Shown here: positions 1 through 64,000 of the stretch, in pieces
Position numbering within the stretch: position 1 is the stretch's first letter
Layout: the number at the start of each line of letters is the position of its first letter
From: Escherichia phage vB_EcoM_RZ
Sequence record: MW598459
Strand: one strand, 5' to 3'
Length of the DNA stretch: 64,000 bases
Translations under genes and position numbers: made by a program
The notes under the pieces: model-generated
What the model was told of the DNA's origin: nothing
The model's input: the letters and a program-made list of their open reading frames with translations, nothing else
Database searches by the model: none

Positions 1-140
1 ATTTGCATCGCACTATCTGCATACTGGGTAAATTTACCATCTGTAGCAGAGGACATATTTGGGCCTAAACAGCCCATTAGTAATAGACTTAGAGAAAGTC
101 CTCGAATAAGGTCCATAAAGGACTCCTTATTGTTGGTCAT
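1..140 (-). CDS. partial lipoprotein-like ORF (5' part only; continues past window start)
   Basis: Minus-strand ATG at 140; N-terminus MTNNKESFMDLIRGLSLSLLLMGCLGP has a lipobox-like LMGC; reading frame runs off the window. Confidence 0.3.
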   Translation of the reverse strand, partial: MTNNKESFMDLIRGLSLSLLLMGCLGPNMSSATDGKFTQYADSAMQ

Positions 141-190
141 GATTACGCTTTGCAGCCTTAACATAGCGGAATACTAGTTAGTAACTGTAT

Positions 191-466
191 TTATAATCTT
201 TTAAATTTGAAACAATACATTGCAAATAAATCAGAAAAATGTCTATCAACCCATATTCTTTGCACTGGACTAGTAACAGTCAACATATAATGTGATTTTT
301 GTAAATTTATTCCATTTTTATTCGGGCATTCTTTATTAACAGAATGGTACGTGCTTGCTACTATTTCAATTTCCCTTTCATATCTCTCGCTATCTGTTTG
401 TGTGGGGATAAATGCAATCCCAGCAATAACAAAAATAGAGATATACGTCCAAACCTTGTATATCAT
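191..466 (-). CDS. small membrane-anchored protein (sits where T4 has rI next to tk; identity not established)
   Basis: 91-aa ORF with hydrophobic N-terminal helix WTYISIFVIAGIAFI followed by a Cys-containing soluble part; tightly packed upstream of tk. Confidence 0.45.
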   Translation of the reverse strand: MIYKVWTYISIFVIAGIAFIPTQTDSERYEREIEIVASTYHSVNKECPNKNGINLQKSHYMLTVTSPVQRIWVDRHFSDLFAMYCFKFKRL

Positions 467-473
467 GCGAACC

Positions 474-1046
474 TCAGCTTGTTAATTCGAGCCAATGTTT
501 CCTGCATAAAGATACGTACGATTCATTCCCACCGACTAACACTTGCTCGCCGTCCTTTACAGCAGCACCGTCGATTACTCGCGCGGTCATGGTTGCTTTC
601 CGGCCGCAATGACAGACGCCCTTTAATTCAACCAGTTTATCCGAAATAGCCAGAAGTCTGGCTGAACCGGGAAATAATTGACCCCGAAAATCTGTTCTTA
701 ACCCGTAACACATAACGGGGATATTGTAATTATCAACCACTTGAGCTAACTGGTCAATTTGCTCTGGTAACAAAAATTGAGCTTCATCGACCAGGACACA
801 ATGGATATCCTTTTGAGACTCGGCCCATTTATAGAATTCAAACAGGTTCATGTCGGCCGTTACCAGGTTTGCTTCCTGGCTAATACCAATACGTGATTTG
901 ATTTCAGATTCCGAGTCCCGATTATCAATAACAGGTTTTAGCAAAAGCACACTCATTCCACGCTCTTTATAGGAATAAGCTGCAGTCAGCAATGAAGCTG
1001 TTTTGCCTGCATTCATTGCTGCGTAATGATAAATTAAACTCGCCAT
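474..1046 (-). CDS. tk: thymidine kinase
   Basis: 190 aa; P-loop YAAMNAGKTASLL, CVLVDEAQFL, CYGLRTDFRG, C-terminal Zn-ribbon cysteines; closely resembles bacterial/T4 Tdk. Confidence 0.95.
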   Translation of the reverse strand: MASLIYHYAAMNAGKTASLLTAAYSYKERGMSVLLLKPVIDNRDSESEIKSRIGISQEANLVTADMNLFEFYKWAESQKDIHCVLVDEAQFLLPEQIDQLAQVVDNYNIPVMCYGLRTDFRGQLFPGSARLLAISDKLVELKGVCHCGRKATMTARVIDGAAVKDGEQVLVGGNESYVSLCRKHWLELTS

Positions 1047-1055
1047 ATCACCTTC

Positions 1056-1241
1056 TTAAAGCGTATTCACATAAGCTATTAATTCGTTTTCTTTCGCATC
1101 AAATCGATTAGCAAATTCTTCCTGATGTTCGGCATCTATCGGACCATATTCATCATAAAAGGCGTTTGCTTCCGTATGCTCATCCAAAAGCTCATGGATA
1201 AGCTCAAATAATCTACTTTTCTGACTAATGCTTAAACTCAT
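1056..1241 (-). CDS. hypothetical small acidic protein
   Basis: 61-aa ORF in tight operon spacing downstream of next gene. Confidence 0.45.
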   Translation of the reverse strand: MSLSISQKSRLFELIHELLDEHTEANAFYDEYGPIDAEHQEEFANRFDAKENELIAYVNTL

Positions 1242-1444
1242 TTCGGTTCACCATATCGCACAAATTTAGGATGTTCGCAATAACCAGAATGAAAACCTTC
1301 ACCCTTATGATTAGAACATCCTTTATTAGAACAGTACCACCAGTAATCATATTCGCAATTCATTTCATCATTGCATAAAGCTGCGATTACTGGCCATTCA
1401 CATTTTTCACATTTGGCCGTTTTAAGAATTCGGGCTTGGCTCAT
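1238..1444 (-). CDS. hypothetical Cys-rich small protein (possible Zn-binding)
   Basis: 68 aa with CEKCEW..CNDEMNCEY..CSNKGCSNH..CEH cysteine/histidine clusters; overlaps neighbours by 4 nt. Confidence 0.5.
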   Translation of the reverse strand: MSQARILKTAKCEKCEWPVIAALCNDEMNCEYDYWWYCSNKGCSNHKGEGFHSGYCEHPKFVRYGEPK

Positions 1445-1895
1445 AATCCACCACTATTAAATCAATATCAGGAGTAAACATGTCGATTAATTTAGAAACC
1501 TTATCCCAATCGCCGCCAGCAATACCACAACCAATACGAGGAATATAAATTACCGGTTTAAACAAAAGGGTTTCTGCCTGTAGATTTAATTCTATCATAC
1601 AATTTACTAAAGCGCCATAATCAAGATTAGGGCCCGGTTCATATTGGGTGTACAAATTATAGCACATACCAAACCCAGTAGGTTTATGTTTAAAAACAAT
1701 AGACATATCGCCGAGTTTTTCTCTGGAACCATATTCAGTAGTGGTTTTATCTATTTCTAAAACTTTTGGATAGGCCTTCGCCAACTGTCCAGCTACGCCA
1801 GAACCCATTGTGTGAAAGCAGTTGCAACCATGTGCAATAATATTGCCTTGAAGAAAGAGGGCGACGATATCGCCCTTAATATACTGGGTAATCAT
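1422..1895 (-). CDS. macro-domain (ADP-ribose binding/processing) protein
   Basis: 157 aa; motifs GDIVALFLQGNIIAHGCNC, GSGVAGQL, IPRIGCGIAGGDW are typical of macro domains. Confidence 0.7.
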   Translation of the reverse strand: MITQYIKGDIVALFLQGNIIAHGCNCFHTMGSGVAGQLAKAYPKVLEIDKTTTEYGSREKLGDMSIVFKHKPTGFGMCYNLYTQYEPGPNLDYGALVNCMIELNLQAETLLFKPVIYIPRIGCGIAGGDWDKVSKLIDMFTPDIDLIVVDYEPSPNS

Positions 1896-2251
1896 TTAGA
1901 GTTCAACCCTCTATTATATGAATCCACTAACCTGTCAACCATACTGGTGCAGGCCGCCTTATATTTTGCACTTGAAAGAATGCAATCCATTTCAAATAAT
2001 TTCTTTTCATATTTGTTGGATAATACATTCTTTTTCAAAAGTGTATGTTCAACATCATTTTGGCCATCTTTATATGCCGCGGTGAGCTTGGCGCTGAACT
2101 GGATTACACAATCCACATTGCTTGGTGCGCAATAATCTTTAGCCGTCCTCGTTGCATATTCTATGATGCTGTTGTTGTCATCGCTCTGTACTGAAGCTAT
2201 TCCTCCCATGCTGAATACTAACCCTATGGCTAAAGTGATAACTCTTACCAT
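1892..2251 (-). CDS. hypothetical secreted small protein
   Basis: 119 aa; N-terminal signal-peptide-like MVRVITLAIGLVFSMGGIASVQS; several Cys. Confidence 0.5.
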   Translation of the reverse strand: MVRVITLAIGLVFSMGGIASVQSDDNNSIIEYATRTAKDYCAPSNVDCVIQFSAKLTAAYKDGQNDVEHTLLKKNVLSNKYEKKLFEMDCILSSAKYKAACTSMVDRLVDSYNRGLNSK

Positions 2252-2253
2252 TT

Positions 2254-2796
2254 TTAATCCACCGTTTTTAATAGGCCTCGTGATTTTAAGTAGTTAGCTT
2301 TTTCTAGGACCTGTGAAGCATACGTATTACCAGCTTTCACATTCCATCCTGCGTTATATGATGATAGTGTTTTCCTTATATCCCCCTTATGAATATTCAA
2401 CCAGTATGAAAGCTCAATGTAAGCCCAGCGTGCACTGTTCTCTCTCTTGCTTATCATCTTGATTATTTCTTTATCTGTCATTGTCCACCCAACCTGTTTC
2501 ACGCGTTCGCGCACGGTTGGAAGATAATTTTGGAATATACCATATGCATGATGCTTATCTTTATTTAATCCAGTATTAATCCCAGCAGAACTCTCCTGCC
2601 AGGTTAAACCAGCCATGATATATCCCAAACCATTATGTTGGTGCGGATTTTCTTTGTACTTACCATTTTTCTGGAACTGTTCTCCAAACGCATAAGCATA
2701 TTGGAGGTTTTCCATTTGTTCATTACTGAAAGTAGGCTCTACGCTATGGGCAGACATACTAACTGTCAATAGTAAGGTGGCGATTACTTTTTTCAT
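2254..2796 (-). CDS. exported lytic transglycosylase-like (SLT domain) protein
   Basis: 180 aa; signal peptide MKKVIATLLLTVSMSAHS; SLT-like motifs LTWQESSAG (E-S), YGIFQ, SYNAGW. Confidence 0.6.
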   Translation of the reverse strand: MKKVIATLLLTVSMSAHSVEPTFSNEQMENLQYAYAFGEQFQKNGKYKENPHQHNGLGYIMAGLTWQESSAGINTGLNKDKHHAYGIFQNYLPTVRERVKQVGWTMTDKEIIKMISKRENSARWAYIELSYWLNIHKGDIRKTLSSYNAGWNVKAGNTYASQVLEKANYLKSRGLLKTVD

Positions 2797-2806
2797 GAAT
2801 TCCCCA

Positions 2807-3265
2807 TTAGATATAAATCACTTTTGTGCTAATTTTTCCTTCCAGACGATTAGAGTTAACAAACGCCATACGACAACACATGGTCGGAGACTTCCCAGGA
2901 ATAGCGGGGTTAACTGTCATTCCTAACCACAGGTTCTTGTCCGTGATTTCCAGACGAAGTGGACGGTAGTTCACATTCGGGTCAATTTGTGCTTCAACTT
3001 CCGGGAGTGGTTTCATCTCCAAGAATTCAACGATTTCTTTTACATGTGGTGTGATTTTTCCAAACAAGTCAAAAACATATTGTTCATCAATTTCACGTTG
3101 GATTGCACGGTCCAACAGGTGTGGACTGTACTTAATGAAGAATGCCTCAAGGCCTGCTTCTTTACAAGCCTTGTTGATAGCATTATTAATTTTGAGGAAC
3201 TCCGTTTCAAAAATGCGACGAAGTTTATTGCGGCGAATGTAAACACTTGAATCGATAGTAGTCAT
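2807..3265 (-). CDS. hypothetical protein
   Basis: Start placed at internal ATG (MTTIDSS) with SD AAGGAG; the longer track ORF would run through the upstream promoter. Confidence 0.5.
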   Translation of the reverse strand: MTTIDSSVYIRRNKLRRIFETEFLKINNAINKACKEAGLEAFFIKYSPHLLDRAIQREIDEQYVFDLFGKITPHVKEIVEFLEMKPLPEVEAQIDPNVNYRPLRLEITDKNLWLGMTVNPAIPGKSPTMCCRMAFVNSNRLEGKISTKVIYI

Positions 3266-3292
3266 GATTATCTCCTTTTGTTTGATGGGATA

Positions 3293-3321
3293 ATCATAAC
3301 TCATTTCAATCTGCTTGTACA

Positions 3322-3322
<1 letters not shown>
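3293..3322 (-). promoter_or_regulatory. T4-type early promoter cassette (-35 GTGTAC, 17 bp, -10 TTATGAT, leader TATCCCATCAAAC)
   Basis: Minus-strand reading GTGTAC-N17-TTATGAT-TATCCCATCAAACAAAAGGAG-ATG; same architecture as the other cassettes listed. Confidence 0.5.
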
Positions 3323-3901
<579 letters not shown>

Positions 3902-3905
<4 letters not shown>

Positions 3906-4120
3906 TTCACTTCCTCATCAGATGCAGTATCATATTCTACCAAACGAAGGCCATCATATCCGCCACGAACAGAGATATACGTACTCGGATAAACAATTTC
4001 TTTACCATTCCATTGGCCACCGTCCCAACATTCCATAAAGCCTTGTTCGCCCTGTTCATGGAACCAGTCAACAAACAGCTTCAGAGCTTCTTCAGAACCT
4101 TCAATTGTCAATTTAGACAT
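3902..4120 (-). CDS. hypothetical protein
   Basis: 72-aa ORF in operon packing. Confidence 0.45.
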
Positions 4121-4409
4121 ATTTTTTCCAATCAGAAATCATATGAATCTCTTGGTCATAAGTCAAGAGACTACGAGTAATAATACCCTTACAAGGCCCA
4201 GAGATGAACTCGAGAGTAAAGTAAGGAACCTGTTTCATTAATCGGATACTTGGAGCATGACATCTAAAACGAGAGCCCTTAAAGGGCCCCGACATGAATA
4301 CATATTCTAATGGATAGAAATAAGCATATTCAAAATTTGTAGTAAGGTCCTCTCTTCGGACCTTACGTGAGAAATAGCAGAACTCAAAAAGTTCTTCATC
4401 AGTCATCAT
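4113..4409 (-). CDS. hypothetical protein
   Basis: 98-aa ORF in operon packing. Confidence 0.45.
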   Translation of the reverse strand: MMTDEELFEFCYFSRKVRREDLTTNFEYAYFYPLEYVFMSGPFKGSRFRCHAPSIRLMKQVPYFTLEFISGPCKGIITRSLLTYDQEIHMISDWKKYV

Positions 4410-4933
4410 TGCATTCCTATCACAAAGAACAGTGGCAGAGGTTTAGAACCTTGGCACATAAATTTATTCATCATTGTCTGATAAGCTTCATAGAACTTAT
4501 CCATCGCTGGTAGGCGAATAGGCTCTTCAATAATAATCAATAATCGGGTAACAGACAGTCCACGATATTTGTGAAAATGATCTTCATCTAAAAATGAACG
4601 AACAGTATCATATACAACAAAACCAGGTCGTTCAACATTAAGATGTGGCTGTGCTTTAGAAACCCGCTTTATTATATCACAGATTTCTCGTGAGCGATGC
4701 GAAGAACTCGACATAACAATTACATCATTACCCTTAGAAACCCAATCCGCAGCAAATTGTGCAATGGCACTTGTTTTACCTGTTTGCCTTCCGCCGTCAA
4801 GTCTAAGAGTACCAAACTCTTGCATTCTTGAAGCGGGTTCATACCAGGTGTATTGGTCTGAATCTAAGCGTTCAATGGCGCGTTCAGCGAAGGCGTGCAT
4901 TAAGGTTAGATAAATGGGAGTTAAAAATTTCAT
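4406..4933 (-). CDS. small P-loop NTPase-like protein
   Basis: 175 aa; Walker A GGRQTGKTS and Walker-B-like hydrophobic stretch LLIIIEEP. Confidence 0.5.
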   Translation of the reverse strand: MKFLTPIYLTLMHAFAERAIERLDSDQYTWYEPASRMQEFGTLRLDGGRQTGKTSAIAQFAADWVSKGNDVIVMSSSSHRSREICDIIKRVSKAQPHLNVERPGFVVYDTVRSFLDEDHFHKYRGLSVTRLLIIIEEPIRLPAMDKFYEAYQTMMNKFMCQGSKPLPLFFVIGMQ

Positions 4934-5093
4934 AGTTGCCTCTTAGTTGTGGGGCCGTTCCTTGGCACATAATTCATCCGTGTATCCGTATGTAAACCCT
5001 TTACCGCACTTGGGCTCGACCTTATTACAGGTAGGGAAAGGTCCATCACTCAGAGGACGCAACGTTCATGAGGAGAGGGTCGGCTTGCCTTTA

Positions 5094-5393
5094 TTAGAAA
5101 GAACCAGAGCCTTTAATTGTGTTCTGGCGACCTTTATTTTCTAATTCAGAATGGTCGATTTCGTATGCTTGTGCTACACCAAAGGCCTTTTTAACTTTAG
5201 CTAAAGAACCTTTAGATGTAACAATATTAAAAGTATTACCTTTGGTAAAATCAACCAAATCAACTTGTACACCCTGTTTACCGAGGCTTGCGACAATAGC
5301 ATCAACATATTGTTGGTCTAAAGTACCTTGGACTCCAATTTGGAATGCTTTAGGGGCTTTGGCTTCTGTGATAAATTCTTGATAAGTTTTCAT
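5094..5393 (-). CDS. internal-protein-like head protein with capsid-targeting sequence
   Basis: Start at internal MKTYQEFITEAK; matches the N-terminal capsid-targeting sequence of T4 internal proteins (IPI/II/III); sits next to denV/e as ipII/ipIII do in T4. Confidence 0.6.
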   Translation of the reverse strand: MKTYQEFITEAKAPKAFQIGVQGTLDQQYVDAIVASLGKQGVQVDLVDFTKGNTFNIVTSKGSLAKVKKAFGVAQAYEIDHSELENKGRQNTIKGSGSF

Positions 5394-5441
5394 TTTATAT
5401 TCCATTGTTTGGCTGATAAAATCATTATACAACCTTTTTAG

Positions 5442-5858
5442 TTAAGCGTACACAGCTTTCCCATAGTATTTGTACCAAGCAGGCTTTTGAGAAATTTTCT
5501 CATTCAGTCTGGCTTGACTGATTTCAATTGACCAGATTGATGGTTGATAATCATTCTTCCATTCATCAGGAATATCAGTTAAATCTTGGGTAGAAATATC
5601 TTTTATGTTAAACCCTCGCTTTAAACATTCCGCAATAAGTTCTTGATGCCGGTTTTTAAGGAACAAAAGCTTATCATAAAAGAAGATGACATGACCAGTC
5701 CCTAAAAGGAAAGATGATGGGATTTTAAAGTCAGAAACCTTTTTACCATTTTGTACATGCTTACGAACAGCACCAAACACGCGAGGAAGTTCACGATATT
5801 CAGCCATAAGATGTTGGTCAGCGAGTTCAGATACCAGGGTTAAATTAATGCGAGTCAT
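5442..5858 (-). CDS. denV: endonuclease V (pyrimidine-dimer DNA glycosylase)
   Basis: 138 aa; N-terminus [35 protein letters not shown] near-identical to T4 DenV. Confidence 0.95.
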
Positions 5859-5884
5859 GTTTGTTCTCCGTAGTTGATAGGGTC

Positions 5885-5914
5885 ATTATAACCCTATCAT
5901 TTGGAGATGTACAC
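5885..5914 (-). promoter_or_regulatory. T4-type early promoter cassette with dyad around -10
   Basis: Minus strand GTGTAC-N17-TTATAAT; -10 flanked by inverted repeat GATAGGGT/ACCCTATC; leader CAACTACGGAG before denV ATG. Confidence 0.5.
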
Positions 5915-6402
5915 TAATATGCGTCAAAAGTTCCGGTGCGGAAAGTTTCAATAACTCGTTTAGCTCGGTTCGGAGTCTGGACTTTATACCATCTTGAGTC
6001 TGCCAGTTCCTTGGCAGCCGCTTCCCATGATTTAGCCTTCAGCAATCGCATACCCTTAGGAAAACCAGCAACACCAGCAACACCCATCTGGAATACCATA
6101 TTAATGAGTGCACAACGACGAACTTCATCAAGTACATCATAAACAGGTTTTAAGACAGGATGCCTCAAGATTCCGGCTTTAGCTTTTTCGACCGAACGGT
6201 TAAACAATGTTTCAGCTTCGTGCTGGGTTATGCGACCATTACAGACGCGACCCATGAGCTTGTCGAGCTCGGCACGAGCAACATCTTTAGATGGGTTCTT
6301 AGTTATCAGTTGCCCGATGCCAATGGTCCAATAGCCTTCAGTATCTTTATACAAATCCAACTTACAACCTTCATCTATACGTAACATTTCGAATATATTC
6401 AT
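5914..6402 (-). CDS. e: T4-type lysozyme (endolysin)
   Basis: 162 aa; [47 protein letters not shown] matches T4 lysozyme throughout. Confidence 0.97.
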
Positions 6403-6428
6403 AATACCCCCTTATATAGGGGTATTTA

Positions 6429-6893
6429 TTATCCGAAAATTTGAGTCATTACCTTGTACATCGATTTGCCCATCACATACTGCCATTGACTCGGTTTAAT
6501 CAGAGCAAATGCATCGAACTCTGGAACCGAACTACCATCCGGGAAGGTATGATAGGCAGAGCATTTACTATGTCTGAACTGCTCATGCTCGACCGGAACC
6601 GTGTACAAAAACAGGTGAAGATTTTTGTTATCTGAATAACGGAATTCACCTAAGTCTTTTAAGAATGCTGGGTCGTATTGGGTAAACCCGGTTTCTTCTT
6701 CGGTTTCACGGATAGCCGCTTCAATCGGGGATTCACCAGCTTCAACATGACCCTTAGGGATGTCCCATTTGTGTGCAGGCATACCTGGTTTACGAGAACC
6801 AGTCACACGACCCATGAATAACTCTTTATCTTCAGTCATGAAAATAATGCCAGCAGATAATTCTTTCACCTTGTTTTTCTTACTCATCGTCAC
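6429..6893 (-). CDS. nudE: Nudix hydrolase
   Basis: 154 aa; Nudix box GHVEAGESPIEAAIRETEEETG; sits next to e as in T4. Confidence 0.8.
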   Translation of the reverse strand: MTMSKKNKVKELSAGIIFMTEDKELFMGRVTGSRKPGMPAHKWDIPKGHVEAGESPIEAAIRETEEETGFTQYDPAFLKDLGEFRYSDNKNLHLFLYTVPVEHEQFRHSKCSAYHTFPDGSSVPEFDAFALIKPSQWQYVMGKSMYKVMTQIFG

Positions 6894-7116
6894 GTTTCCA
6901 TGATTGGTTAAAAATATCGCTCATTAAAAATTCAAGTCTATTTTCCAATGAAGGGCTTTCACTACTAGAAACTTGAACCATGTAGTCAGCAATAGGTCGG
7001 AACATATCCAAGTCAGTTTCTAAATCATCTTTGATTTTCTCTTCTGATGTACCTGTATCATAGGAATACAGATAAGAATCGCATGACTCAGATTTAATAT
7101 AAATTGCAATACTCAT
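6880..7116 (-). CDS. hypothetical acidic small protein
   Basis: 78-aa ORF; start ATG overlaps stop of upstream gene (TAAATGA). Confidence 0.4.
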   Translation of the reverse strand: MSIAIYIKSESCDSYLYSYDTGTSEEKIKDDLETDLDMFRPIADYMVQVSSSESPSLENRLEFLMSDIFNQSWKRDDE

Positions 7117-7700
7117 TTACGACATTCCTCAATAAAGGAGTTCAATGTATTTTTCTTAGTGATATCGTCATATACCTTTTTAACTTTAGAAATACGAAAA
7201 GGTACTTCAATAACCATAGTCCATAAAAATGATGCAATAAGCCCAGCGAGAGCAGTAGAAAAGCACGCACCCATTACAGCTACGGGTGCTTCATTTTTGC
7301 CTGTCAAGAAAAACCACAGGAATGGTAAAAATAAGATTCCAGCCCAGGCATAAAACCTGGAACAAATTAACTTATCAAATTCATCACTCCAGGTACGAAA
7401 TCCATATTTCTTGCTATAAGAAATTAATGGGTCGGGTGTCTGTTCTTTGAGCGGTTCTGGTTGATGCCCATTAATGATGTATCCCATTTTATATTCCTTA
7501 ATTAAAAGCTCTTTCACATGACGATTGCATCGCGACCAATCAACGTTTTCCACCTTGATTCCTTCATCACCATCATCAAGGTTCGCCCAATATTTTTTGG
7601 TAATCATAAATTCGTCTCTTGATACAATTATACCTGTATTTTCTGCCCGGCGGATGAAGTTTACATCAACACCCATGCAGCCAGTTTCATAAAGGGCCAT
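7113..7700 (-). CDS. hypothetical membrane protein (two predicted TM helices, C-terminal FIEECRK)
   Basis: 195 aa; hydrophobic segments AWAGILFLPFLWFFL and VMGACFSTALAGLIASFLWTMVI; C-tail resembles those of ORFs at 10746, 11086, 11420. Confidence 0.5.
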   Translation of the reverse strand: MALYETGCMGVDVNFIRRAENTGIIVSRDEFMITKKYWANLDDGDEGIKVENVDWSRCNRHVKELLIKEYKMGYIINGHQPEPLKEQTPDPLISYSKKYGFRTWSDEFDKLICSRFYAWAGILFLPFLWFFLTGKNEAPVAVMGACFSTALAGLIASFLWTMVIEVPFRISKVKKVYDDITKKNTLNSFIEECRK

Positions 7701-8386
7701 TACCAGCCCTCCATAGGGAATTCCAGATATACTTGAGCATTAACGCGGATTTCATTTGTAATCTTTTTAACACGGTCGGTATTACGAGACACACGACCAA
7801 ACCAGCGCCAACCGTTACTTACTGCGCGAGAACCCGTATGCCATGTCTGCCAATCAAACTGGAGCAACGTGCGGTCAGGAGCATCCCACTTGGTTAATTC
7901 ATTGGACTCAATTTTTTCCAGAACTTCTTTATGCCACTGGCGATAGATAAGTTCGCCTTCAGGAATCTGACTAAATTGCGCAGTTCCGGTTGCAAAATAA
8001 GTAGGACACACATCAGCGTTAACAAGACCAAGAATATGTTCAGAATGGTAACGAGGATTGTCATAATCAGGTTGCCCTGCAGTAATAAAGTGTTGACCAA
8101 CCGGAATATCCGGGCGTGGTACATCGTCATGGTGATAACCTGGGATAGCAGGATACCAACCAGGCATCAGCATATGAACCCGAGAATCAAATACAACCTG
8201 GTCGGTGTTCCAATCATCCGGCAGACTCATAATAAAGCTACGAGTAATAGGACCGCCATTGTCAAAAGCGAAAGCCAATGAGCTGTTGAAGAACATAGTT
8301 TCGTTTTTGATTTTATCATTAGAAATTTTACCAGCGAAACTGCCTACTGCATGAGCTTGAGAATTAAAAGTTTTTGGACCGTTCAT
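7700..8386 (-). CDS. hypothetical protein
   Basis: 228-aa ORF preceded by an early-promoter cassette. Confidence 0.5.
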   Translation of the reverse strand: MNGPKTFNSQAHAVGSFAGKISNDKIKNETMFFNSSLAFAFDNGGPITRSFIMSLPDDWNTDQVVFDSRVHMLMPGWYPAIPGYHHDDVPRPDIPVGQHFITAGQPDYDNPRYHSEHILGLVNADVCPTYFATGTAQFSQIPEGELIYRQWHKEVLEKIESNELTKWDAPDRTLLQFDWQTWHTGSRAVSNGWRWFGRVSRNTDRVKKITNEIRVNAQVYLEFPMEGW

Positions 8387-8413
8387 AATATTTTCCTCAT
8401 TGATTGTGGGACC

Positions 8414-8443
8414 ATTGTGTCATAGCCCCACTTGGATGTACAC
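8414..8443 (-). promoter_or_regulatory. T4-type early promoter cassette (imperfect dyad)
   Basis: Minus strand GTGTAC-N17-ACACAAT with inverted repeat GTGGGGC/GTCCCAC; leader CAATCAATGAGG before ATG at 8386. Confidence 0.4.
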
Positions 8444-8445
8444 AA

Positions 8446-9405
8446 TTATTTTTCGAAAGGGCGAATTAAATGCTGGTTAGCTTTGAAACGTTTAACATAG
8501 TCTTCGTGACCCAGGGTGTTGTACATATTAACCACTTCCTGATAATGTTCCCAGGCATACTCACGGAACCATCCAGAAGTAATGGAGGTACAGACTTTTT
8601 CCAGCGCAATATGGAAGCTCACGGATGGAGAGATATTGAACTCATTGGGAACCTGCGAACGCTCCAGAGCGAGTACACATGCTTCTTCATAAACCCCTGC
8701 CAGTTTAATAATCTCAGGGAGTGCTTCAAATTTTTCACGCGAGGTCATAACTTCTGAATCATCCTTCATATAGAACTTATATGCAGGTTTATCAGCAAGC
8801 GCCACGGCCTCGTGGATGGAGTCATGGTCAAGGGTATAGATTGTATCATTAAAGAAAGTTTTCTTGCCCACGTCTAGTTTAGGGTGACTATATGACAATG
8901 TTTCTGCCTGGCGCTGCAGCATGATTTTATGCAGTTCGTCATTAAGAACAACACCCTTATTGCGAAGGTAATTAATATGACTCATTGTCTTCAGGAAGAA
9001 TGGATTGTTCTTCAGGTAACGATGAGACAGTTTAATTGCCAGACAAATATCAGGAGTCGCCCAATAGAAACCTGTAAGACGGTCTTTCTTAATATGATTT
9101 TCAGCGTATTTCAAGAGACGATAACTTGAGGTGAAATCTTCATCTTGAAGCTCACCAGTAATTTCTCGTACGTTAGTCAGGGCACGGACAATATAAGCTT
9201 CAAAATAGGTTTCTTTGCCATTGTACATACATTTAAAAGCTTGGACATCAGGGTTATCCACAGGAACATGAGCACCGAACATACGTGCTTTAAAGTGGTT
9301 CCAGGAGCCCTGGTCAGCGATAAAGTCCCAATCAGAGTTTTCAATTTTCTGACTTTCAATCAGACCAGCGTTATGTAATGCACGAGAACCAATAACTAAC
9401 ATCAT
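8446..9405 (-). CDS. hypothetical protein (possible nucleotidyltransferase-like N-terminus)
   Basis: 319 aa; N-terminal VIGSRALH...SDWDFIAD loosely resembles a GS...DxD polymerase-beta-type NTase motif; not verified. Confidence 0.5.
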   Translation of the reverse strand: MMLVIGSRALHNAGLIESQKIENSDWDFIADQGSWNHFKARMFGAHVPVDNPDVQAFKCMYNGKETYFEAYIVRALTNVREITGELQDEDFTSSYRLLKYAENHIKKDRLTGFYWATPDICLAIKLSHRYLKNNPFFLKTMSHINYLRNKGVVLNDELHKIMLQRQAETLSYSHPKLDVGKKTFFNDTIYTLDHDSIHEAVALADKPAYKFYMKDDSEVMTSREKFEALPEIIKLAGVYEEACVLALERSQVPNEFNISPSVSFHIALEKVCTSITSGWFREYAWEHYQEVVNMYNTLGHEDYVKRFKANQHLIRPFEK

Positions 9406-9433
9406 AATATTTTCCTCATTAGTTGACGAGATA

Positions 9434-9463
9434 ATGATACTACGTTTCTTTAGACTTGTATAC
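9434..9463 (-). promoter_or_regulatory. T4-type early promoter cassette
   Basis: Minus strand GTATAC-N18-TATCAT-TATCTCGTCAACTAATGAGG before ATG at 9405. Confidence 0.5.
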
Positions 9464-9506
9464 TAAATCTTGTACATAATTTTCTTATCACATCCTTGTG
9501 ATTAAA

Positions 9507-9734
9507 TTATTTTCCTAACGAAATACGAGTAGGTTTTTTGCCAAAATATTCTTCATAAGAACCATCTAAACGACCCGCTTTAGACCGACAGTATGAATCG
9601 TACTTTTTGTAATAAGTCATCTCAGTATTATAACGCGGGTGTCTATCAGCCATAATAATACTTAATGGCCAACCTTTGGCATAATCGCGAAGACCATTTA
9701 TTTTACTAATGTATCTTTTCTTTAATTTTAGCAT
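9507..9734 (-). CDS. hypothetical basic small protein
   Basis: 75-aa ORF. Confidence 0.4.
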   Translation of the reverse strand: MLKLKKRYISKINGLRDYAKGWPLSIIMADRHPRYNTEMTYYKKYDSYCRSKAGRLDGSYEEYFGKKPTRISLGK

Positions 9735-9952
9735 GAGCTCGGGTACCAGATTTTACCGTCGGCGCGGGCAACGAAGGTACGACCAGCTTCTTCGCCGTAA
9801 CAAGAGCTATTCAGCCAATCTTCAAGACGAACTTCACCGTCATAATCATCTAGCTCAACACCAAAATCCTGAGCAGAAGCCATATCTTTTACTTTCTTAT
9901 ACAGGGCAGCCAGTTCAAGAGCAGCTTTTTCTAATTCGTTAATATCAGTCAT
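9728..9952 (-). CDS. hypothetical small protein (distant member of the C-terminal W-x-S-S-C family)
   Basis: 74 aa, acidic, ends KIWYPSSC-stop. Confidence 0.45.
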   Translation of the reverse strand: MTDINELEKAALELAALYKKVKDMASAQDFGVELDDYDGEVRLEDWLNSSCYGEEAGRTFVARADGKIWYPSSC

Positions 9953-9961
9953 TTTTATTCC

Positions 9962-10156
9962 TTAGCATTCGTAAGAGGAGGACACCCAAGAGGTACCACT
10001 AATTGTAATACAACCATTATAAAGCGTAATATGTCGTTCTAGGTCACGAACACCATCAATGTAGATATCAGCTTCTTCGCGTTCTTCTTTACAAATCTGG
10101 ATAACGTTTTCAATAGCTGCCGCGGCAGTACGGATTGCACAATCTAATTCACGAGA
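9962..10156 (-). CDS. small protein, WVSSSxEC C-terminal family
   Basis: Start at MSRELDC with SD AAGGAA; ends SGTSWVSSSYEC-stop. Confidence 0.5.
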   Translation of the reverse strand, partial: SRELDCAIRTAAAAIENVIQICKEEREEADIYIDGVRDLERHITLYNGCITISGTSWVSSSYEC

Positions 10157-10167
10157 CATATAATTCC

Positions 10168-10449
10168 TTAACATTCAGAAGAGGAGGACACCCAACCGCC
10201 ATTTTCCAGGTCAGTTGTATAGTCATGAGTGTTAACAATAGCCCATTCAGGATGGCCATATTCTTCCCAATGGGCAAGGTCAGCTTTCAAGGCACCAGGA
10301 GAATAATAGTCACCGCCCATACCGCGAGCAGGGTATATATTAAAATGAGTCTCATATTTGTTTGCAATTTCCTCGGCACGCCGAATAGCTTTATGGATGT
10401 CATTTACTGCGTTAGCCAGTTCTTTATTTTTACGGTAATCATTCATCAT
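10168..10449 (-). CDS. small protein, WVSSSxEC C-terminal family
   Basis: 93 aa; ends ENGGWVSSSSEC-stop; 3' coding DNA near-identical to the next family member. Confidence 0.5.
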   Translation of the reverse strand: MMNDYRKNKELANAVNDIHKAIRRAEEIANKYETHFNIYPARGMGGDYYSPGALKADLAHWEEYGHPEWAIVNTHDYTTDLENGGWVSSSSEC

Positions 10450-10458
10450 AACGTTTCC

Positions 10459-10749
10459 TTAGCACATTGCCGAAGAGGAGACCCAAGCACCAACTGTAAC
10501 GACACCGTTTTCAACTTCACCGCCGTTGTTTTCAATTTCATCTTTAAACCACTGGGAGCATTCATAACCGACAGGATAATATGTACGGCCTGAACCATAA
10601 TCACCGGTACCGAATTGGATACCATATTCATCTGCGATTTCTTCGCAGTGTTTTTCAATTTCAGAGGTCTTATTTAGAAGAGAATAGATGGCTTTTTCTG
10701 CAGATTTCTCATCATAATACTTGGGGATAGCAATTTCAATTTTATTCAT
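10459..10749 (-). CDS. small protein, WVSSSxEC C-terminal family
   Basis: 96 aa; ends TVGAWVSSSAMC-stop. Confidence 0.5.
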   Translation of the reverse strand: MNKIEIAIPKYYDEKSAEKAIYSLLNKTSEIEKHCEEIADEYGIQFGTGDYGSGRTYYPVGYECSQWFKDEIENNGGEVENGVVTVGAWVSSSAMC

Positions 10750-11099
10750 GATTTACATTCCTTAATAAAGGTTTCAAGGTCATTACGTTTTGTTTTGTCT
10801 AGGAACTTATTATACTCAGCCATTGCCGAAGCATATCTCTTACGGCTAGGAGCATTCACTGCATTTGTGTGACAGATATCATAAACAACCGGGATAAAAT
10901 AAGCCACAACAGCCGGAGCAATTATCATAAAGAAGCCCATCTCAATAGGCATGACTCCCTCGATTGCAGCCATAACCGTGGTCATTACCAGACCAACCAA
11001 ACCACCGAGCATACCGGTGACAATTCCCAATAATAAATTGCCGCCAATATCATATTCAGCCAATTGATAAACATGTGATGCAAGACTAGGCCGTTCCAT
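10746..11099 (-). CDS. small membrane protein (2 TM, C-terminal FIKECKS)
   Basis: Start at MERPSLAS preceded by SD TAAGGAGG; hydrophobic helices LLLGIVTGMLGGLVGLVMTTVMAAI and FFMIIAPAVVAYFIPVV. Confidence 0.5.
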   Translation of the reverse strand: MERPSLASHVYQLAEYDIGGNLLLGIVTGMLGGLVGLVMTTVMAAIEGVMPIEMGFFMIIAPAVVAYFIPVVYDICHTNAVNAPSRKRYASAMAEYNKFLDKTKRNDLETFIKECKS

Positions 11100-11446
11100 T
11101 ACGAACCTCCTTAATAAATTCTTCGGCACATTTAATTTTGTGCTCTTCTTGTAGGGAAACACATTTTTGTTCCCACTCTTTAACTCGTCCACGATATCCT
11201 TTATTCATATGATTTTGATGCCATACATTTATCAAAATCATACTCAGGACTGTAATAAAAGGAGCTGCGATTATTAGCGCCCAGGCAACTCCAACACTAA
11301 TGATATCCATATCCCCACAAACCACCATCATTATAACCCCAACAATGCACATGGACAAAGCTCCAAATGGAGGCATAAGGTCTTTATCAATCTTGTCTGC
11401 GTATACAAATTTTTCTGGTTTACTTGGCAGATATAACGTTCGCATT
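11086..11446 (-). CDS. small membrane protein (2 TM, C-terminal FIKEVRN)
   Basis: Start at MRTLYLPS with SD AAGGGG; two hydrophobic helices; its tail codons FIKEV contain the SD (AAGGAGG) of the downstream gene. Confidence 0.5.
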
Positions 11447-11992
11447 TTGAACCCCTTTAGCATATTCACGACATTCAGCAATAAAACGATTAAGCTTACG
11501 TTTCCGTTTACGACCCTCTAATGTATACTCAGCCGCCAAATCAAGAAGCTCATCTTTATCATAATTTTTAATATCAGTATAAGTTGGGCGGCGGTCAACC
11601 ATTCCAAAGTGGTCACCATTTTCCAACATCAAATAACACACCAAATGGTCATCATCGTCCGCATTAATAAGCTGCTTATAATCACTTGGTTCATTTAACG
11701 CATACACAGAATAACTCAGCCCAGCGAATTCCACTCGTTGAATACCCAGATTTACGTCAATAATTTCCAAGGCATCTGCAAAAGAAAGGTCTTCAGCTAA
11801 AGCAAAAATAAAAGGCAATTTGGTAGTATCGCCGCGACTTGTTGTTCTTCTTAAGAAATCATTGGAATAGCCCAAGTCGCGGCGGATTCTATAAAGAACT
11901 GTGTTAGTTTCAGTGGCAAGACCACTACCGCCAAACCATTCCACATTTGATAAAAGATTATCATATAAAGTCATAATTTTCTCCTCTCCCAA
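11420..11992 (-). CDS. hypothetical protein (C-terminal KRKRK..FIAECRE)
   Basis: 190-aa ORF, acidic core, basic tail. Confidence 0.5.
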   Translation of the reverse strand: MGEEKIMTLYDNLLSNVEWFGGSGLATETNTVLYRIRRDLGYSNDFLRRTTSRGDTTKLPFIFALAEDLSFADALEIIDVNLGIQRVEFAGLSYSVYALNEPSDYKQLINADDDDHLVCYLMLENGDHFGMVDRRPTYTDIKNYDKDELLDLAAEYTLEGRKRKRKLNRFIAECREYAKGVQNANVISAK

Positions 11993-12016
11993 TTAGGGGG
12001 CTTTACCCCCTTTATC

Positions 12017-12610
12017 TTACTTAAGTGAATTAATGTATTCTTCAATGTCAGCGGACGTGGTATCCACACCAACCTGTGGGCCTTTGAAGGTTTCAACACG
12101 CATCAGAGTGTCTTCAATATCAATCTTAGTCAATGCAGCGATTTCAACAACATCATCTGCAGTCGCAATACCCAGGGCAGATACCTTACGGGTTTCGCGG
12201 ATGTATTCCAGTTTAACAGCTAGTTCCTGACGAGAATCATCCAACTCTTTAACTTTCAATTTAATTTCATTACGCATTTCAACATAATCATCTGCCTTCT
12301 TACGAAGTTGTTTAGCAGTACGACGATACAGGAGACCCAGTTTAGCATGGACCTGGACATCCGCACCATCAGCAATCAGTTTGCGGATTTCACGCTCTTT
12401 TGAAGCGGCGAGTTGGTCTTTTTCATTCGCTAACTCACGGATGCGTTTTTCTTCATTAACCGACTTAACGTGGGCGGTCTGGAGCTCAGTAATCTTGTCA
12501 ATCAGGGTAGACGCTGCTTGAGTATATTGGTCTTCAATAGACAGATTTTTTGTCATTGCAGTACCCAGTTTGGAGCGGATGAATTCAACAAGTTTCTTTA
12601 AAGTATTCAT
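12017..12610 (-). CDS. hypothetical coiled-coil protein
   Basis: 197 aa, charged heptad-like K/E-rich sequence; own early promoter upstream. Confidence 0.55.
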
Positions 12611-12676
12611 GGTATTTCCTTCAGTTGGTTAATATTTTATTATCCAATGTTTTATTGTGTAACTCAGTATGGAATC

Positions 12677-12706
12677 ATTATGCCTTAAAGCAGGGGGCTT
12701 GTATAC
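12677..12706 (-). promoter_or_regulatory. T4-type early promoter cassette; -35 lies in a G5/C5 hairpin
   Basis: Minus strand GTATAC-N18-CATAAT-GATTCCATACTGAGTTACAC; hairpin GGGGGCTTGTATACCCCC (12693-12710) followed on plus by TTTTTT. Confidence 0.5.
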
Positions 12707-12718
12707 CCCCTTTTTTAA

Positions 12719-13162
12719 TTAAATTTCAAATTCTTTGCGGAAGTTGGAAGCATAAGACTGAACTGACGCTTTGTTGAATCCAAACTCACGCACAATCATA
12801 TCAATAACAGCTCTGCGAGCAGCACCATTAGACATATTAACAGTTTTGAACATATCATAGCATAAATCTTTGTTGCTCATACCGGAGCGTTTAGGTGCCT
12901 TACGCTCAGCTTTTGGTTCAGCTTTAGGAGTAGGTTTAACTTCTGGGTTAACCTGTCCATCATTCAGACCTTTAAAAATTTTACCTGCCAGAGTTGCCAG
13001 TTTAGCAGCTTCGCCACGAGTGATACCAAATACTGCCGGGTTAAATGAAATACCTTCAGCTGTCAGACGTTTGAAGAACATACGTGCTGCGGATTGTGCT
13101 TCAGCTTCAGAAGAGTTGTTTAATGCCAGTTTAACATACTTAACCAGTTTTGAAGTTTTCAT
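12719..13162 (-). CDS. hypothetical protein, paralog A (shared C-terminal VQSYASNFRK domain)
   Basis: Start at MKTSKLVKYV; C-terminal ~45 aa (NGAARRAVIDMIV..VQSYASNFRK) shared with ORF 13246-13671. Confidence 0.55.
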   Translation of the reverse strand: MKTSKLVKYVKLALNNSSEAEAQSAARMFFKRLTAEGISFNPAVFGITRGEAAKLATLAGKIFKGLNDGQVNPEVKPTPKAEPKAERKAPKRSGMSNKDLCYDMFKTVNMSNGAARRAVIDMIVREFGFNKASVQSYASNFRKEFEI

Positions 13163-13204
13163 TTTATTATCCCGTTTGTTTATTTGGTAACTCAGTATGG
13201 GATA

Positions 13205-13234
13205 ATTATACATTATCCCACCTGGAAGTAAAAC
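13205..13234 (-). promoter_or_regulatory. T4-type early promoter cassette with dyad around -10
   Basis: Minus strand TTTTAC-N17-TATAAT; -10 flanked by GGGATAAT/ATTATCCC; leader TATCCCATACTGAGTTACC. Confidence 0.5.
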
Positions 13235-13245
13235 ACTTTTCTCAA

Positions 13246-13671
13246 TTATTTTTGAGCTTTGCGGAAGTTGGATGCATATGACTGAACAACAGTCTTTTTG
13301 ATATCATGGGTGGTAACCAGAACATCAATCAGAGCGCGACGAGCTGCATTATCATTCATATCAATTTCTGCAAATGCCTGGAAGCAAATGTCACGAGCGT
13401 TACCAGATTTGGACTGGATTTTTTCTTCTTTAACTTCTTCAATTGGGAATTCAATCATTTCAGCTTGGATTAATTCAATGATAGATTCTTTTGACTGTTT
13501 GGTGTTTACCTTCAGTTCAGAATTAAGGGACTTGGCAATGGCAACAATCTGGGTTGAAGTCAGATGGATAAGTGCATCTTCACGAATGCAGATTTCACAT
13601 ACTTCGTCAGCAACCATTTTGTTAGTGATGCGGGTAACAGAGAATGCAGAGGTCAGGGTCAGAAAGTTCAT
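13246..13671 (-). CDS. hypothetical protein, paralog B (shared C-terminal VQSYASNFRK domain)
   Basis: Start at MNFLTLTS with SD GGAG; C-terminal NDNAARRALIDVLV..VQSYASNFRK. Confidence 0.55.
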   Translation of the reverse strand: MNFLTLTSAFSVTRITNKMVADEVCEICIREDALIHLTSTQIVAIAKSLNSELKVNTKQSKESIIELIQAEMIEFPIEEVKEEKIQSKSGNARDICFQAFAEIDMNDNAARRALIDVLVTTHDIKKTVVQSYASNFRKAQK

Positions 13672-13723
13672 TTTATTTCTCCAAAGTTTTGTTTGATTCA
13701 GTGTGTAACTCAGTATGGAATCA

Positions 13724-13752
13724 TTATGCACCCGGTCAATCTGGATGTACAC
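13724..13752 (-). promoter_or_regulatory. T4-type early promoter cassette
   Basis: Minus strand GTGTAC-N18-CATAAT-GATTCCATACTGAGTTACACAC; leader near-identical to the 12677 and 52392 copies. Confidence 0.5.
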
Positions 13753-13789
13753 TACTTTTTGAAGAAAATTTCAAATTTATTCGGGGTAT

Positions 13790-13810
13790 AAAAAAGCCCG
13801 CATTGCGGGC
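13790..13810 (-). terminator. rho-independent terminator
   Basis: Hairpin GCCCGCATTGCGGGC followed on the minus strand by a T-run; directly after stop of ORF 13813-14367. Confidence 0.6.
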
Positions 13811-13812
13811 TG

Positions 13813-14367
13813 TTAGTTCTTATAAAAGCGGAACGGATTTATATGGAAGGCGAGCATAGCCTTAGGGATGGGTCGGGACAGAAGGCTCTTGAGCTTCCAG
13901 CCACAATAAACACGCAGATAAAAGGTGATTCCACCGACCTTAAGATAAGGAACAGAAGCAAAAACACCCCAGGCATTGTCCGTCCACATAAAGAGCCATC
14001 CGTGATGAGCTTTATCCGGGGAACCAGATTCGACATCAGGATTACCTTTATAATGGAATTCTGAATTGCAATCACGACCGAGCTTGTGGTAAGCAAAATT
14101 GTATGCTTTGTTTCGCCAGAGCCAGGCTACTCGTTGGAAGTAAACACCTAATGGCCATTTTCGGATTTTTGACCAACGTTTGACATGACCCCGGTCACCA
14201 TCAATCGGATTATCATAAGTCATCATCCAATCAAACCCGAACGGAAGTTTACCAGTCTTTTTATTATGGAACGGAACTACAAATGGAGCCAGGATAACGG
14301 CCAGAATCATGGAGATAAAATCCAGCGGAACTAACAGAATCCAACTCAAATATTTTAACAGTTTCAT
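13813..14367 (-). CDS. hypothetical membrane protein
   Basis: Start at MKLLKYLSWILLVPLDFISMILAVILAPFVV (N-terminal TM helix); longer track ORF would run through a terminator. Confidence 0.5.
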   Translation of the reverse strand: MKLLKYLSWILLVPLDFISMILAVILAPFVVPFHNKKTGKLPFGFDWMMTYDNPIDGDRGHVKRWSKIRKWPLGVYFQRVAWLWRNKAYNFAYHKLGRDCNSEFHYKGNPDVESGSPDKAHHGWLFMWTDNAWGVFASVPYLKVGGITFYLRVYCGWKLKSLLSRPIPKAMLAFHINPFRFYKN

Positions 14368-14390
14368 ACGTTTCTCTTTAGTTGATTTAT

Positions 14391-14418
14391 AAAAAAGCCC
14401 CAACCTTTCGGAAGGGGC
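14391..14418 (-). terminator. rho-independent terminator downstream of tRNA region
   Basis: Hairpin GCCCC-loop-GGGGC followed on the minus strand by TTTTTT. Confidence 0.55.
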
Positions 14419-14454
14419 TATACCTTGTCGGGGTTCCACCTGCAAGGCAAGTGT

Positions 14455-14545
14455 TTGTACGAAACGCCGGGATTCGAACCCGGTTATTAAGCAGTTGACG
14501 CTACTCAATATTTTTAAAAGGCCATATCTCGACCATATCCGAACG
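14455..14545 (-). ncRNA. tRNA-like element (canonical T-arm and acceptor pairing, body non-canonical; possible long-arm tRNA, pseudo-tRNA or small stable RNA)
   Basis: Minus strand has CCGGGTTCGAATCCCGG T-arm and 3' CGTTTCG pairing with CGGAACG about 85 nt upstream; no convincing anticodon arm. Confidence 0.3.
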
Positions 14546-14718
14546 TTCCGTCAAAAACGCTACTCGGCTTACGGCAAAGATATTTCCTCGAATCGATAAT
14601 TCGGTGCGCCGTTTCTGCTGTGATATAAGGGGACATCAACAAATCGTAAAGATTTATTAATGTCAGTCCTTAAACAGGGAACATCAGTCCGACGACTTAC
14701 CGGTAGCGACCCGGTTTC

Positions 14719-14958
14719 TCATTCAATTGTAATAGCTAATTTGACTTTAACAACCTTATAATTGGAATCAAGGTCATTGAATTCCATAAAATTTGTTGCT
14801 AGTCTGCGAGTCGGGAAACTTAGATATTTATTATGTTCGGGTGGAGCAGTTAATGCAAACCATGGGACTTGTTTATCATTTTCGTCAAACTCATCAAAGC
14901 TATAAACCAGCTCGTTGCTGGTTATATCCATAACTGCATATGATTCACTAATAACCAT
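14719..14958 (-). CDS. hypothetical small protein within tRNA region
   Basis: Start at MVISESYAV; the longer track ORF would overlap tRNA-Arg. Confidence 0.4.
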   Translation of the reverse strand: MVISESYAVMDITSNELVYSFDEFDENDKQVPWFALTAPPEHNKYLSFPTRRLATNFMEFNDLDSNYKVVKVKLAITIE

Positions 14959-14973
14959 AATATCCTCAGTAAT

Positions 14974-15050
14974 TGGTCGGGGTGGTGGGATTCTAACCCA
15001 CAACCTACGGTTTAGAAGACCGTTGCTCTATACAATTGAGCTACACCCCG
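14974..15050 (-). tRNA. tRNA-Arg (anticodon TCT), CCA encoded
   Basis: Minus strand CGGGGTG acceptor pairs with CACCCCG; anticodon stem-loop ACGGT-CTTCTAA-ACCGT; T-loop GGTTAGAATCC; 3' ACCA. Confidence 0.75.
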
Positions 15051-15127
15051 GGTGGCCCCATCCAGATTTGAACTGGTAACCTTTCCCTTATGAGGGGACT
15101 GCTGCTAACCAATTGAGCTACAGGGCC
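15051..15127 (-). tRNA. tRNA with CAT anticodon (Met or Ile2-type)
   Basis: Minus strand GGCCCTGTAGCTCAATTGGTTAGCAG..CCCCTCATAAGGG..GTTCAAATCTGG..TGGGGCCACC; anticodon loop CTCATAA. Confidence 0.6.
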
Positions 15128-15132
15128 TAAAA

Positions 15133-15399
15133 TTAAATTACAAATCCAGCGGGAGCATTATCATCTTTAATCATATGCTGAATTGTATGATAAGTTAGTT
15201 CTTCTGGTGCAACCAGATAAGCCGCAACGTTAACTAGTGGAATTATTTTTGGTTTAGCGAATGTGCTATCGGCAATTGCCATAAAGGACTCGCCGTCGGT
15301 CTCAACTTCGCCAAATTGACACTCATACGAAATAGAGCAGCGTTTGGTAGTGGTTGTCTTTGTTTTAGGGTCATAAAAAGCTAATTTTAATACTAACAT
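15133..15399 (-). CDS. hypothetical protein
   Basis: 88-aa ORF immediately downstream of tRNAs. Confidence 0.4.
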   Translation of the reverse strand: MLVLKLAFYDPKTKTTTTKRCSISYECQFGEVETDGESFMAIADSTFAKPKIIPLVNVAAYLVAPEELTYHTIQHMIKDDNAPAGFVI

Positions 15400-15536
15400 A
15401 ACACCTCAAGTAAAATTAAGTAAAGTAAGTTTGATTAATAGCACATGCTATTATGAAAGATTCTTTGAGGGAAGAACCTTTGGTAATAGAGGGTACTTAT
15501 TAATAATAACACACAACTCTTAAAGCATATTACTTG

Positions 15537-15917
15537 TTAACCTTCATCAACAATAGTGTGGGTGTTGGCATTAACAATCTGCCACCAGTCAAAACGGTTA
15601 GAACCATAACAAGGCTTATTCTCGTTTTCTTTAATGATAACGCGCAGTTCATCTTCAGTCGCAGCTTTTGCAATTAGGTCTGCATAACCACCCCGGGGAT
15701 AATAGTTATCACCAGCAAAGAGCAAAAAGTTTGTTTTGATATTCTTGAATTCTTCAAGAGTAATAACCGTTCCAGATGGTTGAACAATATCTACGTAACT
15801 ATATCCTAATTTTTGAGCTTCATCTACCGCTTCAAGCAGGGTGTCATGCGCCCACCCAATTTGGCAATCTGGTTTTTCAGATGGATTTGCCTGATAATCC
15901 GCATACACTTTATACAT
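15537..15917 (-). CDS. hypothetical protein
   Basis: Start at MYKVYADY with SD GGTGAG. Confidence 0.45.
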   Translation of the reverse strand: MYKVYADYQANPSEKPDCQIGWAHDTLLEAVDEAQKLGYSYVDIVQPSGTVITLEEFKNIKTNFLLFAGDNYYPRGGYADLIAKAATEDELRVIIKENENKPCYGSNRFDWWQIVNANTHTIVDEG

Positions 15918-15918
15918 T

Positions 15919-16103
15919 TTACTCACCTTTAGAGATTTTATCCATAACGAAAGAGATTGAACCAATTAAAAATGCAACTACTAAAGAGATTATATTCTCA
16001 GAAGTTGAAAGCATATTCAACATAAAGCCAGCAAACATGCTAAAACCAAAAGTGGTAACAGCAACAAGGGCAGTAACATTTCTAATTAATTCGCAACGTT
16101 TCA
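15919..16103 (-). CDS. small membrane protein
   Basis: Start at MKRCELIRNVTALVAVTTFGFSMFAGFML with SD GAGGAG; two hydrophobic segments. Confidence 0.4.
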
Positions 16104-16123
16104 TTTTATTCTCCTCAGTAGTT

Positions 16124-16148
16124 GATAGGTCTAGGTTATGATATACTA
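16124..16148 (-). promoter_or_regulatory. stem-loop plus conserved early leader (variant promoter cassette)
   Basis: Inverted repeat GGTCTAG-TATATCATAA-CCTAGACC followed by TATCAACTACTGAGGAG leader; -35/-10 assignment unclear. Confidence 0.35.
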
Positions 16149-16162
16149 GACCAGTAACTGTT

Positions 16163-16384
16163 TTATTCAGCACCAACGGCTTTCAAAAGTTTTTTAAGGT
16201 TGACAATACCACGGGCAGAGAAAGTAACCTTACCACCTGTTTCAGATACAGAACCTGTAAGTTTTGCCAATTTATCATTTGGTAACTTTTTAAAATCCTT
16301 CAGTGTACCATCAAAAGTTTTAGATTGAATCGGCAATTCGTCATGCATTTTAGCTTCGTTAATAAATTCTTGATACGTTTTCAT
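16163..16384 (-). CDS. internal-protein-like protein with capsid-targeting sequence
   Basis: N-terminus MKTYQEFINEAK (MKTYQEFI + I-x-E motif); own early promoter. Confidence 0.65.
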   Translation of the reverse strand: MKTYQEFINEAKMHDELPIQSKTFDGTLKDFKKLPNDKLAKLTGSVSETGGKVTFSARGIVNLKKLLKAVGAE

Positions 16385-16412
16385 TTTTTGACCCTCAGTA
16401 GTTGATGGGATA

Positions 16413-16441
16413 ATTATACGCTATCCCATTTAAAAGTACAC
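16413..16441 (-). promoter_or_regulatory. T4-type early promoter cassette with dyad around -10
   Basis: Minus strand GTGTAC-N17-TATAAT; ATGGGATA/TATCCCAT inverted repeat flanks the -10; leader TATCCCATCAACTACTGAGGG. Confidence 0.55.
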
Positions 16442-16696
16442 TTATTTTTTAGGGATACGATAGTAACGCATCTCAACATCTTTCTGCTTGTACCACTTTT
16501 TGATAAGGTCTTCAGAACCGCTAATAGTAACGATGTCATAACGACCATCATGCGATACTTCAGCACTTAACTGCATGAAATTGTCCAGTGAACGACGGAA
16601 TTCCTCATTGGAAAAACTGCCACGCGGCGAACCAACATAAGCAAACTCAACTTTTGCATTTGCAGATTCAGTAATAAATTCTTGATAAGTTTTCAT
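16442..16696 (-). CDS. internal-protein-like protein with capsid-targeting sequence
   Basis: Start at MKTYQEFITESA; own early promoter. Confidence 0.65.
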   Translation of the reverse strand: MKTYQEFITESANAKVEFAYVGSPRGSFSNEEFRRSLDNFMQLSAEVSHDGRYDIVTISGSEDLIKKWYKQKDVEMRYYRIPKK

Positions 16697-16722
16697 ATAG
16701 TCTCCAGTAGTTGATGAGATAA

Positions 16723-16752
16723 TCATACTACAGTTATCCCATCGCGTATACT
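16723..16752 (-). promoter_or_regulatory. T4-type early promoter cassette with dyad around -10
   Basis: Minus strand GTATAC-N18-TATGAT; GATGGGATAA/TTATCTCATC inverted repeat; leader CAACTACTGGAG. Confidence 0.55.
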
Positions 16753-16995
16753 TTATTTTAAGTCTTCCAGACGTTTTTTCATCTTGGTGCCGTTCTTAGC
16801 AATTTCACCCGCGTCTGAACAAAGAGCAAGGAGAGCTTTAACTTTACCCTGGTCGCCTTTAAAAGATGATGCATCTACAGAATCGGCAAGTTCTTTGATA
16901 CGTGCAAACAGGCGCTCTGCTTCAGCAAGGGCTTGACCAAGTTTAACTTCCATACCATGGGAAGATTCTGTTATAAATGTTTGATAAGTTTTCAT
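16753..16995 (-). CDS. internal-protein-like protein with capsid-targeting sequence
   Basis: N-terminus MKTYQTFITESS. Confidence 0.65.
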   Translation of the reverse strand: MKTYQTFITESSHGMEVKLGQALAEAERLFARIKELADSVDASSFKGDQGKVKALLALCSDAGEIAKNGTKMKKRLEDLK

Positions 16996-17003
16996 TTGAA
17001 GCC

Positions 17004-17276
17004 TTATTTAAGATAAATTGCATATTTTTTATAACCAGCTGTCTCATGACGGAGACCCTTGTCATTGGCAAAACGCTCAATGTTATTAATTTGGTTCTGG
17101 TCAAGTTCTGAAATGTCAAACGCGAAAAAGTTGCGTTTGTTACCAATTGTTATATGGTCAGTCAAGTCAATGCTATACAGGTGATTGATATTGTCAATCA
17201 TAGATTTGACTGCTTTACTAATTTTTACTTCTTCATTCAGTTGTGACTCGTTGAAAAATTCATTGAAAGTTTTCAT
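17004..17276 (-). CDS. internal-protein-like protein (divergent capsid-targeting sequence)
   Basis: N-terminus MKTFNEFFNESQ. Confidence 0.55.
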   Translation of the reverse strand: MKTFNEFFNESQLNEEVKISKAVKSMIDNINHLYSIDLTDHITIGNKRNFFAFDISELDQNQINNIERFANDKGLRHETAGYKKYAIYLK

Positions 17277-17284
17277 AAGAAACC

Positions 17285-17617
17285 TTATTTATAAAGTTTT
17301 GCCAGTTCTTTACGTCCACGAGCAGACATAATAAATTGTTCATCGCCAATTTTAAAATATGCCATACCACCGTCAACAGCGATACCAATTTCTTTAGTAC
17401 CTTCTTTGCCTTTCCACTTGCCACCAGATTTCAGGACAGCTTCAACTGCAGCTTTGGAATATTTGGACGTTTGAAAACGTTCATTACCAATCTGAAAGAA
17501 AACACCATCTGCATTTTTGGTTAAACCAAATTTCAGAGAGCCTTCACTATCATCAATTGATTTGGTCTCATTGATGGCGGATTCGGCTAAAAACTCGTTG
17601 TAAGTTTTGATGTTCAT
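17285..17617 (-). CDS. internal-protein-like protein (divergent capsid-targeting sequence)
   Basis: N-terminus MNIKTYNEFLAESA; lysine/glycine-rich body; own early promoter. Confidence 0.55.
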   Translation of the reverse strand: MNIKTYNEFLAESAINETKSIDDSEGSLKFGLTKNADGVFFQIGNERFQTSKYSKAAVEAVLKSGGKWKGKEGTKEIGIAVDGGMAYFKIGDEQFIMSARGRKELAKLYK

Positions 17618-17648
17618 TTTAACTCCGTTTGTTCGTTGGTGTAGGTGT

Positions 17649-17677
17649 ATAATACTGCACCTACACTCATTTGTACA

Positions 17678-17678
<1 letters not shown>
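17649..17678 (-). promoter_or_regulatory. T4-type early promoter cassette with dyad around -10
   Basis: Minus strand GTGTAC-N18-TATTAT; inverted repeat GTGTAGGTG/CACCTACAC flanks the -10. Confidence 0.5.
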
Positions 17679-18368
<690 letters not shown>

Positions 18369-18369
<1 letters not shown>

Positions 18370-19046
18370 TATATTACCTTATTAATTTTATCAAAAAGTT
18401 CTTCGAGTGTGCCATCGTTTTTAATAACAATGTCACTAGCTAGTGGTGGAAGTCCAGCTTCCGTAATGTGTGTATCAGTAGAATGATTTGCTTCATCGCG
18501 TTCTACAAAGATTATTGTAGCACCCATCGCCCGAAGCGAATCAAGTTCGTTCTTTTGGCGAACATCTGGGACAACGTAATATTTATATCCAGAATAGAGG
18601 TTGTCAAGATAGTCGCATGCAAAAGTTTTAATCCAAAACATGCTGTCGAACTCTGTACAAACAATATCAGTTCCAAGGGTCTGCATGAAACGTCTAACTG
18701 TCCAGGGCTCAACATTATTTAGTGTGTGAAATTCAATGATTTTACGAACCATATCTGGATTCGGAAGGTCAAGATTATATTGTTGTTTCAACCATTCAAG
18801 AGCATCAACCAGAAGAATATAAGCTTCGGTGTTGTTCATTATCAAGGTTTTTTCACGGTCATAACCTTGTCCATCAAAATTTTCCAGGGTCAAATTGTGT
18901 GGCAGGTCTTGACGAATCCACGCGTTATAAAGCGCTTCTTTAATCGGACCAGCAAGCTGCCACTTTGTTCCGTTTTGACTAATAACATAATCAGCAGTCG
19001 TATCTTTACCACTGCGTTTTTTACCCACAATCGCAATTAATTTCAT
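18369..19046 (-). CDS. 1: dNMP kinase
   Basis: 225 aa; GKKRSGKDTTADYV, YQLAGPIK, VRRFMQTLGTD, MGATIIFVER, DTHITEAGLP match T4 gp1. Confidence 0.9.
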
Positions 19047-19642
19047 ACGTTTCTCATAGATGGATGCATTGACTTAGACCTGATTTCCTGTTGCATTGCC
19101 GCATTACTATCAATCTGTGGTCTACCTTCTATTATTATACCATCAATTTCTACAGCAAAAGACTTAAAGTTAAAAGTTGCTGTTGCAATGATAGCCGGGT
19201 CAGAATCTTCTTTATATGAATACTGAATCTCTGACAGGTCGGACGGCCATGCTCCATAGTAATGGATTGACATGACAATTTTGTCCTTGTTGTTATCTAA
19301 GATATGAAGCGTGACCGCTTCGGGACGACCCTTCGGATGCCATGCTTTTGATTCGTGTGTGATGTAGTTGTTGAGCGAGAGCATCCATTTATAGATATCA
19401 AGCCATGCTCTTAGGTCTTTGTCACACAGAAAGTTAACAATCAGCGGGTCGAATTCTATTGTACTACCAGGAAGACTGGAGCGATTTATACCTTGTGTTC
19501 CGCCCGGGACATCCGTCACAGGAATGTGAACCCCTGGGAGGGTAACGTCTTGAACGTTTAGTTTAAAGGTCTGTGTGAGGTTTGAATCGCTCACCTCTAA
19601 TATAAAGTTAGTCGTGTTAGTTTGATTATATAAACCTGACAT
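19043..19642 (-). CDS. 3: tail completion / sheath stabilizer protein gp3
   Basis: Between genes 1 and 2 as in T4; start set at MSGLYNQ with SD AGGTG (track ORF extends further upstream). Confidence 0.6.
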   Translation of the reverse strand: MSGLYNQTNTTNFILEVSDSNLTQTFKLNVQDVTLPGVHIPVTDVPGGTQGINRSSLPGSTIEFDPLIVNFLCDKDLRAWLDIYKWMLSLNNYITHESKAWHPKGRPEAVTLHILDNNKDKIVMSIHYYGAWPSDLSEIQYSYKEDSDPAIIATATFNFKSFAVEIDGIIIEGRPQIDSNAAMQQEIRSKSMHPSMRNV

Positions 19643-19653
19643 AGTGCACCTTG

Positions 19654-19681
19654 TTTGCTTTAAAACAATCAGTGTTATAAT
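19654..19681 (+). promoter_or_regulatory. consensus T4 middle (MotA-dependent) promoter, antisense to gene 2
   Basis: Plus strand TTTGCTTTA (MotA box) - 13 bp - TATAAT - GGTTCTAGACC, in the gp3/gp2 intergenic gap and pointing into gene 2. Confidence 0.45.
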
Positions 19682-19727
19682 GGTTCTAGACCTTTTGTCC
19701 TTACCAATAACACTGACCGATAATAGA

Positions 19728-20561
19728 TTATGAATTTCTCCATACTTTCTGTGAAGAAAATCTTTTGCCTTTTGAAAAAAACTGCTGAAGGGGGAGTAAT
19801 ACCACATTTGCCCAGTCACTGGGCTTGATTTCAGTAATAGTACCTTTTATATTGCCAGGTATATATGCTTTAATCATCTGGTCAGCCCCTTTAAATCCCT
19901 TCACCTTTGACCAATCAATCTTCAGATGAGTCTTGTTCGTAATCGTAGGAGTATTAGCATATTGCTTAAGAAGTTCCTCAAGGAACTCTTGACGTGCCTT
20001 CGGTGGAATATAGTGCAAGTTCAAACCATACATCAAATTGTGCTTACCTAGCCCAAGATAAATGATTAACGGATATTTGTCCCAGTACGGAAGAGTATCC
20101 TTATGCTTTGCATCATAGATATAAGCATAAATCTTACCCGGTTGAGGTTTAGCCGTTACGTGGCCACGAACTGATTTCTTAATTGTCTCAGCGAACCATC
20201 TGGCAGATTTGGTGTTGCTTGCTGCGCCTTCGTTAGCAATCTTATCTCTTATGCTCTTTCTAAAGCTATTCACCATTATCAGCTGGCGTTCAGCCTTCGT
20301 AAGTTTACCGGCGGGTTTCTTTTTGAGCTTGGATACTTTATAAGCAGTCTGAATTCTCGAATGATATCTTGACATGCTTTTGGTAAAGGTCGAATAGTTG
20401 ATTCCTTTCTCTTCAGCAAACTTCTTCGAGGTCATTCCCTTTTCTTTTGCTGTATAAAATTCAACCCCTATTTCAACCCATTGTTGTTCGGATTTACTGG
20501 GTTTTGGACCTGGTTTATCTACAGATTCATTGATAAATGTAAAAATACTCATCCTTTCCAT
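19728..20561 (-). CDS. 2: DNA end protector protein gp2
   Basis: 277 aa (T4 gp2 274 aa), basic, between gene 3 and gene 4 region. Confidence 0.7.
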
Positions 20562-21277
20562 CCTTCTATAAAATTAATCAAATCATTTTTTAAATAGTAT
20601 GGTAAGGTTTCTGTATAGCCATCGACCATAATATCTTTATTCAAATAACCTCTGTCTTTTATATATAATACAGATATTGCGGATTCTAACATTTTGGCTT
20701 GTGCACCCAGTTCAAATTCTCGATAATATAATTTGGAACTAATGCATTTGGAAAAATGATTTTGCTGCCACAATCTAAAATCATGATTGGAAGTTATACC
20801 ATACTTTAAAGCAGTTCCGCCCGGATATTCTATTTTATTAACATAAACAATAGCAGGTTTCTTTGCGTTAAATCCTTTGTGACAACAGTTTGGACATCCT
20901 TTGTTTTTTGTTGTAAAGTTGTTTAGATTTGTAATCCAACTGGTTGAACATGTAGAACACTTTATATAGGCTTTTGATTTTGTAAAAGTTGAATATGTGG
21001 TATCCCATTTATCAAAACTATACAATGGATTCACGGAATTTATTCTTGTGATTGCATCTAATTCAGATATTAATTTGCTTTCACCATAAGAACGTTTTAA
21101 ATTACAATTAGAACACCAACTTTTTGTTTTTAACTTATGCTTTAAAACAGTTGCTTTGTATTTGCATGTTTCTTCACATATAAAGCACTTTACAAATATC
21201 AAAGTTTTTGATTTATTAAAATCGCCTTGTCCCACTATCTCGCCATTTGTGATGTTAAAATCTGAACAATCGTACAT
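20549..21277 (-). CDS. inserted Zn-ribbon protein with C-terminal GIY-YIG-like nuclease motifs
   Basis: 242 aa; CxxC pairs ([22 protein letters not shown]); then AIVYV-x11-KYGIT, downstream R and E; no gene at this position in T4. Confidence 0.5.
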
Positions 21278-21729
21278 TATAAACCCTTATATCCCATTTT
21301 TCTAAGCGCATCTTCAGTAATCAATCTAAACTGGATGCCCATTTTATCGGCTACGGCCTGCGCTGCTTTCCACTTATCCTTGTTAACGGCCCAAGTGTAC
21401 ATTTCGTTCATAAACCTCTTCTTACTTGCGGCGGTCGTATTGACTGGTTTTGCCGGCGGCCTTGTTTCCTTTTTGGGTTTGACCTCAAAGAAAAACTGTT
21501 GTCCATTTGAGAATTTCACCCACATATCCATGTAATATCTGCGTTTTTTACCATCCGCATTACTGAAATATGGAATAATTACGGTCTCAGAGCCCCATTG
21601 TATCACATCTGGATGATTATCTAACCAATTAAATACAAATTTTTCCCAATTTGACCTGTATGTGATTTTCTTCCAGTCTCCTTTGTACTTGGCAACGTTT
21701 TTTGGCTGCCACTTCCCGGAGTATGCCAT
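21277..21729 (-). CDS. 4: head completion protein gp4
   Basis: 150 aa (T4 gp4 150 aa); divergent from gene 53; late promoter just upstream. Confidence 0.75.
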   Translation of the reverse strand: MAYSGKWQPKNVAKYKGDWKKITYRSNWEKFVFNWLDNHPDVIQWGSETVIIPYFSNADGKKRRYYMDMWVKFSNGQQFFFEVKPKKETRPPAKPVNTTAASKKRFMNEMYTWAVNKDKWKAAQAVADKMGIQFRLITEDALRKMGYKGL

Positions 21730-21757
21730 ATAGCCTCCTAATAAATATTGATATACT

Positions 21758-21765
21758 TATTTATA
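21758..21765 (-). promoter_or_regulatory. late promoter (TATAAATA) for gene 4
   Basis: Plus TATTTATA = minus TATAAATA about 30 nt upstream of gp4 ATG. Confidence 0.5.
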
Positions 21766-21777
21766 AATGGAGGCTTT

Positions 21778-22380
21778 ATGCTTTTTTCATTTTTTAACCC
21801 AATTGATTATGATGCAAAAACAATCAGAAAAAACTCGGCATCATTAACGAAAGAAGACGTCTTAAGCATCCCAATGACTGACATCTTCAGAAACTATCGT
21901 GCCTATTTTGATAAGGTTGCGGTTAATTATACACCAAAAACATATTACATCGCTGGAGCTCCGAGACCTGAAGAACTTGCATACCAGCTCTATGGAAACA
22001 CGCAACTCTATTGGGTTCTCCTTATGCTTAATAATATCTATGACCCTTATTATGGTTGGATATGTTCACAAGAATCATCGTATCAGGCATCAATTCAACG
22101 CTATTCAAATATAGGTGGTAATCAGGTTCTTTATCATGTAAATGAAGATGGTGAAAAATTCTGGAATCTTGTTTCTTATCCTGATAATCCGTACACCTGG
22201 TATGATAAAGGTGATAAGAATAAATTGTACCCACAATATGAAGGTCCATTGGCTGCAGTAGATATCTATGAAGATGCTATTCGCAAAAATGAATATAAAC
22301 GAGAAATAAAGATAATCGACCCTAATGATATCGAATCATTTATTTCGGCATTAATCCGTGAGATGGAGAAGGCATTATGA
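21778..22380 (+). CDS. 53: baseplate wedge protein gp53
   Basis: Start at ATG after SD AATGGAGG; 200 aa; position before gene 5. Confidence 0.75.
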   Translation: MLFSFFNPIDYDAKTIRKNSASLTKEDVLSIPMTDIFRNYRAYFDKVAVNYTPKTYYIAGAPRPEELAYQLYGNTQLYWVLLMLNNIYDPYYGWICSQESSYQASIQRYSNIGGNQVLYHVNEDGEKFWNLVSYPDNPYTWYDKGDKNKLYPQYEGPLAAVDIYEDAIRKNEYKREIKIIDPNDIESFISALIREMEKAL

Positions 22381-24119
22381 TTAATATGTCAGATAATGTA
22401 AGTTGGTTCGTCGGTGTTGTCGAAGACCGAATGGACCCACTTCAACAAGGCCGAGTCCGTGTCCGTGTATGGGGTATGCATCCATATGAGAAATCGCAAG
22501 GGCCTGTAAAAGGTATCAGAACTGAAGACCTGCCATGGATGTCTGTACTGATGCCAACATCATCTGCATCAGTTTCTGGTATTCAAACTGCAATGACCGG
22601 TATGGTGCCAGGGACTCAAGTATATGGTCACTTTTTAGACAAGTGGAAACTCAACGGGCTTGTTATTGGTACGTATGGTTCAGCCTCAAGACAAAAAGCA
22701 AATCCCAACGAAGGCTTCTCTGACCCCACAGGACAATATCCACTTTATGTAGGTAATGATGCTGCTGCGCTCAACCGTGGCGGTGAGGTTGGTTATGATG
22801 CAACTTCGAACGTAATTCAGGATGCAAACACCGATGTAGGTATTAACCCTGATGGCCTTGATTTGAGTCAAGTTAAGCCAGATGATAATCCTAATTTCAC
22901 AATTGAAAATATGCTTCACCGTGATGAAGGTCTTCGTTTGAAAGTATATTGGGACACCGAAGGTTATCCTACTATAGGTATAGGACACTTAATTGCACCA
23001 CAACCTATTAGAGATATGAATCAGATAAACAAAATATTATCTAATCAAATAGGCCGTGAAGTTAAAGGTAACCCTGGTGCAATATCAATGGACGAGGCTT
23101 CTAAGTTATTCCAGGAAGACCTTAAAAAAGTTCAAAACGATATAGGCCGGCATAGTGTTGTAGGCCCGGTTTACAATAAAGAAAACCGTTCGAGACAAAT
23201 GGCTCTTGAAAACATGGCTTTCCAAATGGGATTGGGTGGGCTTGCTAAATTTAAAACGATGCTCGCTGCAATGTTAGCCGGAGATTATAAGAAAGCATTT
23301 GATGCCGCCCGTGATTCTGTATGGTTTAACCAAACTAAAGGCCGTGCATCAAGGGTATCAATGATTATCCTCACAGGTAATATGGAATCATATGGTATTA
23401 TGGCCCCTAAAGAAAGGTCATTTAAAGGGCGTTCATATAGGATGATTCAAACCTTTGCAGCCCCTGCAAATTCTGACCCAGCCGACCCGTGGACTCCAGA
23501 AGATACGAGGATTTTGTTTAAAGAGCCAGAATCCAGTTACAAGGGCGAATATCCTTATGTGCAGACAATGCAAACTGAAGGCGGGCATGTTCAGGAATTC
23601 GATAACACCCCTGGACAAGAACGTTATCGACTGATTCACCCGACCGGTTCCTATGAGGAAGTTGCACCAGATGGTCGTAAGACTTCGAAGACAGTGGCTG
23701 ATGGATATTATATGACCCAGGGCGATTCGAGTACTTACGTTGGCGGTAATAATAAAGTCAACGTTGGTGGTGATGAAACCTATTATAATATGGCTAACGT
23801 TCGTCGTCAGACCGATGGAAACGAAAGCATTCATATTCGTGGGAATGAAACCAAAACCATTGAAGGTGACGGTACAATTATTGTCAAAGGTAATGTAAGT
23901 ATTCTGGTCGAAGGTAATGCTGAAATAACTGTTAAAGGTGACGCAAAAACTCTTGTCGAAGGTAACCATGATTATACGGTAAATGGTAATGTCAAATGGT
24001 CCGTTAATGGAAACGTTGATATGACCGTGGCTGGCAATTGGTCCGAAACAATGTCAACAATGAGTTCTATTGCATCTGGTCAATATACTATTGATGGTTC
24101 GAGGATTGACATTGGCTAA
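22377..24119 (+). CDS. 5: baseplate hub + tail lysozyme gp5
   Basis: 580 aa; N-terminal OB domain, lysozyme domain (DEGLRLKVYWDTEGYPTIGIGHLI) and C-terminal beta-helix repeats (VEGNAEITVKGDAKTLVEGN). Confidence 0.95.
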   Translation: MINMSDNVSWFVGVVEDRMDPLQQGRVRVRVWGMHPYEKSQGPVKGIRTEDLPWMSVLMPTSSASVSGIQTAMTGMVPGTQVYGHFLDKWKLNGLVIGTYGSASRQKANPNEGFSDPTGQYPLYVGNDAAALNRGGEVGYDATSNVIQDANTDVGINPDGLDLSQVKPDDNPNFTIENMLHRDEGLRLKVYWDTEGYPTIGIGHLIAPQPIRDMNQINKILSNQIGREVKGNPGAISMDEASKLFQEDLKKVQNDIGRHSVVGPVYNKENRSRQMALENMAFQMGLGGLAKFKTMLAAMLAGDYKKAFDAARDSVWFNQTKGRASRVSMIILTGNMESYGIMAPKERSFKGRSYRMIQTFAAPANSDPADPWTPEDTRILFKEPESSYKGEYPYVQTMQTEGGHVQEFDNTPGQERYRLIHPTGSYEEVAPDGRKTSKTVADGYYMTQGDSSTYVGGNNKVNVGGDETYYNMANVRRQTDGNESIHIRGNETKTIEGDGTIIVKGNVSILVEGNAEITVKGDAKTLVEGNHDYTVNGNVKWSVNGNVDMTVAGNWSETMSTMSSIASGQYTIDGSRIDIG

Positions 24120-24129
24120 TATACTTCCA

Positions 24130-24651
24130 ATGAGCACTGACCTAGGAGACTCCATGGAAGGAGCCTCAATCGATGTTACGTTTACGGCTCAATTAGAAAC
24201 AAACGAAACATTAGTCGAAATAAATATAACTGAATATGAGGCCACCCCTGGCGTTAATGTTGAGGAGAATCATCTTTATGGTGTTTATGAATCCGTGTTC
24301 GGATTCGCAGATGATGCACTTAAATATCGGCTTAATGATGAATTCAAAACTGCCGGTTCATGGGAAGACCTTCCTACCGATAAGAGTACTCAATTGTATC
24401 TCTGGAGGGCTCCAGCGAGCCTCCAGAAGGTCTTTTCATACACGGTAACCCTAACCTATGACTTTCAAGAAGAGAGCTCTGGTGGAGACACAGGGAGCTC
24501 CGGCGGCAGTAATAGCCGTGCAGGTAATGAGACCGACCCACCTCCTGCTCCAGTAAGAAAAACAATGACAAAAGTTTACACAAAAACTATCGTTGGTAAC
24601 TGGTCAAGATGGGCAGATAAACTGCGTTCATACGTATACGCGAGGGATTAA
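24130..24651 (+). CDS. 5.1: gp5.1-like hypothetical protein
   Basis: Start at MSTDLGD just after gp5 stop; position matches T4 5.1. Confidence 0.5.
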
Positions 24652-24944
24652 TGGCTGGATTAAGTTTTAATCAATGTGTTACAGCAGGCCACGAAGCATG
24701 GCCACCGACTGTAATTAATGCAACTCAAGGTAAAGTATTCACCGGGGGAATTCCGGTGTTAGTTGCCGGAGACCCTATTACCGAGCATACCGAAATTAAA
24801 AAACCATATGAAACTCACGGTGGAGTAACACAACCGCGCACATCAAAAGTATTTGTTACCGGTAAGAAAGCTGTTCAAATGGCAGACCCGATTTCATGTG
24901 GTGATACTGTGGCTCAAGCCTCATCAAAAGTCTTTATAAAATAG
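24651..24944 (+). CDS. 5.4: PAAR-repeat tail spike tip protein gp5.4
   Basis: 97 aa (T4 gp5.4 97 aa); position after 5.1; Gly/Pro-rich small protein. Confidence 0.75.
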
Positions 24945-24952
24945 GAAATAAA

Positions 24953-26899
24953 ATGGCTACTCCTACGAATTACCAATTAACAAGAACCGTTAACGCTATC
25001 CCAAAAGTATTTGTGGGAGCTACGTTTGAAGAAATTAAAAAGAACATCATCGACTGGTTATCAAGCCAGGATGAATTTAAGGATTATGATTTCGTAGGTT
25101 CGCGAATGAATATCCTGATTGATATGCTTGCGTATAATACACTTTATATGCAGCAGTTTGCTAATACAGCAGTTTATGAATCATTTATCGGAACTGCAAA
25201 CTTAAGGTCTTCGGTTGTTCAGGCGGCACAGGATAATGGATATCTTCCATCTTCACGTTCGGCCGCAAAGACTTCGGTTATGTTGACATGTTCTCATGCT
25301 CTACAACCATCGAATATTGAAATCCCACGAGGAACTAAATTCCTGGCCTATGCTCGTGATACATCAGCTGACCCTTATGTTTTTGTTACCACGGAAAACG
25401 TTATCGCGGTTAAAGATATTAACAACCAATACCTTCCGATTGTATCTCTGGCACAGGGTCGTATTATTCGTACGGAACTTTTATATGACCCGAAACAACC
25501 TATTCTTATCCGCGACCCGGATATCGACCGCAAAGAAGTTAAGTTATATGTGAATGGTGTTGAGTGGGATGACTGGACGAACAAATCAATGGTTCATGCT
25601 GGTTCGACTTCCACCATATTTTATATGCGTGAAACAATCGATGGCTATACCGAATTTTTCTTTGGTGAAGGTGAATCCACCAAATCTGTAGCTGGTGGTG
25701 TTATGGAAGCCAACTATATTGGCGGTCTCAAACCTGTGCAAGATTCGACAATTGTTATTGAATATCTTCGTACCTCAGGGGCAGATGCAAACGGTGCTGT
25801 TGATTTCAGTTATGCCGATACTTTGTCCTATATAACAGTGGATAAAATTACTGAAAACTATAATAACGACCCTGATTATGTCGGTGCCGATGGCGGTGGT
25901 GACCCAGAAGATATCGAACGTATCCGTGAACTAGCTGTTGTTAAACGTGAAGCGCAGATGCGTGCTGTCACCGGAACGGATTATGATACCTTCGTATCCG
26001 AAAGATTTGGCTCAATCGTGCAAGCCGTACAGACGTTTACAGACGCTAATAAACCTGGGTATGCGTTTATATCAGTTAAGCCTAAATCGGGCTTGTATCT
26101 CACTGCAGTGCAGCGTGAGGACATCCAGAACTACCTTAGCGAGTTCAACGTATCAACAATTACACCATCGGTAATTTCTCCGGATTATTTGTTCCTTAAA
26201 CATAATATCAAAGTATCTTATGCGCTGAACAAATTACAAGAATCTGAACAATGGTTGCAAGCACAAATCATTAATCAGATTGACCGTTATTATATCGATG
26301 AAGTTGAAATCTTTAACAGAAGTTTTGCTAAGTCAAAAATGCTTACATATGTGGATAATACTGACCATAGTATTCTTGGTTCATCTGCAACCATTTCGAT
26401 GGTGCGTGAAGTCCTGAACTTCTTTAAGACTCCAGAATCCGGCATTAAATACTATAACCAGTATGGCAACCGTTCAGTCGAATCAAGTGAATTTGAATTT
26501 GTTCCGACCACGGGTGAAGCCTATAACGTTCGCATTGTCGCAACTGATAAAGATTCTCGTGGTGACGGTAAAATGGTAATTGGTCCATTCCGTCCAGGCG
26601 ATGTTATTGAAAATGTAAACATCCAGCCTTACCTACTAGATGACTTTAATAAAATGGAAGCTCCGGCTGACCAAACAGTTTATTACGCAATTGGCGAAAT
26701 TGACTATTACTCTGATTATATTTTTTGGGATATCGCTGCGATTGGATTGACCTCCGACCGCTTTGAAGTTCAATCAATCGAACTTTATGCAAGCCCTAAC
26801 CAAGATAATATATACACGCAAGATGGTTCACTGATTGTATTTGAGAATGACCTTCGTCCGCAATATACAAAGATTGACCTTGAACCAATTACACTATAA
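24953..26899 (+). CDS. 6: baseplate wedge protein gp6
   Basis: 648 aa (T4 gp6 about 660 aa); in the 5-6-7-8 order. Confidence 0.85.
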   Translation: MATPTNYQLTRTVNAIPKVFVGATFEEIKKNIIDWLSSQDEFKDYDFVGSRMNILIDMLAYNTLYMQQFANTAVYESFIGTANLRSSVVQAAQDNGYLPSSRSAAKTSVMLTCSHALQPSNIEIPRGTKFLAYARDTSADPYVFVTTENVIAVKDINNQYLPIVSLAQGRIIRTELLYDPKQPILIRDPDIDRKEVKLYVNGVEWDDWTNKSMVHAGSTSTIFYMRETIDGYTEFFFGEGESTKSVAGGVMEANYIGGLKPVQDSTIVIEYLRTSGADANGAVDFSYADTLSYITVDKITENYNNDPDYVGADGGGDPEDIERIRELAVVKREAQMRAVTGTDYDTFVSERFGSIVQAVQTFTDANKPGYAFISVKPKSGLYLTAVQREDIQNYLSEFNVSTITPSVISPDYLFLKHNIKVSYALNKLQESEQWLQAQIINQIDRYYIDEVEIFNRSFAKSKMLTYVDNTDHSILGSSATISMVREVLNFFKTPESGIKYYNQYGNRSVESSEFEFVPTTGEAYNVRIVATDKDSRGDGKMVIGPFRPGDVIENVNIQPYLLDDFNKMEAPADQTVYYAIGEIDYYSDYIFWDIAAIGLTSDRFEVQSIELYASPNQDNIYTQDGSLIVFENDLRPQYTKIDLEPITL

Positions 26900-26919
26900 G
26901 CCTCTTCGGAGGCTTTTTA
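26899..26919 (+). terminator. hairpin terminator/attenuator between genes 6 and 7
   Basis: AGCCTCTTCGGAGGCT hairpin (UUCG-type loop) followed by TTTTT. Confidence 0.45.
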
Positions 26920-26927
26920 AGGAAACC

Positions 26928-29900
26928 ATGATGAGTGTTAAAGCCCCTTATGTAACCAGCTTACGGATTGATAAACTATCTGCTAACCAGGTTAGCATAA
27001 AATGGGATAATGTTGGCGCCAACTTTTATTATTTTGTTGAGATTGCTCCGACAAAAGAAAATGGTGTTGCTATTCCAGAAGAAAATCTGTTATGGAGGAA
27101 TTTAGGTTATACTCCAGACAATGAATGGTTCGAACAAGATTTTATTCGTCCAGTATCATTTTACAAAATGCGTGTTGCTGTTGCAGCAATGGGTTTTGAA
27201 CAATCTGATTGGGTTTATACCGAAGAATTTGAAACCTTTGCAACTAACGCATACACATTTGAACACATGCGTGAGTTTACATTAACAAATAAATTCATCG
27301 AAGAAAAATTCACAAACAATAATCAGGCTTATATCAACTTTAATAATGATGCAATTATGGCATCGTTGATGTCTGAAGATTTTAGCTTTACTCCTGCCTA
27401 TTCTCATTTGTCTTCAATTTCAAACTATGTATTAAAAGAAGACCAATATCACGAAATTCAGGGTAGTATTCAGCCAGTGTGTAACGATGTTAATCGTACG
27501 ATGATTGCTGAACTCGGTGGTGTACTGTATTTGTTTGAACGATTCCAGACAACGGTCAAAGTCTCCAATGATAAAGGGCAGAACTGGTATTATGTAAAAT
27601 TGTTTAATGACCGTATCGGTAACCCGGTTTCGCGCACAATTTATTATCAATCAGATACGACAACTTACGTACTCGGGTATGACCGAATTTTTTACGGTCG
27701 CAAATCAAGTGATATAAGATGGTCTGCTGATGATGTTCGATTCAGTTCTCAGGATATAACATTTGCAAAAATTGGTTCGGATATCAATCTCGGATTTGAT
27801 ATTGAAATATTTGGCACATACGCAAGACTCCCGGCATACATCTCGACAATTGCCGAAGCAATTACTACCACCGATTCCATGATTTACGTTGCCGGGCGCG
27901 ACCGCGTATACAAGGCTAAATCTTCTGATGCTCCAATTGATAACGACCCTAACTCTCCAACATTCGGTGAAAAATTATTTGAAGCTGGATATAGTACAAT
28001 AAGCGGCAACCCAAAAGCTGTTTGTTACAAGATGGATTCAATTGACGGTGAAGTGTTTGCATTAATCACGGGTGAAGTAAAGGAAGAACGCCAAGACCCG
28101 ACTAAGCCTGAAAACGTTGTCGATTCATTATCAAAGGGCGTTTATAAATTAAATACCGATACCGATACATGGACACGAGTTTTTGGTAATACAGAGGATG
28201 AACGTCGCCGTATTGAACATGGTTACACAAGCATGTCAACTGATGGAATTGAACTTTTTATCAGTTCAAGTAACTTCCGTTATTCCGTTGAGCCAGATAC
28301 CGAACTCCCTGCTAAGTATCCTGAAGAAGTTAACGAAGCAGTCAAATATGTGTATGATGAACAATGGATACATGACAAGCATTATTTGATGATGAGTTTT
28401 AGGTCGAATAAAGATTCAGGTTGGGAAGAGTTTAAACCTGGACGTATGTCATATTACGCTGAACCGTTCTTTAACTGGTCTCGCCGTGATGATACTCGTT
28501 GTTGGATTACCACATCAGACAGAGCTCTGGTTGTATATAATGACATGCTGTATCAAAAGATTATCGATACCTTTGGTGGTTCATCCCCTGAACGTATTGT
28601 GCACGAATACTGGAATAAAGGTCAAGTGAAAGTTACTTCTCCTAACATCGAATTCAATGGCTTTAAAAAATATGCCTCGGGTATTATGTTACATAAAAAT
28701 ACTGGTGAGCTTATTGGTTATTTTGAATTCGACTATCGTATGCGTGATGAAGTTAGATTAATCTGGAAACCGAAAGAAGTTATGTTCACTGCAGAATTAC
28801 AGAACCAGGAACATGATATTCCATGGACCCCGGATAATGATGAACAAGAGAAAGACCCGGACTTGCGTCCTCTTTTAACAAAGATGGTTCCGGATAGTTA
28901 TTTGCTCCAGGATAGCAACTTCGAAAAATTCTGTGAATATTATTTGCAGTTTATCAGTGATGGTTCTGGCACATATTATAACAACCTTTTGAACTTGATT
29001 CGCAACCAATACCCACGCGAGGAAGATGCATGGGAATACCTTTGGAGTGAAATGTACAAAAGAAATATATATTTGTCAAAGACCAAGCGTGACGAAGTAG
29101 TTCGTTTCTTTGAAGCAAGACAGTCTGATTTTTGGGCAACCAAGGGGACTGAAGCATCCTATAAGTTTTTATTCAAATTGTTATATAATGAAGACGTTGA
29201 AATCGATATTGAATCCAAGAACGGAACCGAGTATGACATAATCGTCGAATCTGATAACATCAGCGAAGATATTGTTGGACAAACAATTTACACACCAACT
29301 GGCCGCAGTAACGTTACCTATATGGAGCGTGACTACAAACAGGGTAAATTGAGATGGCGTATCACGATTCATAACTTGCTTGGTCGCTTTATTGTTGGGC
29401 AAGAAATTAAATCCGAAAGGACTTCCTTTGAAGGCATGATTGTTCAGGGTGTTCGCGGAAAAGAATTACTTAGCAACAACATCGATTATATCAACCGAAA
29501 TCGTTCTTACTATGTAATGACCATTAAATCAAGTCTCCCAACATCTCGTTATCGTAATGACGTATTGAGATTTGTTCATCCGGTTGGATTTGGATTCGTT
29601 GGAATTACATTATTGACAATGTTTGTTAATGCTGGTCTGTCATTAAAACACACAGAAACCATTATCAATAAACTGAACAACTATCGTTGGTCGTCGGGTA
29701 TTCCGTCAGAATGGTGTGACCGTATCGCAGTTATTGGAGCCGATGGAAACATTGAGCATAATGCTGTTACAGGCGAAGCAGTATATAATATTGCTCCTAA
29801 CGCAGGTTTACCGTTCCCATTACCAGCAGATTATGACGCCGAAAACGATTTTTCAGATTTTCATGGGACTCTCCCATCTGAACGTCGTAAAAAATACAGT

Positions 29901-30026
29901 CCATTGTTTGACCAGTCCGCCGTGACTTTTGCTAACTGGCGCAATTTGGTTAATCAACGTCTTAAGGATGATATTGGTAATCCACGCGACCCGAAAGACC
30001 CCACACAGGTAAAGGTAAATGAATAA
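26928..30026 (+). CDS. 7: baseplate wedge protein gp7
   Basis: Start at ATGATG after SD AAGGAAACC gives 1032 aa, the T4 gp7 length. Confidence 0.85.
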   Translation: MMSVKAPYVTSLRIDKLSANQVSIKWDNVGANFYYFVEIAPTKENGVAIPEENLLWRNLGYTPDNEWFEQDFIRPVSFYKMRVAVAAMGFEQSDWVYTEEFETFATNAYTFEHMREFTLTNKFIEEKFTNNNQAYINFNNDAIMASLMSEDFSFTPAYSHLSSISNYVLKEDQYHEIQGSIQPVCNDVNRTMIAELGGVLYLFERFQTTVKVSNDKGQNWYYVKLFNDRIGNPVSRTIYYQSDTTTYVLGYDRIFYGRKSSDIRWSADDVRFSSQDITFAKIGSDINLGFDIEIFGTYARLPAYISTIAEAITTTDSMIYVAGRDRVYKAKSSDAPIDNDPNSPTFGEKLFEAGYSTISGNPKAVCYKMDSIDGEVFALITGEVKEERQDPTKPENVVDSLSKGVYKLNTDTDTWTRVFGNTEDERRRIEHGYTSMSTDGIELFISSSNFRYSVEPDTELPAKYPEEVNEAVKYVYDEQWIHDKHYLMMSFRSNKDSGWEEFKPGRMSYYAEPFFNWSRRDDTRCWITTSDRALVVYNDMLYQKIIDTFGGSSPERIVHEYWNKGQVKVTSPNIEFNGFKKYASGIMLHKNTGELIGYFEFDYRMRDEVRLIWKPKEVMFTAELQNQEHDIPWTPDNDEQEKDPDLRPLLTKMVPDSYLLQDSNFEKFCEYYLQFISDGSGTYYNNLLNLIRNQYPREEDAWEYLWSEMYKRNIYLSKTKRDEVVRFFEARQSDFWATKGTEASYKFLFKLLYNEDVEIDIESKNGTEYDIIVESDNISEDIVGQTIYTPTGRSNVTYMERDYKQGKLRWRITIHNLLGRFIVGQEIKSERTSFEGMIVQGVRGKELLSNNIDYINRNRSYYVMTIKSSLPTSRYRNDVLRFVHPVGFGFVGITLLTMFVNAGLSLKHTETIINKLNNYRWSSGIPSEWCDRIAVIGADGNIEHNAVTGEAVYNIAPNAGLPFPLPADYDAENDFSDFHGTLPSERRKKYSPLFDQSAVTFANWRNLVNQRLKDDIGNPRDPKDPTQVKVNE

Positions 30027-31023
30027 TTCATCTGTAGTTTATCGTTCGATAATTACCTCGAAATTTCGAACTGAAAAAATGTATAACTTTTATAAAATGA
30101 TTGGCAACGAGCCCGACCAGAATACGATGTATGTAACATTCGGTCGTGCTGAACCCTGGGCATCAAATGAGAATGACCCGGGGTTCGCCCCGCCTTATCC
30201 GGTTGATACGGCACAAGGTGTTGAAGATACTTGGACAAATATGATGGGTGCAGTCAAAGTTTATAAGTCAATGCTTGATTGTGTTGTCCCACGTAAAGAC
30301 TGGGGCGATATTAGATATCCTAATCCGCTTAACTTCCAGGTAGGGGAAATTGTTGTAGCTAACAGTGCTCCGTATAACCGAACTGATGTTGGTAAAGGTT
30401 GGATGGTTTATCGTTGTGTAGACGTTCCTGATGTTGGGACTTGCTCCATTTATTCTATTATCAATAAAGAAGAGTGTTTAAAACTCGGTGGTAAATGGAC
30501 TGCAGAATATAACTCGACGAGAGCTCCAGCTGGGACTGGCGATACAGAAGGACGAGTCGATATGGGCGATGGTTATCTCTGGGAATATTTGTATGAGATT
30601 CCACCTGATGTATCCATCAACCGTTGTACTAACGAATATATTGTTGTTCCATGGCCTGAAGAAATCGAAGAAGACCCATCACGTTGGGGCTACAAAGACA
30701 ATATCAGCTGGCAACAAGATGATTTCGGTTTAATATACAGAATCAAAGGATATACAATCAGATTTAAAGCATTTATGGATTCCATTTATTTCCCAGAGTT
30801 CAGTCTCCCGGGGAACAAAGGTTTCCGCCAGCTGTCGATTATATCCAACCCACTTGAAGTTAAAGTACATCCTAATGACCCAAATATCAAAGCAATCAAA
30901 GAATACTACGATGCAATTGATTTGGACCGTCATTCCGGGGAAATGATTTATATGGAAAACCGCCCACCGATTATTCGTGCAATGGACCAGACAGAAGAAG
31001 TTAACATTATTTTTGAATTCTAA
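30019..31023 (+). CDS. 8: baseplate wedge protein gp8
   Basis: 334 aa (T4 gp8 334 aa). Confidence 0.85.
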   Translation: MNNSSVVYRSIITSKFRTEKMYNFYKMIGNEPDQNTMYVTFGRAEPWASNENDPGFAPPYPVDTAQGVEDTWTNMMGAVKVYKSMLDCVVPRKDWGDIRYPNPLNFQVGEIVVANSAPYNRTDVGKGWMVYRCVDVPDVGTCSIYSIINKEECLKLGGKWTAEYNSTRAPAGTGDTEGRVDMGDGYLWEYLYEIPPDVSINRCTNEYIVVPWPEEIEEDPSRWGYKDNISWQQDDFGLIYRIKGYTIRFKAFMDSIYFPEFSLPGNKGFRQLSIISNPLEVKVHPNDPNIKAIKEYYDAIDLDRHSGEMIYMENRPPIIRAMDQTEEVNIIFEF

Positions 31024-31026
31024 CAA

Positions 31027-31048
31027 GGGACCTTCGGGTCCCTTTTTT
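31027..31048 (+). terminator. rho-independent terminator after gene 8
   Basis: GGGACCTTCGGGTCCC hairpin + TTTTTT. Confidence 0.65.
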
Positions 31049-31053
31049 ATTCT

Positions 31054-31061
31054 ATAAATAT
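31054..31061 (+). promoter_or_regulatory. late promoter TATAAATA for gene 9
   Basis: Exact TATAAATA 27 nt upstream of gp9 ATG. Confidence 0.6.
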
Positions 31062-31087
31062 AGCTATATCAATAACGAGGCTTACCT

Positions 31088-31957
31088 ATGATTAATCAAA
31101 CCCCAAAATTATTAGTAGACATCGGCGAGATTGGTAACGCCAGCACCGGTGATATTCTATATGAAGGCGGTCGTAAACTGAACGTGGATTTAGACAGTTT
31201 GTATAATACATTCGGCGACCAGCGTCTGTACTCTGTGAACAATGGAGAAAACTCCCAGGTACTTCATGCTACTGGCTACTATCAAAAAGCCACAAATATC
31301 ATCGAATGGAACTCAACTGTTGCTCTCGGTTCTATGCGGGATGTCAATACTGCCGAAGGCGTTATCACTGCAAGAATTGCAAAAGGTAAAGCAGGCGAAG
31401 GTGTTATCTTTATTAACTCCAATGGTTCATTATCCACCTCGTTGCCTCTGGAAGTTGAACTACAAGGCACAGATTCATTCCTGACTGCTGCAACGAACAA
31501 AATGAAATTTACTCAGCCTTATACAAAAATTACATTGTGGTGTATTGACGATGCTAACGGCGTAGGGACCTGGGACTACAAAATTGAAAGTATGTTTGGC
31601 AACCAATCTGTATTGCTCGACAAAACATACAATATGAGCTCGGTTGTTCGTGATATTCCACTTGCTTTCCGTGCAGATTATAAAACTATCAAATTGATGC
31701 TGACGGCTATTTCAACAGACGAAACTAAATACAAAGCATCAGAAATATTACTTTACATCGACCTTAAGGACCGCAAGGTATATAGCACAGAATACGCTGT
31801 AATCAGACGTGGACAAACCAATGAAGAAGATGAGATATATGCCATCGATTTTAGAATTGATAACCAGGATATCATTCAGGCGGCTATAAGCTCACCCACT
31901 GCCATGAAGCTCGCTATTAAAGTAATTTCCGCCCAAACAATCGGAGTACCGGTATAA
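31088..31957 (+). CDS. 9: baseplate protein gp9 (long tail fiber socket)
   Basis: 289 aa (T4 gp9 288 aa). Confidence 0.85.
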   Translation: MINQTPKLLVDIGEIGNASTGDILYEGGRKLNVDLDSLYNTFGDQRLYSVNNGENSQVLHATGYYQKATNIIEWNSTVALGSMRDVNTAEGVITARIAKGKAGEGVIFINSNGSLSTSLPLEVELQGTDSFLTAATNKMKFTQPYTKITLWCIDDANGVGTWDYKIESMFGNQSVLLDKTYNMSSVVRDIPLAFRADYKTIKLMLTAISTDETKYKASEILLYIDLKDRKVYSTEYAVIRRGQTNEEDEIYAIDFRIDNQDIIQAAISSPTAMKLAIKVISAQTIGVPV

Positions 31958-33768
31958 TGAAACAGAATTTAAAAATTGGCAATATGGTTGATGATGGTAC
32001 TGGTGATTACCTTCGTCTCGGCGGTCAAAAAATAAACAATAACTTTGACGACCTTTATTATCAGCTGGGTGATGGTGAAAATCCTCATGCGGCTGGTGCA
32101 TGGAAAACTTGGACTACACAAGAAGGCACCGAGTTGTCTGCTGTTATGGGTCGAAGCTATACCATCGATACATCAGCCGGTGCGGTTCGAGTCGTCCTCC
32201 CGAAAGGAACAACTCAAGAATACAATTATGTAATTCGATTGCGTGATGTGTTTGCTACCTGGCAAATCAACCCGGTGACAATTGTTCCTGCAGTCGGGGA
32301 TACGATTAAAGGCTCACCAAATCCAGTAGAAATTAAACGCAACTTAGCCGACCTTGAACTTGTATATTGTTCACCAGGTCGTTGGGAATATATCGATAAT
32401 AAACAAGTCGATAAAATTTCAAATAACGACGTTGCTACGGTTGCATCCCAACAGTTTATTGCTACCGAAGGACAAACTGACTTTATCAATGTGTTTGGTG
32501 CTATTCCGTATAGCGTATCGAACTTAGAAGTCAAACATCGTGGTAACGACCTGTTTTATGGTAAAGATGATATTTTCGACCCGGTGAATGCTGAATTTGG
32601 TTCCCCTGGTGCAAACCCTGGTGAAATCGTTGCGCTTGATGGTAAAAGCATCCGTCTGAAAATGCCATGCGCTGAAGGTGATACGGTTATCATCCGAACA
32701 TTTAATGATGGCATTGCACAATGGCGTAGTTCGTATAATCGTCGTGATGTACTTGTTCGTAGTCAAGACAGGACCAAAGAAACAACAATTAATGGTTCTT
32801 TGATTGTTACGGATTTGACAACCAAACACACCTTTACAATTGAAGAACTTGGCATTTCTCCGGGTAGCCCAATTAACCCAAACGCATGTCAAGTATTCAT
32901 TAACAGTATTTTACAACACCAAGCCGGGACTGCAGGAACTCCAGTATTTTATTGCGAAGGTGCACAAGGTTCCACTGCGGCAGAATGTAGCGCAAATGGT
33001 GGCAGTTGGTCTGAATCAACCCAGGATTATTTGCTGCAATTTGATGATGACAACCGCATCGAAGGTATTAGCATTTATCGTGAATTTGAAGACGGTGATA
33101 TTCTGTCGGTCATTTGGTACAATAACGATATCGGCACAACTATGACCATGGATGAAATCCGTGATGAGACTGACACTCTTTATGTTTCTCAGGGAAATAC
33201 ATTGAGCCTAACTGGTCGTGTACGTATTACAGATTTTGATAATCCGTTTGCACCAAACGTTGAACCGGTCGGTCTTCAGGAAGTTGTTCCATCTTCTGTT
33301 GGCGCTATCTTTGAATTATTCTATCCGGTTGGTACAATTTACGAAAATACGGTTAACCCGAATAACCCGGTTACTTATATGGGATTCGGTTCATGGAAAC
33401 GTTTGAAAGAACGTGTAATCGTTGCCTGGTCTGATGACCCTGCCTCAAACTTCCATACAAACAATAATGACCTGGATTCTGGTGGTAACCCACAAGCGAC
33501 GGCGGGTGGCACAGGTGGTAGTGTTGAAGTTCATATTAAAGATATAAACGTACCTAAACTTGAAACCGATGAGAAAGTTTTGGTTGTTGATGATAATGGT
33601 CCGATTGTTGTTGGCGGTTGTCAGGTAGACCCGGATGCACAAGGTCCAGCTTATACCAAATACAGAGAAGATAAAGCCACCATTAATCAGGCGCAAGACC
33701 CTCAAGCTCAACCGGTTTATACAATGCCTCCATATTTGATTGCTCATCGCTGGGTAAGGATTGCTTAA
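31957..33768 (+). CDS. 10: baseplate wedge protein gp10
   Basis: 603 aa (T4 gp10 602 aa). Confidence 0.85.
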   Translation: MKQNLKIGNMVDDGTGDYLRLGGQKINNNFDDLYYQLGDGENPHAAGAWKTWTTQEGTELSAVMGRSYTIDTSAGAVRVVLPKGTTQEYNYVIRLRDVFATWQINPVTIVPAVGDTIKGSPNPVEIKRNLADLELVYCSPGRWEYIDNKQVDKISNNDVATVASQQFIATEGQTDFINVFGAIPYSVSNLEVKHRGNDLFYGKDDIFDPVNAEFGSPGANPGEIVALDGKSIRLKMPCAEGDTVIIRTFNDGIAQWRSSYNRRDVLVRSQDRTKETTINGSLIVTDLTTKHTFTIEELGISPGSPINPNACQVFINSILQHQAGTAGTPVFYCEGAQGSTAAECSANGGSWSESTQDYLLQFDDDNRIEGISIYREFEDGDILSVIWYNNDIGTTMTMDEIRDETDTLYVSQGNTLSLTGRVRITDFDNPFAPNVEPVGLQEVVPSSVGAIFELFYPVGTIYENTVNPNNPVTYMGFGSWKRLKERVIVAWSDDPASNFHTNNNDLDSGGNPQATAGGTGGSVEVHIKDINVPKLETDEKVLVVDDNGPIVVGGCQVDPDAQGPAYTKYREDKATINQAQDPQAQPVYTMPPYLIAHRWVRIA

Positions 33769-34433
33769 TGAAAACATTAACGAATAAAAAGGCTGGAGTA
33801 ATTTCCCGCCTTGCTAGTTACTTAGAATTTCAAAATACATCAAAAAATATTACGGCTGTCATGGGTCAACGAGCAATCGGCGGCCCATCCGCAACACAAA
33901 CAACCGAGGGTATTTTTTATCCAACAGTTCAGAGCGCAATAGATGATATTGCGTTTCGATATGAGCTTCCGGTTGGCAGTGTAATTACTAATACGAATAA
34001 CCTTTCTCCTGCGGCAATTAGTCAGTCGGATAAAATTAAATTCACCGGGTCTATTTCTGGTGCTGGGGTTGGTGATACTGTTTTATTTTTCATTTTTGGT
34101 ATTCCAGTTGAGGTTATTGTCGGGGATTCGGCTGTATTAGTTGCTTCCAAGGTTAACGATGCTTTGCTGACGGCTGTTGCTGATAGTTTAATTGTGTCAA
34201 GCTCTGCAATTGATAGCGTGGACCAGTCTATATTAAATATTACATATAACGACTACCAAAACCATAATTTTGCACCTTTCACTCAATATGGTTGTACGCT
34301 TAGCCAGACTATTACACAGCAACCGCGCGGTGGGTATGGTTCATGGGAATATCTTGGAACTTCAACCCAGACATTATCAGGTGGCACAGCAAATGGCGCA
34401 ATTTCACTTTACCATTATAAGCGAGTATCGTAA
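33768..34433 (+). CDS. 11: baseplate wedge protein gp11 (short tail fiber attachment)
   Basis: 221 aa (T4 gp11 219 aa). Confidence 0.8.
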   Translation: MKTLTNKKAGVISRLASYLEFQNTSKNITAVMGQRAIGGPSATQTTEGIFYPTVQSAIDDIAFRYELPVGSVITNTNNLSPAAISQSDKIKFTGSISGAGVGDTVLFFIFGIPVEVIVGDSAVLVASKVNDALLTAVADSLIVSSSAIDSVDQSILNITYNDYQNHNFAPFTQYGCTLSQTITQQPRGGYGSWEYLGTSTQTLSGGTANGAISLYHYKRVS

Positions 34434-35983
34434 TGACAACGACTAACACGCTAAAACACATTAGCGATAAATCCGAATATAAAACATTCGACCCGACGGG
34501 AACAGCTTTCCCGTCGACTGTTACCAACGTACAAGAGGCTTTAGGGTCTCTTAATAAAATTGCGTTAGATGGATATATCCCAGCCTCTTCCGAAACGACC
34601 GCAGGGCTCATCAGGCTAGCCACCACACAAGAAGTTATTGATGGTATTAGTCCAGACTCTGCAGTTACTCCAGCGACCTTAAAAGCTCGTTTAGACATCC
34701 CTACGCAAGCCACAGAAACTTATGTAGGTATTACCCGTTATGCAACCAATGCTGAAGCAATTGCCGGAACAGTAACCGATGCGGCTATTGTTCCATCTTC
34801 ATTAAAAGCAACAATTGATGATGTTTTTGCTGTTCGTGTCGGTACCGAAAATAATTTGGGTGTTCTTCGTATTAGTACCGAGGATGCAGCTTTAGCTGGT
34901 ACAGATGATACAACCGCTATGTCTCCGTTGAAAGTTGCTCTGGCAATTGGCAAAGCAACAGCAGCGCTTCCGACTTATTCAACTGCCACACAAACTGTTT
35001 CTGGTTTAGTACGAATTGCTACAAATGCTGAAGTGCAAGCAGGAACCCTGGGTGACGGTGTGGCAATTTCTCCAGCAGGTTTAAATGCTCGTACAGCAAC
35101 ACAAGACCGCGCTGGGATTATTCGTCTTGGTACTCAGTCAGAGATTAATAACAGTGTTGATGGTGTTGCGGTAACCGGAGCAACTCTTAATGACCGTGGC
35201 GCTACAACCGATATTCGCGGTGTTGTTAGATTAACTAATCAGGCAGGGGTTGCTCCCGGGGGTGACGGTGCTGGTGCCTTGGCTTGGAACGCTGATGTAA
35301 TTAACACTCGCGGTGGTCAACGAATTAATGGAAGTCTTTCTTTAGATTATATTTCCACCGGCAATTTTGATTCCAATACAGCTCATATGGGCGGTCAATT
35401 ACTTTCTACACAGCGTTATGCTTCTGAACGGGTTCCTGTCGGAACGGTGATGATGTTCGCAGGTGATAGTGCTCCTCCTGGCTGGATTATGTGTCATGGT
35501 GGCACCGTTAATGGTGACCAATTCCCTGACTATCGAAATACTGTTGGGACTCGTTTTGGTGGTGATTGGAATAACCCTGGCGTTCCTGATATGCGCGGCT
35601 TATTCGTTCGTGGCGCAGGTACGGGCGGTCATATTCTGAATAACCGTGGTCAAGATGGTTATGGTAAAGACCGTTTGGGTGTTGGTTGTGATGGAATGCA
35701 TGTTGGCGGTGTTCAGGCACAACAAATGTCATACCATAAACACGCTGGTGGCTGGGGTGAATATCAACGCAATGAAGCTCCATTTGGTGCGTCAGTTTAT
35801 CAGGGTTATCTTGGTACCAGAAAATATGCAGACTGGGACAATGCCTCGTATTTCACAAATGACGGATTTGAATTAGGTGGTGGTCGTGATTCTCTCGGAA
35901 CGTTAAACCGTGAAGGCCTTATCGGATATGAAACAAGACCTTGGAATATGTCTTTAAACTATATTATTAAAGTTCACTATTAA
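34433..35983 (+). CDS. 12: short tail fiber protein gp12
   Basis: 516 aa; internal repeats G(L/I/V)xR(L/I)(A/S)T..E..(D/A)G; C-terminal receptor-binding domain. Confidence 0.85.
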   Translation: MTTTNTLKHISDKSEYKTFDPTGTAFPSTVTNVQEALGSLNKIALDGYIPASSETTAGLIRLATTQEVIDGISPDSAVTPATLKARLDIPTQATETYVGITRYATNAEAIAGTVTDAAIVPSSLKATIDDVFAVRVGTENNLGVLRISTEDAALAGTDDTTAMSPLKVALAIGKATAALPTYSTATQTVSGLVRIATNAEVQAGTLGDGVAISPAGLNARTATQDRAGIIRLGTQSEINNSVDGVAVTGATLNDRGATTDIRGVVRLTNQAGVAPGGDGAGALAWNADVINTRGGQRINGSLSLDYISTGNFDSNTAHMGGQLLSTQRYASERVPVGTVMMFAGDSAPPGWIMCHGGTVNGDQFPDYRNTVGTRFGGDWNNPGVPDMRGLFVRGAGTGGHILNNRGQDGYGKDRLGVGCDGMHVGGVQAQQMSYHKHAGGWGEYQRNEAPFGASVYQGYLGTRKYADWDNASYFTNDGFELGGGRDSLGTLNREGLIGYETRPWNMSLNYIIKVHY

Positions 35984-35991
35984 GGACCAAA

Positions 35992-37623
35992 ATGATTAAT
36001 AAACTCAGTCTCAAAGAACTGCCGTATAGCATCGGTATTCCAGACGAAGGCCAACAGAGAATTCGTTGGATACAAAACGGTGATTGTATGACTGCGGCCA
36101 GTACCAAATATGGTCATGATGGTAATTTGAACGCCGCCGCGGTTGGCGTTCAAACAAACGTAGATACACTCGACGACAACTCAAATACATCTAAAGAAAA
36201 AATAAACGAAATTATTGATAACGTCAATAATATTCAGGAAGCTTTGGATATAACAACTAACACGGAAGTTGTTAAACAAATTGAAAAAAACCGTACGGAT
36301 ATTCTTGACCTTGATGAACGTCAATTTAATACCGAATTACTGTCAAGCGAAACATCCGAAGGCCTTAAAACGTTAAAAGAAGATGTTGGTGCTTATGACC
36401 CGTTAACCGATTCATATTATCGCACAGTTCGTAATGACCTCGTATGGATTAAAAATGAATTAGGCCAGTATGTTGACCAAGATATAAATGGTCTCCAGGT
36501 TATCGGCAATCCGTCAAAAGGCATGAAACGCCGCATCATCGATAACAGTTCTGCTATTGTTGCTCATGGAGTTCGTATTAAGACTCTTGAGGACAATTAC
36601 CATGATTCTGATGTCGGTTCTCTTAACGTAAAAGTAATTAAAATTCGTGAAGAATTAGGTGAGTCTACTTTAGCAATAGGTAAACCGGCTGTATTTGTTA
36701 GACTGAATACTCTTGATGGTAAAGCAGTCGAAATTGACGAAGATATTACCAACATTCAAGAAGCTATTGGTTTTGGTACAGGGATTGCAATTACAACCCG
36801 CGTTGAAAATCTCGGCGGACGTGTTTCAGTCAATGAAACAGATATTGCGAATATCAAACCAAGACTCACGAAGGTTGAAACTGATATTGGAACAGCACTG
36901 GAGCCATTGACAATTAATGGTCGAATCAGTGCTTTACGCGCGGATGTCAATGGATTACAGGTTGTTGTTGGCCAGGATTCAAGTTCCGGTTTGCGTGGTA
37001 CCACTGCATGGCTTTCTCAGAGAATCGGTACAGAGCAATCTCCAGAGCCAAACACTATCACGTATAAGTTGAATGCAACCACTACGCTGGCTAACGAAAC
37101 TGCATCAGGTCTCCAGGATGTACAAGCTGAAATTGGTACAAATAACACTGGTATGAAAGGTTCTATTTTGACTTTAACTAGTCAGATGAATGGTACAAAC
37201 CCTAACGGTGCTACTGTGGCTGAACGTGGTGTTCTTCCGGTTGTAATTAACTTGGATATGCTGATGGCGTCCAAGCTGAACGATGCACCATTGGACAATA
37301 AGTTATATGGTCGCAAGCAAGGAACCTGGGCTGAAATTATCGATGCTGAAACCGAGATTGATGCAATTAAACTTGATACTGCAAAAATTGCACCATTAAC
37401 CACTCGTGTGACAACCCTTGAAGGTACAGTAACTCCGCTCCCTGGTCGCCTGGATGCGGCCGAGACGAAGATAACTACTTTAGAAGGTAAAGTATCAGCC
37501 TTAGAAACAGAGCTCGCCAAAAGGCCTCCTGTCGCTCCTGTGGCCGATGGTCTCCCGTATGTTCTAGTTGATAATGCATGGGTTCTTTTGTCAACATTCG
37601 TGACATTAAATCCAGCACCATAA
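35992..37623 (+). CDS. wac: fibritin (whisker) protein
   Basis: 543 aa coiled-coil-rich protein between 12 and 13; C-terminal foldon-like GLPYVLVDNAWVLLSTF. Confidence 0.8.
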   Translation: MINKLSLKELPYSIGIPDEGQQRIRWIQNGDCMTAASTKYGHDGNLNAAAVGVQTNVDTLDDNSNTSKEKINEIIDNVNNIQEALDITTNTEVVKQIEKNRTDILDLDERQFNTELLSSETSEGLKTLKEDVGAYDPLTDSYYRTVRNDLVWIKNELGQYVDQDINGLQVIGNPSKGMKRRIIDNSSAIVAHGVRIKTLEDNYHDSDVGSLNVKVIKIREELGESTLAIGKPAVFVRLNTLDGKAVEIDEDITNIQEAIGFGTGIAITTRVENLGGRVSVNETDIANIKPRLTKVETDIGTALEPLTINGRISALRADVNGLQVVVGQDSSSGLRGTTAWLSQRIGTEQSPEPNTITYKLNATTTLANETASGLQDVQAEIGTNNTGMKGSILTLTSQMNGTNPNGATVAERGVLPVVINLDMLMASKLNDAPLDNKLYGRKQGTWAEIIDAETEIDAIKLDTAKIAPLTTRVTTLEGTVTPLPGRLDAAETKITTLEGKVSALETELAKRPPVAPVADGLPYVLVDNAWVLLSTFVTLNPAP

Positions 37624-37626
37624 TAA

Positions 37627-37646
37627 AAGGGCTTCGGCCCTTTTTT
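37627..37646 (+). terminator. rho-independent terminator after wac
   Basis: AAGGGCTTCGGCCCTT hairpin + TTTTTT. Confidence 0.65.
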
Positions 37647-37648
37647 CG

Positions 37649-37656
37649 TATAAATA
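37649..37656 (+). promoter_or_regulatory. late promoter TATAAATA for gene 13
   Basis: Exact TATAAATA about 20 nt upstream of gp13 ATG. Confidence 0.6.
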
Positions 37657-37674
37657 CAGTAAAGAGGAAAACAT

Positions 37675-38613
37675 ATGGCAACTGAATCATACAACCCGAA
37701 ACAATTAAAAGATGCAATCCTTCGTCGTCTTGGTGCTCCAATCACGAATATCGAAGTTACGACCGAACAGGTTTATGATTGCATCCAGCGCGCATTAGAA
37801 TTATATGGCGAATATCACTATAATGGTTATAACAAAGGTTATCAGGCTTTTTATATTGGCCATGATGAAGTTTCACAGCAGAAATTCCGCGATGGCGTTT
37901 TCGATTTAAAAGGACGTAATATTTTTGCAGTAACGCAGATTATTCGTACTAATGTCGGTTCATTAACTTCGATGGATGGTCAAGCTACATATCCGTGGTT
38001 CACAGATTTCGTTCTGGGACTGGCCGGGATTAACGGTGGAATGGGTAGCTCATGTAACAGCTTTGGTCCAAATGCTTTTGGTGCAGACCTTGGTTATTTT
38101 ACACAGCTTATGCAATACCGTTCAATGATGCAAGACCTGATGGTTCCGCTGCCAGATTACTGGTATAATGACGATACTGAACAACTTAAAATTATGGGCA
38201 ACTTCCGTCAGGGAGATGTGATTGTAATTGAAGTTTACACCAAATCCTTTAATGGTGTTGATGCAATGGCCAGCAATACAGCTGGATATGGTTTTGCTTC
38301 GGCCGATTGTGATAATCCGTGGAATGCTGGTGCACAGTGGGATAACCCAGCGCGCAGAATAAGCGGTATGAGAGCCGGTGAGGACCTTGGACTTCAAGAT
38401 GGTGCATACAACAACCGTTGGGTGAAAGACTATGCCACGGCGCTCGTTAAGGAAGTTAACGGCAACGTATTGGCTAAACACCAGGGGATGATGATGCCAG
38501 GTGGTACCACGGTTGATGGTGTTCGTTTAATTGAAGAAGCTCGTATGGAAAAAGAACGGCTCCGCGAAGAACTTGACCTGCTGGATGCACCCGCTGGAAT
38601 ACTAATTGGGTGA
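37675..38613 (+). CDS. 13: neck protein gp13
   Basis: 312 aa (T4 gp13 309 aa). Confidence 0.8.
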
Positions 38614-38616
38614 TTA

Positions 38617-39252
38617 ATGGCTACTTACTATAGACTTTATGTATCAACATTTGAAACATCTAATGGGATAATGGTATATGGCGGTAAACGCCATTCACAT
38701 TATGAAGATTCTAAAGCGGATAGTTATTTCGGTTCTGGTACTATTGTCAAGCGAGCTAAACAAAAATACGGAAGGAAATGTTTAGTCGACATTACATGGT
38801 CTAAACCTTTTGAATCGCCTGCCCTATTAAAAGAAGCCGAAGCCTTACTAGTCAGTGAGCTTTTAGAAAGTTTTGATAATTGTGCAAATTTACATCCAAC
38901 AGGGGGAGGCGGACCAGAAGGTTATAGTTGTCCAGAAGATTCCCCTGCCTTTGGTAAAAAGAGAACAGCAGAATCAAGAAAACGAATGTCAGACGCAGCA
39001 AAACAAAGGGAATGGTCAGAAGAAGGATTAAAACGTCGTAAAGAATCAACAGCTCGAATGTGGATTGATTTTAAGGACAGACATCCAGATTTTTCTGATG
39101 ATAAAAATCCGGCCGCGCGTAAAATTATTACAGGCGACCTAGAATTTTGTACCGGAAGAAAATGTGCAGAATATTATTCGATAACACCGGCGACGGTCAT
39201 TTACAGATGTAAAAGTACAGCCGAAAAATGGAAATTATGGAATTATGCGTAA
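38617..39252 (+). CDS. GIY-YIG homing endonuclease (Seg-like) inserted between genes 13 and 14
   Basis: 211 aa; N-terminal GIY-YIG-like [32 protein letters not shown]3-like [18 protein letters not shown]; no gene here in T4. Confidence 0.7.
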
Positions 39253-40033
39253 TTCTTATGATGCAAGCTTATTCGCTCGGCTCGAAGATGGAACCGGGTA
39301 TGACAATACAAACTCGTCAGAGATACTCAACCAATATGTAAACTTTATGCATCATGAAAATACCCAGACTTTAGCTGATGCTATTGTTGCTGAAAGTATT
39401 CAGATGCGCGGAATGTCTCTATATTATATCCCAAGACAATTCGTTAAACCGGATTTGTTATTCGGTGAAGACCTTCAGAGTAAATTTGATAAAGCATGGA
39501 AATTTGCTGGCTATCTGGATACGTTTGACGCATATCAGGGTGATGGTTCTATCTTTAGTAAATTCGGTATGACTGTGAACGATGAAATCACAATATCGAT
39601 TAACCCTAATCTGTTTAAACATCAATGCAACGGAACCGAACCTATTGCAGGGGATTTGATTTATTTCCCTCTTGATAACAGTCTGTTCGAAATTACATGG
39701 GTGCAACCTTACGACCCATTCTATCAGGTAGGTCAAAACGCCATTCGTAAAATCACCGCGAGCAAATACATTTACTCCGGGGAAGAGCTTAAACCTGAAT
39801 TGCAACGGAATGAAGGTATTAATATTTCAGAATTCAGCGAGCTCGATTTACAACCAATCCACAATATCGATGGCCTTACAGATATCAGCGATATCCCTTA
39901 TGCTGAATCCAATGAGATTAACGCAGAAGCAGCTGAATATGTTAAACCATATTTTGTGCAGAATGGCCGTGGACTTGAGGCTCCTCCGAAGGCAAAACAG
40001 GATAGCTTTGACGATAGTTTCTTTGATGAATAA
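39245..40033 (+). CDS. 14: neck protein gp14
   Basis: 262 aa (T4 gp14 256 aa); start overlaps stop of the endonuclease ORF. Confidence 0.8.
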
Positions 40034-40076
40034 ATACATTTATTAATGCGCCCGAATTGGGCGCCTGGAGGTTACT

Positions 40077-40948
40077 TTGTTTGGGCATTTTTATAATTCG
40101 TCTCTGCGTCGCTATATCGTTTTAATGGGCGATTTATTTTCCCATGTACAAGTGGCCAGAACCAGAGAAGACACTGGACTTAAATATATTAAGGTCCCTA
40201 TTTCTTATGCTTCAAAAGAAAAATTCATGATGCAGCTTGGAAAATGGACCGCTATTCAGAATACACCGACTCCTGACATGACACCACAAGAACGTGCTGC
40301 TCAGAAGGCTAAAATCGAGACCGTATTGCCCCGTATGAACCTACATATGGTTGACTTGATGTATAACGGGCAATATAAAACGGCTCTCCAGAATCACACA
40401 CAAGCGCGATTTGCTAATAACGACCCTCGCAAGCAGATATCTCAATATTCTCCTGTGCCGGTCAAAATGATTTTCGAGCTTGGAATATATACAAGGCATC
40501 AAGATGATATGTTCCAGATTATCGAACAAATCATGCCTTACTTCCAGCCACATTTTAATACAACCATCACTGAACTTTACACGAATGAAATTACATTCGA
40601 ACGTGATATAAGAATCGTATTGCAGTCAATTGCTATGGATGAGCAAATTGAAGGTGATGCAATGACTCGTCGTAGACTCGAATGGTCCATTATGTTCGAA
40701 GTTAACGGTTGGTTATATCCACCGGTCAAGGAAGTAGCCGGGGAAATCCGTACTATCTATCTTGACTTCTTTGCAAATTCCAGAGAGCTTGCACCGGAGG
40801 GCAATTTCGAATCTGTTGACTCGGAAGCTGTTCCACGAGACGTCGACCAAGAAGACTGGCAAGGTGAATCTGTTCAAACATATTCGCAGGATATTCCTGT
40901 GCCGGTTGACCCAGCACCGCCAGCCCCAAGAAAAAATAGGGTACCACT

Positions 40949-40952
<4 letters not shown>
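40077..40952 (+). CDS. 15: tail sheath stabilizer/completion protein gp15 (TTG start inferred)
   Basis: N-terminus (M)[20 protein letters not shown] matches T4 gp15 start; first codon is TTG 7 nt after GGAGG. Confidence 0.8.
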
Positions 40953-43259
<2,307 letters not shown>

Positions 43260-43288
43260 AAGTAAAGCAAACTATTAGAGGACTCAAA

Positions 43289-45268
43289 ATGGCTTTATTA
43301 TCTCCGGGCATTGAGCTCAAAGAAACAACGGTCCAAAGCACTGTTGTTCGTAACGCGACGGGTCGTGCGGCGCTGGTTGGTAAATTCCAGTGGGGCCCAG
43401 CTTTCCAGGTAACTCAGATTACAAACGAAGTTGAACTTGTTGATTTGTTTGGTGGTCCGAATAATGAAACAGCAGATTACTTTATGAGTGGGATGAACTT
43501 CCTGCAATATGGTAATGACCTCCGTACTGTACGTGTTGTTAACCGTGACGAAGCTAAAAACGCATCCCCGATTGCTGGCAATATTGAAACTACCATTGTA
43601 ACTGCTGGTACAAACTATGCTGTCGGTGATGTTATTCAGGTTAAACACAACCAGACTGTTGTTGAACCAGCTGGCCGTGTGACCAAGGTCGATGTTGATG
43701 GTAAAATTCTGGCAATCTTTATTCCTACCAATAAGATTATTGCATTTGCTAAAACTATTAATCAGTATCCTAATTTGGGCAGTGCATGGACTGCAGAAGT
43801 TACGACCACTTCTTCCGGTGTATCTGGTACCATCACTGTCGGGAAAATTGTTACCGATTCTGGCATTCTGTTGACTGAAGCAGAAAACAGTGAAGAAGCA
43901 ATTACTTCTCTGGAATTCCAGGCATCATTGGCAAAATATGCAATGCCGGGTGTTGTTGCTCTTTATCCTGGTGAAATTGGTTCGACTCTTGAAGTTGAAA
44001 TCGTATCCAAAGCTGAATTTGAAAAAGGCGCAACTGCAAATCTGGATATTTTCCCCGGTGGTGGTTCCCGCGCTTCTATAGCTCGTGCAGTGTTTAACTA
44101 TGGTCCTCAGACCGAAAACCAATATGCAATTATCGTTCGCCGCGATGGTGCAATCGTCGAAAACGTTGTTTTGTCTACTAAGCAGGGCGAAAAAGATGTT
44201 TATGGTAATAACATTTACCTGGATGACTACTTTGCAAAAGGTACTTCCAACTACATCTATGCAACATCTCGCAACTGGCCTGTAGGCTTCAGTGGTATCA
44301 TCAATCTGTCTGGTGGTATTTCTGCAAACGATAAGATTACCGCTGGTGATTTGATGCAAGGTTGGGACCTGTTCGCTGACCGTGAAGCTCTGCATATCAA
44401 CCTGCTTATCGCTGGTGCTTGTGCTGGTGAAGGTGATGCGACCGCTTCCACTGTTCAGAAGCACGTAGTTTCTATTGCTGACGAACGTCAGGATTGCTTG
44501 GCATTCATTTCCCCGCCGAAAGGTCTGTTGGTTAACGTTCCTCTGACCCGTGCAGTGGATAACCTGATTGACTGGCGTACAGGTGCTGGTGCATTTGATA
44601 CTGATAACATGAATATCAGCACGACTTATGCAGCGATTGATGGCAACTATAAATATCAGTATGATAAATATAACGACGTTAACCGTTGGGTTCCTCTGGC
44701 AGCTGATATGGCTGGACTGTGTGCTCGTACTGATGATGTTTCTCAGCCTTGGATGTCTCCGGCAGGTTATAATCGTGGTCAGATTCTGAACGTTCTGAAA
44801 TTGGCTGTTGAACCACGTCAGACCCAACGTGACCGCATGTATCAGGAAGCTATCAACCCGGTTGTTGGTTTCGCAGGTGGTGATGGTTTTGTTCTGTATG
44901 GTGATAAGACTGCAACTAAAGTTCCATCTCCGATGGACCATATCAACGTTCGCCGTCTTACGAATATGCTGAAGAAAAATATCGGTGACGCATCCAAATA
45001 TAAACTGTTTGAGCTTAACGATAACTTCACTCGTGCATCATTCCGTATGGAAACTTCTCAATACTTGGATGGTATTCGTGCGCTCGGTGGCATTTATGAA
45101 GGTCGTGTGGTTTGTGATACTACTAACAACACCCCGGCGGTTATTGACCGAAATGAGTTTGTTGCTAGCATTTATTATAAACCTGCCCGCAGTATTAACT
45201 ATATACAGCTTAATTTCGTTGCCACTAGCACTGGTGCTGATTTCGATGAGCTGATTGGGCCACAATAA
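43289..45268 (+). CDS. 18: tail sheath protein gp18
   Basis: 659 aa (T4 gp18 659 aa); MALLSPGIELKETT... N-terminus. Confidence 0.95.
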   Translation: MALLSPGIELKETTVQSTVVRNATGRAALVGKFQWGPAFQVTQITNEVELVDLFGGPNNETADYFMSGMNFLQYGNDLRTVRVVNRDEAKNASPIAGNIETTIVTAGTNYAVGDVIQVKHNQTVVEPAGRVTKVDVDGKILAIFIPTNKIIAFAKTINQYPNLGSAWTAEVTTTSSGVSGTITVGKIVTDSGILLTEAENSEEAITSLEFQASLAKYAMPGVVALYPGEIGSTLEVEIVSKAEFEKGATANLDIFPGGGSRASIARAVFNYGPQTENQYAIIVRRDGAIVENVVLSTKQGEKDVYGNNIYLDDYFAKGTSNYIYATSRNWPVGFSGIINLSGGISANDKITAGDLMQGWDLFADREALHINLLIAGACAGEGDATASTVQKHVVSIADERQDCLAFISPPKGLLVNVPLTRAVDNLIDWRTGAGAFDTDNMNISTTYAAIDGNYKYQYDKYNDVNRWVPLAADMAGLCARTDDVSQPWMSPAGYNRGQILNVLKLAVEPRQTQRDRMYQEAINPVVGFAGGDGFVLYGDKTATKVPSPMDHINVRRLTNMLKKNIGDASKYKLFELNDNFTRASFRMETSQYLDGIRALGGIYEGRVVCDTTNNTPAVIDRNEFVASIYYKPARSINYIQLNFVATSTGADFDELIGPQ

Positions 45269-45300
45269 GACTTTACTTCTGATTTAACTTGGGTTATAAT

Positions 45301-45323
45301 GCGCGTATAATATAAATACGCGC
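45301..45323 (+). promoter_or_regulatory. late promoter TATAAATA embedded in a perfect hairpin, upstream of HNH gene
   Basis: GCGCGTATAATATAAATACGCGC: 8-bp arms enclose TATAAATA (45311-45318). Confidence 0.5.
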
Positions 45324-45335
45324 AAGGATTTACAA

Positions 45336-45941
45336 GTGATTATTTCTAAATTTGTTGAAGTTAAAATACGAAATCATGCAAAATGGTGGAGTGAATACTT
45401 AGGTAAAACTCTAACATACCATGATGTAATTTCTGTTCCAGTTGAACAAATGCCAGATAATAGTAATAAAAAGATTGAGTGTTCCTGTGATGAATGTGGG
45501 GTACATTTTGAGCGCGGCATTCAGCTGCTTCGTCGTGTTGATAAACATTTATGTAAAGCATGTTCAAGAAAAGATATTGGACAAAAGAATGTTATTGCGC
45601 AAGGTGGTGTACCAAGACCATGGCAACGCGGTGAAAAACATCATAGCTGGAAGGGTAATAAGCGCGAATTCTATTTGTATGCTCAACGCGTTCATGCATT
45701 GACAAGAGCAAAACATCTAAAGAATATTTGGTCAACATGGGAAAATGCAGATAAGATAGGAAAATGTGGAGAAGATGGTGCATATCAACTTGACCACAAA
45801 GTTTCTATTGCATATGGATTTTATAATCACATACCAGAGACTGTTATCGCTTCGCTCAACAATTTAGAAATAGTCACTTGGGAATCTAATAGGTCCAAAG
45901 GAAAATCAAATAGTATTGACTTATGGGATATATTATCCTGA
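45336..45941 (+). CDS. HNH homing endonuclease inserted between genes 18 and 19 (GTG start inferred)
   Basis: HNH motif YQLDHKVSIAYGF..NLEIVTWESNRSKG plus Cys clusters CSCDECG..CKAC; SD AAGGA 7 nt before GTG. Confidence 0.7.
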   Translation: MIISKFVEVKIRNHAKWWSEYLGKTLTYHDVISVPVEQMPDNSNKKIECSCDECGVHFERGIQLLRRVDKHLCKACSRKDIGQKNVIAQGGVPRPWQRGEKHHSWKGNKREFYLYAQRVHALTRAKHLKNIWSTWENADKIGKCGEDGAYQLDHKVSIAYGFYNHIPETVIASLNNLEIVTWESNRSKGKSNSIDLWDILS

Positions 45942-45965
45942 CAGTAAATGTAATTAAGCAGTAAA

Positions 45966-46018
45966 CCGTAGAACCATTATACAATGCTATAAATAAAAGC
46001 ATATCATCGGTTCTACGG
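45966..46018 (+). promoter_or_regulatory. long hairpin enclosing a late promoter (TATAAATA at 45988-45995)
   Basis: Arms CCGTAGAACC / GGTTCTACGG (10 bp) around ATTATACAATGCTATAAATAAAAGCATATCAT. Confidence 0.5.
45977..46001 (-). promoter_or_regulatory. possible degenerate middle promoter on minus strand (antisense to HNH gene)
   Basis: Minus strand TGCTTTT(A)-12/13 bp-TATAAT-GGTTCTACGG; box differs from MotA consensus at one position. Confidence 0.25.
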
Positions 46019-46076
46019 ACTCCTCAGAGCTCCTCCAGCGACCTAAATACATTTATTGATGAATCATATTACCTAG

Positions 46077-46084
46077 TATAAATA
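46077..46084 (+). promoter_or_regulatory. late promoter TATAAATA for gene 19
   Basis: Exact TATAAATA about 50 nt upstream of gp19 start. Confidence 0.55.
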
Positions 46085-46136
46085 CATGCATCAGGGACGC
46101 GTTCGCGCGACCTGTGTCTATAAAGAGGATTCCTTA

Positions 46137-46628
46137 ATGGAGTTGACCGATATCACACGCGCTTTCGAATCCGGCGACTTTGCTCGCCCTAACCTGTTCG
46201 AAGTCGAAATCCCATTCCTGGGTAAAAACTTTGCTTTCCATTGTAAAGCAGCCCCGATGCCTGCTGGCATTGTAGAAAAAGTTCCTGTTGGTTACATGAA
46301 CCGTAAAATCAACGTTGCGGGCGACCGTACATTTGATGACTGGACTATTACGATTTATAACGACGATGCTCATAAAGTTCGTCAAGCAATTGTTGATTGG
46401 CAAAATCTGTGTCACGGTATGACTAACGAAATCACCGGTGCAGCTCCTGCTGATTATAAGAAAACCGCTACTGTCCGCCAGTTCCATCGTGATGGCAAGA
46501 CCGTTACGAAAGAAGTTGTTATTACCGGCATGTGGCCAACCAACGTTGGGGAAGTCCAGATGGATTGGGACTCCAATAACGAAATTGAAACGTTCGAAGC
46601 GACGTTCGCAATTGACTGGTGGGAATAA
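46137..46628 (+). CDS. 19: tail tube protein gp19
   Basis: Start at MELTDITRAF gives 163 aa, the T4 gp19 length. Confidence 0.9.
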   Translation: MELTDITRAFESGDFARPNLFEVEIPFLGKNFAFHCKAAPMPAGIVEKVPVGYMNRKINVAGDRTFDDWTITIYNDDAHKVRQAIVDWQNLCHGMTNEITGAAPADYKKTATVRQFHRDGKTVTKEVVITGMWPTNVGEVQMDWDSNNEIETFEATFAIDWWE

Positions 46629-46629
46629 G

Positions 46630-46637
46630 TATAAATA
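46630..46637 (+). promoter_or_regulatory. late promoter TATAAATA for gene 20
   Basis: Exact TATAAATA after gp19 stop; followed by GAGGCTTCGGCCTC stem-loop (46645-46662) in the leader. Confidence 0.55.
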
Positions 46638-46685
46638 AAGTTATTATGAGGCTTCGGCCTCATTTCCCAAACTTCGGAGACTCTA

Positions 46686-48260
46686 ATGGCAGGTTTTAAT
46701 ACAATACTAAATTTTCTTAAGCCTTGGGCTAAAGAAGATGAACAAGAATATAAGCAACAAGAAAAAAATAATTTAGAGTCAATGACCGGGCCGAAGTTTG
46801 ATGATGGGGCTCGCGAAATTGAGTCACAAGAACAAAACGTCCCGTATAATGCATTGATGCAACAGATGTTCGGGAGCAATGAACCTGAAGTAAAAAATAC
46901 CAGGGAATTAATTGACACCTACCGCAACTTACTAAATAATTATGAAGTTGATAACGCAGTGCAAGAAATTGTGTCTGATGCTATCGTTTTTGAAGACGGT
47001 AAAGATGTTGTAGCTCTTAACCTTGATGCTACCGAATTTAGTCAGAAAATTAAAGACCGAATCCTCGAAGAATTTTCGGAAGTCAATAACCTCCTTAATT
47101 TCGAGCGCAAAGGTTCTGACCACTTTAAACGTTGGTATGTGGATTCTCGAATTTTCTTCCACAAAATTATCAACCCATCAAAACTTAAAGATGGAGTTCA
47201 AGAACTTCGTCGCCTTGACCCAAGACAAATCCAGTTCATCCGTGAAATCGTTACACGCATGGAAAACGGTACAAAAATTGTCGACGGTTACAGAGAATAT
47301 TTTGTATACGATACTGGCCATGAAAGTTATTGTGCCGATGGTCGTATATATGAAGCAGGTACTAAAATAAAAATTCCTCGTGCGGCGATTGTATATGCGC
47401 ATTCTGGATTACTTGATTGCTGCGGCAAGAATATCATCGGATACTTGCAACGAGCAATTAAACCTGCAAACCAATTAAAACTATTAGAAGATGCTTTAGT
47501 CATTTATCGTATAACTCGTGCTCCAGACCGCCGAGTCTTTTATATCGATACCGGGAATATGCCGTCCCGTAAAGCAGCAGCACACATGCAACATATTATG
47601 AACACGATGAAAAACCGTGTCGTATATGATGCAACTACGGGTAAAATCAAAAACCAACAGCACAACATGTCAATGACGGAAGACTATTGGTTGCAACGTC
47701 GTGATGGTAAAGCAGTCACTGAAGTTGATACACTCCCGGGTGCACAAGGCATGTCGGATATGGACGATGTTCGCTGGTTTAAGAACAACCTATATCAGGC
47801 TCTCCGAATTCCATTATCTCGTATCCCTAATGACCAAAACAGTGGTGTTATGTTTGATGCGGGCGCGACAATTACTCGCGATGAATTGAATTTCTCTAAA
47901 TGGATTCGACAGCTACAGAATAAATTTGAAGAAGTTTTCCTCGACCCACTTAAAACCAACCTTATCCTGAAAAAAATTATTTCAGAAGAGGAATGGGAAA
48001 AGGAACTAAATAATATTAAAGTTACGTTCAACCGTGATAGCTATTTCACTGAAATGAAAGATGCAGAAATCATGGAACGCAGAATCAATATGCTAACGAT
48101 GGCTGAACCGTTTATCGGTAAATATATTTCGCATCAAACGGCTATGAAGGATTTCCTCCAGATGTCTGATGAAGAAATTAATCAAGAAGCTAAGCAAATT
48201 GAATTGGAGTCCAAAGAGGCTCGTTTCCAAAACCCTGAAGAAGAAGAAGAGGATTTCTAA
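46686..48260 (+). CDS. 20: portal vertex protein gp20
   Basis: 524 aa (T4 gp20 524 aa). Confidence 0.95.
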
Positions 48261-48520
48261 TGGATGATTTATTTGAAGCCATTAAATCAAACGACCTCGT
48301 AGCCGTTCGCAAATATTTTGCTGAAAACATTGGCCCAGTATGCGGTAGTTTGATTGAAGAACGTAAGATTGAAATTGCACGTTCCATCATGATTGAAGGC
48401 GAAGAGCCTAAAGATGATGAAGATGAAGACAAGGACGACGGTAAAGCAGAAAAGAAAGACAAAAAAGAATCTGATGACGCTGACGAAGGCGACGATGATG
48501 AAGATGAGGACGATGAATAA
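48260..48520 (+). CDS. 67: prohead core protein gp67
   Basis: 86 aa with very acidic D/E tail; position 20-67-68-21 as in T4. Confidence 0.7.
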
Positions 48521-48948
48521 TGTTTATTATCCCTGATGATTACGAATTAACTCTTGAAAACATCGAAAGTGTTTCCGAAGAAGCTCAGGGACAATTTGAT
48601 TCATTATCTGAAGCCTTAGAAAAAGACGATATAAATATTATTGTAGAAAACATGTTTGCAGCCGGTGAATACGAAAAAGCAACGGTTATCGGCGCTCTGA
48701 ATGAAGGTGTTCAGCTTAACGAATTTATCGTTAAACATGTATCGTCTCGCGGTGAGTTAACCCGCACAAAAGACCGAGCTACTCGTAAGCGTAATGCTTT
48801 CCAAACAACTGGTCTTTCTAAAGCTAAACGTCGTCAAATTGCCCGTCTGGCTACTAAAACGAAAAGAGCAAACCCATCTACGCAAATCAGAGCAGAGCGC
48901 AAGCGCAAAAAAGCTCGAGCTAAGCGTAAAGCATTCGGACTTGATTAA
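48520..48948 (+). CDS. 68: prohead core protein gp68
   Basis: 142 aa (T4 gp68 141 aa); basic C-terminus. Confidence 0.7.
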
Positions 48949-49586
48949 TGGAACAGAAACCAGAGTTACTAATCGAACACTGGGGTCAACCGGGCGAAAT
49001 TAAAGATGGTGTACCGATGTTGGAATCTCATGATGGTTCCAGCAGCGGTTTAAAGCCAGGACTTTATATTGAAGGTATTTTCCTACAAGCTGAAGTTGTT
49101 AACCGTAATAAACGACTTTATCCTAAACATATTTTGGAAAAAGCCGTTGCGGACTATATCGCCGAACAGGTTGAAACCAAGCAGTCTCTTGGAGAATTAA
49201 ACCATCCACCTCGTGCAAACGTTGACCCTATGCAGGCGGCAATTATTATCGAGGAAATGTGGTGGAAAGGGAATGATGTATATGGCCGCGCTCGTATTAT
49301 CGAAGGCGACCATGGCCCAGGTGATAAACTTGCTGCGAATATAAGAGCAGGTTGGATTCCTGGTGTATCTAGTCGTGGACTTGGTTCCCTGACTAAATCA
49401 GCAAAAGGTTATAGCATCGTTAATGAAGGTTTTAAATTGACGGTTGGAGTAGACGCAGTATGGGGGCCAAGTGCTCCGGACGCTTGGGTCAAACCAAAGC
49501 AGATTACAGAATCACAAACGGCTGTTGCCGATACCAGTGCCGATGACGCCTTTATGGCTCTCGCAGAGGCTTTAAAGGCGTTATAA
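48948..49586 (+). CDS. 21: prohead core scaffold protease gp21
   Basis: 212 aa (T4 gp21 212 aa); position before gene 22. Confidence 0.9.
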   Translation: MEQKPELLIEHWGQPGEIKDGVPMLESHDGSSSGLKPGLYIEGIFLQAEVVNRNKRLYPKHILEKAVADYIAEQVETKQSLGELNHPPRANVDPMQAAIIIEEMWWKGNDVYGRARIIEGDHGPGDKLAANIRAGWIPGVSSRGLGSLTKSAKGYSIVNEGFKLTVGVDAVWGPSAPDAWVKPKQITESQTAVADTSADDAFMALAEALKAL

Positions 49587-49589
49587 ATA
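49582..49589 (+). promoter_or_regulatory. late promoter TATAAATA for gene 22
   Basis: Exact TATAAATA overlapping gp21 stop codon. Confidence 0.55.
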
Positions 49590-49618
49590 AATGTATATCT
49601 TAACAACAGGACTACAAA

Positions 49619-50437
49619 ATGCTTAAAGAACAACTCATTGCCGAAGCTCAGAATATCGATGCTTCCGTTGCTCTCGATAGTATTTTCGAATCAGTTAATT
49701 TGTCCCCGGAAGCGAAAGCTACCTTCGGCACTGTATTCGAAGCTACCGTCAAGCAACACGCCATCAAACTGGCAGAATCTCACATTCACGCCATCGCTGA
49801 AAAAGCTGAAGAAGAAGTCGAAAAGAATAAAGAAGAATCCGACGAAAAAGCAGAGAAAAAACTGAAAGAATCTGCAGCTAAATTCCTGGACCACGTTGCT
49901 AAAGAATGGCTTGCTGAAAATAAACTGGCTGTCGACCGTGGCATTAAAGCTGACCTGTTCGAATCCATGTTCACCGGCATGAAAGAACTGTTCGTTGAGC
50001 ACAACGTTGTTGTTCCGGAAGAATCTGTCGATGTTGTCGCAGAAATGCAGGAAGAACTGGCTGAACAGAAAGAAGAAACCGCTAGCCTGTTCGAAGAAGT
50101 TTCTAAGCGTGATGCTTATATCAATTATGTCCAACGTGAAGTTGCGTTGACTGAAGCAACTAAAGACCTGACTGAATCTCAGAAAGAAAAAGTTGGTTCT
50201 CTGGTAGAAGGCATGGAATACTCTGATGCATTCGGTACCAAAATTGGCGCTATCGTTGAAATGGTTAAAGGACAGGTAGAACCCACCGACAAACCAATCA
50301 CCGAAGCCGCTATAAATAAAAATGTAGACGATGCTGCGGCACTGAATTACATTTCAGAAGCAGTTGAAGAAAAAGGCGCCAAGCCTACCCTGTCCTTCGC
50401 GGACTTGTCTGCTCTCGCAGCATCACGAATTTCTTAA
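49619..50437 (+). CDS. 22: prohead core scaffold protein gp22
   Basis: 272 aa, highly acidic helical protein (T4 gp22 269 aa). Confidence 0.85.
   Translation: MLKEQLIAEAQNIDASVALDSIFESVNLSPEAKATFGTVFEATVKQHAIKLAESHIHAIAEKAEEEVEKNKEESDEKAEKKLKESAAKFLDHVAKEWLAENKLAVDRGIKADLFESMFTGMKELFVEHNVVVPEESVDVVAEMQEELAEQKEETASLFEEVSKRDAYINYVQREVALTEATKDLTESQKEKVGSLVEGMEYSDAFGTKIGAIVEMVKGQVEPTDKPITEAAINKNVDDAAALNYISEAVEEKGAKPTLSFADLSALAASRIS
50311..50318 (+). promoter_or_regulatory. late promoter TATAAATA for gene 23 (inside 3' end of gene 22)
   Basis: Exact TATAAATA about 140 nt upstream of gp23 ATG. Confidence 0.5.
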
Positions 50438-50458
50438 TTTAATAAGGTTATACAACAC

Positions 50459-52018
50459 ATGAAAAAGAATGCATTAGTTCAAAAATGGTCCGCTCTGCTG
50501 GAAAACGAAGCTCTTCCGGAAATCGTTGGTGCTTCTAAACAAGCTATCATCGCTAAAATCTTTGAAAACCAGGAACAAGATATTCTGACCGCTCCTGAAT
50601 ACCGTGACGAAAAAATCTCCGAAGCATTTGGTTCTTTCCTGACCGAAGCTGAAATCGGTGGTGACCATGGTTATGATGCTACCAATATTGCTGCTGGCCA
50701 GACCTCTGGTGCAGTAACTCAGATTGGGCCGGCAGTTATGGGTATGGTTCGTCGTGCTATCCCGCATCTGATTGCGTTTGATATTTGTGGCGTACAGCCT
50801 CTGAACAACCCGACTGGCCAGGTATTTGCACTGCGTGCAGTATACGGTAAAGACCCTGTCGCTGCTGGTGCTAAAGAAGCTTTCCATCCGATGTATGCTC
50901 CGAACGCTATGTTCTCTGGTCAGGGCGCTGCTCAGACTTTTGAAGCACTGGCTGCAAGCAAAGTTCTGGAAGTTGGTAAAATTTATTCTCACTTCTTCGA
51001 AGCAACCGGTTCTGCACACTTCCAGGCTGTTGAAGCTGTAACTGTTGATGCTGCTGCTACCGATGCTGCTAAACTTGACGCTGCTGTTACCGCTCTGGTT
51101 GAAGCTGGTCAGCTGGCTGAACTGGCTGAAGGTATGGCTACCTCCATCGCCGAACTGCAAGAAGGTTTTAACGGTTCCCAGGATAACCCGTGGAACGAAA
51201 TGGGCTTCCGCATCGACAAACAAGTTATCGAAGCTAAATCCCGTCAGCTGAAAGCAAGCTACTCCATCGAACTGGCACAGGACCTCCGCGCTGTTCACGG
51301 TATGGATGCTGATGCCGAATTGAGTGGTATTCTGGCTACCGAAATTATGCTGGAAATCAACCGCGAAGTTATCGATTGGATTAACTACTCCGCACAGGTT
51401 GGTAAATCTGGTATGACCAACACCGTTGGCGCTAAAGCTGGTGTGTTTGACTTCCAGGACCCGATTGATATCCGTGGTGCTCGTTGGGCTGGTGAAAGCT
51501 TCAAAGCTTTACTGTTCCAGATTGATAAAGAAGCCGCTGAAATCGCTCGTCAGACCGGTCGTGGTGCAGGTAACTTCATCATCGCTTCCCGTAACGTAGT
51601 TAACGTGCTGGCTGCTGTTGATACTTCTGTTAGTTATGCTGCTCAGGGTCTGGGTAAAGGTTTCAACGTTGACACCACTAAAGCTGTGTTCGCTGGTGTA
51701 CTTGGTGGTAAATACCGCGTATACATCGACCAGTATGCTCGTGCAGATTACTTCACCATCGGTTACAAAGGCGCTAACGAAATGGATGCTGGTATCTACT
51801 ACGCACCATATGTTGCACTGACCCCGCTGCGTGGTTCTGACCCGAAAAACTTCCAGCCGGTTATGGGCTTCAAAACCCGTTACGGTATCGGTATCAACCC
51901 GTTTGCTGACCCTGCTGCTCAGGCTCCGACCAAGCGCATTCAGAACGGCATGCCGGACATCGTTAACAGCCTTGGCTTGAACGGTTACTTCCGCCGCGTA
52001 TATGTTAAAGGAATTTAA
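50459..52018 (+). CDS. 23: major capsid protein gp23
   Basis: 519 aa; long stretches identical to T4 gp23 (AIIAKIFENQE..GGDHGY..TQIGPAVMGMVRRAIP..). Confidence 0.97.
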   Translation: MKKNALVQKWSALLENEALPEIVGASKQAIIAKIFENQEQDILTAPEYRDEKISEAFGSFLTEAEIGGDHGYDATNIAAGQTSGAVTQIGPAVMGMVRRAIPHLIAFDICGVQPLNNPTGQVFALRAVYGKDPVAAGAKEAFHPMYAPNAMFSGQGAAQTFEALAASKVLEVGKIYSHFFEATGSAHFQAVEAVTVDAAATDAAKLDAAVTALVEAGQLAELAEGMATSIAELQEGFNGSQDNPWNEMGFRIDKQVIEAKSRQLKASYSIELAQDLRAVHGMDADAELSGILATEIMLEINREVIDWINYSAQVGKSGMTNTVGAKAGVFDFQDPIDIRGARWAGESFKALLFQIDKEAAEIARQTGRGAGNFIIASRNVVNVLAAVDTSVSYAAQGLGKGFNVDTTKAVFAGVLGGKYRVYIDQYARADYFTIGYKGANEMDAGIYYAPYVALTPLRGSDPKNFQPVMGFKTRYGIGINPFADPAAQAPTKRIQNGMPDIVNSLGLNGYFRRVYVKGI

Positions 52019-52037
52019 TCCTAGATTAAATTAAATA

Positions 52038-52069
52038 GAAAGGGACCCTTGAGGTCCCTTTCTTGTTTT
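52038..52069. terminator. bidirectional rho-independent terminator (between convergent gene 23 and minus ORF)
   Basis: AGGGACC-CTTGA-GGTCCCT hairpin with T-rich runs on both strands. Confidence 0.6.
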
Positions 52070-52350
52070 CATACCATACCATTTAAATGAACTTCTACCC
52101 GGCGCTTGATAAGGTCTCTGAAGTTAACATTGTTTTCTTGAAGTTTCAACCAGTTACCATTTTTATCTTTAGTGTGAGTAGAATAATTACCATTCCACCA
52201 GAAATCAGTGTCATATGCTAAGTTTTCATATTTTTTAACTAGTTTGTTCAGAGCATTACCATTAACACCATTTGGGTATTTGTTGACCAAGGCAATAACT
52301 TCAATTTCCAGATTTTTAAAGGTGTTCAGAAGGAAAGTTGCTTTGTTCAT
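52069..52350 (-). CDS. hypothetical early protein inserted between genes 23 and 24
   Basis: 93-aa minus-strand ORF with its own early-promoter cassette; occupies the position where T4 carries segD. Confidence 0.5.
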   Translation of the reverse strand: MNKATFLLNTFKNLEIEVIALVNKYPNGVNGNALNKLVKKYENLAYDTDFWWNGNYSTHTKDKNGNWLKLQENNVNFRDLIKRRVEVHLNGMV

Positions 52351-52391
52351 TTTTAAACTCCAGGTTTTGTTTGTTAACTCAGTATGGAATC

Positions 52392-52421
52392 ATTATGTCT
52401 TATCTTAATCTGGTTGTAAAC
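52392..52421 (-). promoter_or_regulatory. T4-type early promoter cassette
   Basis: Minus strand GTTTAC-N18-CATAAT-GATTCCATACTGAGTTAAC; leader near-identical to the 12677 and 13724 copies. Confidence 0.5.
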
Positions 52422-52427
52422 AACTTT

Positions 52428-52435
52428 TATAAATA
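52428..52435 (+). promoter_or_regulatory. late promoter TATAAATA for gene 24
   Basis: Exact TATAAATA 26 nt upstream of gp24 ATG; back-to-back with the minus-strand early promoter. Confidence 0.55.
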
Positions 52436-52460
52436 AAGTATATCACAAAAGGAAATAGCA

Positions 52461-53741
52461 ATGGCTAAAATTAACGAACTCTTAAAAGAGTCGACCACGA
52501 CCACAAGTTCTTCGATTGGTCGACCGAATCTAGTAGCTTTAACCAGAGCTACGACTAAACTGATTTACACCGATTTAGTAGCACAACAGCGCACATCCCA
52601 GCCACTGGCGGCATTATACGGTCTTAAATACCTGACTCAGCAAGATGAATTATCTTTCCAGACTGGTGCAACCTATTCCGGTGCAGTATCAGCAAAAGAC
52701 CGTGCGACCATTCCGGTTTTTGTTGCTGGCACAGTTTATGCTAAAGACGATTTGTTCCAGTTTGAAAATGTAGTTTATAAAGCGCTGGTAGCAACTCCAT
52801 TTGCTGGAGCAACGGGCGATGAGTATGACCAGCTTCAAGAAGCGATGGTTAAATTGACCATCCGTATTATGTCCGAAGCTGCAATCACCGAACGTTTTGA
52901 AGGACCACAGGAAGTCGAAATTGCCGAAGCTAAATTTTTGGTTAACAAATGGAATGCTCCGGTTAAATCTCGTAAGCTGAAAAGCACTGTTACAGTGGAA
53001 CTGGCCCAGGACCTGGAAGCAAATGGTTTTGACGCTCCAAACTTCCTGGAAGACCTGTTAGCTACCGAAATGGCTGATGAAATTAACAAAGATATCCTGC
53101 AATCCCTGGTAACAGTTTCCAAGCGTTATAAAGTTGCTGGGCTCTGTGATGATGGCCTGATTGACCTGTCTTATACTAACTCTCCGGAAGCTTCACGCAA
53201 GTTGTACGAAATCATGTGTGAGATGGTCTCCCATATTCAGCGGGCAACTTCTTACACCGCAACATACGTTGTTGCTTCTACGCGTGTAGCTGCAGTTTTG
53301 GCTGGTTCTGGTTGGTTGAAGCATCGTCCACAAGATGAGAAATATCTCTCCGATAATGCGTATGGTTTCTTGGATAATGGTCTACCGCTTTATTGCGATA
53401 CGAACACTCCATTTGATTATGTGACTGTTGGTGTTAAAGAAGATTTCGGTGGGAAAGAGATGGTGGGTTCACTGTTTTATGCACCTTATACCGAAGGTCT
53501 TGACCTGGAAGACCCTGAACATGTTGGTTCGTTCAAAGTTGTCGTTGACCCAGAAAGTTTGCAGCCGTCTATTGCATTAATGGTTCGTTATGCGTTAGCA
53601 GCTAACCCTTATACAGTGACTGCTGATGATAAACAAGCTCGTATTATTGATGCAACAAATATGGATTTGATGGCAGGACGTTCAGATATGTCTGTACTGC
53701 TTGGTGTGAAACTTCCTAAAGTTCTGACTGAAATAAATTAA
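52461..53741 (+). CDS. 24: head vertex protein gp24
   Basis: 426 aa (T4 gp24 427 aa); gp23-like fold motifs. Confidence 0.9.
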   Translation: MAKINELLKESTTTTSSSIGRPNLVALTRATTKLIYTDLVAQQRTSQPLAALYGLKYLTQQDELSFQTGATYSGAVSAKDRATIPVFVAGTVYAKDDLFQFENVVYKALVATPFAGATGDEYDQLQEAMVKLTIRIMSEAAITERFEGPQEVEIAEAKFLVNKWNAPVKSRKLKSTVTVELAQDLEANGFDAPNFLEDLLATEMADEINKDILQSLVTVSKRYKVAGLCDDGLIDLSYTNSPEASRKLYEIMCEMVSHIQRATSYTATYVVASTRVAAVLAGSGWLKHRPQDEKYLSDNAYGFLDNGLPLYCDTNTPFDYVTVGVKEDFGGKEMVGSLFYAPYTEGLDLEDPEHVGSFKVVVDPESLQPSIALMVRYALAANPYTVTADDKQARIIDATNMDLMAGRSDMSVLLGVKLPKVLTEIN

Positions 53742-53770
53742 AAAGGGACCTTCGGGTCCCTTTATTTTTA
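53741..53770. terminator. bidirectional rho-independent terminator between gene 24 and rnlB
   Basis: GGGACCTTCGGGTCCC hairpin flanked by A-run and T-run. Confidence 0.65.
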
Positions 53771-54775
53771 TTCACTAACTAATGCAATCCAAACATGTCT
53801 TAATGTTTCTCTTACATTTGCGATGAGTTGCTTTTTAACTTCAACAGGATTTTCCGTCAGGGACAATTCAAGACCTTCGCGCCCCGCTTCTTCCAGAATA
53901 TCTTGGACTGTTAACCCCATTACTTTTCCAAAATCCTTCGGTGTTACTTCCCCAATTTTACTGATAACATTGTTGATACGGTTAACAGTCACATAATCAG
54001 TGAAATTCCACAGTAAATCCATATCATTTTGGCTCAGAACCACTGCAGCCTTAATAGGCTTATCAGACTTTTTCTTTTCACTGAATTTAGAGTTCTTACA
54101 TTTAATCGCTACACGCTCGCCGTTAGGTAACCATGCAGGAACATCAGGTTTTAATACAAATCCTTCAGCAGTGAATACTTTACCTTCCACCTTTGCATCA
54201 AAATCAGTGGTATTTGCTGTAGTCAAACCTGCGTTATCCACTGTAAAATTGTAATCAGGGACAACAGAATCCAGGTCATTAGGGAGCTTAATTAATTCTT
54301 CAAAACTACCTGTAGCCAGGCGCGGCGCAACCTTAAACTTATGGATAATACAGAATGCTTCCATCAGGGTGTCAGTCAGGACGGATTCAAAACCATCTTC
54401 TTTAGTAACGCGGATATCAAATACATAAAAATCTTTATCACCGTAATCCACATTCTTCTGGATACCTGCCCCGGCAAACTCACCATAAATCTGGTATGCC
54501 TGGTAATTAATATCCTGCAAAAGTTTCTGCACAGATTTAATAGAATCTGCATAGTTCTTTAATACAATTTCATAACCATAGAAATCTTCTGCAGGCAGGA
54601 TAGGTCCAGTGCGTTTCGCACATGTTACATTGTCTTGTTCAATGATTAATGAAAAGTTGGTACCATGAATCTTCTCGCGAGCTACCCATTCACCGCTGGT
54701 GAAGCCTTGCAGGCGAATCTTTTCAATGAACTTGTTGTTATAGTGATTTTCAAGGCTGTTGTATTTCTTAAACAT
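53768..54775 (-). CDS. rnlB: RNA ligase 2
   Basis: 335 aa; nucleotidyltransferase motif I REKIHGTN; position after gene 24 as T4 rnlB (24.1). Confidence 0.85.
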
Positions 54776-54873
54776 AATCTCTCACTTTTGATGTTATAAA
54801 TATCATTATAAATTAGACCCACTATACTTTCTTTCTCTGAAAGGAATTAATAGTCGCAAAGGGGTCTAGAACC

Positions 54874-54901
54874 ATTATACCACAATTTTATTTGAAGCAA
54901 A
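54874..54901 (-). promoter_or_regulatory. T4 middle (MotA) promoter for rnlB
   Basis: Minus strand TTTGCTTCA - 13 bp - TATAAT - GGTTCTAGACCCC. Confidence 0.55.
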
Positions 54902-54905
54902 AAGG

Positions 54906-55169
54906 TCAGAATTTTACATACAGCATTGGCTTGGCTTCTTGCCAATCATAATTCCAGGTAAATGATGTAAATTTTTCTGCTCGCAGAAATTCAGATATCT
55001 TTGCGCGGTTTCCTTCTTCATACTCTTTTTCAGAAACTGCCATATTAACAGCATCTTTGCCATTTTCAGCGGCGGCAATAGCCACTTTGCGGAATATAGC
55101 AATAAAGTCATTTGCAACTTTATCTTGTGACTCTTTGGCCATTTGACGTAGTTCTTCTGCGAATGTCAT
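54906..55169 (-). CDS. hypothetical protein (24.2/24.3 position)
   Basis: 87-aa ORF between hoc-like gene and rnlB. Confidence 0.45.
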   Translation of the reverse strand: MTFAEELRQMAKESQDKVANDFIAIFRKVAIAAAENGKDAVNMAVSEKEYEEGNRAKISEFLRAEKFTSFTWNYDWQEAKPMLYVKF

Positions 55170-55369
55170 TTCTTCACCTTTTTGTTATTCAAACGTTTAC
55201 GATAAACAATCTTTTCTTTCGCTTTAAATTTAGCTTTAGCTTGTTCTACATCAACCCAGGCCTTTGCCATCTCTTTAGCAGTCCCGCCTAATACCTTGGC
55301 AATTTCAATAAATGTCATACCAGATTCATGCAGAAAATGTACTTTAACCTTATCCATAATGATTCTCAT
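55166..55369 (-). CDS. small basic protein with helix-turn-helix-like segment
   Basis: 67 aa; MTFIEIAKVLGGTAKEMAKAW resembles an HTH; lysine-rich C-terminus. Confidence 0.4.
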   Translation of the reverse strand: MRIIMDKVKVHFLHESGMTFIEIAKVLGGTAKEMAKAWVDVEQAKAKFKAKEKIVYRKRLNNKKVKK

Positions 55370-55454
55370 GTTGAGTTAGTGAAGCTATCTTAACATGGAA
55401 TTTTTAACTTGTAAACAGGGTTTTTATGCCAGGCAACGTTTGTACAGTACCATA

Positions 55455-55483
55455 AAAACAAAGGGACCCGAAGGTCCCTTTTT
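55455..55483. terminator. bidirectional rho-independent terminator
   Basis: GGGACCCGAAGGTCCC hairpin flanked by A-rich and T-rich runs. Confidence 0.6.
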
Positions 55484-55485
55484 AA

Positions 55486-56334
55486 TTAATAAACGTAATC
55501 GTATATAATACCAGCTTCTAAAGCGGTGCGATGAATAATTCGACCATTACGAGATTCTTGTACATCAACCTCTGGATAGTCGGTAATCATTTTTTGAAGG
55601 GTATATCGGTGCAAATAATACGGGCTATCTGGAGCATCAGTTTTCCAGTCTTGCCCAGCAAGAGTCATTTTCTGAATTTCGTCCATAACCCACCAACCAC
55701 ACCAGATATAAGCTGAATTACGAACTGGCAGCGGATGAACGTAAGGTAGTTCGCCCTCTGGTTCAGGAGCTACTTTAGCCGTGACTGTTACATTACCAGT
55801 TTTTGTAACGGTTACAGGGTTATAATCAGTAGCAGATACAACAACAGAAACTTCAATTACCTGGGAACCTTCGGTGCTTGTATCGATTGCTAGAGTATCC
55901 GTGGTGTCAACTACAGGAGAACCGTCTTTCTTCCATGAATAGGCAAAAGTAGCACCAGCAGGCGCGCCAACTACATCTGCTTTAAATGAAGCTAGGGTGT
56001 CTTCCGGAACATTAATCGAAGCTGGAGTTAATGTCACAGAAACACCAGACATTGTTTTATTCTGGATAGTTAAAGTTGTTTCGGCTTCAGCTGTTTCTGG
56101 TTCGCCGTCCGCTGGTGTAGTTGTTGCAACAACTTTAATAGTCTTACTGTCTGCTGGACCAACAGCAACATAATCCATTGCAGCAGTCACAGAAGATTGA
56201 GGAACGCCATCAACGGTCCAGACAAATGATTCGGTACCTTCAGCTGCAGCACCGGAACCGGTCGCAGTGAAATTGGTTGTTGCTCCAATAACGGCCGTAG
56301 CCGTCAAAGGAGCAATAGTTACGGTATAAGCCAT
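55486..56334 (-). CDS. hoc: Hoc-like head outer capsid protein (Ig-like domains)
   Basis: 282 aa; T/V/A-rich beta-strand repeats typical of Ig-like domains and a Trp-rich C-terminal domain; position as T4 hoc. Confidence 0.55.
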   Translation of the reverse strand: MAYTVTIAPLTATAVIGATTNFTATGSGAAAEGTESFVWTVDGVPQSSVTAAMDYVAVGPADSKTIKVVATTTPADGEPETAEAETTLTIQNKTMSGVSVTLTPASINVPEDTLASFKADVVGAPAGATFAYSWKKDGSPVVDTTDTLAIDTSTEGSQVIEVSVVVSATDYNPVTVTKTGNVTVTAKVAPEPEGELPYVHPLPVRNSAYIWCGWWVMDEIQKMTLAGQDWKTDAPDSPYYLHRYTLQKMITDYPEVDVQESRNGRIIHRTALEAGIIYDYVY

Positions 56335-56343
56335 AATAAACCC

Positions 56344-57009
56344 TTATTTTAAAGTGACAAAAGATGAGTTACGAGTTTCTCGTACTAGAACAGACCCATT
56401 ACGATTGATGTAATAAATCAAACTGAATAGAGTTTGGTGTGCGGTGGGATGTGGGAAAGCAGTTGGACGTTCTTTCCAATCTGGAGTCTCGGCAATCCAC
56501 TGATAAATCCACCATGGAACAGTGCAGAATCCAGGGTTCTTACCAATAAGCATTAAATTCGGGCTAAAGTTTTTTGGCAGAGCAAATACGGGTTTTTCAG
56601 ATTCGATAACCTTAGCAACAGCAGCTTCGAACCTTTCTTCGACAAAAGGAATATCTTCTTCAACCACAACAACTGGTTCTTCGATTTCAACAACTTCAAC
56701 CTTTGCTTCGGTTGGAGCATCAAATAAGAGTTTAGCTTCTTCTTTAGCTGACTCATCGCCATCAAATTTAGCACCTGACAATTCATCATCGGCATCGATA
56801 AGGTCAGTGATGCTCAGGCCTTCATTATCATCAGGCATAGGCATGTCAGCAAATGCTTTAAGTCCTGCTTCCAGGTCAGCCAACATATTATCAAAGGTTT
56901 TTGTTTTCTTAACATCAACACCAAGTGATGCTGCATATTCGGCTAATTTTTCTTTGGCTTCTTTTTTCTCGAGGACACGAATTTCCTCAATGTAGTTCTT
57001 GTCAATCAT
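56344..57009 (-). CDS. inh: Inh-like protein (prohead protease inhibitor position)
   Basis: 221 aa acidic protein (T4 Inh 226 aa) located between hoc and uvsW as in T4; by position and size only. Confidence 0.45.
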   Translation of the reverse strand: MIDKNYIEEIRVLEKKEAKEKLAEYAASLGVDVKKTKTFDNMLADLEAGLKAFADMPMPDDNEGLSITDLIDADDELSGAKFDGDESAKEEAKLLFDAPTEAKVEVVEIEEPVVVVEEDIPFVEERFEAAVAKVIESEKPVFALPKNFSPNLMLIGKNPGFCTVPWWIYQWIAETPDWKERPTAFPHPTAHQTLFSLIYYINRNGSVLVRETRNSSFVTLK

Positions 57010-57027
57010 GATGAACCTCGGTTAGTG

Positions 57028-57035
57028 TATAAATA
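57028..57035 (+). promoter_or_regulatory. late promoter TATAAATA for uvsW
   Basis: Exact TATAAATA about 28 nt upstream of uvsW ATG. Confidence 0.55.
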
Positions 57036-57063
57036 TAGATATATTTATTACCTTGGAATCATC

Positions 57064-58563
57064 ATGGATATTAAAATCAACTTTCTAAATTTTAGTCACG
57101 TGCATGTTGAATGTGAAGATGGAATCTTCTACGAACTCCGTGATTACTTCAGCTTCGAAGCTGAAAACTATCGCTTCAATCCAAAGTTCAAGCAGGGAGT
57201 TTGGGACGGACGAATCCGCCTCCTGGATTACAACCGTAAATTACCATACGGTTTGGTTAATCAAATTAAAAAGTTCGCTGACCAGTTTGGCTATTCATTC
57301 TGGATTGACCCACAAATCACCGAGAAAGAAGAAATCTCTCGCGAAGAATTCAACAAATGGGTCGAGTCAAAAGAAATCTATTCAGGCAATACCAAGATAA
57401 CGCCCCATTGGTATCAATCTGACGCCGTATATGATGGTCTGGTCAACAGAAGAAAGATTCTGAACTTACCTACGTCTGCAGGTAAAAGCCTCATCCAGGC
57501 GCTTCTGGCGCGATATTATCTCGAGAACTATGAAGGCAAGGTGCTTATCCTTGTTCCTACAACTGCGCTTGTTGACCAGATGATTAATGACTTTGTTGAT
57601 TATCGGCTTTTCCCTCGTGCAGCTTGTCTGGGTATTCGTTCTGGGACTAAACGCGATTCTGATGCGATGATTTATGTATCGACTTATCAGACGGCTGTAA
57701 AACAACCTAAAGAATGGTTTGAACAGTTTGGCCAGTTTATGAATGACGAATGCCACATGGCTACAGGTAAATCGATTTCGACGGTTATCGAAGGCCTTAC
57801 GAATTGCATGTTTAAATTTGGTCTGTCAGGTTCACTCCGTGATGGCAAAGCCAACCTTATGCAATATATGGGTCTGTTTGGTGATATCTTTAAACCAGTA
57901 TCAACATCTAAATTAATGGAAGATGGCCAGGTTACTGACCTTAAAATAAATAGTATTTTCCTTCGTTACCCTGATGAATTCACCGTTAAAATGAAAGGTA
58001 AAACTTATCAGGATGAAATCAAGGTAATTACAAAAGCTACACGCAGAAATAAATGGGTAACAAACCTTGCCCTCAAGCTTTCTAAAAAAGATGAAAACGT
58101 CTTTTTGATGTTTAAGAATATCGAGCACGGTAAATCGATGTTTGAAATGATTAAGGAAGCTGGTCATGAAAAAGTGTATTATGTTTCTGGGGAAGTCGAT
58201 ACCGAAACTCGTAATGCTCTGAAGGTCATGGCAGAGAATGGAAAGGGAATTATTGTTGTAGCTTCATATGGTGTATTCTCGACGGGGATTTCCGTTAAAA
58301 ACCTCCATCATATTATTTTCGCTCACCCAGTCAAGTCAAAGGTAATTGTACTCCAGACAATTGGTCGTGTGCTTCGAAAACATGAATCCAAATCGACCGC
58401 AAACGTGTGGGACATTGTGGATGATATGGGGGTCAAACCCAAATCAGCAAACGCTAAAAAGAAATATGTTCATATTAACTTTGCGCTTAAACATGCACTA
58501 GAACGTATTCAGCGGTATGCAGACGAAAAATTCAATTATGTAATTAAACAGGTGGAAATATAA
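57064..58563 (+). CDS. uvsW: UvsW RNA-DNA/DNA-DNA helicase
   Basis: Start at MDIKINF as in T4 UvsW; helicase motifs LPTSAGKS and DECH (MNDECHMATG). Confidence 0.9.
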   Translation: MDIKINFLNFSHVHVECEDGIFYELRDYFSFEAENYRFNPKFKQGVWDGRIRLLDYNRKLPYGLVNQIKKFADQFGYSFWIDPQITEKEEISREEFNKWVESKEIYSGNTKITPHWYQSDAVYDGLVNRRKILNLPTSAGKSLIQALLARYYLENYEGKVLILVPTTALVDQMINDFVDYRLFPRAACLGIRSGTKRDSDAMIYVSTYQTAVKQPKEWFEQFGQFMNDECHMATGKSISTVIEGLTNCMFKFGLSGSLRDGKANLMQYMGLFGDIFKPVSTSKLMEDGQVTDLKINSIFLRYPDEFTVKMKGKTYQDEIKVITKATRRNKWVTNLALKLSKKDENVFLMFKNIEHGKSMFEMIKEAGHEKVYYVSGEVDTETRNALKVMAENGKGIIVVASYGVFSTGISVKNLHHIIFAHPVKSKVIVLQTIGRVLRKHESKSTANVWDIVDDMGVKPKSANAKKKYVHINFALKHALERIQRYADEKFNYVIKQVEI

Positions 58564-58790
58564 TGAAATCCTTCGAAGAAATTATGTACGAAGCATCAAT
58601 TGAAGGCTTTATGGCTAAGATTGGTTCCTGTCAGACCATGGACGGTCTGAAGGAGTTGGAAGGCTATTATAAGAAACGCAGCAAAGAAGCTGAACTGAAA
58701 GATTCCGATGATATCAGTGTTCGCGATGCTCTTGCCGGTAAACGCGCCGAGCTTGAGGATATGGACGACGAAGAAGACGAAGATTTCTAA
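58563..58790 (+). CDS. uvsW.1: UvsW.1 small acidic protein
   Basis: 75 aa (T4 UvsW.1 76 aa), overlapping uvsW stop. Confidence 0.6.
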   Translation: MKSFEEIMYEASIEGFMAKIGSCQTMDGLKELEGYYKKRSKEAELKDSDDISVRDALAGKRAELEDMDDEEDEDF

Positions 58791-58791
58791 A

Positions 58792-58820
58792 TAAAAAGGC
58801 CCCAACCAAAAGGAAGGGGC
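58792..58820 (-). terminator. rho-independent terminator for leftward uvsY operon
   Basis: GCCCC-loop-GGGGC hairpin followed on the minus strand by TTTTTT. Confidence 0.55.
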
Positions 58821-58839
58821 AAAACCAAAAATGGTTAAC

Positions 58840-59015
58840 AACACTAGCTAAATTAAAAGTTGGGTCTCGTTCAGTTGCTCTTCTGTATTTTCCGTAACTG
58901 GCAAACTCTGAACATAATTATAACAGGCGCCCGGATGCACCGGACCTTGGTCTGTATCCACAACCAATGCAGAATCGATTGGAGTTTTACAGACAACACA
59001 AATCTTATCTGACAT
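58840..59015 (-). CDS. small Cys-containing ORF (uvsY.-2 position)
   Basis: 58-aa ORF (below track cutoff) read manually: MSDKICVVCKTPIDS..; between uvsY.-1 and terminator. Confidence 0.35.
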
Positions 59016-59154
59016 GATTGTCTCCTCAGTTAAACTTACATATCTATTTAGTGCTCTTCATAATAGCAGCACGAGCTTTCATCTCATTAACAATTTCGGT
59101 TATTCGGTTTGCAGAGATAACCATCTCGTCGAGAATCTTACTAATATTTTTCAT

Positions 59155-59388
59155 TTAATTTTCCTTAAAGTATCTCATACCGGTATCTATTCCCATATTG
59201 TGAGAATAGAACGCATCATCGATGTATCCTGCAAATTTACCTTTAACATAGATAACATCTTCACCACAAGGGTGGTCAGCGCAGATACGAATATCTGCAC
59301 GATTCAATTTCCATTCCTTCATCATATACTTAATTTCTTCTTCGAACTCTTCGTCTTGGTTAAACGCATCGTCGATAGAATATCGCAT
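59155..59388 (-). CDS. uvsY.-1: UvsY.-1-like protein
   Basis: 77 aa (T4 UvsY.-1 76 aa), immediately downstream of uvsY. Confidence 0.55.
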   Translation of the reverse strand: MRYSIDDAFNQDEEFEEEIKYMMKEWKLNRADIRICADHPCGEDVIYVKGKFAGYIDDAFYSHNMGIDTGMRYFKEN

Positions 59389-59822
59389 TACTTGCCCGCC
59401 TCAAATTGTCTTATTTCTAACATATGTTTAAGTGCGAAACTTCGTGACTTAACACCATCTAATGCAGCGCTACAGAAGTCCTGGAGCAGTGTCCAATACT
59501 GAATTGACGTATCAATCTTCAGTACGCTTGAATCTGCGGCCATGACTGTTTTCAATTCTGACTTCTCGTACACATCCATGCATACTTCTTCCCCTGGGTC
59601 ACCCCTTCCTGTATAATGGTCTAGTCGTTTTTTCAGTGCAGTTTTCTTCTGAATCTCAAGACGCATTATTTCTTTCTTGCAGTTGGTATACAATCTCAAC
59701 CATTTGCTATGCAACAAAACGTTGTTTTGTGTTTCATATTGAAGTTGTGTACCATCAATTTTTAAATCTGCATCTAACTCATCCTGAAAGACTTCTAACT
59801 TATATTCAATCTCTGTTTTCAT
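59388..59822 (-). CDS. uvsY: UvsY recombination mediator
   Basis: Start at MKTEIEYKLE; LQYETQNNVLLHSKWL, LDHYTGRGD, LKIDTSIQYW, KHMLEIRQFEAGK match T4 UvsY. Confidence 0.9.
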   Translation of the reverse strand: MKTEIEYKLEVFQDELDADLKIDGTQLQYETQNNVLLHSKWLRLYTNCKKEIMRLEIQKKTALKKRLDHYTGRGDPGEEVCMDVYEKSELKTVMAADSSVLKIDTSIQYWTLLQDFCSAALDGVKSRSFALKHMLEIRQFEAGK

Positions 59823-59850
59823 AATGTATCCAATGTAAGGGTCTAGAACC

Positions 59851-59877
59851 ATTATACAGCCATAAAATTAAAGCATT
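59851..59877 (-). promoter_or_regulatory. T4 middle (MotA) promoter for uvsY
   Basis: Minus strand AATGCTTTA - 12 bp - TATAAT - GGTTCTAGACCC; box overlaps gp25 stop. Confidence 0.6.
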
Positions 59878-60265
59878 AACCGTTTTGACTTAGCTGAATC
59901 CTGATTTGTTCGAGGGTATCAGGGTCATCAACAATGCTGAACTGAACTGTTACGATAATGGAGTTATCATCATACATAGGGACAACTGCCACCTGTAGAT
60001 TGCTTATCCTTGGTTCGAAGTTCCGCACCGCGGAGACGATGTTGCGTTTAATGGTATCTGTGATTAATGGAGTGATATTCTCGAAAAGCTGATTACTTAT
60101 ATCACATCCAAATTCAGGCATAAAAGGCCTTGACCCTTTTCTTGTGGTGATTATTCCCAAAAGACTGTTCTTAACAGACCTTGCACCAGTTACTTTAGCA
60201 ACGTCTTTATCCCAACTTGTAGATAAGTCGGGAGACACATCGCTATACATTTTGTTTATATTCAT
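59876..60265 (-). CDS. 25: baseplate wedge protein gp25
   Basis: 129 aa (T4 gp25 132 aa); position uvsY-25-26. Confidence 0.8.
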   Translation of the reverse strand: MNINKMYSDVSPDLSTSWDKDVAKVTGARSVKNSLLGIITTRKGSRPFMPEFGCDISNQLFENITPLITDTIKRNIVSAVRNFEPRISNLQVAVVPMYDDNSIIVTVQFSIVDDPDTLEQIRIQLSQNG

Positions 60266-60889
60266 TTACATAAACTTAAAGAATTCTTTAAGCCCCTTAA
60301 TTACATGGACAGAATGTGCTCCGCACTCGCAAGAGATAGGAATAGCCATTTGGACCTGTGGCTTGAGAAGTTCTTCTGTTAGTGCATTTATATCATCGAG
60401 GGTAATTGCATTGTACAGGTCCTCGATTTCAGCTTCATTTAAGTCATCAACAACGATGCGCTCACCGCCTTCCGTGATAATATATTCGATACAACAAGCA
60501 ATCATTTTTCCTTTATCACCATCTTCAAACAGTCCAGGATAACGGAATTTAATTTTAAACGCCCCGAAATCACGAATAACTTCAGACTCATCCACGATGC
60601 TTGCGCGACTTATAGTCACAGGAATATCTTGTTCCTTTCCGCACTCACATACCCATGTATGCTCGACGTTAACAGCTCCGAGACTATTTGCCCAGAGATT
60701 AATAAGAAGCAGCTCGGCTTCCTGTTTGTTTAACCCTTTAGCATCAGTGCATTTATTAAGCAGTTCAATTATTGCAGGTTCCATACGCTTTTCTAATTTT
60801 GCCTGAAGCAAATCTTTGTATTCGCGCAAGGTAAAAGCCCTACAATTTATAGTTTTATTTTTAATTTGGACAATAAATTCATAAGTCAT
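60266..60889 (-). CDS. 26: baseplate hub protein gp26
   Basis: Start at MTYEFIV with SD AAGGAG gives 207 aa (T4 gp26 208 aa). Confidence 0.75.
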   Translation of the reverse strand: MTYEFIVQIKNKTINCRAFTLREYKDLLQAKLEKRMEPAIIELLNKCTDAKGLNKQEAELLLINLWANSLGAVNVEHTWVCECGKEQDIPVTISRASIVDESEVIRDFGAFKIKFRYPGLFEDGDKGKMIACCIEYIITEGGERIVVDDLNEAEIEDLYNAITLDDINALTEELLKPQVQMAIPISCECGAHSVHVIKGLKEFFKFM

Positions 60890-60906
60890 AATTTGCTCCT
60901 TTACTG

Positions 60907-60918
60907 TATTTATAAATA
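60907..60918. promoter_or_regulatory. palindromic bidirectional late promoter TATTTATAAATA (gene 26 leftward, gene 51 rightward)
   Basis: Perfect palindrome containing TATAAATA on both strands between the divergent gp26 and gp51 starts. Confidence 0.5.
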
Positions 60919-60942
60919 TCAATAAAGATAAAAGGGGATTCT

Positions 60943-61695
60943 ATGGCCAATATCGTAAGATGTGAAATGCCAGACGGAGTTCATCGTTTCAAACCGTTTA
61001 CAGTCGCTGATTACCGTGATTTACTGCTTGTGCGAAACGACATGAACAACAAACCCGTCGAAGAACAAAAACAATTATTAGACGAACTGTTGGAAGATTA
61101 TTTTGGAGAGTATCCAAAAGCATGGAGGCCTTACATATTTCTGAAGGTATTCACTTCCTCTATCGGTAAGACAAAAGTCCCGGTAGCGTTTGAATGTCAA
61201 AAATGTAAAAAGACAAAGCAGACTTTGTTTAACCTGAATCAGGGTCCATTAGTAAATCCAACGATGGAAACCGCCGGGATAAAAATACAATTTAAGTTCC
61301 CTGAAGTGGAATATAAAGATAAGTCAGAGCTTGTCTTGAATACCATCCAGACTGTCGAAGACTCGGAACAAAAATACAATTGGGAAGACCTTCCTGAAGA
61401 AACAAAGATGCAGGTTATCGATGCAATTGATATAGAGAGCCTCGAAGCACTCCTTAAGAAAATGCATTCGGTTTATATTCCATTTACATATGGCTGTTGT
61501 GAAAAGCACAAAACCGAATACACTGACCTGCTTGACGTCTTTAAGCTTATCCTTAACCCGGATGAAGTCTTTGTATTTTATCAAATTAACCACTTGCTGG
61601 TAAAGAATCAATATTCGCTGGATAGCATCATGCATATGATTCCTATTGAACGAGGTATTGCTTTATCACTAGTTGAGAAGGACTTGAAAAAATGA
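60943..61695 (+). CDS. 51: baseplate hub assembly protein gp51
   Basis: 250 aa (T4 gp51 249 aa). Confidence 0.75.
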
Positions 61696-62861
61696 CAGTT
61701 AAATCTATGCAGCGCGAAGGCTTTCCTAATATCAGCATCCGCCTTTACGAAGATTATGATGCATGGCTTGAGCACCGTTTTGTGGAACTAGCTGCTACCT
61801 TTACAACGTTAACCATGCGCGATTCCCTTTACGGAAGAAATGAAGGTCTCTTGCAATTCTATGATACGAAAAACCTACATACAAAAATGAATGGTGAACA
61901 GGTTATTCAGATTTCCGTTAAGAATGCCAACTCTGACCGAACCCAATCTAGAATATATGGAAGTAAACACTTTGCCGTTTCCGTGGATTCAAAGGGTGAT
62001 AACATAATTACAATTCAGTTGGCTCCTATTCACGAAATTGAAGACTTGAAATTTAGTCGTATGTTTTACCCGAGCGTACAGGAAACATTAGTCGAAATGG
62101 CCGGGGTAATTTATCAAGATAGACCATTACTTTCCCCACCAATAAACGGCATAAACGTTTATGCTCCTAACGTTCCATGGTGTGATTCGATGCACCAATA
62201 TATGGAATTCATAAGGGAAGTTGGCCTGTCGGTAGAAACTGATAAATTTGTTTTTGTATGGGAAGATATTGATGGGATAAGTATCCAGGATTATGAATGG
62301 TTAACATCACAAGAGCCAATTAATTTTGTGGTGGGGGAACCTCGATTGGTTGGGCAATTTGTACAAAACCTGACTACTCCTTTAGCCTTCGATTTTGAAT
62401 GGTTAACAAAGGCAAACCAACACACAAGAAAACCATACGAAAACGCAACTGTGTATGCGCATTCATTCCTTGATAAGAACGCAACCAGAATAACTTTTGG
62501 GGAAGGACAAAACAGTATTCTGGTATCTCGTTCCGGTGGCTATGCAGATTACACATACCGAAATGGTTTCGAGGAAGCACAACGATTGATAACTATGTCA
62601 CAATACGACGGTTACGCGCATTGCAAAACATACGGGAACTTTGAACTGACCCCGGGTGATAAGATAAATTTCTTTGACCCTAAGAACCAATTCAAATATG
62701 ATTTTTACGTAGACGAAGTTATTCATGAAGTGAGTAACAATACATCAATTACAAACCTCTATATGTTTACCAATGGTAAGCCTATCGAAGTTGAAGAACC
62801 ACCGAAGGTTAAAAATGAACTTAAAACTGATTCTGCCGACGAAGAAAATACAGCTGGGTGA
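61692..62861 (+). CDS. 27: baseplate hub protein gp27
   Basis: 389 aa (T4 gp27 391 aa). Confidence 0.85.
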
Positions 62862-63333
62862 TAAAGAGATTCATGTTCCTAAGCTTGGTCTCAAGCATCA
62901 CAATCTGATTAAAAACGAACCTAACCCATACGCTGCATTAAGAAAGATTATGCAATCGATATTCCCTAATCTTACAGCAGCCGAATCCGACTTTGTATCT
63001 TTACATCTCCTGGAATTCAATGGTAAGCTAAAAGACAAACGCGAGATTAATGGATTTACATATAAGCTGGATGATGTTTATATCTGTCAGCGCCTTGAAT
63101 TTTCTTATCAAGGGAAGACATTTAAATTCCGCTCCAATAAACCGTATGAAGAATTCGGACCAGTTGACAATCTCCTGGAGACCCTTTATCTCGGGGAAGA
63201 TGTTCCAGACTTTCTGGATATGCCTGCTTTTGTTGCTAAGTGGGCAGACGATATCACAAGCACATTAGCAATCCCGGGCCCGAATGGTCCTGTTAAGGGG
63301 TTACTGAAAATAATGGAACTCCTAAATGAATAA
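62815..63333 (+). CDS. 28: baseplate hub protein gp28
   Basis: Start at MNLKLILP (track ORF begins earlier); about 172 aa (T4 gp28 177 aa); overlaps gp27 end. Confidence 0.65.
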
Positions 63334-64000
63334 GAACTCCGAACAAACGAGCTTCAGACGCGGTGGACCGAATAAAAAGCTTATTGAAGAATTAGCACCA
63401 CAAAGGAGGGCGGAAGCCCTCTCTGCCGAACAGAATGACGAACTATCGAATCTGAATACAACTCTTACAAATACTCAGGCCGCAACCGAACTTGTGTCGG
63501 AAGCTATTGAGGATAAGGGTAATCAGATTATCGAGAATATCCAAACCAATAATGGAGTCCTCCAGGATATCAGTGCTGGGGTCGAACTGACGGCCGAAGC
63601 CACCGAGAAGACTCAACAAGGGATTAAAAACCTCACGGATATTCTCTCGGATAAACTCGACAAACTCAGTGCAATGATAAGCGGTAAACTAGGCGTCACG
63701 TCTCCTGTGGCTGGTTCTGAAAGCCTTAAACCTGTGGAGGATGCATTACCAGAGCCTGAAGAGAATAAGCCCACGGCGAGCGTTCCAGAGCTCATACCGC
63801 CAGAAGAACAAAAGCCAGACGCAGACTTCATTCCAGAACCAGAACAGCCAAAAACCGATGCAGAAGGTAAAGAGACTAATACCTGGTCACTTGGTGATAA
63901 GCTTGATACCCTTTCGAAGATAACCGAAAAAGGATTTAAGGCATCGGTTTCTGTTGCTGACCGAATCTCCGGGATGCTGTTCAAATATACAATTACGGCA
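63326..64000 (+). CDS. 29: baseplate hub / tail length determinator gp29 (5' part; continues past window end)
   Basis: ATG overlaps gp28 stop (ATGAATAA); open frame to window end; position after gene 28. Confidence 0.6.
   Translation, partial: MNKNSEQTSFRRGGPNKKLIEELAPQRRAEALSAEQNDELSNLNTTLTNTQAATELVSEAIEDKGNQIIENIQTNNGVLQDISAGVELTAEATEKTQQGIKNLTDILSDKLDKLSAMISGKLGVTSPVAGSESLKPVEDALPEPEENKPTASVPELIPPEEQKPDADFIPEPEQPKTDAEGKETNTWSLGDKLDTLSKITEKGFKASVSVADRISGMLFKYTITA

What the first reader, a model, noticed from the sequence alone, without database searches (positions are those of the whole stretch)
12719..13671. Adjacent paralog pair: shared C-terminal domain, unrelated N-terminal halves, each with its own promoter cassette
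ORFs 12719-13162 and 13246-13671 share a C-terminal domain of about 45 residues (..D(L/I)C(Y/F)..F..(M/I)..(N/D)xAARRA(V/L)ID(M/V)(I/L)V..K..VQSYASNFRK) but have different N-terminal halves. Each is preceded by its own copy of the early-promoter cassette. This looks like domain shuffling on a common scaffold.
Basis: seen in the sequence. Interest (0 to 1): 0.45.

Follow-up and report, generated by a model that had tools for sequence, protein, structure and literature searches.

The report
Paired early phage genes sharing domain
Two neighbouring small early genes of a T4-like coliphage really do share a conserved 50-residue three-helix end domain behind unrelated front halves, each with its own copy of a known type of promoter cassette, but what the proteins do is still unknown.

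Summary
ORF A (12719-13162, minus) and ORF B (13246-13671, minus) share a C-terminal domain of about 52 residues (BLASTP E 3e-17; profile-profile E 2e-20). Their N-terminal halves show no detectable relation (hhalign probability 0.07%). Each gene has its own T4-type early promoter and leader, with an invariant CCATACTGAGTTAC at the likely transcript start.

The window is a Gaprivervirus (SP18/VR7/P479 group) and the locus lies in the variable e-tRNA region. The cassettes are PeSL-type promoter cassettes, already described by Arbiol 2010 and Comeau 2014. Close relatives differ here by whole-gene insertions and deletions whose junctions fall inside the cassettes.

The A/B pair is old, not a recent local shuffle. 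Class A and class B genes lie together in Morganella MP1, Erwinia RF1 and a metagenomic T4-like contig. A third, stand-alone copy sits just upstream of motA in SP18.

The family is very small (15 hits among 1.84 billion representatives) and has no Pfam or PDB relative. AlphaFold2 gives a confident, basic three-helix C-domain after a disordered linker.

Function is unresolved. My best guess is that the C-domain is a shared nucleic-acid-binding or docking module carrying different N-terminal effectors. Modest interest: a new member of a known kind.

The parts
12719..13162 (-). ORF A (class A), 147 aa, pI 10.0; matches phrog_18416
   Evidence: 99% identical to a hypothetical protein of phage P479.
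12968..13162 (-). ORF A N-terminal domain (aa 1-65): three helices, very basic (family median pI about 10.1)
   Evidence: AF2 helices 4-15, 19-35, 49-59 at pLDDT about 80. Weak sub-threshold DUF2786 signal in 2 of 12 family members, E 0.043. pI.
12881..12967 (-). ORF A linker (aa 66-94), rich in Lys/Pro/Ala/Glu (KPTPKAEPKAERKAPKR), predicted disordered
   Evidence: pLDDT below 50 for residues 71-91. The number of PKAE repeats varies between strains: 147 aa here, 155 aa in EAWsc9.
12722..12880 (-). ORF A copy of the shared C-terminal three-helix domain (aa 95-147)
   Evidence: hhalign E 2e-20. pLDDT about 90. HMM score 90.7 bits.
13246..13671 (-). ORF B (class B), 141 aa, pI 5.7; matches phrog_9997
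13447..13671 (-). ORF B N-terminal domain (aa 1-75), helical and acidic (family median pI 4.8), with conserved QLVxIAKSxNxxLKVNxKQSKE
   Evidence: Alignment A6. Low-confidence single-sequence AF2 model with 4 helices. No Pfam match. Unrelated to the ORF A N-domain.
13249..13404 (-). ORF B copy of the shared C-terminal three-helix domain (aa 90-141)
   Evidence: 94.6 bits.
13672..13811 (-). Cassette for ORF B: terminator stem-loop 13795-13811, A-rich stretch, -35 TGTACA (13751-13746), -10 CATAAT (13728-13723), invariant CCATACTGAGTTAC (13718-13705), leader with GGAG, then ATG
13163..13245 (-). Cassette for ORF A: -35 TTTACT (13232-13227), -10 TATAAT (13210-13205) inside the inverted repeat GGGATAAT..ATTATCCC, invariant CCATACTGAGTTAC (13200-13187), leader, then ATG. 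No terminator stem-loop upstream.
12611..12718 (-). Third cassette, downstream of ORF A, driving the e.6-like gene (12017-12610): stem-loop 12692-12711 with -35 TATACA in its loop, -10 CATAAT (12682-12677), CCATACTGAGTTAC (12672-12659), and the indel junction TGGATAATAAAAT (12646-12634)
   Evidence: and 53 (comparison with P479).
52351..52421 (-). Fourth copy of the same cassette (GTTTAC-18-CATAAT, CCATACTGAGTTAA), driving an unrelated 93-aa ORF (52069-52350)

Best explanation
What it is (largely shown). These are two old paralogous accessory early genes in the variable e-tRNA region of a Gaprivervirus, a T4-like coliphage of the SP18/VR7/P479 group. Each protein has a different N-terminal helical domain: strongly basic in ORF A, acidic in ORF B. 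A flexible linker follows, then the same basic three-helix C-terminal domain of about 50 residues. In that domain the third helix (VQSYASN[F/Y]RK) is almost invariant across paralogues and phage genera.

Each gene is a separate early transcription unit. It sits behind a PeSL-type cassette: a T4-type sigma-70 early promoter, a conserved transcript start ATACTGAGTTAC, and an A-rich leader with a Shine-Dalgarno sequence. These cassettes also serve as short homology patches. Recombination between them inserts and deletes whole neighbouring genes, as described for PeSLs.

How the proteins work (inferred, roughly 35-40% likely). The C-domain is a shared targeting module, most likely a helix-turn-helix-like nucleic-acid binder. 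The conserved exposed face of helix 3 (Q, S, S, N, R, K) would recognise one common DNA or RNA target. The different N-domains would then carry out different tasks at that target early in infection. The proteins are not essential: phage VR7 is viable with ORF A cut down to its N-domain.
For: Identity and context. The region is 98% identical to phage P479, and annotated relatives place it between e.6 and the tRNA genes.

Domain homology. BLASTP E 3e-17 and hhalign E 2e-20 for the C-domain; the N-halves are unrelated.

Fold. AF2 with a 12-sequence alignment gives an N-domain at pLDDT about 80, a disordered linker (residues 71-91) and a C-domain at pLDDT about 90.

Charge. C-domain median pI 9.4, class-A N-domain about 10.1, class-B N-domain 4.8.

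Age of the pair. A and B are neighbours in MP1, RF1 and metagenomic contig L008. Class-A C-domains group together and there is no within-genome homogenisation.

Protein-level selection. Codons for VQSYASN differ in the third paralogue.

Early promoters. Searches, with the T4-like early promoter literature (PMC1524935).

Cassette-mediated indels. The window lacks two P479 genes, with the junction in the repeated leader CTGGA[G/T]AATAAAA. VR7 carries an extra gene flanked by two cassettes. PeSL mechanism: PMC2839356, PMC4122927.

Dispensability. VR7 ORF A is truncated to 68 aa.

Against: No significant similarity to any characterised protein or fold:
- Pfam found nothing above threshold.
- PDB sequence searches gave nothing below E 0.09.
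- Foldseek against the PDB gave E above 2.

Three-helix bundles are also common protein-binding and oligomerisation modules. An invariant helix shared by co-expressed paralogues fits mutual or common-partner binding as well as it fits DNA binding. Early expression is inferred from promoter sequence only; there are no transcript data for this phage. The ORF B model is of low confidence (pLDDT 53).
Confidence: 0.45

Rival explanations
1. The shared C-domain docks onto a protein. It binds one conserved host or phage protein (for example RNA polymerase, a nucleoid protein or a replication/recombination factor). The N-domains bring different activities to that partner, as adaptors do.
For: Helix 3 is invariant across paralogues and across hosts from Escherichia to Acinetobacter, which suggests a single conserved partner. 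The domain is small and helical, sits at the protein end and follows a flexible tether. The stand-alone copy lies next to motA and could compete as a free module. No significant DNA-binding fold match was found.
Against: The conserved exposed residues are polar or basic (Q, S, S, N, R, K) rather than the hydrophobic patches typical of protein interfaces (inference). The domain is basic. No partner can be named.
Confidence: 0.25
2. The shared C-domain is an oligomerisation module. ORF A, ORF B and the stand-alone paralogue assemble through it into homo- or hetero-oligomers, which would explain why A and B are kept together as neighbours.
For: The A/B neighbourhood is conserved in at least four lineages. 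Interface residues that must fit each other across paralogues would stay invariant. The N-domains carry opposite charge, basic in A and acidic in B, which is compatible with a complex.
Against: Acinetobacter phages, Providencia PSTRCR_127 and Morganella Rgz1 carry a single family member. VR7 lost the C-domain of ORF A but kept ORF B. No multimer prediction could be run.
Confidence: 0.2
3. The pair arose by a recent local event: tandem duplication of one gene with its promoter cassette, followed by replacement of the N-terminal half.
For: The genes are adjacent, in the same orientation, with similar cassettes. The last 10 codons are nearly identical in DNA, 8 of 10 codons the same.
Against: The A and B C-domains are only 50% identical, and class-A domains from other genera are as close or closer. 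Both architectures exist with the same neighbourhood in MP1, RF1 and L008. Cassette similarity is a general property of the early promoters of this clade, including those of unrelated genes.
Confidence: 0.07
4. It is an artefact: chance similarity of low-complexity tails, or ORFs that are not real genes.
For: None beyond the short length of the domain and the absence of any annotation.
Against: E 3e-17 and 2e-20. Confident predicted fold. Full-length orthologues in several phage genera and in metagenomes. Each ORF has its own promoter, Shine-Dalgarno sequence and start codon.
Confidence: 0.01

Closest known systems
PeSL cassettes (promoter-early stem-loop) with ORFan modules in the variable regions of T4-like phages (Arbiol et al. 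2010, PMC2839356; Comeau et al. 2014, PMC4122927)
   Same: A strong sigma-70/T4-type early promoter with -35 and -10 boxes, an A/T-rich upstream stretch, and a Shine-Dalgarno sequence and start codon at the 3' end. The cassettes sit in a variable region in front of small genes of unknown function. Close relatives differ by insertion or deletion of whole genes with crossover inside the cassettes, here in the leader/SD part. Crossovers between the SD and -10 boxes were reported for RB49/phi1.
   Different: The sequence is specific to this clade: -35 TGTACA/TTTACT, -10 CATAAT/TATAAT, and an invariant CCATACTGAGTTA at the transcript start, which was not part of the published motif descriptions I read. 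Only two of the three local copies have an upstream stem-loop; ORF A's has none. Mini-circles and promoter or terminator activity were not tested here.
PHROG families phrog_18416, phrog_9997 and phrog_17275 (all 'unknown function')
   Same: ORF A and ORF B match phrog_18416 and phrog_9997 over their full length (E 6e-92 and 1.5e-71). Both C-domains also match the 71-residue phrog_17275, the stand-alone form.
   Different: PHROGs treats these as three separate families. The shared domain and the three architectures are not described there.
Homeodomain-like / helix-turn-helix three-helix DNA-binding domains
   Different: No statistically significant sequence, profile or structure match (E 0.099; hhalign 4.3%; Foldseek E 8). 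Helix 2 is about four residues longer. A conserved Cys in helix 1 has no homeodomain counterpart. This is a resemblance only, not membership.
Small, non-essential early proteins of phage T4 that act on the host nucleoid or the transcription apparatus (e.g. Ndd, MotB, Arn, AsiA; from general knowledge, not tested here)
   Same: Small, expressed from early promoters, dispensable, encoded in variable regions. One paralogue lies next to motA and near asiA and ndd.
   Different: No sequence or fold relation to any of them was found. The family is absent from T4 itself by tblastn.

Membership tests
PeSL regulatory cassette | Sigma-70-like early promoter (-35 and -10 hexamers, 16-18 bp spacer) directly upstream of a small gene | tested here: met
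   TGTACA-17-CATAAT (ORF B), TTTACT-16-TATAAT (ORF A), TATACA-17-CATAAT (e.6-like).
PeSL regulatory cassette | Stem-loop (terminator) just upstream of the promoter | tested here: inconclusive
   Present for ORF B (13795-13811, followed by a T-run). Present for the e.6-like gene (12692-12711, overlapping the -35, with no T-run on the minus strand). Absent for ORF A, which has only a short inverted repeat around the -10.
PeSL regulatory cassette | Shine-Dalgarno sequence and start codon at the 3' end of the element | tested here: met
   GGAGAAATAAAATG (ORF B) and GGGATAATAAAATG (ORF A).
PeSL regulatory cassette | Lies in a variable region, and indels between close relatives have crossovers inside the cassettes | tested here: met
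   The window against P479 differs by a two-gene indel with its junction in the shared leader. VR7 has an extra ORF146c flanked by two cassettes. EAWsc9 has one extra gene.
PeSL regulatory cassette | Promoter and terminator activity, and formation of mini-circles | not testable with these tools
   Needs reporter assays and inverse PCR on infected cells.
Homeodomain-like / HTH DNA-binding domain | Significant sequence or profile similarity to a known HTH family | tested here: not met
   Best PDB profile hit is 2da3 at E 0.099. hhalign against a homeodomain alignment gives 4.3% probability. No Pfam HTH hit.
Homeodomain-like / HTH DNA-binding domain | Three-helix fold that matches known HTH structures significantly | tested here: inconclusive
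Homeodomain-like / HTH DNA-binding domain | Binds DNA | not testable with these tools
   Only indirect support: basic pI and a polar conserved face on helix 3.
DUF2786 (PF10979), for the N-domain of ORF A | Score above the Pfam gathering threshold | tested here: not met
   ORF A itself has no hit. 2 of 12 family members hit at best E 0.043. One BFVD DUF2786 protein matches at Foldseek E 3.4.
Rho_N / SAP-like helix-extended-helix motif, for the N-domain of ORF B (annotated 'rho-N domain' in EAWsc9) | Match to PF07498 or to a solved Rho_N/SAP structure | tested here: not met
   No Pfam hit at E up to 5 in 5 class-B members. The PDB profile search gave nothing relevant. The resemblance is by eye only.
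PHROGs phrog_18416 / phrog_9997 / phrog_17275 | Full-length HMM match | tested here: met
   E 5.8e-92 and 1.5e-71. Both C-domains hit phrog_17275 at E 7e-07 and 3e-09.

The most novel reading that the evidence does not exclude
The C-domain may be a sequence-specific binder of the cassette itself, recognising the invariant CCATACTGAGTTA at the transcription start or 5' end of the mRNA. The family would then auto-regulate its own three genes and co-regulate the other cassette-driven ORFans. Alternatively it could be the cassette-specific 'helper' DNA-binding protein that Arbiol et al. speculated might target PeSL recombination.

Circumstantial support:
- All three paralogues (A, B and the stand-alone gene by motA) sit behind this cassette.
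- The cassette and helix 3 are both conserved across genera. The 92-nt cassette is 80% identical upstream of the family gene in Providencia and Morganella phages, whose C-domains are only about 45% identical to ORF B's.
- The cassette was detected almost only in genomes that carry the family.

Against:
- The same motif precedes unrelated genes, and all five early promoters examined in the MP1 locus.
- Phage fDHCT2 has the cassette, while the domain search did not list that phage.
- Shared ancestry alone can explain the co-distribution.
Probability: 0.07. Interest if true: 0.6.

Novelty: new member of a known kind. Interest (0 to 1): 0.3.

Why it matters
The variable regions of T4-like phages hold hundreds of small early genes of unknown function, and many of these are thought to be tools for taking over the host or countering its defences. 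This locus gives a clean, small example of how such genes are built and moved: a conserved 50-residue end module combined with different front domains, each gene packaged behind a recombination-prone promoter cassette. The family is small, has no Pfam entry, and offers natural 'experiments' (a stand-alone domain, an N-domain-only truncation, single-copy phages). That makes it a tractable target for finding the shared binding partner. If the module turned out to bind the cassette sequence, it would link the regulation and the mobility of these gene cassettes. As it stands, this is a well-defined but ordinary example of known phage genome plasticity.

Tried and rejected
- The search for homologous proteins with the 55-aa domain found nothing. 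With full-length ORF A it returned 5 proteins, and with the 20-sequence domain alignment only 1. The word index is a poor fit for this family.
- The exhaustive representative search gave only 15 hits, none annotated.
- Pfam scans of the proteins, the domain alignment and both N-domain classes gave only sub-threshold noise: PBP_like, HrpF, and DUF2786 at E 0.043.
- PDB sequence and profile searches gave nothing significant. The T7 Gp2 hit for the class-A N-domain (E 0.39) was rejected because Gp2, as I recall, is not an all-helical protein whereas the model is all-helical.
- Hypothesis that the N-domains are degenerate copies of the C-domain (internal duplication): rejected, hhalign 1.3% and 0.14%.
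- Hypothesis of homology to homeodomains: not supported, 4.3%.
- Hypothesis that the DNA-level near-identity of the last 10 codons marks a nucleotide element or gene conversion: not supported, because the third paralogue uses different codons.
- Rfam found no RNA family in the cassettes, only the tRNAs and a sub-threshold match on a terminator.
- The EAWsc9 annotations 'H15 domain' and 'rho-N domain' could not be reproduced. Many other labels in that record look spurious.
- A literature search for DUF2786 gave no functional information.

Full report
**1. Where the finding sits**

The window is a T4-like phage of the genus Gaprivervirus. Bases 12000-14600 are 98% identical to Escherichia phage P479 and 97-98% identical to CJ20, SP18 and the VR phages.

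All local genes are on the minus strand. In order of transcription they are:
- tRNA-Met and tRNA-Arg (15127-14974);
- a DUF7338 protein (13813-14370);
- ORF B (13671-13246);
- ORF A (13162-12719);
- an e.6-like gene (12610-12017);
- further e.x-like small genes.

This is the e-to-tRNA variable region of T4-like genomes.

**2. Checking the observation**

Both ORFs are at the stated coordinates.

- BLASTP of A against B gives 42% identity over 73 residues, E 3e-17.
- I built a 12-sequence class-A alignment and a 5-sequence class-B alignment from relatives found in 1.84 billion representative proteins. hhalign aligns only the last 52 columns (probability 99.3%, E 2e-20).
- The N-terminal halves compared on their own give 0.07% probability. 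Neither is a degenerate copy of the C-domain (1.3% and 0.14%).
- The window holds only these two copies of the domain.

The 14-mer CCATACTGAGTTAC occurs exactly three times, at 12659, 13187 and 13705 on the minus strand. With up to two mismatches there are five matches against 0.44 expected. Each exact copy lies six bases after a -10 hexamer of a T4-type early promoter:
- TATACA-17-CATAAT (e.6-like gene);
- TTTACT-16-TATAAT (ORF A);
- TGTACA-17-CATAAT (ORF B).

ORF A and ORF B therefore each have their own cassette, and the third copy drives the e.6-like gene.

**3. Anatomy of the proteins**

AlphaFold2 on ORF A with the 12-sequence alignment gives:
- an N-domain of three helices (4-15, 19-35, 49-59; pLDDT about 80);
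- a disordered linker (71-91; pLDDT below 50), rich in Lys, Pro, Ala and Glu;
- a C-domain of three helices (97-105, 113-127, 131-145; pLDDT about 90).

The single-sequence model of ORF B is poor (pLDDT 53), but it shows the same three C-terminal helices.

In the 20-member domain alignment the nearly invariant positions are one Cys and one Phe in helix 1, and V-Q-S-Y-x-S in helix 3. Most members have the whole string VQSYASN[F/Y]RK. By helical periodicity V, Y/A and F face the core, while Q, S, S, N, R and K are exposed. This last point is my inference.

The third paralogue uses different codons for this motif, so selection acts on the protein.

The C-domain is basic (median pI 9.4). The class-A N-domain is very basic (about 10.1) and the class-B N-domain is acidic (4.8).

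**4. The family elsewhere**

The family is very small. A profile search without a word index found 15 proteins at E below 1e-3 among 1.84 billion representatives. tblastn found the domain in 44 of 50,697 phage records:
- 33 Gaprivervirus records, mostly with three places each;
- Morganella phages (MP1 has two places);
- Erwinia RF1 (two places);
- Providencia PSTRCR_127 and Acinetobacter phages ZZ1, Henu6, W16 and 133 (one place each).

T4 itself is not among the records.

Except in the tandem form (P0015), the domain is always at the C-terminus. The architectures seen are:
- class A N-domain plus domain;
- class B N-domain plus domain;
- a divergent A-like form (P0002, P0005);
- the domain alone (69-74 aa);
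- a class-B protein with the middle deleted (P0010);
- a tandem form (P0015).

The third Gaprivervirus copy is a 71-aa stand-alone gene lying directly upstream of motA in SP18, with 2 bases between the two coding sequences. It sits between gene 52 and motA, near asiA and ndd.

Class A and class B genes are neighbours in several lineages:
- MP1: gp120 and gp118, one gene apart, near a tRNA gene;
- RF1: with an HNH endonuclease gene between them;
- metagenomic contig L008: DUF7338, then B, then A, then a Y16K-family gene, then e.6-like, and further on NudE and lysozyme.

C-domain identities are 50% for A against B in this window, and 52-61% between class-A domains of different phages. Class-A domains group together in a neighbour-joining tree.

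The pair is therefore old and inherited as a pair. It is not a recent shuffle at this locus.

**5. The cassettes**

They fit the published PeSL description: a strong sigma-70-like early promoter, an adjacent stem-loop, a Shine-Dalgarno sequence and start codon at the 3' end, enrichment in variable regions in front of ORFans, and recombination between copies that inserts or deletes genes (PMC2839356, PMC4122927). T4-like early promoters in front of novel ORFs are also documented (PMC1524935).

Here a proper terminator stem-loop precedes the ORF B promoter (13795-13811). A stem-loop overlaps the -35 of the e.6-like promoter (12692-12711). ORF A has none.

The locus shows the expected plasticity:
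- P479 carries two extra genes (101 and 132 aa) between ORF A and the e.6-like gene, and EAWsc9 carries one. The window junction TGGATAATAAAAT (12646-12634) lies in the leader repeat CTGGA[G/T]AATAAAA shared by the two flanking leaders.
- VR7 carries an extra 98-aa gene between B and A, flanked by two cassettes.
- VR7 ORF A is cut to its N-domain (68 aa) by a separate deletion that fuses it to e.4.

The cassette is not specific to the family. It also precedes a 93-aa ORF lying between genes 23 and 24 in this window, the extra genes of P479 and VR7, all five early promoters examined in the MP1 locus, and one gene in phage fDHCT2.

It is, however, present in front of all three paralogues. The 92-nt ORF B cassette is found in only 38 phage records, nearly the same set that carries the domain. 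It is 80% identical in front of the family gene in Providencia and Morganella Rgz1.

**6. Function**

No significant match to anything characterised was obtained:
- Pfam: nothing above threshold;
- PHROGs: three families of unknown function;
- PDB by sequence: nothing significant;
- Foldseek against the PDB: E above 2;
- BFVD: only family members;
- Rfam: nothing in the cassettes.

Taking together the basic charge, the polar conserved face of helix 3, the histone-tail-like linker of ORF A and the position of one paralogue next to motA, I favour a shared nucleic-acid-binding module that carries different N-terminal effectors early in infection. I give this only about 35-40%.

Docking onto one conserved protein (about 25%) and oligomerisation among the paralogues (about 20%) fit the same facts.

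The proteins are accessory. VR7 lives without the ORF A C-domain, and most T4-like phages lack the family.

**7. Novelty and score**

The cassettes and the gene-level shuffling are already described. The protein family is recorded in PHROGs only as unknown, has no Pfam entry, and its shared-domain structure seems not to have been described.

It is a new member of a known kind: PeSL-packaged ORFans of T4-like variable regions. Interest is modest (0.3).

The most novel reading still open is that the domain recognises the cassette's invariant start-site motif, acting as an auto-regulator or a recombination helper. I put this at about 7%.

Noticed in passing
window 12611-12718 (junction 12634-12646), compared with L002 2106-2955: The window lacks two genes (101 aa and 132 aa) that P479 carries between ORF A and the e.6-like gene; EAWsc9 carries one of them. 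The junction lies in the repeat CTGGA[G/T]AATAAAA shared by the two flanking leaders. As a result, the e.6-like gene here is driven by the cassette promoter instead of its own GTTTAC promoter.
   Followed up: yes
L005 (phage VR7) 2668-3330: VR7 has an extra 98-aa ORF146c between ORF B and ORF A, flanked by two copies of the cassette. Its ORF A is truncated to the 68-aa N-domain by a separate deletion that fuses it in another frame to the e.4-like gene, removing the C-domain, the e.6-like gene and the 190-aa gene that follows it.
   Followed up: yes
window 52069-52421 (minus strand): A fourth copy of the cassette (GTTTAC-18-CATAAT, CCATACTGAGTTAA) drives a 93-aa ORF with no Pfam match. The ORF lies antisense between the major capsid gene 23 (50459-52018, plus) and gene 24 (52461-53741, plus), so an early ORFan is inserted inside the late structural block.
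   Followed up: partly
L003 (phage SP18) 3405-3716: The third paralogue is a stand-alone 71-aa copy of the domain (SP18 gp274). It lies directly upstream of motA, with 2 bases between the two coding sequences, between gene 52 and motA. It has a cassette almost identical to ORF B's, including the extended leader.
   Followed up: partly
window 12881-12967, compared with L001 5073-5540: The ORF A linker contains PKAE-type repeats whose number differs between strains (147 aa here, 155 aa in EAWsc9). This points to slippage in a disordered tether.
   Followed up: no
L004 (Erwinia phage RF1) 3719-5191: An HNH-type endonuclease gene (4174-4677) sits between the class B and class A paralogues. Its start codon overlaps the stop of the class B gene.
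   Followed up: no
window 13205-13225; also the promoters with -35 starting at 16440 and 5913 (minus strand): The -10 hexamers of several early promoters are embedded in short inverted repeats (GGGATAAT..ATTATCCC; GGGATA..TATCCC; AGGGT..ACCCT). Related start-site sequences follow (CCATCAACTAC[T/G]GAG).
   Followed up: no
L007 (Acinetobacter phage 133) 2231-2668: The single class-B family gene in phage 133 lies on the opposite strand to all of its neighbours, next to the tRNA cluster.
   Followed up: no
window 11420-11992 (minus strand): The 190-aa protein downstream of the e.6-like gene has a weak sub-threshold Rho_N match (E 0.29) at residues 142-166, next to a KRKRK stretch.
   Followed up: no
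L001 (phage EAWsc9) annotation: Many product names in this GenBank record look like spurious transfers to small phage ORFs (malate synthase, profilin, VirB3, ubiquitinyl hydrolase). Its 'H15 domain' and 'rho-N domain' labels for ORF A and ORF B could not be reproduced with Pfam.
   Followed up: partly

What the first reader, a model, noticed from the sequence alone, without database searches (positions are those of the whole stretch)
14440..14720. Non-coding stretch beside the tRNA genes with a tRNA-like element lacking a canonical anticodon arm
Downstream of tRNA-Arg(TCT) and the CAT-anticodon tRNA lies about 280 bp without a convincing ORF. On the minus strand, 14455-14545 has a canonical T-arm (CCGGG-TTCGAAT-CCCGG) and a 7-bp acceptor pairing (CGGAACG with CGTTTCG) but an A/T-rich middle (TTTTAAAAATATT) where the anticodon arm should be. 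The rest has nested hairpins (ACGGC..TCGAATCGATAATTCGG..GCCGT). T4 encodes two small stable RNAs in its tRNA cluster; this could be an analog, an atypical long-arm tRNA or a decayed tRNA gene.
Basis: seen in the sequence. Interest (0 to 1): 0.45.

Follow-up and report, generated by a model that had tools for sequence, protein, structure and literature searches.

The report
T4 rnaC/rnaD small stable RNAs
This non-coding stretch holds this phage's copies of two small stable RNAs known from phage T4 since the 1970s (rnaD and the tRNA-like rnaC), so it is real and structured but already known, and its function is still unknown.

Summary
The window comes from a T4-like phage; the closest record is Gaprivervirus CJ20. 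Region 14440-14720 on the minus strand contains the orthologues of T4 rnaD (species 2 RNA, 14603-14722, 88% identical) and T4 rnaC (species 1 RNA, 14458-14596, 137/139 identical). They lie downstream of tRNA-Met(CAT), tRNA-Arg(TCT) and a 79-aa ORF, and a terminator-like hairpin follows them.

In 38 distinct homologues from about ten genera, the 3' strand pairs with the true 5' end of the 139-nt RNA (CGAUUCG). That pairing has one compensatory change and two invariant U.U mismatches.

rnaC is a four-way junction made of the acceptor stem, a long arm I, arm II and the T arm. The hexaloops of arms I and II (UUGACG and CGUCAA) are exact complements in all sequences. They change together to UUGGCG and CGCCAA in Marfavirus-type Klebsiella phages, which suggests a kissing loop.

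There is no anticodon loop. ARAGORN and Rfam give no significant hit.

The RNA most likely matures through the tRNA pathway and acts as a tRNA mimic. Its target is unknown. As a finding it is already known, so interest is low to moderate.

The parts
14603..14722 (-). rnaD homologue (T4 species 2 RNA). The conserved core starts at AGAAACCGGG (14719). It has a 5' hairpin and a long irregular stem closed by GUCGUCG/CGGCG-CAC.
   Evidence: Aligns with T4 rnaD (71053-71171 of NC_000866) at 88.4% identity. In 13 homologues the consensus fold has 34 pairs, 7 of them with compensatory changes. Homology begins at AGAAR whatever lies upstream.
14597..14602 (-). 6-nt spacer GAAUUA between rnaD and rnaC
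   Evidence: In other genera the same kind of spacer (AAUUA, AACAA or AAUAA) separates a tRNA 3' end from rnaC.
14458..14596 (-). rnaC homologue (T4 species 1 RNA), 139 nt, tRNA-like four-way junction
   Evidence: 137/139 identical to T4 rnaC. Covariance model R1 finds this single copy in the window at 153.7 bits.
14589..14595 (-). rnaC acceptor stem, 5' strand CGAUUCG (nt 2-8)
   Evidence: Pairs with 14460-14466. The five Watson-Crick pairs hold in 38/38 sequences, pair 3 switches A-U to G-C, and two U.U mismatches are invariant.
14519..14588 (-). rnaC arm I (nt 9-78), a long irregular hairpin of 'type 1', closed by AGG/CCU
   Evidence: RNAalifold on 13 type-1 sequences. A different 'type 2' arm with the same apical loop occurs in other genera, with 10 of 22 pairs compensatory.
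14549..14554 (-). Apical hexaloop of arm I, UUGACG (nt 43-48)
   Evidence: Exact Watson-Crick complement of loop II in 38/38 sequences. It is UUGGCG where loop II is CGCCAA.
14511..14518 (-). A/U-rich single-stranded linker UUUAAAAA between arm I and arm II
   Evidence: Its length and sequence vary between genera.
14485..14510 (-). rnaC arm II (nt 87-112), a 10-bp stem with hexaloop CGUCAA (14495-14500)
   Evidence: 9 of its 10 pairs show compensatory changes.
14467..14483 (-). rnaC T arm, CCGGG-UUCGAAU-CCCGG (nt 114-130)
   Evidence: 100% paired. The middle pair occurs as G-C, U-A and A-U. It is the only T-loop consensus match in the window.
14460..14466 (-). rnaC acceptor stem, 3' strand CGUUUCG (nt 131-137)
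14456..14459 (-). 3' tail U-ACA in the position of discriminator plus CCA. It reads U-CCA in Marfavirus-type Klebsiella phages.
14421..14449 (-). Trailer hairpin CUUGCCUUG...CAAGG just 3' of rnaC, conserved with T4
14390..14419 (-). Terminator-like hairpin AGCCCC..GGGGCU followed by U6. It probably ends the tRNA/rnaD/rnaC transcription unit.
   Evidence: Fold. The Rfam sub-threshold matches here (NsiR1 and others) hit only the terminator shape. The simple terminator scan missed it because the stem has internal mismatches.
14726..14753 (-). Possible sigma-70-like promoter, TTGTTA-16-TACAAT. It would start transcription near 14719, the first conserved base of rnaD.
   Evidence: 9 of 12 matches; the number of such sites in the region is no higher than in shuffles, so this is weak evidence.
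14719..14958 (-). 79-aa ORF between tRNA-Arg and rnaD. Its stop codon overlaps the rnaD 5' end.
   Evidence: Full-length match to phrog_33509 at E=5e-57. Not homologous to T2L trna.2, which sits in the same position.
14974..15050 (-). tRNA-Arg(TCT)
15051..15127 (-). tRNA with CAT anticodon (Met, or Ile2 if modified with lysidine)

Best explanation
Shown: the stretch encodes, on the minus strand, the orthologues of phage T4 rnaD (species 2 RNA) and rnaC (species 1 RNA). These are two small structured RNAs of the T-even tRNA gene region.

Shown by comparative analysis: rnaC is a tRNA-like four-way junction.
- Its 5' and 3' ends form a 7-position acceptor stem, with five Watson-Crick pairs and two invariant U.U mismatches.
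- The acceptor stem abuts a canonical 5-bp T arm, as in tRNA.
- The D and anticodon arms are replaced by a 70-nt arm I and a 10-bp arm II.
- The hexaloops of those arms (UUGACG and CGUCAA) are perfectly complementary.

Inferred:
- The two loops form a kissing interaction that locks the body of the RNA (probability about 0.7).
- The RNA is made as part of the tRNA transcript. Its 5' end is cut by RNase P and its 3' end is trimmed like a tRNA (about 0.8). This rests on its architecture, on its position 4-6 nt from flanking tRNAs in other genera, and on my recollection of the 1970s-80s T4 literature.
- It accumulates as a stable RNA that cannot decode, because it has no anticodon loop.
- It probably acts as a tRNA mimic that occupies a protein which recognises the acceptor/T-arm half of tRNA. 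Candidates are a host tRNA-targeting nuclease or a tRNA-handling enzyme. Mimicry in general gets about 0.3-0.4; any specific target gets much less.

rnaD is a separate, non-tRNA-like structured RNA. Its 3' end would be released by the same RNase P cut.
For: - Identity: the alignment with T4 is colinear from rnaD through rnaC into the trailer. T4, T2L and RB9 records annotate rnaC and rnaD at the matching positions. Identity to T4 is 98.6% for rnaC and 88.4% for rnaD. About 800 T4-like phage records match.
- Structure: on 38 distinct homologues, 92.2% of cells are paired against 82.0% in shuffles and 34-48% in slid controls. 17 of 36 pairs have compensatory changes, reached by 0/500 shuffles.
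- Kissing loop: 6 of 6 pairs are Watson-Crick in 38/38 sequences. A-U becomes G-C in 9 sequences. In an all-against-all 6-mer control, it is the only pair of windows outside a nested helix that is fully Watson-Crick in all sequences.
- Loop conservation: the loops stay the same although arm I exists in two unrelated sequence types.
- Context: in Karam-, Kagamiyama-, Winkler- and Gelderlandvirus, rnaC lies between two tRNA genes with 4-6 nt spacers.
- 3' tail: it reads U-ACA, and U-CCA in Klebsiella phages.
- Not a tRNA: no ARAGORN or Rfam call.
- Expression in T4: RNAC and RNAD are late RNAs, validated by Northern blot (PMC9697503).
- Host-dependent role: a convergent SNP arose in rnaD in a T4-like phage evolved on a semi-permissive host (PMC12685909).
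- Precedent that phage tRNA genes can counter tRNA-targeting defence: the PARIS preprint (10.1101/2024.01.02.573894, listed; title and abstract only).
Against: - Nothing here shows expression, RNA ends or stability in this particular phage.
- The kissing loop rests on one compensatory event in one clade. The same U-to-C change also fits an alternative pairing of the loop II region with the T-stem/acceptor 3' strand.
- Some lineages (Winklervirus, L029 group) have lost the canonical T-loop sequence. This argues against a partner that reads the T loop itself.
- The encoded 3' end is ACA, not CCA, in most clades. The annotated T4 RNA ends before it, so charging or CCA-dependent interactions are doubtful.
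- Reviews up to 2025 state that the function is unknown. From memory, T4 deletions of the tRNA region are viable on laboratory hosts. The decoy idea has no direct support.
Confidence: 0.9

Rival explanations
1. A decayed tRNA gene: a pseudogene left over in the tRNA cluster that keeps only its T arm.
For: It has a canonical T arm and an acceptor-like stem but no anticodon arm. It sits among tRNA genes. There is a sub-threshold tRNA-Sec match of 16.6 bits.
Against: The whole 139 nt is conserved at 77-99% across about ten genera, with 17 compensatory pairs and invariant loops. It occurs in exactly one copy per genome. In T4 it is an abundant, discrete RNA. A pseudogene would not keep covarying helices outside the tRNA-like part.
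Confidence: 0.01
2. A functional but atypical tRNA with long arms, or an intron-containing tRNA, that is charged and used in translation.
For: It has an acceptor stem plus a T arm. Klebsiella-phage homologues encode U-CCA. It is placed and spaced like a tRNA in polycistronic clusters.
Against: There is no 7-nt anticodon loop. Both candidate loops are 6 nt, invariant and complementary to each other. Most clades encode ACA instead of CCA. There is no G3:U70 or other simple acceptor identity element, and the acceptor stem holds two U.U mismatches. ARAGORN and Rfam tRNA/tmRNA models do not call it.
Confidence: 0.03
3. A cis-acting processing or termination module: the hairpins only punctuate the tRNA transcript (RNase P, E or III entry sites, terminator) and have no trans-acting role.
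For: It lies at the 3' end of the tRNA unit here and in T4, followed by a trailer hairpin and a terminator-like hairpin. In other genera it lies between tRNAs. From memory, species 1 RNA is an in vitro RNase III substrate.
Against: A punctuation element would not need two invariant complementary hexaloops. It would not need an almost invariant 70-nt arm over five genera, or a conserved tRNA-like 3' tail. In T4 the RNAs accumulate as stable species late in infection rather than being degraded as spacers.
Confidence: 0.1
4. Small protein-coding genes: the 33-42 aa ORFs in the stretch, annotated as hypothetical proteins in several related phage records, are the real features.
For: There are ORFs of 33-42 aa on both strands. 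Short CDSs are deposited over the homologous region in CJ20, Marfavirus and Moonvirus records.
Against: The substitutions are compensatory base-pair changes, not codon-wise changes. Arm I is swapped for an unrelated sequence while the RNA structure is kept. The deposited CDSs differ in frame, strand and extent between records. T4, T2L and RB9 curators annotate RNAs here.
Confidence: 0.01

Closest known systems
Phage T4 rnaC (species 1 RNA, T4s001) and its annotated T2L, RB3, RB6 and RB9 orthologues
   Same: 137/139 identical. Same strand and order (tRNA-Arg ... rnaD - 6-nt spacer - rnaC - trailer hairpin). Same predicted fold.
   Different: In this phage a 79-aa ORF lies between tRNA-Arg and rnaD. 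T2L also has an ORF there, but an unrelated one; T4 and RB9 have none. The sequence after the trailer hairpin differs and carries a terminator-like hairpin. The closest deposited genome (CJ20) does not annotate the RNAs.
Phage T4 rnaD (species 2 RNA, T4s002)
   Same: 88% identical. Conserved 5' module (AGAARCCGGGUCGCUACCGGY...) and 3' module (...AUCACAGCAGAAACGGCGCAC), and the same position.
   Different: The central hairpin is variable, and T2-type phages carry a different one. The 3' end is CACCG here against CACCA in T4, so the tRNA-like 'CCA' look of the T4 end is not conserved.
Canonical tRNA
   Same: Acceptor stem directly abutting a 5-bp T stem with a UUCGAAU loop. A four-way junction. 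Embedded in tRNA operons. A 3' tail in the position of NCCA.
   Different: No D arm and no 7-nt anticodon loop. A 70-nt arm I and an 8-10-nt linker. Tandem U.U mismatches in the acceptor stem. ACA instead of CCA. Not called by ARAGORN or RF00005.
tRNA-like domain of tmRNA, and other tRNA mimics (plant-virus 3' tRNA-like structures, bacterial Y-RNA YrlA); this comparison is from general knowledge
   Same: It works like these in one respect: an acceptor/T-arm module grafted on a non-decoding body, which in tmRNA is processed by RNase P.
   Different: No tmRNA call by ARAGORN, no G3:U70, no tag reading frame and no pseudoknot ring. No Rfam hit to tmRNA or YrlA even at E<=10. In YrlA the RNA termini form the Ro-binding stem, not the acceptor stem.

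Membership tests
T4 rnaC (species 1 RNA) | Full-length sequence homology to the T4 rnaC gene | tested here: met
   137/139 identical with no gaps. A covariance model built from 21 homologues scores 153.7 bits.
T4 rnaC (species 1 RNA) | Located in the tRNA gene region, same strand, immediately downstream of rnaD | tested here: met
   tRNA-Met and tRNA-Arg at 14974-15127(-), rnaD at 14603-14722(-), a 6-nt spacer, then rnaC at 14458-14596(-). The order matches T4, T2L and RB9.
T4 rnaC (species 1 RNA) | Conserved secondary structure supported by covariation | tested here: met
   92.2% of cells paired, and 17 pairs with changes on both sides (0/500 shuffles reach this).
T4 rnaC (species 1 RNA) | Accumulates as a discrete stable RNA of about 140 nt, with a 5' end made by RNase P | not testable with these tools
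   For T4 itself there is a Northern blot (PMC9697503). The RNase P dependence is recalled from older literature that the library does not hold.
T4 rnaD (species 2 RNA) | Sequence homology to T4 rnaD, and position between tRNA-Arg and rnaC | tested here: met
   88.4% identity. The alignment of 14 homologues keeps both conserved end modules.
T4 rnaD (species 2 RNA) | Accumulates as a stable RNA of about 120 nt | not testable with these tools
   T4 data only.
tRNA | Cloverleaf with a D arm and an anticodon arm carrying a 7-nt loop | tested here: not met
   ARAGORN finds only the two known tRNAs. RF00005 gives no hit. RF01852 scores 16.6 bits against a gathering score of 47. Both apical loops are 6 nt.
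tRNA | T arm (5 bp plus a UUCRANY loop) stacked on a 7-bp acceptor stem formed by the two termini | tested here: met
   The acceptor stem has 5 Watson-Crick pairs plus 2 invariant U.U mismatches.
tRNA | 3'-terminal NCCA, encoded or added | tested here: inconclusive
   The window encodes U-ACA. Klebsiella-phage homologues encode U-CCA. Post-transcriptional addition cannot be tested here.
tmRNA | tRNA-Ala-like domain with G3:U70 plus a tag-peptide reading frame | tested here: not met
   ARAGORN, which also searches for tmRNA, finds none. Pair 3:70 is A-U or G-C. No Rfam clan CL00001 hit reaches threshold.

The most novel reading that the evidence does not exclude
rnaC is a dedicated tRNA decoy. 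Its kissing-loop-locked body presents a tRNA-like acceptor/T-arm half that the tRNA pathway matures but that cannot be cleaved in an anticodon loop. It would titrate a host tRNA-targeting defence nuclease or a tRNA-handling enzyme, and so set host range. This would fit its conservation across T4-like phages of Enterobacterales and the convergent rnaD mutation seen on a semi-permissive host. It would give a function to RNAs that have had none since the 1970s.
Probability: 0.15. Interest if true: 0.7.

Novelty: already known. Interest (0 to 1): 0.25.

Why it matters
As a genome feature this is a rediscovery. rnaC and rnaD were sequenced in T4, T2 and T6 in the 1970s and are annotated in the T4 reference genome.

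Three practical points follow.

1. Most deposited T4-like genomes, including the closest relative of this window, do not annotate these RNAs. Some place spurious short CDSs or over-extended genes on top of them. Rfam 15 gave no match above threshold here, so no Rfam family appears to cover them, and the covariance model built here could fill that gap.

2. The comparative model gives concrete, cheap experiments for RNAs whose function is still unknown. Its testable elements are the true acceptor stem with tandem U.U, the two interchangeable arm I types, the complementary hexaloops with one compensatory switch, and the ACA versus CCA tail.

3. If the tRNA-mimic idea is right, these RNAs belong to the current topic of phage tRNA genes and tRNA-targeting defence.

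Tried and rejected
- Rfam at gathering thresholds on the whole window, and at E<=10 on 14300-15200. Only the two tRNAs pass. All hits in the stretch are sub-threshold and match the shape of the T arm or the terminator.
- Homology of the 79-aa ORF to T2L trna.2: none.
- PHROGs on seven neighbouring ORFs: all belong to families of unknown function.
- Search for more divergent relatives with three IMG/VR pattern scans and one metagenome scan. These returned only T4-like phages of Enterobacterales plus chance hits in coding DNA, and no new loop variants.
- Covariance-model search of 46 phage loci for second copies: one copy per phage, and the weaker hits are ordinary tRNAs.
- BLAST of rnaD plus rnaC against 5,426 E. 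coli genomes: no match.
- Literature searches for a described function: none found. Miller et al. 2003 and the 1970s-80s primary papers are not held in the library, so statements about RNase P and RNase III processing and about deletion viability come from memory.
- A MotA-box/middle-promoter reading of the T2-type upstream sequence was considered by eye and dropped because the spacing is wrong.
Full report
**What the sequence is**

The 901 bases around the finding match 784 phage records. All listed records are T4-like phages of enterobacteria. The best match is Escherichia phage CJ20, genus Gaprivervirus, at 96.5% identity. ARAGORN and Rfam find two tRNA genes on the minus strand: tRNA-Arg(TCT) at 14974-15050 and a CAT-anticodon tRNA at 15051-15127. 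Neither tool calls anything in 14440-14720.

A sensitive BLAST of 14380-14730 hits 803 records. In T4, T2L, RB9 and a few others, the features under the match are annotated 'rnaC' and 'rnaD'. The T4 reference (NC_000866) annotates rnaC, 'small, stable RNA; species 1 RNA', at 70908-71046. It annotates rnaD, 'species 2 RNA', at 71053-71171, directly downstream of tRNA-Arg. T2L and RB9 have the same layout.

A pairwise alignment with T4 is colinear from the start of rnaD to about 40 nt past rnaC. Mapped to the window, rnaD is 14603-14722 and rnaC is 14458-14596, both on the minus strand. Identity to T4 is 107 of 121 aligned columns (88.4%) for rnaD and 137/139 (98.6%) for rnaC. The finding is therefore the orthologous pair of two RNAs known since the 1970s.

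**Checking the observation**

Several parts of the observation hold.
- The stretch has no credible ORF. Inside it there are only 33-42 aa ORFs. The 231-aa TTG ORF 13813-14508 is an over-extension of a 184-aa gene that starts at ATG 14367 and matches phrog_2143 over its full length.
- The T arm CCGGG-UUCGAAU-CCCGG is at 14467-14483. It is the only GGTTCRANTCC match in the 64 kb.
- The region is much more stably folded than shuffled sequence. The z-score is -6.0 for the whole region, -4.6 for rnaC and -3.7 for rnaD.

In 21 distinct homologues three of its pairs are mismatched in 13, 8 and 4 sequences, and none shows a compensatory change.

They use the spacer GAAUUA, which is AAAUUA in T4 and AAUUA, AACAA or AAUAA elsewhere, so the inner hairpin is not conserved. 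It belongs to a real phage protein family (phrog_33509, E=5e-57). It is unrelated to the trna.2 ORF that sits in the same place in T2L.

**Homologues elsewhere**

I collected rnaC homologues from annotated phage records and from IMG/VR and metagenome pattern scans. The genera represented in the records fetched are:
- Tequatrovirus, and Gaprivervirus (the window and CJ20)
- Karamvirus, Kagamiyamavirus (EcS1) and Winklervirus (Kc304, Virsaitis27)
- Kanagawavirus (Kosakonia 305; the IMG/VR locus L019 is identical to Edwardsiella PEi20 over this region), Gelderlandvirus (CF-SP2) and Moonvirus (NM4.3)
- Marfavirus-type Klebsiella phages

Mosigvirus records also match in BLAST but were not fetched. 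All members found are T4-like phages of Enterobacterales. The other scan hits were chance matches in coding DNA. A covariance model built from 21 sequences (R1) finds exactly one copy in the window (153.7 bits). It finds one copy in each related phage locus, and the weaker hits are ordinary tRNAs.

Outside the T4/T2 group there is no rnaD. There, rnaC lies 4-6 nt after the CCA end of one tRNA and a few nucleotides before the next tRNA. Examples are between tRNA-Phe and tRNA-Trp in EcS1, and between tRNA-Trp and tRNA-Gly in Karamvirus. In Kanagawavirus it stands apart from tRNAs behind a hairpin.

**Structure of rnaC**

Numbering: nt 1 = 14596 and nt 139 = 14458.
- **Acceptor stem.** The 3' strand C131-G137 pairs with C2-G8, the real 5' end of the RNA. 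C-G, G-C, C-G and G-C are invariant. Pair 3 is A-U in the T4 group and G-C elsewhere. Two central U.U mismatches are invariant in 38/38 sequences.
- **T arm.** The T stem follows the acceptor stem with no intervening nucleotide, as in tRNA. It is 100% paired, and its middle pair occurs as G-C, U-A and A-U.
- **Arm II** (nt 87-112). It has 10 pairs, 9 of them with compensatory changes, and a hexaloop CGUCAA.
- **Arm I** (nt 9-78). It is closed by AGG/CCU and comes in two sequence-unrelated types. Type 1 (T4, Gapriver-, Kagamiyama- and Winklervirus, and most Karamvirus records) is almost invariant. Type 2 (Gelderland-, Kanagawa-, Moon- and Marfavirus, and some Karamvirus) is well supported by covariation, with 10 of 22 pairs. 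Both types end in the same apical hexaloop UUGACG on a 5-6-bp stem in which all five tested pairs covary.

Over the whole model, 92.2% of cells are paired against 82.0% in column shuffles and 34-48% when partners are slid by 1-3 columns. 17 of 36 pairs show changes on both sides (0/500 shuffles reach this, and for the first 21 sequences).

**A probable kissing loop**

UUGACG (loop I) is the exact Watson-Crick complement of CGUCAA (loop II). Only two loop combinations occur. UUGACG with CGUCAA appears in 29 distinct sequences. UUGGCG with CGCCAA appears in 9. The 9 comprise the Marfavirus and related Klebsiella phage records plus matching uncultured contigs. That is an A-U to G-C double change.

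An all-against-all control of 6-nt windows in the 21-sequence alignment found three pairs complementary in at least 20 sequences. They are the apical stem of arm I, this loop pair, and a G.U-containing alternative between the loop II region and the T-stem/acceptor 3' strand. The loop pair is the only one that is Watson-Crick in all sequences.

The double change is a single event in one clade, so the covariation evidence is thin. The weight comes from invariance plus perfect complementarity across two different arm I scaffolds. I put the loop-loop interaction at about 0.7. I cannot tell whether it is intramolecular or mediates dimerisation. I found no mention of it in the searchable literature, but the primary 1970s papers are not held.

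**3' end**

After the acceptor stem every clade reads U-ACA-A, except the Klebsiella phages, which read U-CCA-A. With U138 as discriminator, this is a tRNA-like NCCA tail in which C74 is usually A. The T4 annotation ends the RNA at ...GUA, so the mature end and any CCA addition remain open.

**rnaD**

Homology among 14 distinct sequences starts sharply at AGAARCCGGG (window 14719), whatever lies upstream, whether a tRNA 3' end or an ORF. The consensus fold has three parts (34 pairs, 7 compensatory):
- a 5' hairpin whose closing pair covaries A-U to G-C,
- a long irregular stem closed by GUCGUCG/CGGCG-CAC,
- a variable central hairpin, which is replaced in T2-type phages.

It has no T arm, and its terminal helix is not at its 5' end, so it is not tRNA-like. 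A sigma-70-like site (TTGTTA-16-TACAAT, 14753-14726) would place a transcription start at about 14719. Such sites are no more frequent here than in shuffles, so this is only a lead.

**Downstream of rnaC**

A hairpin at 14421-14449 is conserved with T4. A GC-rich hairpin with a U6 run follows at 14390-14419. It looks like the terminator of the unit.

**How it most likely works**

The following steps are shown: identity with rnaC and rnaD, the tRNA-like upper half, the absence of an anticodon loop, and the embedding in tRNA clusters.

The following steps are inferred. The RNA is transcribed with the tRNAs. RNase P cuts at the base of the acceptor stem, which also releases the 3' end of rnaD or of the upstream tRNA. 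Exonucleases then trim the 3' trailer, which leaves a compact, nuclease-resistant RNA.

Published data for T4 show both RNAs accumulating late, confirmed by Northern blot (PMC9697503). Reviews state that their roles are unknown (PMC3014915). A 2025 evolution experiment found a single convergent SNP, in rnaD, in all lines of a T4-like phage adapting to a semi-permissive host (PMC12685909). This hints at a host-dependent role.

The RNA keeps the half of tRNA that processing enzymes and many tRNA-binding proteins recognise, and it lacks the half that decodes and that anticodon nucleases cut. My best guess is therefore a tRNA mimic or decoy, at about 0.3-0.4 for mimicry in general and about 0.15 for an anti-defence decoy.

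Several facts count against any simple version of this idea:
- some lineages have lost the T-loop sequence,
- the tail is ACA rather than CCA,
- from memory, tRNA-region deletions of T4 grow on laboratory strains.

**Comparison with known families, and verdict**

Membership in the rnaC and rnaD families is met on sequence, synteny and structure. Expression cannot be tested here. It is not a tRNA, tmRNA or any Rfam family. It works like other tRNA mimics only in the general sense of carrying an acceptor/T-arm module.

The feature is real, non-coding and structured, and it is already known. The added value here is a covariation-backed secondary structure, the candidate kissing loop, the two arm I types, the ACA/CCA tail, and the observation that most deposited genomes leave these RNAs unannotated or cover them with spurious CDSs.

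Noticed in passing
window 13813-14508 (-); MT533174 CDS CJ20_207: The longest ORF here starts at a TTG and runs 141 nt upstream of the real ATG (14367), across the terminator and into rnaC. The same over-extended 696-nt CDS is deposited in the closest phage genome. From ATG 14367 the 184-aa product matches phrog_2143 over its full length.
   Followed up: partly
L009 1191-1295, L043 591-695, L138 333-506, L139 375-485, L141 291-428, L143 291-428: Several Marfavirus, Moonvirus and Citrobacter phage records carry 34-57 aa 'hypothetical protein' CDSs that overlap their rnaC homologue. These are probably annotation artefacts.
   Followed up: no
window 16163-16384, 16442-16726, 16753-16995 (-): Three tandem small ORFs share the N-terminal motif MKTYQEFI(N/T)E. 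This looks like a small paralogous gene family upstream of the tRNA region.
   Followed up: no
window 12719-13213 and 13246-13752 (-): These adjacent ORFs are paralogues. Each hits both phrog_18416 and phrog_9997, and they share a C-terminal ...VQSYASNFRK motif.
   Followed up: no
window 15051-15127 (-): The CAT-anticodon tRNA scores only 48.5 bits with several non-canonical pairs. One related record (PQ341120) annotates it as trnI/tRNA-Ile, so it may be a lysidine-dependent tRNA-Ile2 rather than tRNA-Met.
   Followed up: no
L005 1507-1646, L008 1205-1342, L029 5960-6099, L035, L040: In Winklervirus and one uncultured lineage, the rnaC T loop is UGCAUUC, UGCAUGC or a 6-nt UGCAUC instead of UUCGAAU, while the T stem is kept. 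The canonical T-loop sequence is therefore dispensable in some lineages.
   Followed up: partly
window 14421-14449 (-): A hairpin (CUUGCCUUG...CAAGG) immediately 3' of rnaC is conserved between this phage and T4 but is not part of the annotated RNA. It could be a processing or stability element of the precursor.
   Followed up: no
alignment A3 columns 99-104 and 133-138 (window about 14493-14498 and 14463-14468): The loop II region (AGCGUC) can also pair, with G.U pairs, with GGCGUU at the T-stem/acceptor boundary in all 21 sequences, and with full Watson-Crick pairs in the Klebsiella-phage clade. This is a possible alternative conformer that competes with the tRNA-like fold.
   Followed up: partly
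window 14560-14568 and 14499-14507 (-): The 9-mer GAGUAGCGU occurs twice in type-1 rnaC, once in arm I and once in arm II. The invariant rnaD hairpin loop GUCGCUA is complementary to the UAGCG part of this repeat. I saw this by eye only, and its significance is unknown.
   Followed up: no

What the first reader, a model, noticed from the sequence alone, without database searches (positions are those of the whole stretch)
16163..17617. Tandem array of five internal-protein genes with capsid-targeting N-termini, plus a sixth at 5094-5393
Six ORFs start with MKTYQEFI(T/N)E(A/S) or close variants (MKTYQTFITESS, MKTFNEFFNESQ, MNIKTYNEFLAESA). This is the N-terminal capsid-targeting sequence of T4 internal proteins, which are packaged in the head, processed by gp21 and injected with the DNA. 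The bodies downstream of the targeting sequence are unrelated to each other. T4 carries three ip genes; IPI is known to block a host type IV restriction enzyme. Five differently bodied ip genes in tandem, most with their own early-promoter cassette, look like a diversified set of injected anti-defence candidates.
Basis: partly seen in the sequence, partly recalled or inferred. Interest (0 to 1): 0.6.

Follow-up and report, generated by a model that had tools for sequence, protein, structure and literature searches.

The report
T4-like phage internal-protein gene array
This is the known hypervariable internal-protein locus of a T4-like coliphage: six small genes share a head-packaging leader, and their products are probably injected with the DNA to disarm host defences. 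It is real, but it is already described in the literature and annotated in near-identical public genomes.

Summary
Six minus-strand ORFs (17285-17617, 17004-17276, 16753-16995, 16442-16696, 16163-16384, 5094-5393) begin with a T4 capsid-targeting sequence (CTS). No other ORF in the 64 kb does. Their bodies show no detectable similarity to each other or to T4 Ip1-3.

The window is a Gaprivervirus (T4-like), 99% identical here to Escherichia phage DK-13. The five-gene array fills the T4 ipI slot between 57B (Acb1) and trna.4. The sixth gene is the Ip7 homologue beside denV. The gp21 prohead protease, the gp22 scaffold and a conserved gp23 cleavage site are also in the window.

All six proteins exist verbatim in public databases. 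Five are named internal head or virion protein (Ip9, Ip5, Ip6-like, Ip7). Diverse Ips sharing only a CTS, proposed as injected anti-restriction proteins, were described in 1994. In 2025, T4 Ip1, Ip2 and Ip3 were each shown to block a different GmrSD enzyme.

Only three of the five array genes have their own promoter cassette. Breakpoints against relatives fall at CTS and cassette sequences.

Small new points: the first gene is never annotated as an Ip, has a shifted start, and is predicted to have a Whirly/PUR-like fold. The lineage also appears to lack the glucosyl-hmC genes.

Verdict: already known; low interest.

The parts
17285..17617 (-). ipA: 110 aa, MNIKTYNEFLAE|S..., VR7 gp156 family (phrog_3966, 'unknown function'). 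The CTS is displaced by 2 residues. The predicted body is two beta4-alpha repeats (Whirly/PUR-like).
17004..17276 (-). ipB: 90 aa, Ip9 homologue (phrog_7673). It has F-N-E at positions 8-10 and a canonical L-N-E at 13-15. It has no promoter of its own and starts 8 nt after the ipA stop.
16753..16995 (-). ipC: 80 aa, Ip5 homologue (phrog_3499). It has no promoter of its own and starts 8 nt after the ipB stop.
16442..16696 (-). ipD: 84 aa, a rare divergent Ip6-like protein (phrog_8111, E=1.9e-13). Only 3 clusters were found by the word-seeded search of the 5.8-billion-protein collection.
16163..16384 (-). ipE: 73 aa, phrog_8765 'internal virion protein'. Related 74-aa proteins occur at the same locus in other T4-like phages.
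5094..5393 (-). ipF: 99 aa, Ip7 homologue (phrog_2667). It lies between denV (5442-5858) and vs.8 (4406-4933). The predicted body has a ferredoxin-like fold.
17649..17678 (-). Early-promoter and stem-loop cassette (PeSL type) serving ipA-ipB-ipC: GTGTAC-N17-TATTAT, with a 9-bp stem enclosing the -10 hexamer.
16722..16751 (-). Cassette serving ipD: GTATAC-N18-TATGAT with a stem-loop, followed by the leader ATCAACTACTGGAG.
16413..16441 (-). Cassette serving ipE: GTGTAC-N17-TATAAT with a stem-loop, followed by the leader ATCAACTACTGAGG.
5424..5453 (-). Early promoter serving ipF: GTGTAC-N17-TATAAT. It overlaps the 3' end of denV and has no stem-loop.
16105..16162 (-). Stem-loop plus ATCAACTACTGAGGAG leader upstream of trna.4. 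This is the right-hand point where homology with relatives resumes.
17678..18133 (-). 57B, the Acb1 anti-CBASS phosphodiesterase. It is the conserved left flank of the array.
15919..16104 (-). trna.4 homologue (61 aa, hydrophobic; 'predicted membrane protein' in SP18). It is the conserved right flank of the array.
48948..49586 (+). gp21 prohead serine protease (Peptidase_S77). This is the enzyme expected to remove the CTS.
49619..50437 (+). gp22 scaffolding core protein. This is the structure into which the CTS is thought to target Ips.

Best explanation
These are the two internal-protein (ip) loci of a Gaprivervirus, a T4-like coliphage. Five ip genes fill the hyperplastic slot between 57B (Acb1) and trna.4, where T4 has ipI alone. 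They are an unnamed VR7-gp156-type gene, ip9, ip5, an ip6-like gene and an unnamed 73-aa gene. An ip7 homologue lies next to denV. Shown: the gene structures, the shared CTS, the lack of body similarity, the loci, the presence of gp21 and gp22, and the breakpoints against relatives. Inferred by homology with T4 IPIII/IPI: the 10-residue leader carries each protein into the gp22 scaffolding core of the prohead. gp21 then cuts after Glu10 (Glu12 in ipA; possibly Glu15 in ipB). This would release 6.8-10.7 kDa, mostly basic proteins that stay with the packaged DNA and enter the cell with it. By analogy with T4 Ip1, Ip2 and Ip3, each of which blocks one GmrSD-type type IV restriction enzyme, each body most likely neutralises one host factor that attacks incoming DNA. 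Which factor that is remains unknown. The array is assembled by recombination at short shared sequences, namely the CTS-coding DNA and the promoter/stem-loop (PeSL) cassettes. It is transcribed as three early units (ipA-ipB-ipC, ipD, ipE).
For: The window is 99.1% identical to phage DK-13 and 98.2% to Yersinia phage P8 across the array. Synteny matches the T4 order 1, 57A, 57B, ipI, trna.4. A CTS is present in six of six and nowhere else in the window. Across 41 distinct CTS-coding sequences, position 4 is aromatic in 40, position 7 is Phe in 40, position 8 is I/L/M/F in 39 and position 10 is Glu in 38. Positions 5 and 9 vary, and synonymous codons are used throughout. This matches the determinants mapped in T4 IPIII (PMC9026906). 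gp21 matches Peptidase_S77 at E=8e-102. gp22 and gp67 match their Pfam families, and a gp68-size ORF sits between gp67 and gp21. gp23 keeps the L-T-E|AEIGGDHGYD site. Mature proteins have pI 8.8-9.8 (ipB 6.8), like T4 IPI*-III*. Family names Ip5, Ip6, Ip7 and Ip9 appear in relatives. The anti-restriction role of Ip1-3, and the statement that T-even Ips are a diverse defence set sharing only the CTS, come from PMC12373910 and PMC3012670. On shuffling: in 28 IMG/VR loci plus references, the slot holds 0-5 CTS genes from at least 12 body families in different combinations. Homology with VR26 stops just after the ipD CTS (16650). Homology with VR20 and VR25 stops at the ipC start (16988). In all three it resumes at the trna.4 cassette (16129). 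The cassettes have a T4-early-type promoter and a stem-loop around the -10 (dG -9 to -14 kcal/mol, z -2.7 to -4.9), as described for PeSLs (PMC2839356, PMC4122927).
Against: There is no direct evidence here, or in the papers I could reach, that these six proteins are in virions, are cleaved, or are injected. ipA's CTS is not at the extreme N-terminus. All 10 other clusters of its family start MKTY, so its targeting could be impaired. ipB has Phe rather than Leu/Ile at position 8. The bodies show no similarity to Ip1, Ip2 or Ip3, so the anti-restriction role is an analogy only. The relative VR26 lacks gene 42, beta-gt and alpha-gt at their T4 positions (PMC8056088). The glucosyl-hmC substrate that makes GmrSD relevant may therefore be absent. 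No late promoter is evident upstream, although T4 ip genes look the same in this respect.
Confidence: 0.85

Rival explanations
1. The proteins are packaged, but their main role is physical rather than anti-defence. As small basic proteins embedded in the condensed DNA, they would neutralise charge or assist packaging, ejection or head morphogenesis. Their sequence diversity would then reflect weak constraint.
For: Five of the six mature proteins are basic, with pI 8.8-9.8. T4 heads carry about 1000 Ip molecules embedded in the DNA (PMC3012670). IPIII has been linked to head morphogenesis (PMC9026906). ipA and ipF are predicted to have folds common among nucleic-acid binders.
Against: Weak constraint does not explain why each body family is well conserved across genera. 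The ipA family has 33 invariant columns and the ipF family has 27. Gene content at the locus turns over by whole-gene replacement. All three T4 Ips now have specific anti-restriction targets.
Confidence: 0.15
2. Some of the six, especially ipA and possibly ipB, are no longer packaged. They would act as ordinary early cytoplasmic proteins, with the CTS-like leader retained only as a relic of recombination.
For: The canonical Met of ipA is ATC, with a new start two codons upstream. This occurs only in the Gaprivervirus members of the family. ipB has F-N-E instead of L/I-x-E. VR26 Ip9 also has Leu at position 7. All cassettes are of the early-promoter type. One relative (L010) carries a CTS-less version of a protein that has a CTS elsewhere.
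Against: ipA keeps Tyr, Phe, Leu and Glu at the four determinant positions. ipB has a canonical L-N-E five residues further on. T4 IPI itself has Phe at position 4 and a 19-residue leader. T4 ip genes show the same promoter layout.
Confidence: 0.15
3. They are injected anti-defence proteins, but their targets are not GmrSD-type type IV enzymes. Candidates are other nucleases or sensors that act on incoming DNA, such as other R-M types, BREX-associated or other nucleases, or nucleic-acid-sensing systems.
For: VR26 lacks genes 42, beta-gt and alpha-gt at the canonical positions. A published survey found no known hypermodification genes in Gaprivervirus, although denA, denB, alc and gene 56 are present (PMC8056088). 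The bodies have no similarity to Ip1-3. The array sits next to the anti-CBASS gene acb1.
Against: Ip1-3 are themselves mutually unrelated, yet all target GmrSD enzymes, so lack of similarity says little. The presence of alc and denB suggests that cytosine is still replaced by some modified base, which could attract type IV enzymes. Some GmrSD enzymes also cut hypo-modified DNA.
Confidence: 0.3

Closest known systems
T4 internal proteins IPI, IPII, IPIII (Ip1-3)
   Same: They share the same N-terminal CTS (MKTYQEFIAE in IPII and IPIII; MKTFKEF... in IPI) and the same L/I-x-E|A/S cleavage context. Mature size and charge are similar. The genomic neighbourhoods are the same (57B-trna.4; denV/e), and so is the promoter/stem-loop layout upstream.
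   Different: The bodies show no detectable sequence or profile similarity. There are five genes where T4 has one. The sixth gene lies on the vs.8 side of denV, not between e and denV. Targets are known for Ip1-3 (distinct GmrSD enzymes) and unknown here.
Ip4-Ip10 series of T-even and related phages (Repoila et al. 1994, as cited in PMC3012670 and PMC12373910), specifically Ip5, Ip6, Ip7 and Ip9
   Same: ipC is Ip5, ipB is Ip9 and ipF is Ip7 by the annotation of near-identical homologues and by full-length PHROG matches. ipD is a divergent Ip6 relative.
   Different: ipA (VR7 gp156 family) carries no Ip name in any record seen, and ipE carries no numbered Ip name. ipD is a rare variant with 3 clusters. 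The 1994 paper itself could not be read.
PeSL (promoter-early stem-loop) cassettes of T4-type phages (Arbiol et al. 2010; Comeau et al. 2014)
   Same: The cassettes have an early sigma-70-type promoter with a stem-loop, flank small non-essential genes in a hyperplastic region, and coincide with replacement breakpoints between close relatives.
   Different: Here the stem encloses the -10 hexamer and is AT-rich (GGGATA...TATCCC type) rather than GGGG...CCCC. Two breakpoints lie in the CTS-coding DNA rather than in a PeSL. Terminator and recombination activity were not tested.
Ejection proteins of other phages (P22 gp7/16/20; phiKZ and SPN3US inner-body or E proteins)
   Same: These are proteins packaged in the head, several processed by a gp21-like protease after Glu, and delivered with the DNA.
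   Different: They are unrelated in sequence and lack the 10-residue CTS. They are larger and many are essential, whereas T4-type Ips are small and dispensable.

Membership tests
T4-type CTS-bearing internal proteins (Ip) | N-terminal capsid-targeting sequence with the targeting determinants at positions 4 (aromatic) and 7 (Phe) | tested here: met
   Six of six have Y or F at position 4 and F at position 7. In ipA the motif starts at residue 3. The determinants are taken from PMC9026906. Across 41 distinct CTSs, positions 4 and 7 are conserved in 40 of 41.
T4-type CTS-bearing internal proteins (Ip) | gp21 processing motif L/I-x-E at positions 8-10, followed by a small residue | tested here: met
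   Five of six have I/L-x-E|A/S. ipB has F-N-E|S, with a canonical L-N-E at positions 13-15. Whether cleavage occurs was not tested.
T4-type CTS-bearing internal proteins (Ip) | The genome encodes the gp21 prohead protease and the gp22 scaffolding core | tested here: met
   gp21 (48948-49586) matches PF03420 at E=8e-102. gp22 (49619-50437) matches PF25623 at E=5e-91. gp67 matches PF17634. gp23 has the L-T-E|AEIGGDHGYD site.
T4-type CTS-bearing internal proteins (Ip) | Location in the ipI (57B-trna.4) or denV/e hyperplastic loci | tested here: met
   The array lies between 57B and trna.4. The sixth gene lies between denV and vs.8, where VR7 has ip10, ORF127c and ip7.
T4-type CTS-bearing internal proteins (Ip) | Homology of the body to a family already called an internal protein | tested here: met
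   ipB matches phrog_7673, ipC phrog_3499, ipD phrog_8111, ipE phrog_8765 and ipF phrog_2667, all labelled 'internal head/virion protein'. ipA matches phrog_3966, 'unknown function'. Names in public records are given.
T4-type CTS-bearing internal proteins (Ip) | Physical presence in the virion, removal of the leader, and injection with the DNA | not testable with these tools
   No virion proteome for a Gaprivervirus was found in the paper library.
Inhibitors of GmrSD-type type IV restriction enzymes (Ip1, Ip2, Ip3) | Sequence or profile similarity of the body to Ip1*, Ip2 or Ip3 | tested here: not met
   BLASTP gave E of 0.18 or worse and hhalign gave at most 1.1% probability against the T4 Ip bodies. 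The two modelled bodies did not retrieve IPI* in the PDB searches. Ip1-3 are also unrelated to each other, so this feature is weak.
Inhibitors of GmrSD-type type IV restriction enzymes (Ip1, Ip2, Ip3) | Phage DNA carries glucosyl-hmC, the substrate that exposes it to GmrSD | tested here: inconclusive
   The relative VR26 lacks genes 42, beta-gt and alpha-gt at their T4 positions. A published survey agrees. Only the first 50 kb of a relative was inspected, and the actual base composition is unknown.
Inhibitors of GmrSD-type type IV restriction enzymes (Ip1, Ip2, Ip3) | Relief of restriction by a defined GmrSD enzyme | not testable with these tools
   This needs plaque assays like those in PMC12373910.
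PeSL regulatory cassettes | Early sigma-70-type promoter (-35, about 17 nt, -10) combined with a stem-loop in an intergenic position | tested here: met
   The combination is present upstream of ipA, ipD and ipE. It is also upstream of denV, and upstream of trna.4 with a weak -35. ipF has the promoter only. ipB and ipC have none.
PeSL regulatory cassettes | Coincidence with insertion or replacement breakpoints between close relatives | tested here: met
   The right-hand breakpoint at 16129 lies in the trna.4 cassette in VR20, VR25 and VR26. The left-hand breakpoints lie at or just after a CTS (16988, 16650).
PeSL regulatory cassettes | Promoter and terminator activity; mini-circle formation | not testable with these tools
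   These are experimental properties described in PMC2839356.

The most novel reading that the evidence does not exclude
This T4-like lineage seems to lack the glucosyl-hmC pathway yet carries the largest ip array in my sample. Its six injected proteins may therefore not be GmrSD inhibitors but act on other defences. The never-annotated first gene (VR7 gp156 family) may be an injected Whirly/PUR-fold protein that binds single-stranded nucleic acid, which would be a new kind of Ip activity.
Probability: 0.2. Interest if true: 0.5.

Novelty: already known. Interest (0 to 1): 0.2.

Why it matters
Internal proteins are delivered with the DNA and act before any phage gene is expressed. This makes them a distinctive class of counter-defence. 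Only T4 Ip1-3 have known targets. Arrays like this one list further candidates (Ip5, Ip6-like, Ip7, Ip9 and two unnamed families) for the screens that already exist. That value is practical, not conceptual. The locus, the leader, the diversity, the shuffling mechanism and the anti-restriction hypothesis are all published, and the same genes are in GenBank at 98-100% identity.

Tried and rejected
- **Family searches:** Pfam and NCBIfam scans of the six proteins gave nothing above threshold.
- **PDB sequence searches:** searches with ipA and with its family profile found nothing.
- **Shared fold across Ips:** I considered that all Ips might share the IPI* fold despite lacking sequence similarity. 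The two models have different topologies from each other, so this was rejected for those two.
- **Late promoter:** the perfect TATAAATA just before ipB overlaps the ipA Tyr-Lys-stop codons and lies too close to the ATG to leave a leader. It is probably a coincidence.
- **RNA in the GC-rich spacer:** the 160-nt spacer after ipF (4934-5093) has no Rfam hit, and its fold z-score is +0.67. RNA gene rejected.
- **Literature not held:** Repoila et al. 1994 and Bair et al. 2007 are not in the library.
- **Virion proteomics:** searches for a Gaprivervirus virion proteome found nothing usable.
Full report
**What is there.** The region holds five consecutive minus-strand ORFs, and a sixth lies 11 kb away.

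| Gene | Coordinates | Length |
|---|---|---|
| ipA | 17285-17617 | 110 aa |
| ipB | 17004-17276 | 90 aa |
| ipC | 16753-16995 | 80 aa |
| ipD | 16442-16696 | 84 aa |
| ipE | 16163-16384 | 73 aa |
| ipF | 5094-5393 | 99 aa |

A six-frame scan of all 64 kb for a CTS-like motif finds exactly these six, each at an ORF start. The 23-nt CTS-coding DNA recurs four times at up to 3 mismatches, against zero expected. Within the six genes, the 30 nt encoding the leader are 77% identical on average. The 30 nt upstream are 32% identical and the next 30 nt are 40% identical.

**The bodies are unrelated.** This holds as far as sequence methods can see.
- BLASTP of the mature parts against each other and against T4 IPI, IPII and IPIII gives nothing better than E=0.09 in a nine-sequence database.
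- hhalign between 14 family alignments gives at most 11.6% probability.
- Each protein hits a different PHROG over its full length.

**Where the window comes from.** The array and its flanks are 99.1% identical to Escherichia phage DK-13 and 98.2% identical to Yersinia phage vB_YenM_P8. Both DK-13 and the next relatives (VR7, VR20, VR25, VR26, SP18) belong to the genus Gaprivervirus, Tevenvirinae. The gene order 3, 1, 57A, 57B, [ip genes], trna.4, trna.3 is that of T4, where the slot holds ipI alone. 57B is the anti-CBASS enzyme Acb1 (PF23474, E=2e-59).

The sixth gene lies between denV and a vs.8 homologue. VR7 annotates the same gene there as ip7, 'similar to T2 internal head protein Ip7', next to ip10 and another ip gene. 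T4's ipII and ipIII lie on the other side of denV.

**Membership in the Ip family.** The review of Black's work (PMC9026906) states three things.
- The first 10 residues of IPIII suffice for packaging.
- Residues 4 and 7 matter for targeting, and residues 8 and 10 for processing.
- gp21 cuts after Glu in L/I-x-E.

All six proteins have Tyr or Phe at position 4, Phe at 7 and Glu at 10. Five have Ile or Leu at 8. ipB has Phe there, with a canonical L-N-E five residues later.

I collected 28 related loci from IMG/VR with the 57B protein and added T4, VR26, DK-13 and P8. Among 41 distinct CTS-coding sequences:
- position 4 is aromatic in 40;
- position 7 is Phe in 40;
- position 8 is I/L/M/F in 39;
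- position 10 is Glu in 38.

Positions 5 and 9 vary freely, and synonymous codons are used at the conserved positions. The constraint therefore acts on the peptide, and on the residues that experiments identified.

The partners are in the same window:
- gp20;
- gp67;
- an ORF in the position and of the size of gp68, which has no Pfam match;
- gp21 (Peptidase_S77, E=8e-102);
- gp22;
- gp23, with the L-T-E|AEIGGDHGYD site.

That this site is the T4 gp23 maturation site rests on my own knowledge. The predicted mature proteins are 6.8-10.7 kDa with pI 8.8-9.8 (ipB 6.8), like IPI*, IPII* and IPIII*.

**Names.** Relatives annotate ipC as Ip5, ipB as Ip9 and the ipD position as Ip6. ipD is a divergent Ip6 relative (phrog_8111, E=1.9e-13; BLAST family 1). 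Only three clusters of it were found by the word-seeded search of the 5.8-billion-protein collection. ipE belongs to phrog_8765, 'internal virion protein'.

All six proteins occur verbatim in public databases, in phages RZ, DK-13, MN01, P8 and others. Five carry an 'internal head/virion protein' name in at least one record. ipA is 'hypothetical protein' in every named record seen. Several records start ipA at an upstream ATG, giving 121 aa and hiding the leader.

**Regulation.**
- **Cassettes present:** ipA, ipD and ipE are each preceded by GT(G/A)TAC, 17-18 nt, then TAT(A/T/G)AT. A 7-11 bp stem encloses the -10 hexamer (dG -9 to -14 kcal/mol, z -2.7 to -4.9).
- **Shared leader:** for ipD and ipE the cassette is followed by the leader ATCAACTACTG(A/G)G and a Shine-Dalgarno sequence.
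- **Same element elsewhere:** it precedes denV, and trna.4 with a poor -35.
- **ipF:** it has the promoter but no stem-loop.
- **ipB and ipC:** they have no cassette and start 8 nt after the preceding stop, with near-identical junctions of the form TAAGG(T/C)TTC(TT/AA)ATG. ipA-ipB-ipC therefore looks like one operon.

T4 shows the same layout upstream of ipI, ipII, ipIII and trna.4. These elements match the PeSL cassettes described for T4-type phages, which were proposed to mediate modular shuffling (PMC2839356; PMC4122927).

**How the array is built.** In the sample, the 57B-trna.4 slot holds 0 to 5 CTS genes.

| Phage(s) | CTS genes in the slot |
|---|---|
| Window, DK-13, P8, VR20 | 5 |
| VR25, VR26 | 4 |
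| All others in the sample | 0-3 |
| T4 | 1 |

At least 12 body families occur in different combinations. The ipF/Ip7-type family sits in the ipI slot in four other phages. One locus (L009) has an Ip5 body behind a T4-IPI-type 15-residue leader.

The breakpoints are informative.
- Against VR26, the window is collinear at 95% from 57B down to 16650, just past the ipD leader. It becomes collinear again at 16129, inside the trna.4 cassette.
- Against VR20 and VR25, collinearity ends at 16988, the first codons of ipC, and resumes at the same 16129.

Whole genes are therefore swapped between short shared patches, namely the CTS-coding DNA and the cassette leader.

**Function.** This part is inferred. 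[quoted passage not shown] 1994). Silas et al. 2025 showed that T4 Ip1, Ip2 and Ip3 each inhibit a different GmrSD-type enzyme, with no cross-protection. They note that related phages encode at least 10 further Ips of unknown function (PMC12373910).

By analogy, each protein here most likely disables one host factor that attacks entering DNA. I put about 0.6 on an anti-defence role of some kind and about 0.35 on type IV restriction enzymes specifically.

The second figure is lowered for two reasons. The Gaprivervirus VR26 has no gene 42, beta-gt or alpha-gt at their T4 positions. A published survey also found no known hypermodification genes in this genus, although alc, denA, denB and gene 56 are present (PMC8056088).

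**Structure leads.**
- **ipF:** the model (pLDDT 75) has a generic ferredoxin-like fold.

**Verdict.** However, this is the textbook ip locus in a lineage whose genomes are public and mostly annotated this way. Three small points go beyond the annotation: the ipA family is a CTS protein that is not annotated as an Ip in any named record seen, its start is shifted in this genus, and this genus combines the largest arrays in my sample with an apparent lack of the glucosyl-hmC pathway.

Noticed in passing
window 17678-18133 (-): 57B, immediately upstream of the ip array, is an Acb1 anti-CBASS phosphodiesterase (PF23474, E=1.7e-59). The array therefore adjoins a known counter-defence gene.
   Followed up: partly
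window 17606-17617 (-): In ipA the canonical CTS Met codon is ATC (Ile), and translation must start at an ATG two codons upstream (MNIKTY...). All 10 other clusters of the family start MKTY. Several public records instead call a 121-aa ORF from a further upstream ATG.
   Followed up: partly
[not shown]
   Followed up: partly
window 17286-17293 (-): A perfect T4 late-promoter octamer TATAAATA overlaps the ipA Tyr-Lys-stop codons, 9 nt before the ipB ATG. It is probably a coding coincidence.
   Followed up: no
window 4934-5093: A 160-nt, unusually GC-rich spacer lies between ipF and vs.8. P8 annotates a 117-nt ORF in it. There is no Rfam match and no unusual RNA fold (z +0.67). DK-13 has about 290 bp more than the window in this denV-vs.8 interval, and VR7 has three ip genes there.
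   Followed up: partly
window 14974-15127 (-): There are only two tRNA genes (Arg-tct, Met-cat) downstream of trna.3, where T4 has eight tRNAs plus two small RNAs.
   Followed up: no
L034 (VR26, NC_028957) 22328-36247: The Gaprivervirus relative has no gene 42 or beta-gt between uvsX and gene 43. It has no alpha-gt between genes 47 and 55, although a-gt.2 to a-gt.5 remain. Gene 56 is present. A 167-aa hypothetical gene (VR7 gp049 type) sits where gene 42 would be.
   Followed up: partly
L009 4529-4786: An Ip5-type body is joined to a T4-IPI-type long leader (MKTFKEFAAKTTITE|SSHGMEV...). This shows that leaders and bodies recombine independently.
   Followed up: no
L010 4486-4662: A 58-aa ORF starting MESASSVAIEV corresponds to the body of a 69-aa CTS protein found in L013 and L016, but it lacks the leader. 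It may be a natural CTS-less variant or a decaying gene.
   Followed up: no
L006 and L008, 5139-5438: VR20 and VR25 carry, in place of ip5, a 99-aa gene starting MQT(L/F)HEFLVEN. This is a strongly diverged leader that keeps Phe7, Leu8 and Glu10 but not Lys2 or Tyr4.
   Followed up: no

What the first reader, a model, noticed from the sequence alone, without database searches (positions are those of the whole stretch)
19654..19692. Consensus middle promoter oriented antisense to gene 2
The 85-bp gap between gp3 and gp2 (both minus strand) contains, on the plus strand, TTTGCTTTA - 13 bp - TATAAT - GGTTCTAGACC. This matches the T4 MotA-box / -10 middle-promoter architecture and carries the same TATAATGGTTCTAGACC core as the rnlB and uvsY middle promoters. 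Its orientation would drive transcription into the antisense strand of gene 2 and onward toward the inserted gene and gene 4. Only a 33-codon plus-strand ORF follows it. It could make a regulatory antisense RNA, be a stranded relic of a promoter cassette, or serve a function I cannot infer.
Basis: seen in the sequence. Interest (0 to 1): 0.5.

Follow-up and report, generated by a model that had tools for sequence, protein, structure and literature searches.

The report
Conserved backward-facing middle promoter beside gene 2
Between two late structural genes of this T4-like phage lies a textbook MotA-type "middle" promoter pointing the wrong way; it is conserved in T4 itself and many relatives, is missing from the published T4 promoter list, and public T4 data suggest it makes a MotA-dependent non-coding RNA opposite the DNA-end-protector gene.

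Summary
On the + strand, in the 85-bp gap between gene 3 and gene 2 (both on the - strand), lie TTTGCTTTA, a 13-bp spacer, TATAAT and GGTTCTAGACC. Only three sites in the 64-kb window match TGCTTnA-N11-13-TATAAT (0.07 expected by chance). All three carry the same 17-mer. The other two sit upstream of rnlB and uvsY.

The window is a Gaprivervirus (VR7/DK-13-like), a genus that encodes MotA and AsiA. The promoter is not a relic. In nine lineages, including T4 (75968-75993, + strand), the only invariant bases of the gap are TATAATGG and the GCT core of a MotA box 12-14 bp upstream.

The T4 copy is absent from the 58 mapped T4 middle promoters. Public T4 RNA-seq nevertheless shows a MotA-dependent RNA that covers gene 2 but not genes 4 or 3. 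No sense-strand promoter could explain it.

My best reading is an active middle promoter starting at A19688. It would make an untranslated antisense RNA across gene 2 that restrains this late operon before late times. The main rival is an R-loop primer like oriF/oriG. The promoter identity is well supported; the function is inferred. It is a new member of a known kind, of moderate interest.

The parts
19654..19662 (+). MotA box TTTGCTTTA (core TGCTTTA at 19656-19662), centred near -30
   Evidence: Sequence; motif scans. A (T/C)GCT(T/A)(T/A)N box lies 12-14 bp upstream of the -10 element in all nine lineages compared. On the - strand the same bases supply the U-run after the hairpin.
19673..19681 (+). 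Extended -10 element: TGT followed by TATAAT (hexamer at 19676-19681)
   Evidence: TATAAT is invariant in 12 of 12 aligned sequences and in 9 of 9 lineages.
19682..19692 (+). GGTTCT discriminator, predicted start site A19688, and the first transcribed bases AGACC
   Evidence: This stretch is identical in the phage's rnlB and uvsY promoters. The start site is placed by analogy with T4 PuvsY, whose mapped start 115371 is the 7th base after TATAAT. GG after the -10 is invariant, and A at +1 occurs in 8 of 9 lineages.
19688..20561 (+). Predicted untranslated antisense transcript across gene 2. The 3' end is not defined; the extent is inferred from T4.
   Evidence: T4 RNA-seq at 5 min shows MotA-dependent reads over gene 2 but few over gene 4 or gene 3. 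The downstream ORF is not conserved, since T4 lacks the ATG. The RNA has no exceptional fold, z = +0.19.
19810..19832 (+). Weak terminator-like hairpin GCCCAGTCACTGGGC followed by TTGATTTC; doubtful
   Evidence: Found, but the region holds no more such sites than shuffled sequence. It lies in the conserved gp2 codons EIKPSDWAN, so coding constraint explains its conservation.
19666..19719 (-). Stable hairpin in the gene 2-gene 3 intercistronic RNA, followed by UUUUAAAGC. It overlaps the promoter on the opposite strand.
   Evidence: Free energy is -23.9 kcal/mol, z = -3.5, with 0 of 200 shuffles as stable. Equivalent hairpins occur in Dhakavirus-like loci (z = -2.5 and -2.6) but are weak or shifted in T4 and others. 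One A-U to G-U to G-C compensatory series is visible. A rho-independent terminator is annotated at this position in Morganella phage MP1.
19043..19642 (-). Gene 3 (tail completion and sheath stabiliser), last cistron of the late 4-2-3 operon
   Evidence: There is no TATAAATA late promoter between 21765 and 18587 on the - strand.
19728..20561 (-). Gene 2 (DNA end protector), the target of the antisense transcript
54863..54902 (-). Sister promoter upstream of rnlB: TTTGCTTCA, 13 bp, TATAATGGTTCTAGACC
59840..59878 (-). Sister promoter upstream of uvsY (the oriF position in T4): AATGCTTTA, 12 bp, TATAATGGTTCTAGACC

Best explanation
This is a genuine MotA/AsiA-dependent middle promoter of the 'uvsY type'. 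It has an extended -10 element, a GG discriminator and an A start. It sits inside the late operon 4-(endonuclease ORF)-2-3 and fires against it.

From about 2 min after infection, RNA polymerase carrying AsiA and MotA would start at A19688. It would transcribe rightward into the 3' end of gene 2, making a low-abundance, untranslated RNA complementary to gene 2. That RNA probably ends, by Rho or decay, within roughly a kilobase.

I infer that its job is temporal control in cis. Convergent transcription and antisense pairing would keep gene 2 silent before the late period. gp2 caps DNA ends and is harmful if made at the wrong time. The same mechanism, together with the - strand hairpin and U-run that share these bases, would stop pre-late read-through from the right from entering gene 3.

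What is shown and what is inferred:
- Shown: the sequence match, its statistical excess, its conservation, and the presence of MotA and AsiA in the genus.
- Shown only in T4: a MotA-dependent RNA unit over gene 2.
- Inferred: the strand of that RNA, the start site, and the regulatory purpose.
For: - Motif and excess over chance.
- Footprint: TATAATGG and the GCT core are the only invariant bases of the gap in 12 sequences and 9 lineages, at fixed position and orientation.
- T4 has AATGCTTTA, 13 bp, TATAATGGGTCTAAGTCC at 75968 on the + strand.
- The core is shared with PuvsY, a mapped MotA-dependent promoter with start site 115371.
- VR7 encodes motA and asiA.
- T4 RNA-seq at 5 min, mean reads in wt / motAam / wt phage in a dksA- host: gene 3 131/25/78; gene 2 1208/61/681; gene 4 527/22/47. 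The RNA over gene 2 is therefore 20-fold MotA-dependent. It is uncoupled from gene 4, which lies upstream in the late operon, and from gene 3.
- No late or middle promoter candidate exists on the sense strand between 77371 and 76885.
- A second T4 data set, counted with featureCounts at default settings (unstranded, from my knowledge of that tool), puts gene 2 in the 'middle' transcript class while genes 3, 4, 53 and 5 are 'late'. Gene 34, which holds the antisense promoter P34i, is also 'middle'.
- No conserved ORF or RNA fold lies downstream.
- A second T4 promoter of the same core (11866-11890, + strand) sits just past the modA stop and points back into modA/modB, the same geometry.
- From memory, not checked here: plasmid-expressed gp2 impairs cell viability and lambda Red recombination (Appasani et al. 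1999).
Against: - No transcript data exist for this phage.
- The strand of the T4 reads over gene 2 is not known. The libraries were stranded, but the counting mode is not stated.
- The RNA is sparse: about 1.5 reads per bp over gene 2 against about 24 per bp for gene 1.
- Middle promoters are shut off when late transcription starts, so overlap in time with the late gene 2 mRNA is limited.
- The promoter is missing in Jiaodavirus, where genes 2 and 3 abut. It is also missing in Gualtar-, Tulane-, Krisch- and Mylasvirus, so it is dispensable in some lineages.
- The T4 copy is not among the 58 mapped middle promoters. From memory, the Stoskiene 2007 abstract says that some good consensus matches give no transcript.
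Confidence: 0.45

Rival explanations
1. R-loop replication primer, that is, an oriF/oriG-type origin or accessory initiation site. The middle-mode transcript would stay hybridised to an easily unwound region just downstream and prime rightward leading-strand synthesis toward genes 4, 53 and 5.
For: - T4 oriF and oriG are each a MotA-dependent promoter plus a downstream unwinding element. One of them, P34i, is likewise an antisense promoter inside a late gene with no coding role.
- In both T4 and this phage the 3/2 promoter shares its -10 and first transcribed bases with PuvsY, which is oriF.
- It lies 1.4-2 kb from a strand-switch point, as oriE, oriF and oriG do.
- It lies about 3.3 kb from T4 oriE.
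- No ORF or folded RNA product is evident.
- The RNA is sparse, as expected for a primer.
Against: - The review of T4 origins reports only oriF and oriG from the plasmid screens. [quoted passage not shown] The review also states that no middle-mode promoter lies near oriE.
- Duplex stability and AT content of +1 to +60 do not separate the known origin promoters from ordinary ones, so a downstream unwinding element could be neither shown nor excluded.
- The same core occurs at ordinary promoters: T4 PnrdC.7 and this phage's rnlB promoter.
- The element is absent in Jiaodavirus.
Confidence: 0.2
2. An active but functionless promoter. It would be a leftover of an ancient + strand gene or endonuclease cassette, kept similar to PuvsY by gene conversion, whose antisense RNA is tolerated noise.
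For: - Krischvirus carries an 84-aa ORF in exactly this gap and orientation.
- The gap is an endonuclease insertion hot spot: VR7 ORF161c, L011 and L016.
- The mobile-element review notes that invading cassettes can leave antisense promoters.
- Within each genus the core resembles that genus's own PuvsY, which fits homogenisation by recombination.
- It has been lost in several lineages.
Against: - The promoter determinants are invariant across lineages whose intergenic DNA is otherwise unalignable and whose gp3 proteins are only 47-55% identical.
- A neutral 30-bp bipartite motif would not survive that divergence.
- Gene conversion from PuvsY would not keep the MotA box, which differs between the copies.
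Confidence: 0.12
3. The conserved bases serve the - strand, as part of the gene 2-gene 3 intercistronic hairpin, terminator or processing site of the late mRNA. On this view the promoter resemblance on the + strand is incidental.
For: - There is a strong - strand hairpin followed by a U-run (z = -3.5).
- Similar hairpins occur in Dhakavirus-like loci.
- One compensatory series passes through a G-U pair that is possible only in the - strand RNA.
- A terminator is annotated at this position in phage MP1.
Against: - RNAalifold finds no common structure across the 12 sequences.
- In T4 the predicted hairpin does not include CCAUUAUA.
- Stems vary while TATAATGG never covaries.
- A correctly spaced GCT box is present in every lineage.
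- The identical 17-mer works in sense orientation at uvsY and rnlB.
- The two functions can coexist, and that is my reading.
Confidence: 0.08
4. A middle-mode promoter that reads through genes 2 and 4 in antisense and supplies early sense transcripts of the + strand genes 53 and 5, about 2 kb downstream.
For: Genes 53 and 5 are on the + strand downstream, and no strong intrinsic terminator lies between.
Against: - In T4 in the dksA- host, read density falls from about 825 per kb (gene 2) to about 104 per kb (gene 4) and about 71 per kb (gene 53).
- Genes 4, 53 and 5 are in the 'late' transcript class.
- A late promoter serves gene 53 directly.
Confidence: 0.05

Closest known systems
T4 PuvsY, the MotA-dependent middle promoter that also primes origin oriF
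   Same: It has a MotA box 12-13 bp from an extended -10 TATAAT, a G-rich discriminator, TCT-A at the start site and a similar first transcribed pentamer. In this phage the two promoters share an identical 17-mer, and in T4 the shared stretch is GGTATAATG(A/G)(A/G)TCTAAGTCC.
   Different: PuvsY is in sense orientation and drives uvsY. Its start site and MotA dependence are measured and its origin function is shown. The 3/2 promoter faces away from every neighbouring gene and has never been mapped.
T4 P34i, the antisense middle promoter inside late gene 34 (origin oriG)
   Same: It is a MotA-dependent promoter pointing against a late structural gene, with no ORF to express. Its core TATAATGGTCCCA resembles the Dhakavirus 3/2 core TATAATGGTCCTA. 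Gene 34 and gene 2 are both scored 'middle' in RNA-seq counted at featureCounts defaults.
   Different: P34i lies inside a coding sequence rather than in an intercistronic gap, and its origin activity has been demonstrated.
Antisense transcription of T4 gene 32 (Belin et al. 1987, cited)
   Same: It is a precedent for antisense RNA opposite a T4 gene.
   Different: It involves a different gene, class and promoter. I could not read that paper, so the comparison is nominal.
PeSL mobile early-promoter/stem-loop cassettes of T4-type phages (Arbiol et al. 2010; from memory, not checked)
   Same: A short promoter-containing module is repeated at several places in one genome, next to a stem-loop.
   Different: Here the promoter is of the MotA-box type with no -35 element. 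The scan did not call it a sigma-70 -35/-10 promoter. It occupies a fixed syntenic position in many genera rather than hyperplastic regions, and only about 17-20 bp are shared.

Membership tests
T4-type MotA/AsiA-dependent middle promoter | Excellent sigma-70 -10 element (TAnnnT, usually TATAAT) | tested here: met
   TATAAT at 19676-19681, preceded by TGT as an extended -10 element. It is invariant in all lineages.
T4-type MotA/AsiA-dependent middle promoter | MotA box (a/t)(a/t)(a/t)TGCTTtA centred at -30, 12 +/- 1 bp from the -10 element (definition) | tested here: met
   gTTTGCTTTA with a 13-bp spacer. Only the outermost W position is G.
T4-type MotA/AsiA-dependent middle promoter | No functional sigma-70 -35 hexamer in place of the MotA box | tested here: met
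   The site is not reported by the -35/-10 consensus scan of 18500-24500. The best -35 register matches 3 of 6 bases.
T4-type MotA/AsiA-dependent middle promoter | The phage encodes MotA and AsiA | tested here: met
   VR7, the same genus and 96% identical here, has annotated asiA and motA. The genes lie outside the 64-kb window, so this particular phage was not checked.
T4-type MotA/AsiA-dependent middle promoter | A 5' end at the predicted start that depends on MotA and AsiA in vivo or in vitro | not testable with these tools
   Support is indirect and from T4 only. Reads over gene 2 fall 20-fold in motAam and are uncoupled from genes 4 and 3. The T4 copy is absent from the list of 58 mapped promoters.
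T4 R-loop origin (oriF/oriG type) | A MotA-dependent promoter supplying the primer RNA | tested here: met
   Met at sequence level only, as in the rows above.
T4 R-loop origin (oriF/oriG type) | An A+T-rich DNA unwinding element within about 50 bp downstream | tested here: inconclusive
   AT fraction is 0.67 and nearest-neighbour free energy is -71.2 kcal/mol for +1 to +60. The same measure does not set PuvsY (-68.8) or P34i (-73.7) apart from 56 ordinary T4 promoters.
T4 R-loop origin (oriF/oriG type) | Autonomous replication of a cloned fragment, or initiation seen by 2D gel or array | not testable with these tools
   The published origin maps list none at this position.
cis-encoded antisense RNA regulator | A transcript from the strand opposite an expressed gene, overlapping it | tested here: inconclusive
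   The geometry is met. A T4 RNA unit lies over gene 2, but its strand is unknown.
cis-encoded antisense RNA regulator | A change in target expression when the antisense promoter is removed | not testable with these tools
   This needs mutants.
PeSL mobile promoter cassette | An early sigma-70 promoter with a -35 element plus a stem-loop, scattered in variable regions | tested here: not met
   The promoter has a MotA box instead of a -35 element. Its position is syntenic in at least 9 lineages. It occurs exactly three times per Gaprivervirus genome, at fixed loci.

The most novel reading that the evidence does not exclude
The gene 3/gene 2 promoter, and its T4 twin between srd and modA, form an unrecognised class of conserved 'uvsY-type' middle promoters that exist only to transcribe against their neighbours. 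The 3/2 member would then be one of two things. It could be a previously unmapped R-loop initiation site contributing to the poorly understood oriE-region replication. Or it could be a dedicated antisense switch that keeps the DNA-end-capping protein gp2 from interfering with recombination-dependent replication before packaging begins.
Probability: 0.2. Interest if true: 0.65.

Novelty: new member of a known kind. Interest (0 to 1): 0.42.

Why it matters
T4 middle transcription is among the best catalogued promoter systems, with 58 mapped promoters. Yet one of the closest matches to the consensus in the genome is not in that catalogue. It is conserved from T4 to Acinetobacter phages and faces backwards inside a late operon.

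If it is active, T4-type phages deliberately transcribe against the DNA-end-protector gene during the replication period. That bears on two open questions: how late structural genes are kept silent before late transcription, and what initiates replication in the oriE region. The origins review states that no middle promoter lies nearby.

The question can be settled cheaply from existing stranded RNA-seq and dRNA-seq data for T4.

Tried and rejected
- Coding role for the 32-codon + strand ORF (19730-19828). Rejected: T4 lacks the ATG, there is no Shine-Dalgarno sequence, and Pfam gives no hit.
- Known RNA family. Rfam at E <= 5 gave only a chance LhrC hit at 23.7 bits against a gathering score of 110.
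- Structured + strand RNA. The fold has z = +0.19.
- + strand terminator at 19810-19824. It lies in the conserved gp2 codons EIKPSDWAN, has a weak U-tract and is no more frequent than in shuffles. An apparent frame difference from T4 there was my own misreading; the protein alignment corrected it.
- Common - strand hairpin across all lineages. RNAalifold found none, and hairpins are lineage-specific.
- Unwinding-element test by duplex stability, AT content and purine content. It does not separate the known origins from ordinary promoters.
- Literature. The Miller 2003, Truncaite 2003 and Stoskiene 2007 papers are not held. Sequence-string and 'anti-late RNA' searches found nothing relevant. 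The T4 dRNA-seq table listing 22 antisense start sites is not held.
- A degenerate-pattern scan of viral contigs was swamped by chance hits and was not used.
- Using gene 34 as a control for the strandedness of the Patterson-West counts was not decisive.

Full report
**What the window is.** The region around the finding is 96-98% identical to Gaprivervirus phages (DK-13, VR20, VR25, VR26, VR7, SP18), which are T4-type Straboviridae. The gene order is that of T4: 57A, 1, 3, 2, [extra ORF], 4 on the - strand, then 53 and 5 on the + strand.

- On the + strand lie TTTGCTTTA (19654-19662), a 13-bp spacer, TATAAT (19676-19681) and GGTTCTAGACC (19682-19692).
- They sit in the 85-bp gap between the gene 3 ATG (19642) and the gene 2 stop (19728).
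- TGCTTNA-N11-13-TATAAT occurs three times in 64 kb on both strands, against 0.07 expected.
- All three sites carry the identical 17-mer TATAATGGTTCTAGACC, against 0.12 expected even with 3 mismatches allowed.
- The other two sites are the rnlB and uvsY promoters.
- The 17-mer occurs exactly three times in each complete Gaprivervirus genome held in IMG/VR.

**It is a conserved element, not a relic.** T4 has AATGCTTTA, 13 bp, TATAATGGGTCTAAGTCC at 75968 on the + strand, in the same gap and the same orientation. I collected the gap from other lineages:
- Dhakavirus-like, three unnamed lineages (L017, L020, L021) and a ZZ1-like contig (L023).
- Mosigvirus, Karamvirus and Acinetobacter phage ZZ1.

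In a 12-sequence alignment the only invariant blocks are CCATTATA (the reverse complement of TATAATGG) and AGC (the reverse complement of the GCT core of the MotA box). When the sequences are anchored on the -10 element, all nine lineages keep three things:
- TATAATGG.
- An A at the 7th base downstream, in 8 of 9.
- A (T/C)GCT(T/A)(T/A)N box 12-14 bp upstream.

The promoter is absent where genes 2 and 3 abut (Jiaodavirus, Mylasvirus) and in Gualtar-, Braga-, Tulane- and Krischvirus. The activators are present in the genus, since VR7 has annotated motA and asiA.

**Relation to known T4 promoters.** The mapped PuvsY start (115371) is the 7th base after TATAAT. By analogy the start here is A19688.

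T4 has four promoters with the core GGTATAATG(G/A)NTCTAAG(T/C)CC:
- PuvsY.
- PnrdC.7.
- The 3/2 promoter.
- A second backward-facing one between srd and modA (11866-11890, + strand).

Neither backward-facing promoter is in the table of 58 identified T4 middle promoters. The origins review states that no middle-mode promoter lies near oriE.

Within each genus the 3/2 core resembles that genus's own PuvsY:
- Gaprivervirus: GGTTCTAGACC at both.
- Dhakavirus: GGTCCTAGGTC against GGTCCTATGGTT.
- T4: GGGTCTAAGTCC against GAATCTAAGTCC.

This points either to homogenisation by recombination or to co-evolution with a lineage-specific factor. I cannot tell which. From general knowledge, the GG after the -10 element matches the optimal discriminator contacted by sigma region 1.2 (Haugen et al. 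2006). That may explain part of the shared core.

**Is it active?** There are no data for this phage. Two public T4 data sets bear on the question.

(a) Wolfram-Schauerte et al. 2022 counted reads with featureCounts at default settings; from my knowledge of that tool, the default ignores strand. They class gene 2 transcripts as 'middle', while genes 3, 4, 53 and 5 are 'late'. Gene 34, which contains the antisense promoter P34i, is also 'middle'.

(b) Patterson-West et al. 2018 give T4 RNA-seq at 5 min in their Table S1. Mean reads were:

| Gene | wt | motAam | wt phage in dksA- host |
|---|---|---|---|
| 3 | 131 | 25 | 78 |
| 2 | 1208 | 61 | 681 |
| 4 | 527 | 22 | 47 |
| 53 | 597 | 14 | 42 |

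- The RNA over gene 2 is 20-fold MotA-dependent.
- In the dksA- host, where the gene 4 and gene 53 late transcripts collapse, it remains about 8-fold denser per kb than over gene 4. Gene 4 lies upstream in the late operon.
- It is also about 5.6-fold denser per kb than over gene 3.
- Differential decay of one polycistronic mRNA cannot give this condition-specific uncoupling.
- On the sense strand there is no TATAAATA and no relaxed middle promoter between the gene 4 late promoter (77371) and gene 2.
- The consensus + strand promoter sits exactly at the low-to-high step.

The caveat is that the counting strand is not stated. The RNA is also sparse compared with the gene 1 mRNA.

**What the product is.**
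- The 32-codon ORF is not conserved.
- The + strand RNA has no unusual fold and no Rfam match.
- The only terminator-like hairpin is weak and lies in conserved gp2 codons.

The likely product is therefore an untranslated antisense RNA of up to about 0.9 kb, perhaps ended by Rho.

**Overlapping - strand feature.**
- The same bases encode, on the - strand, a stable hairpin (19719-19666; -23.9 kcal/mol; z = -3.5). Its trailing U-run is the reverse complement of the MotA box.
- Similar hairpins exist in Dhakavirus-like loci, with one A-U to G-U to G-C compensatory series.
- A terminator is annotated at this position in phage MP1.
- The structure is not universal.

Genes 4, 2 and 3 share one late promoter (21765), so late transcription must pass both the hairpin and the opposing promoter.

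**Mechanism.** I favour antisense or convergent-transcription control of the 4-2-3 operon before late times (confidence about 0.45 for the whole statement, about 0.85 for promoter identity). The T4 srd/modA twin has the same geometry, pointing back into toxic early genes. gp2 binds DNA ends, which T4 needs free for recombination-dependent replication. The report that gp2 is harmful comes from memory.

The main rival is an R-loop primer like oriF or oriG (0.2). It is attractive because the only characterised antisense middle promoter, P34i, is an origin. Against it, published origin maps show nothing at this position, and my unwinding-element test was uninformative.

The weaker rivals are a functionless relic, a purely - strand RNA element, and a promoter for genes 53 and 5. 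Each is argued in its own entry.

**Verdict.** It is another middle promoter, so a new member of a known kind. Its orientation, its deep conservation and its absence from the T4 catalogue make it moderately interesting, and it can be tested directly with existing T4 data.

Noticed in passing
T4 NC_000866 11866-11890 (+), locus L005: T4 has a second consensus middle promoter facing against all its neighbours: AATGCTTTA, 12 bp, TATAATGAATCTAAGTCCTTCCATT. It lies in the srd/modA gap, 11 nt past the modA stop, and shares about 35 bp with PuvsY and the 3/2 promoter. It is not in the list of 58 mapped T4 middle promoters.
   Followed up: partly
window 19666-19719 (-): A stable hairpin followed by a U-run lies in the gene 2-gene 3 intercistronic RNA and shares its bases with the + strand promoter. 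The reverse complement of the MotA box forms the U-run. There is one compensatory A-U to G-U to G-C series among relatives. A terminator is annotated at the same position in Morganella phage MP1.
   Followed up: partly
window 20549-21277 (-): An extra 242-aa ORF between gene 2 and gene 4 overlaps both. It matches phrog_681 'endonuclease' (E = 2.5e-29) and has a weak treble-clef zinc-finger hit. It is present in DK-13 and absent from VR7 and VR20. It is probably a free-standing homing endonuclease.
   Followed up: partly
L001 3228-3884 (VR7 ORF161c); also L011 and L016: In VR7, VR25 and some Dhakavirus phages a MobB-like endonuclease gene is inserted exactly at the gene 2 stop. The 84-bp promoter-containing gap next to gene 3 is left intact. 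The gene 3/gene 2 junction is therefore an endonuclease insertion hot spot.
   Followed up: partly
window 19134-19157 (-): There is a candidate middle promoter for gene 1 inside the 3' end of gene 3: TGCTGTA, 11 bp, TATAAT with TGG before the hexamer. Genes 3 and 1 overlap here, unlike in T4, where P1 sits in a 49-bp gap. Together with the 3/2 promoter it forms a divergent pair flanking gene 3, as in T4.
   Followed up: no
window 54813-54826 (-): A degenerate second copy of the core, TATAGTGGGTCTAA, lies about 45 nt downstream of the rnlB promoter in the rnlB leader. It resembles the T4-type core TATAATGGGTCTAAG.
   Followed up: no
T4 PnrdC.7 (start 53325): The mapped T4 promoter PnrdC.7 carries TATAATGGTTCTAAGCCC, almost the Gaprivervirus 17-mer. 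The shared core is therefore a recurrent 'strong core' of a subset of middle promoters and is not specific to origins.
   Followed up: partly
L174 157-411 (Krischvirus KMB43): RB49-like phages, which an earlier study found to lack MotA, carry an 84-aa coiled-coil-like ORF (phrog_17832, function unknown) in the gene 2-gene 3 gap. It is in the same backward orientation as the promoter studied here.
   Followed up: partly
window 59850-59852 (-): The ATG inside TATAATGG of the uvsY promoter is in frame with uvsY. Mechanical ORF calling therefore extends uvsY by 10 codons (59388-59852). The real start is the ATG at 59822.
   Followed up: no
L168 and L170 (Gualtarvirus MP1, Bragavirus Pm5461), gene 2-gene 3 gap: These genera have a gap of about 210 bp. 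It holds two copies of a module of about 45-65 bp (for example TATATATAAGNATTAAGTAATAGATTA) flanking a GC-rich terminator hairpin. There is no MotA-type promoter.
   Followed up: no
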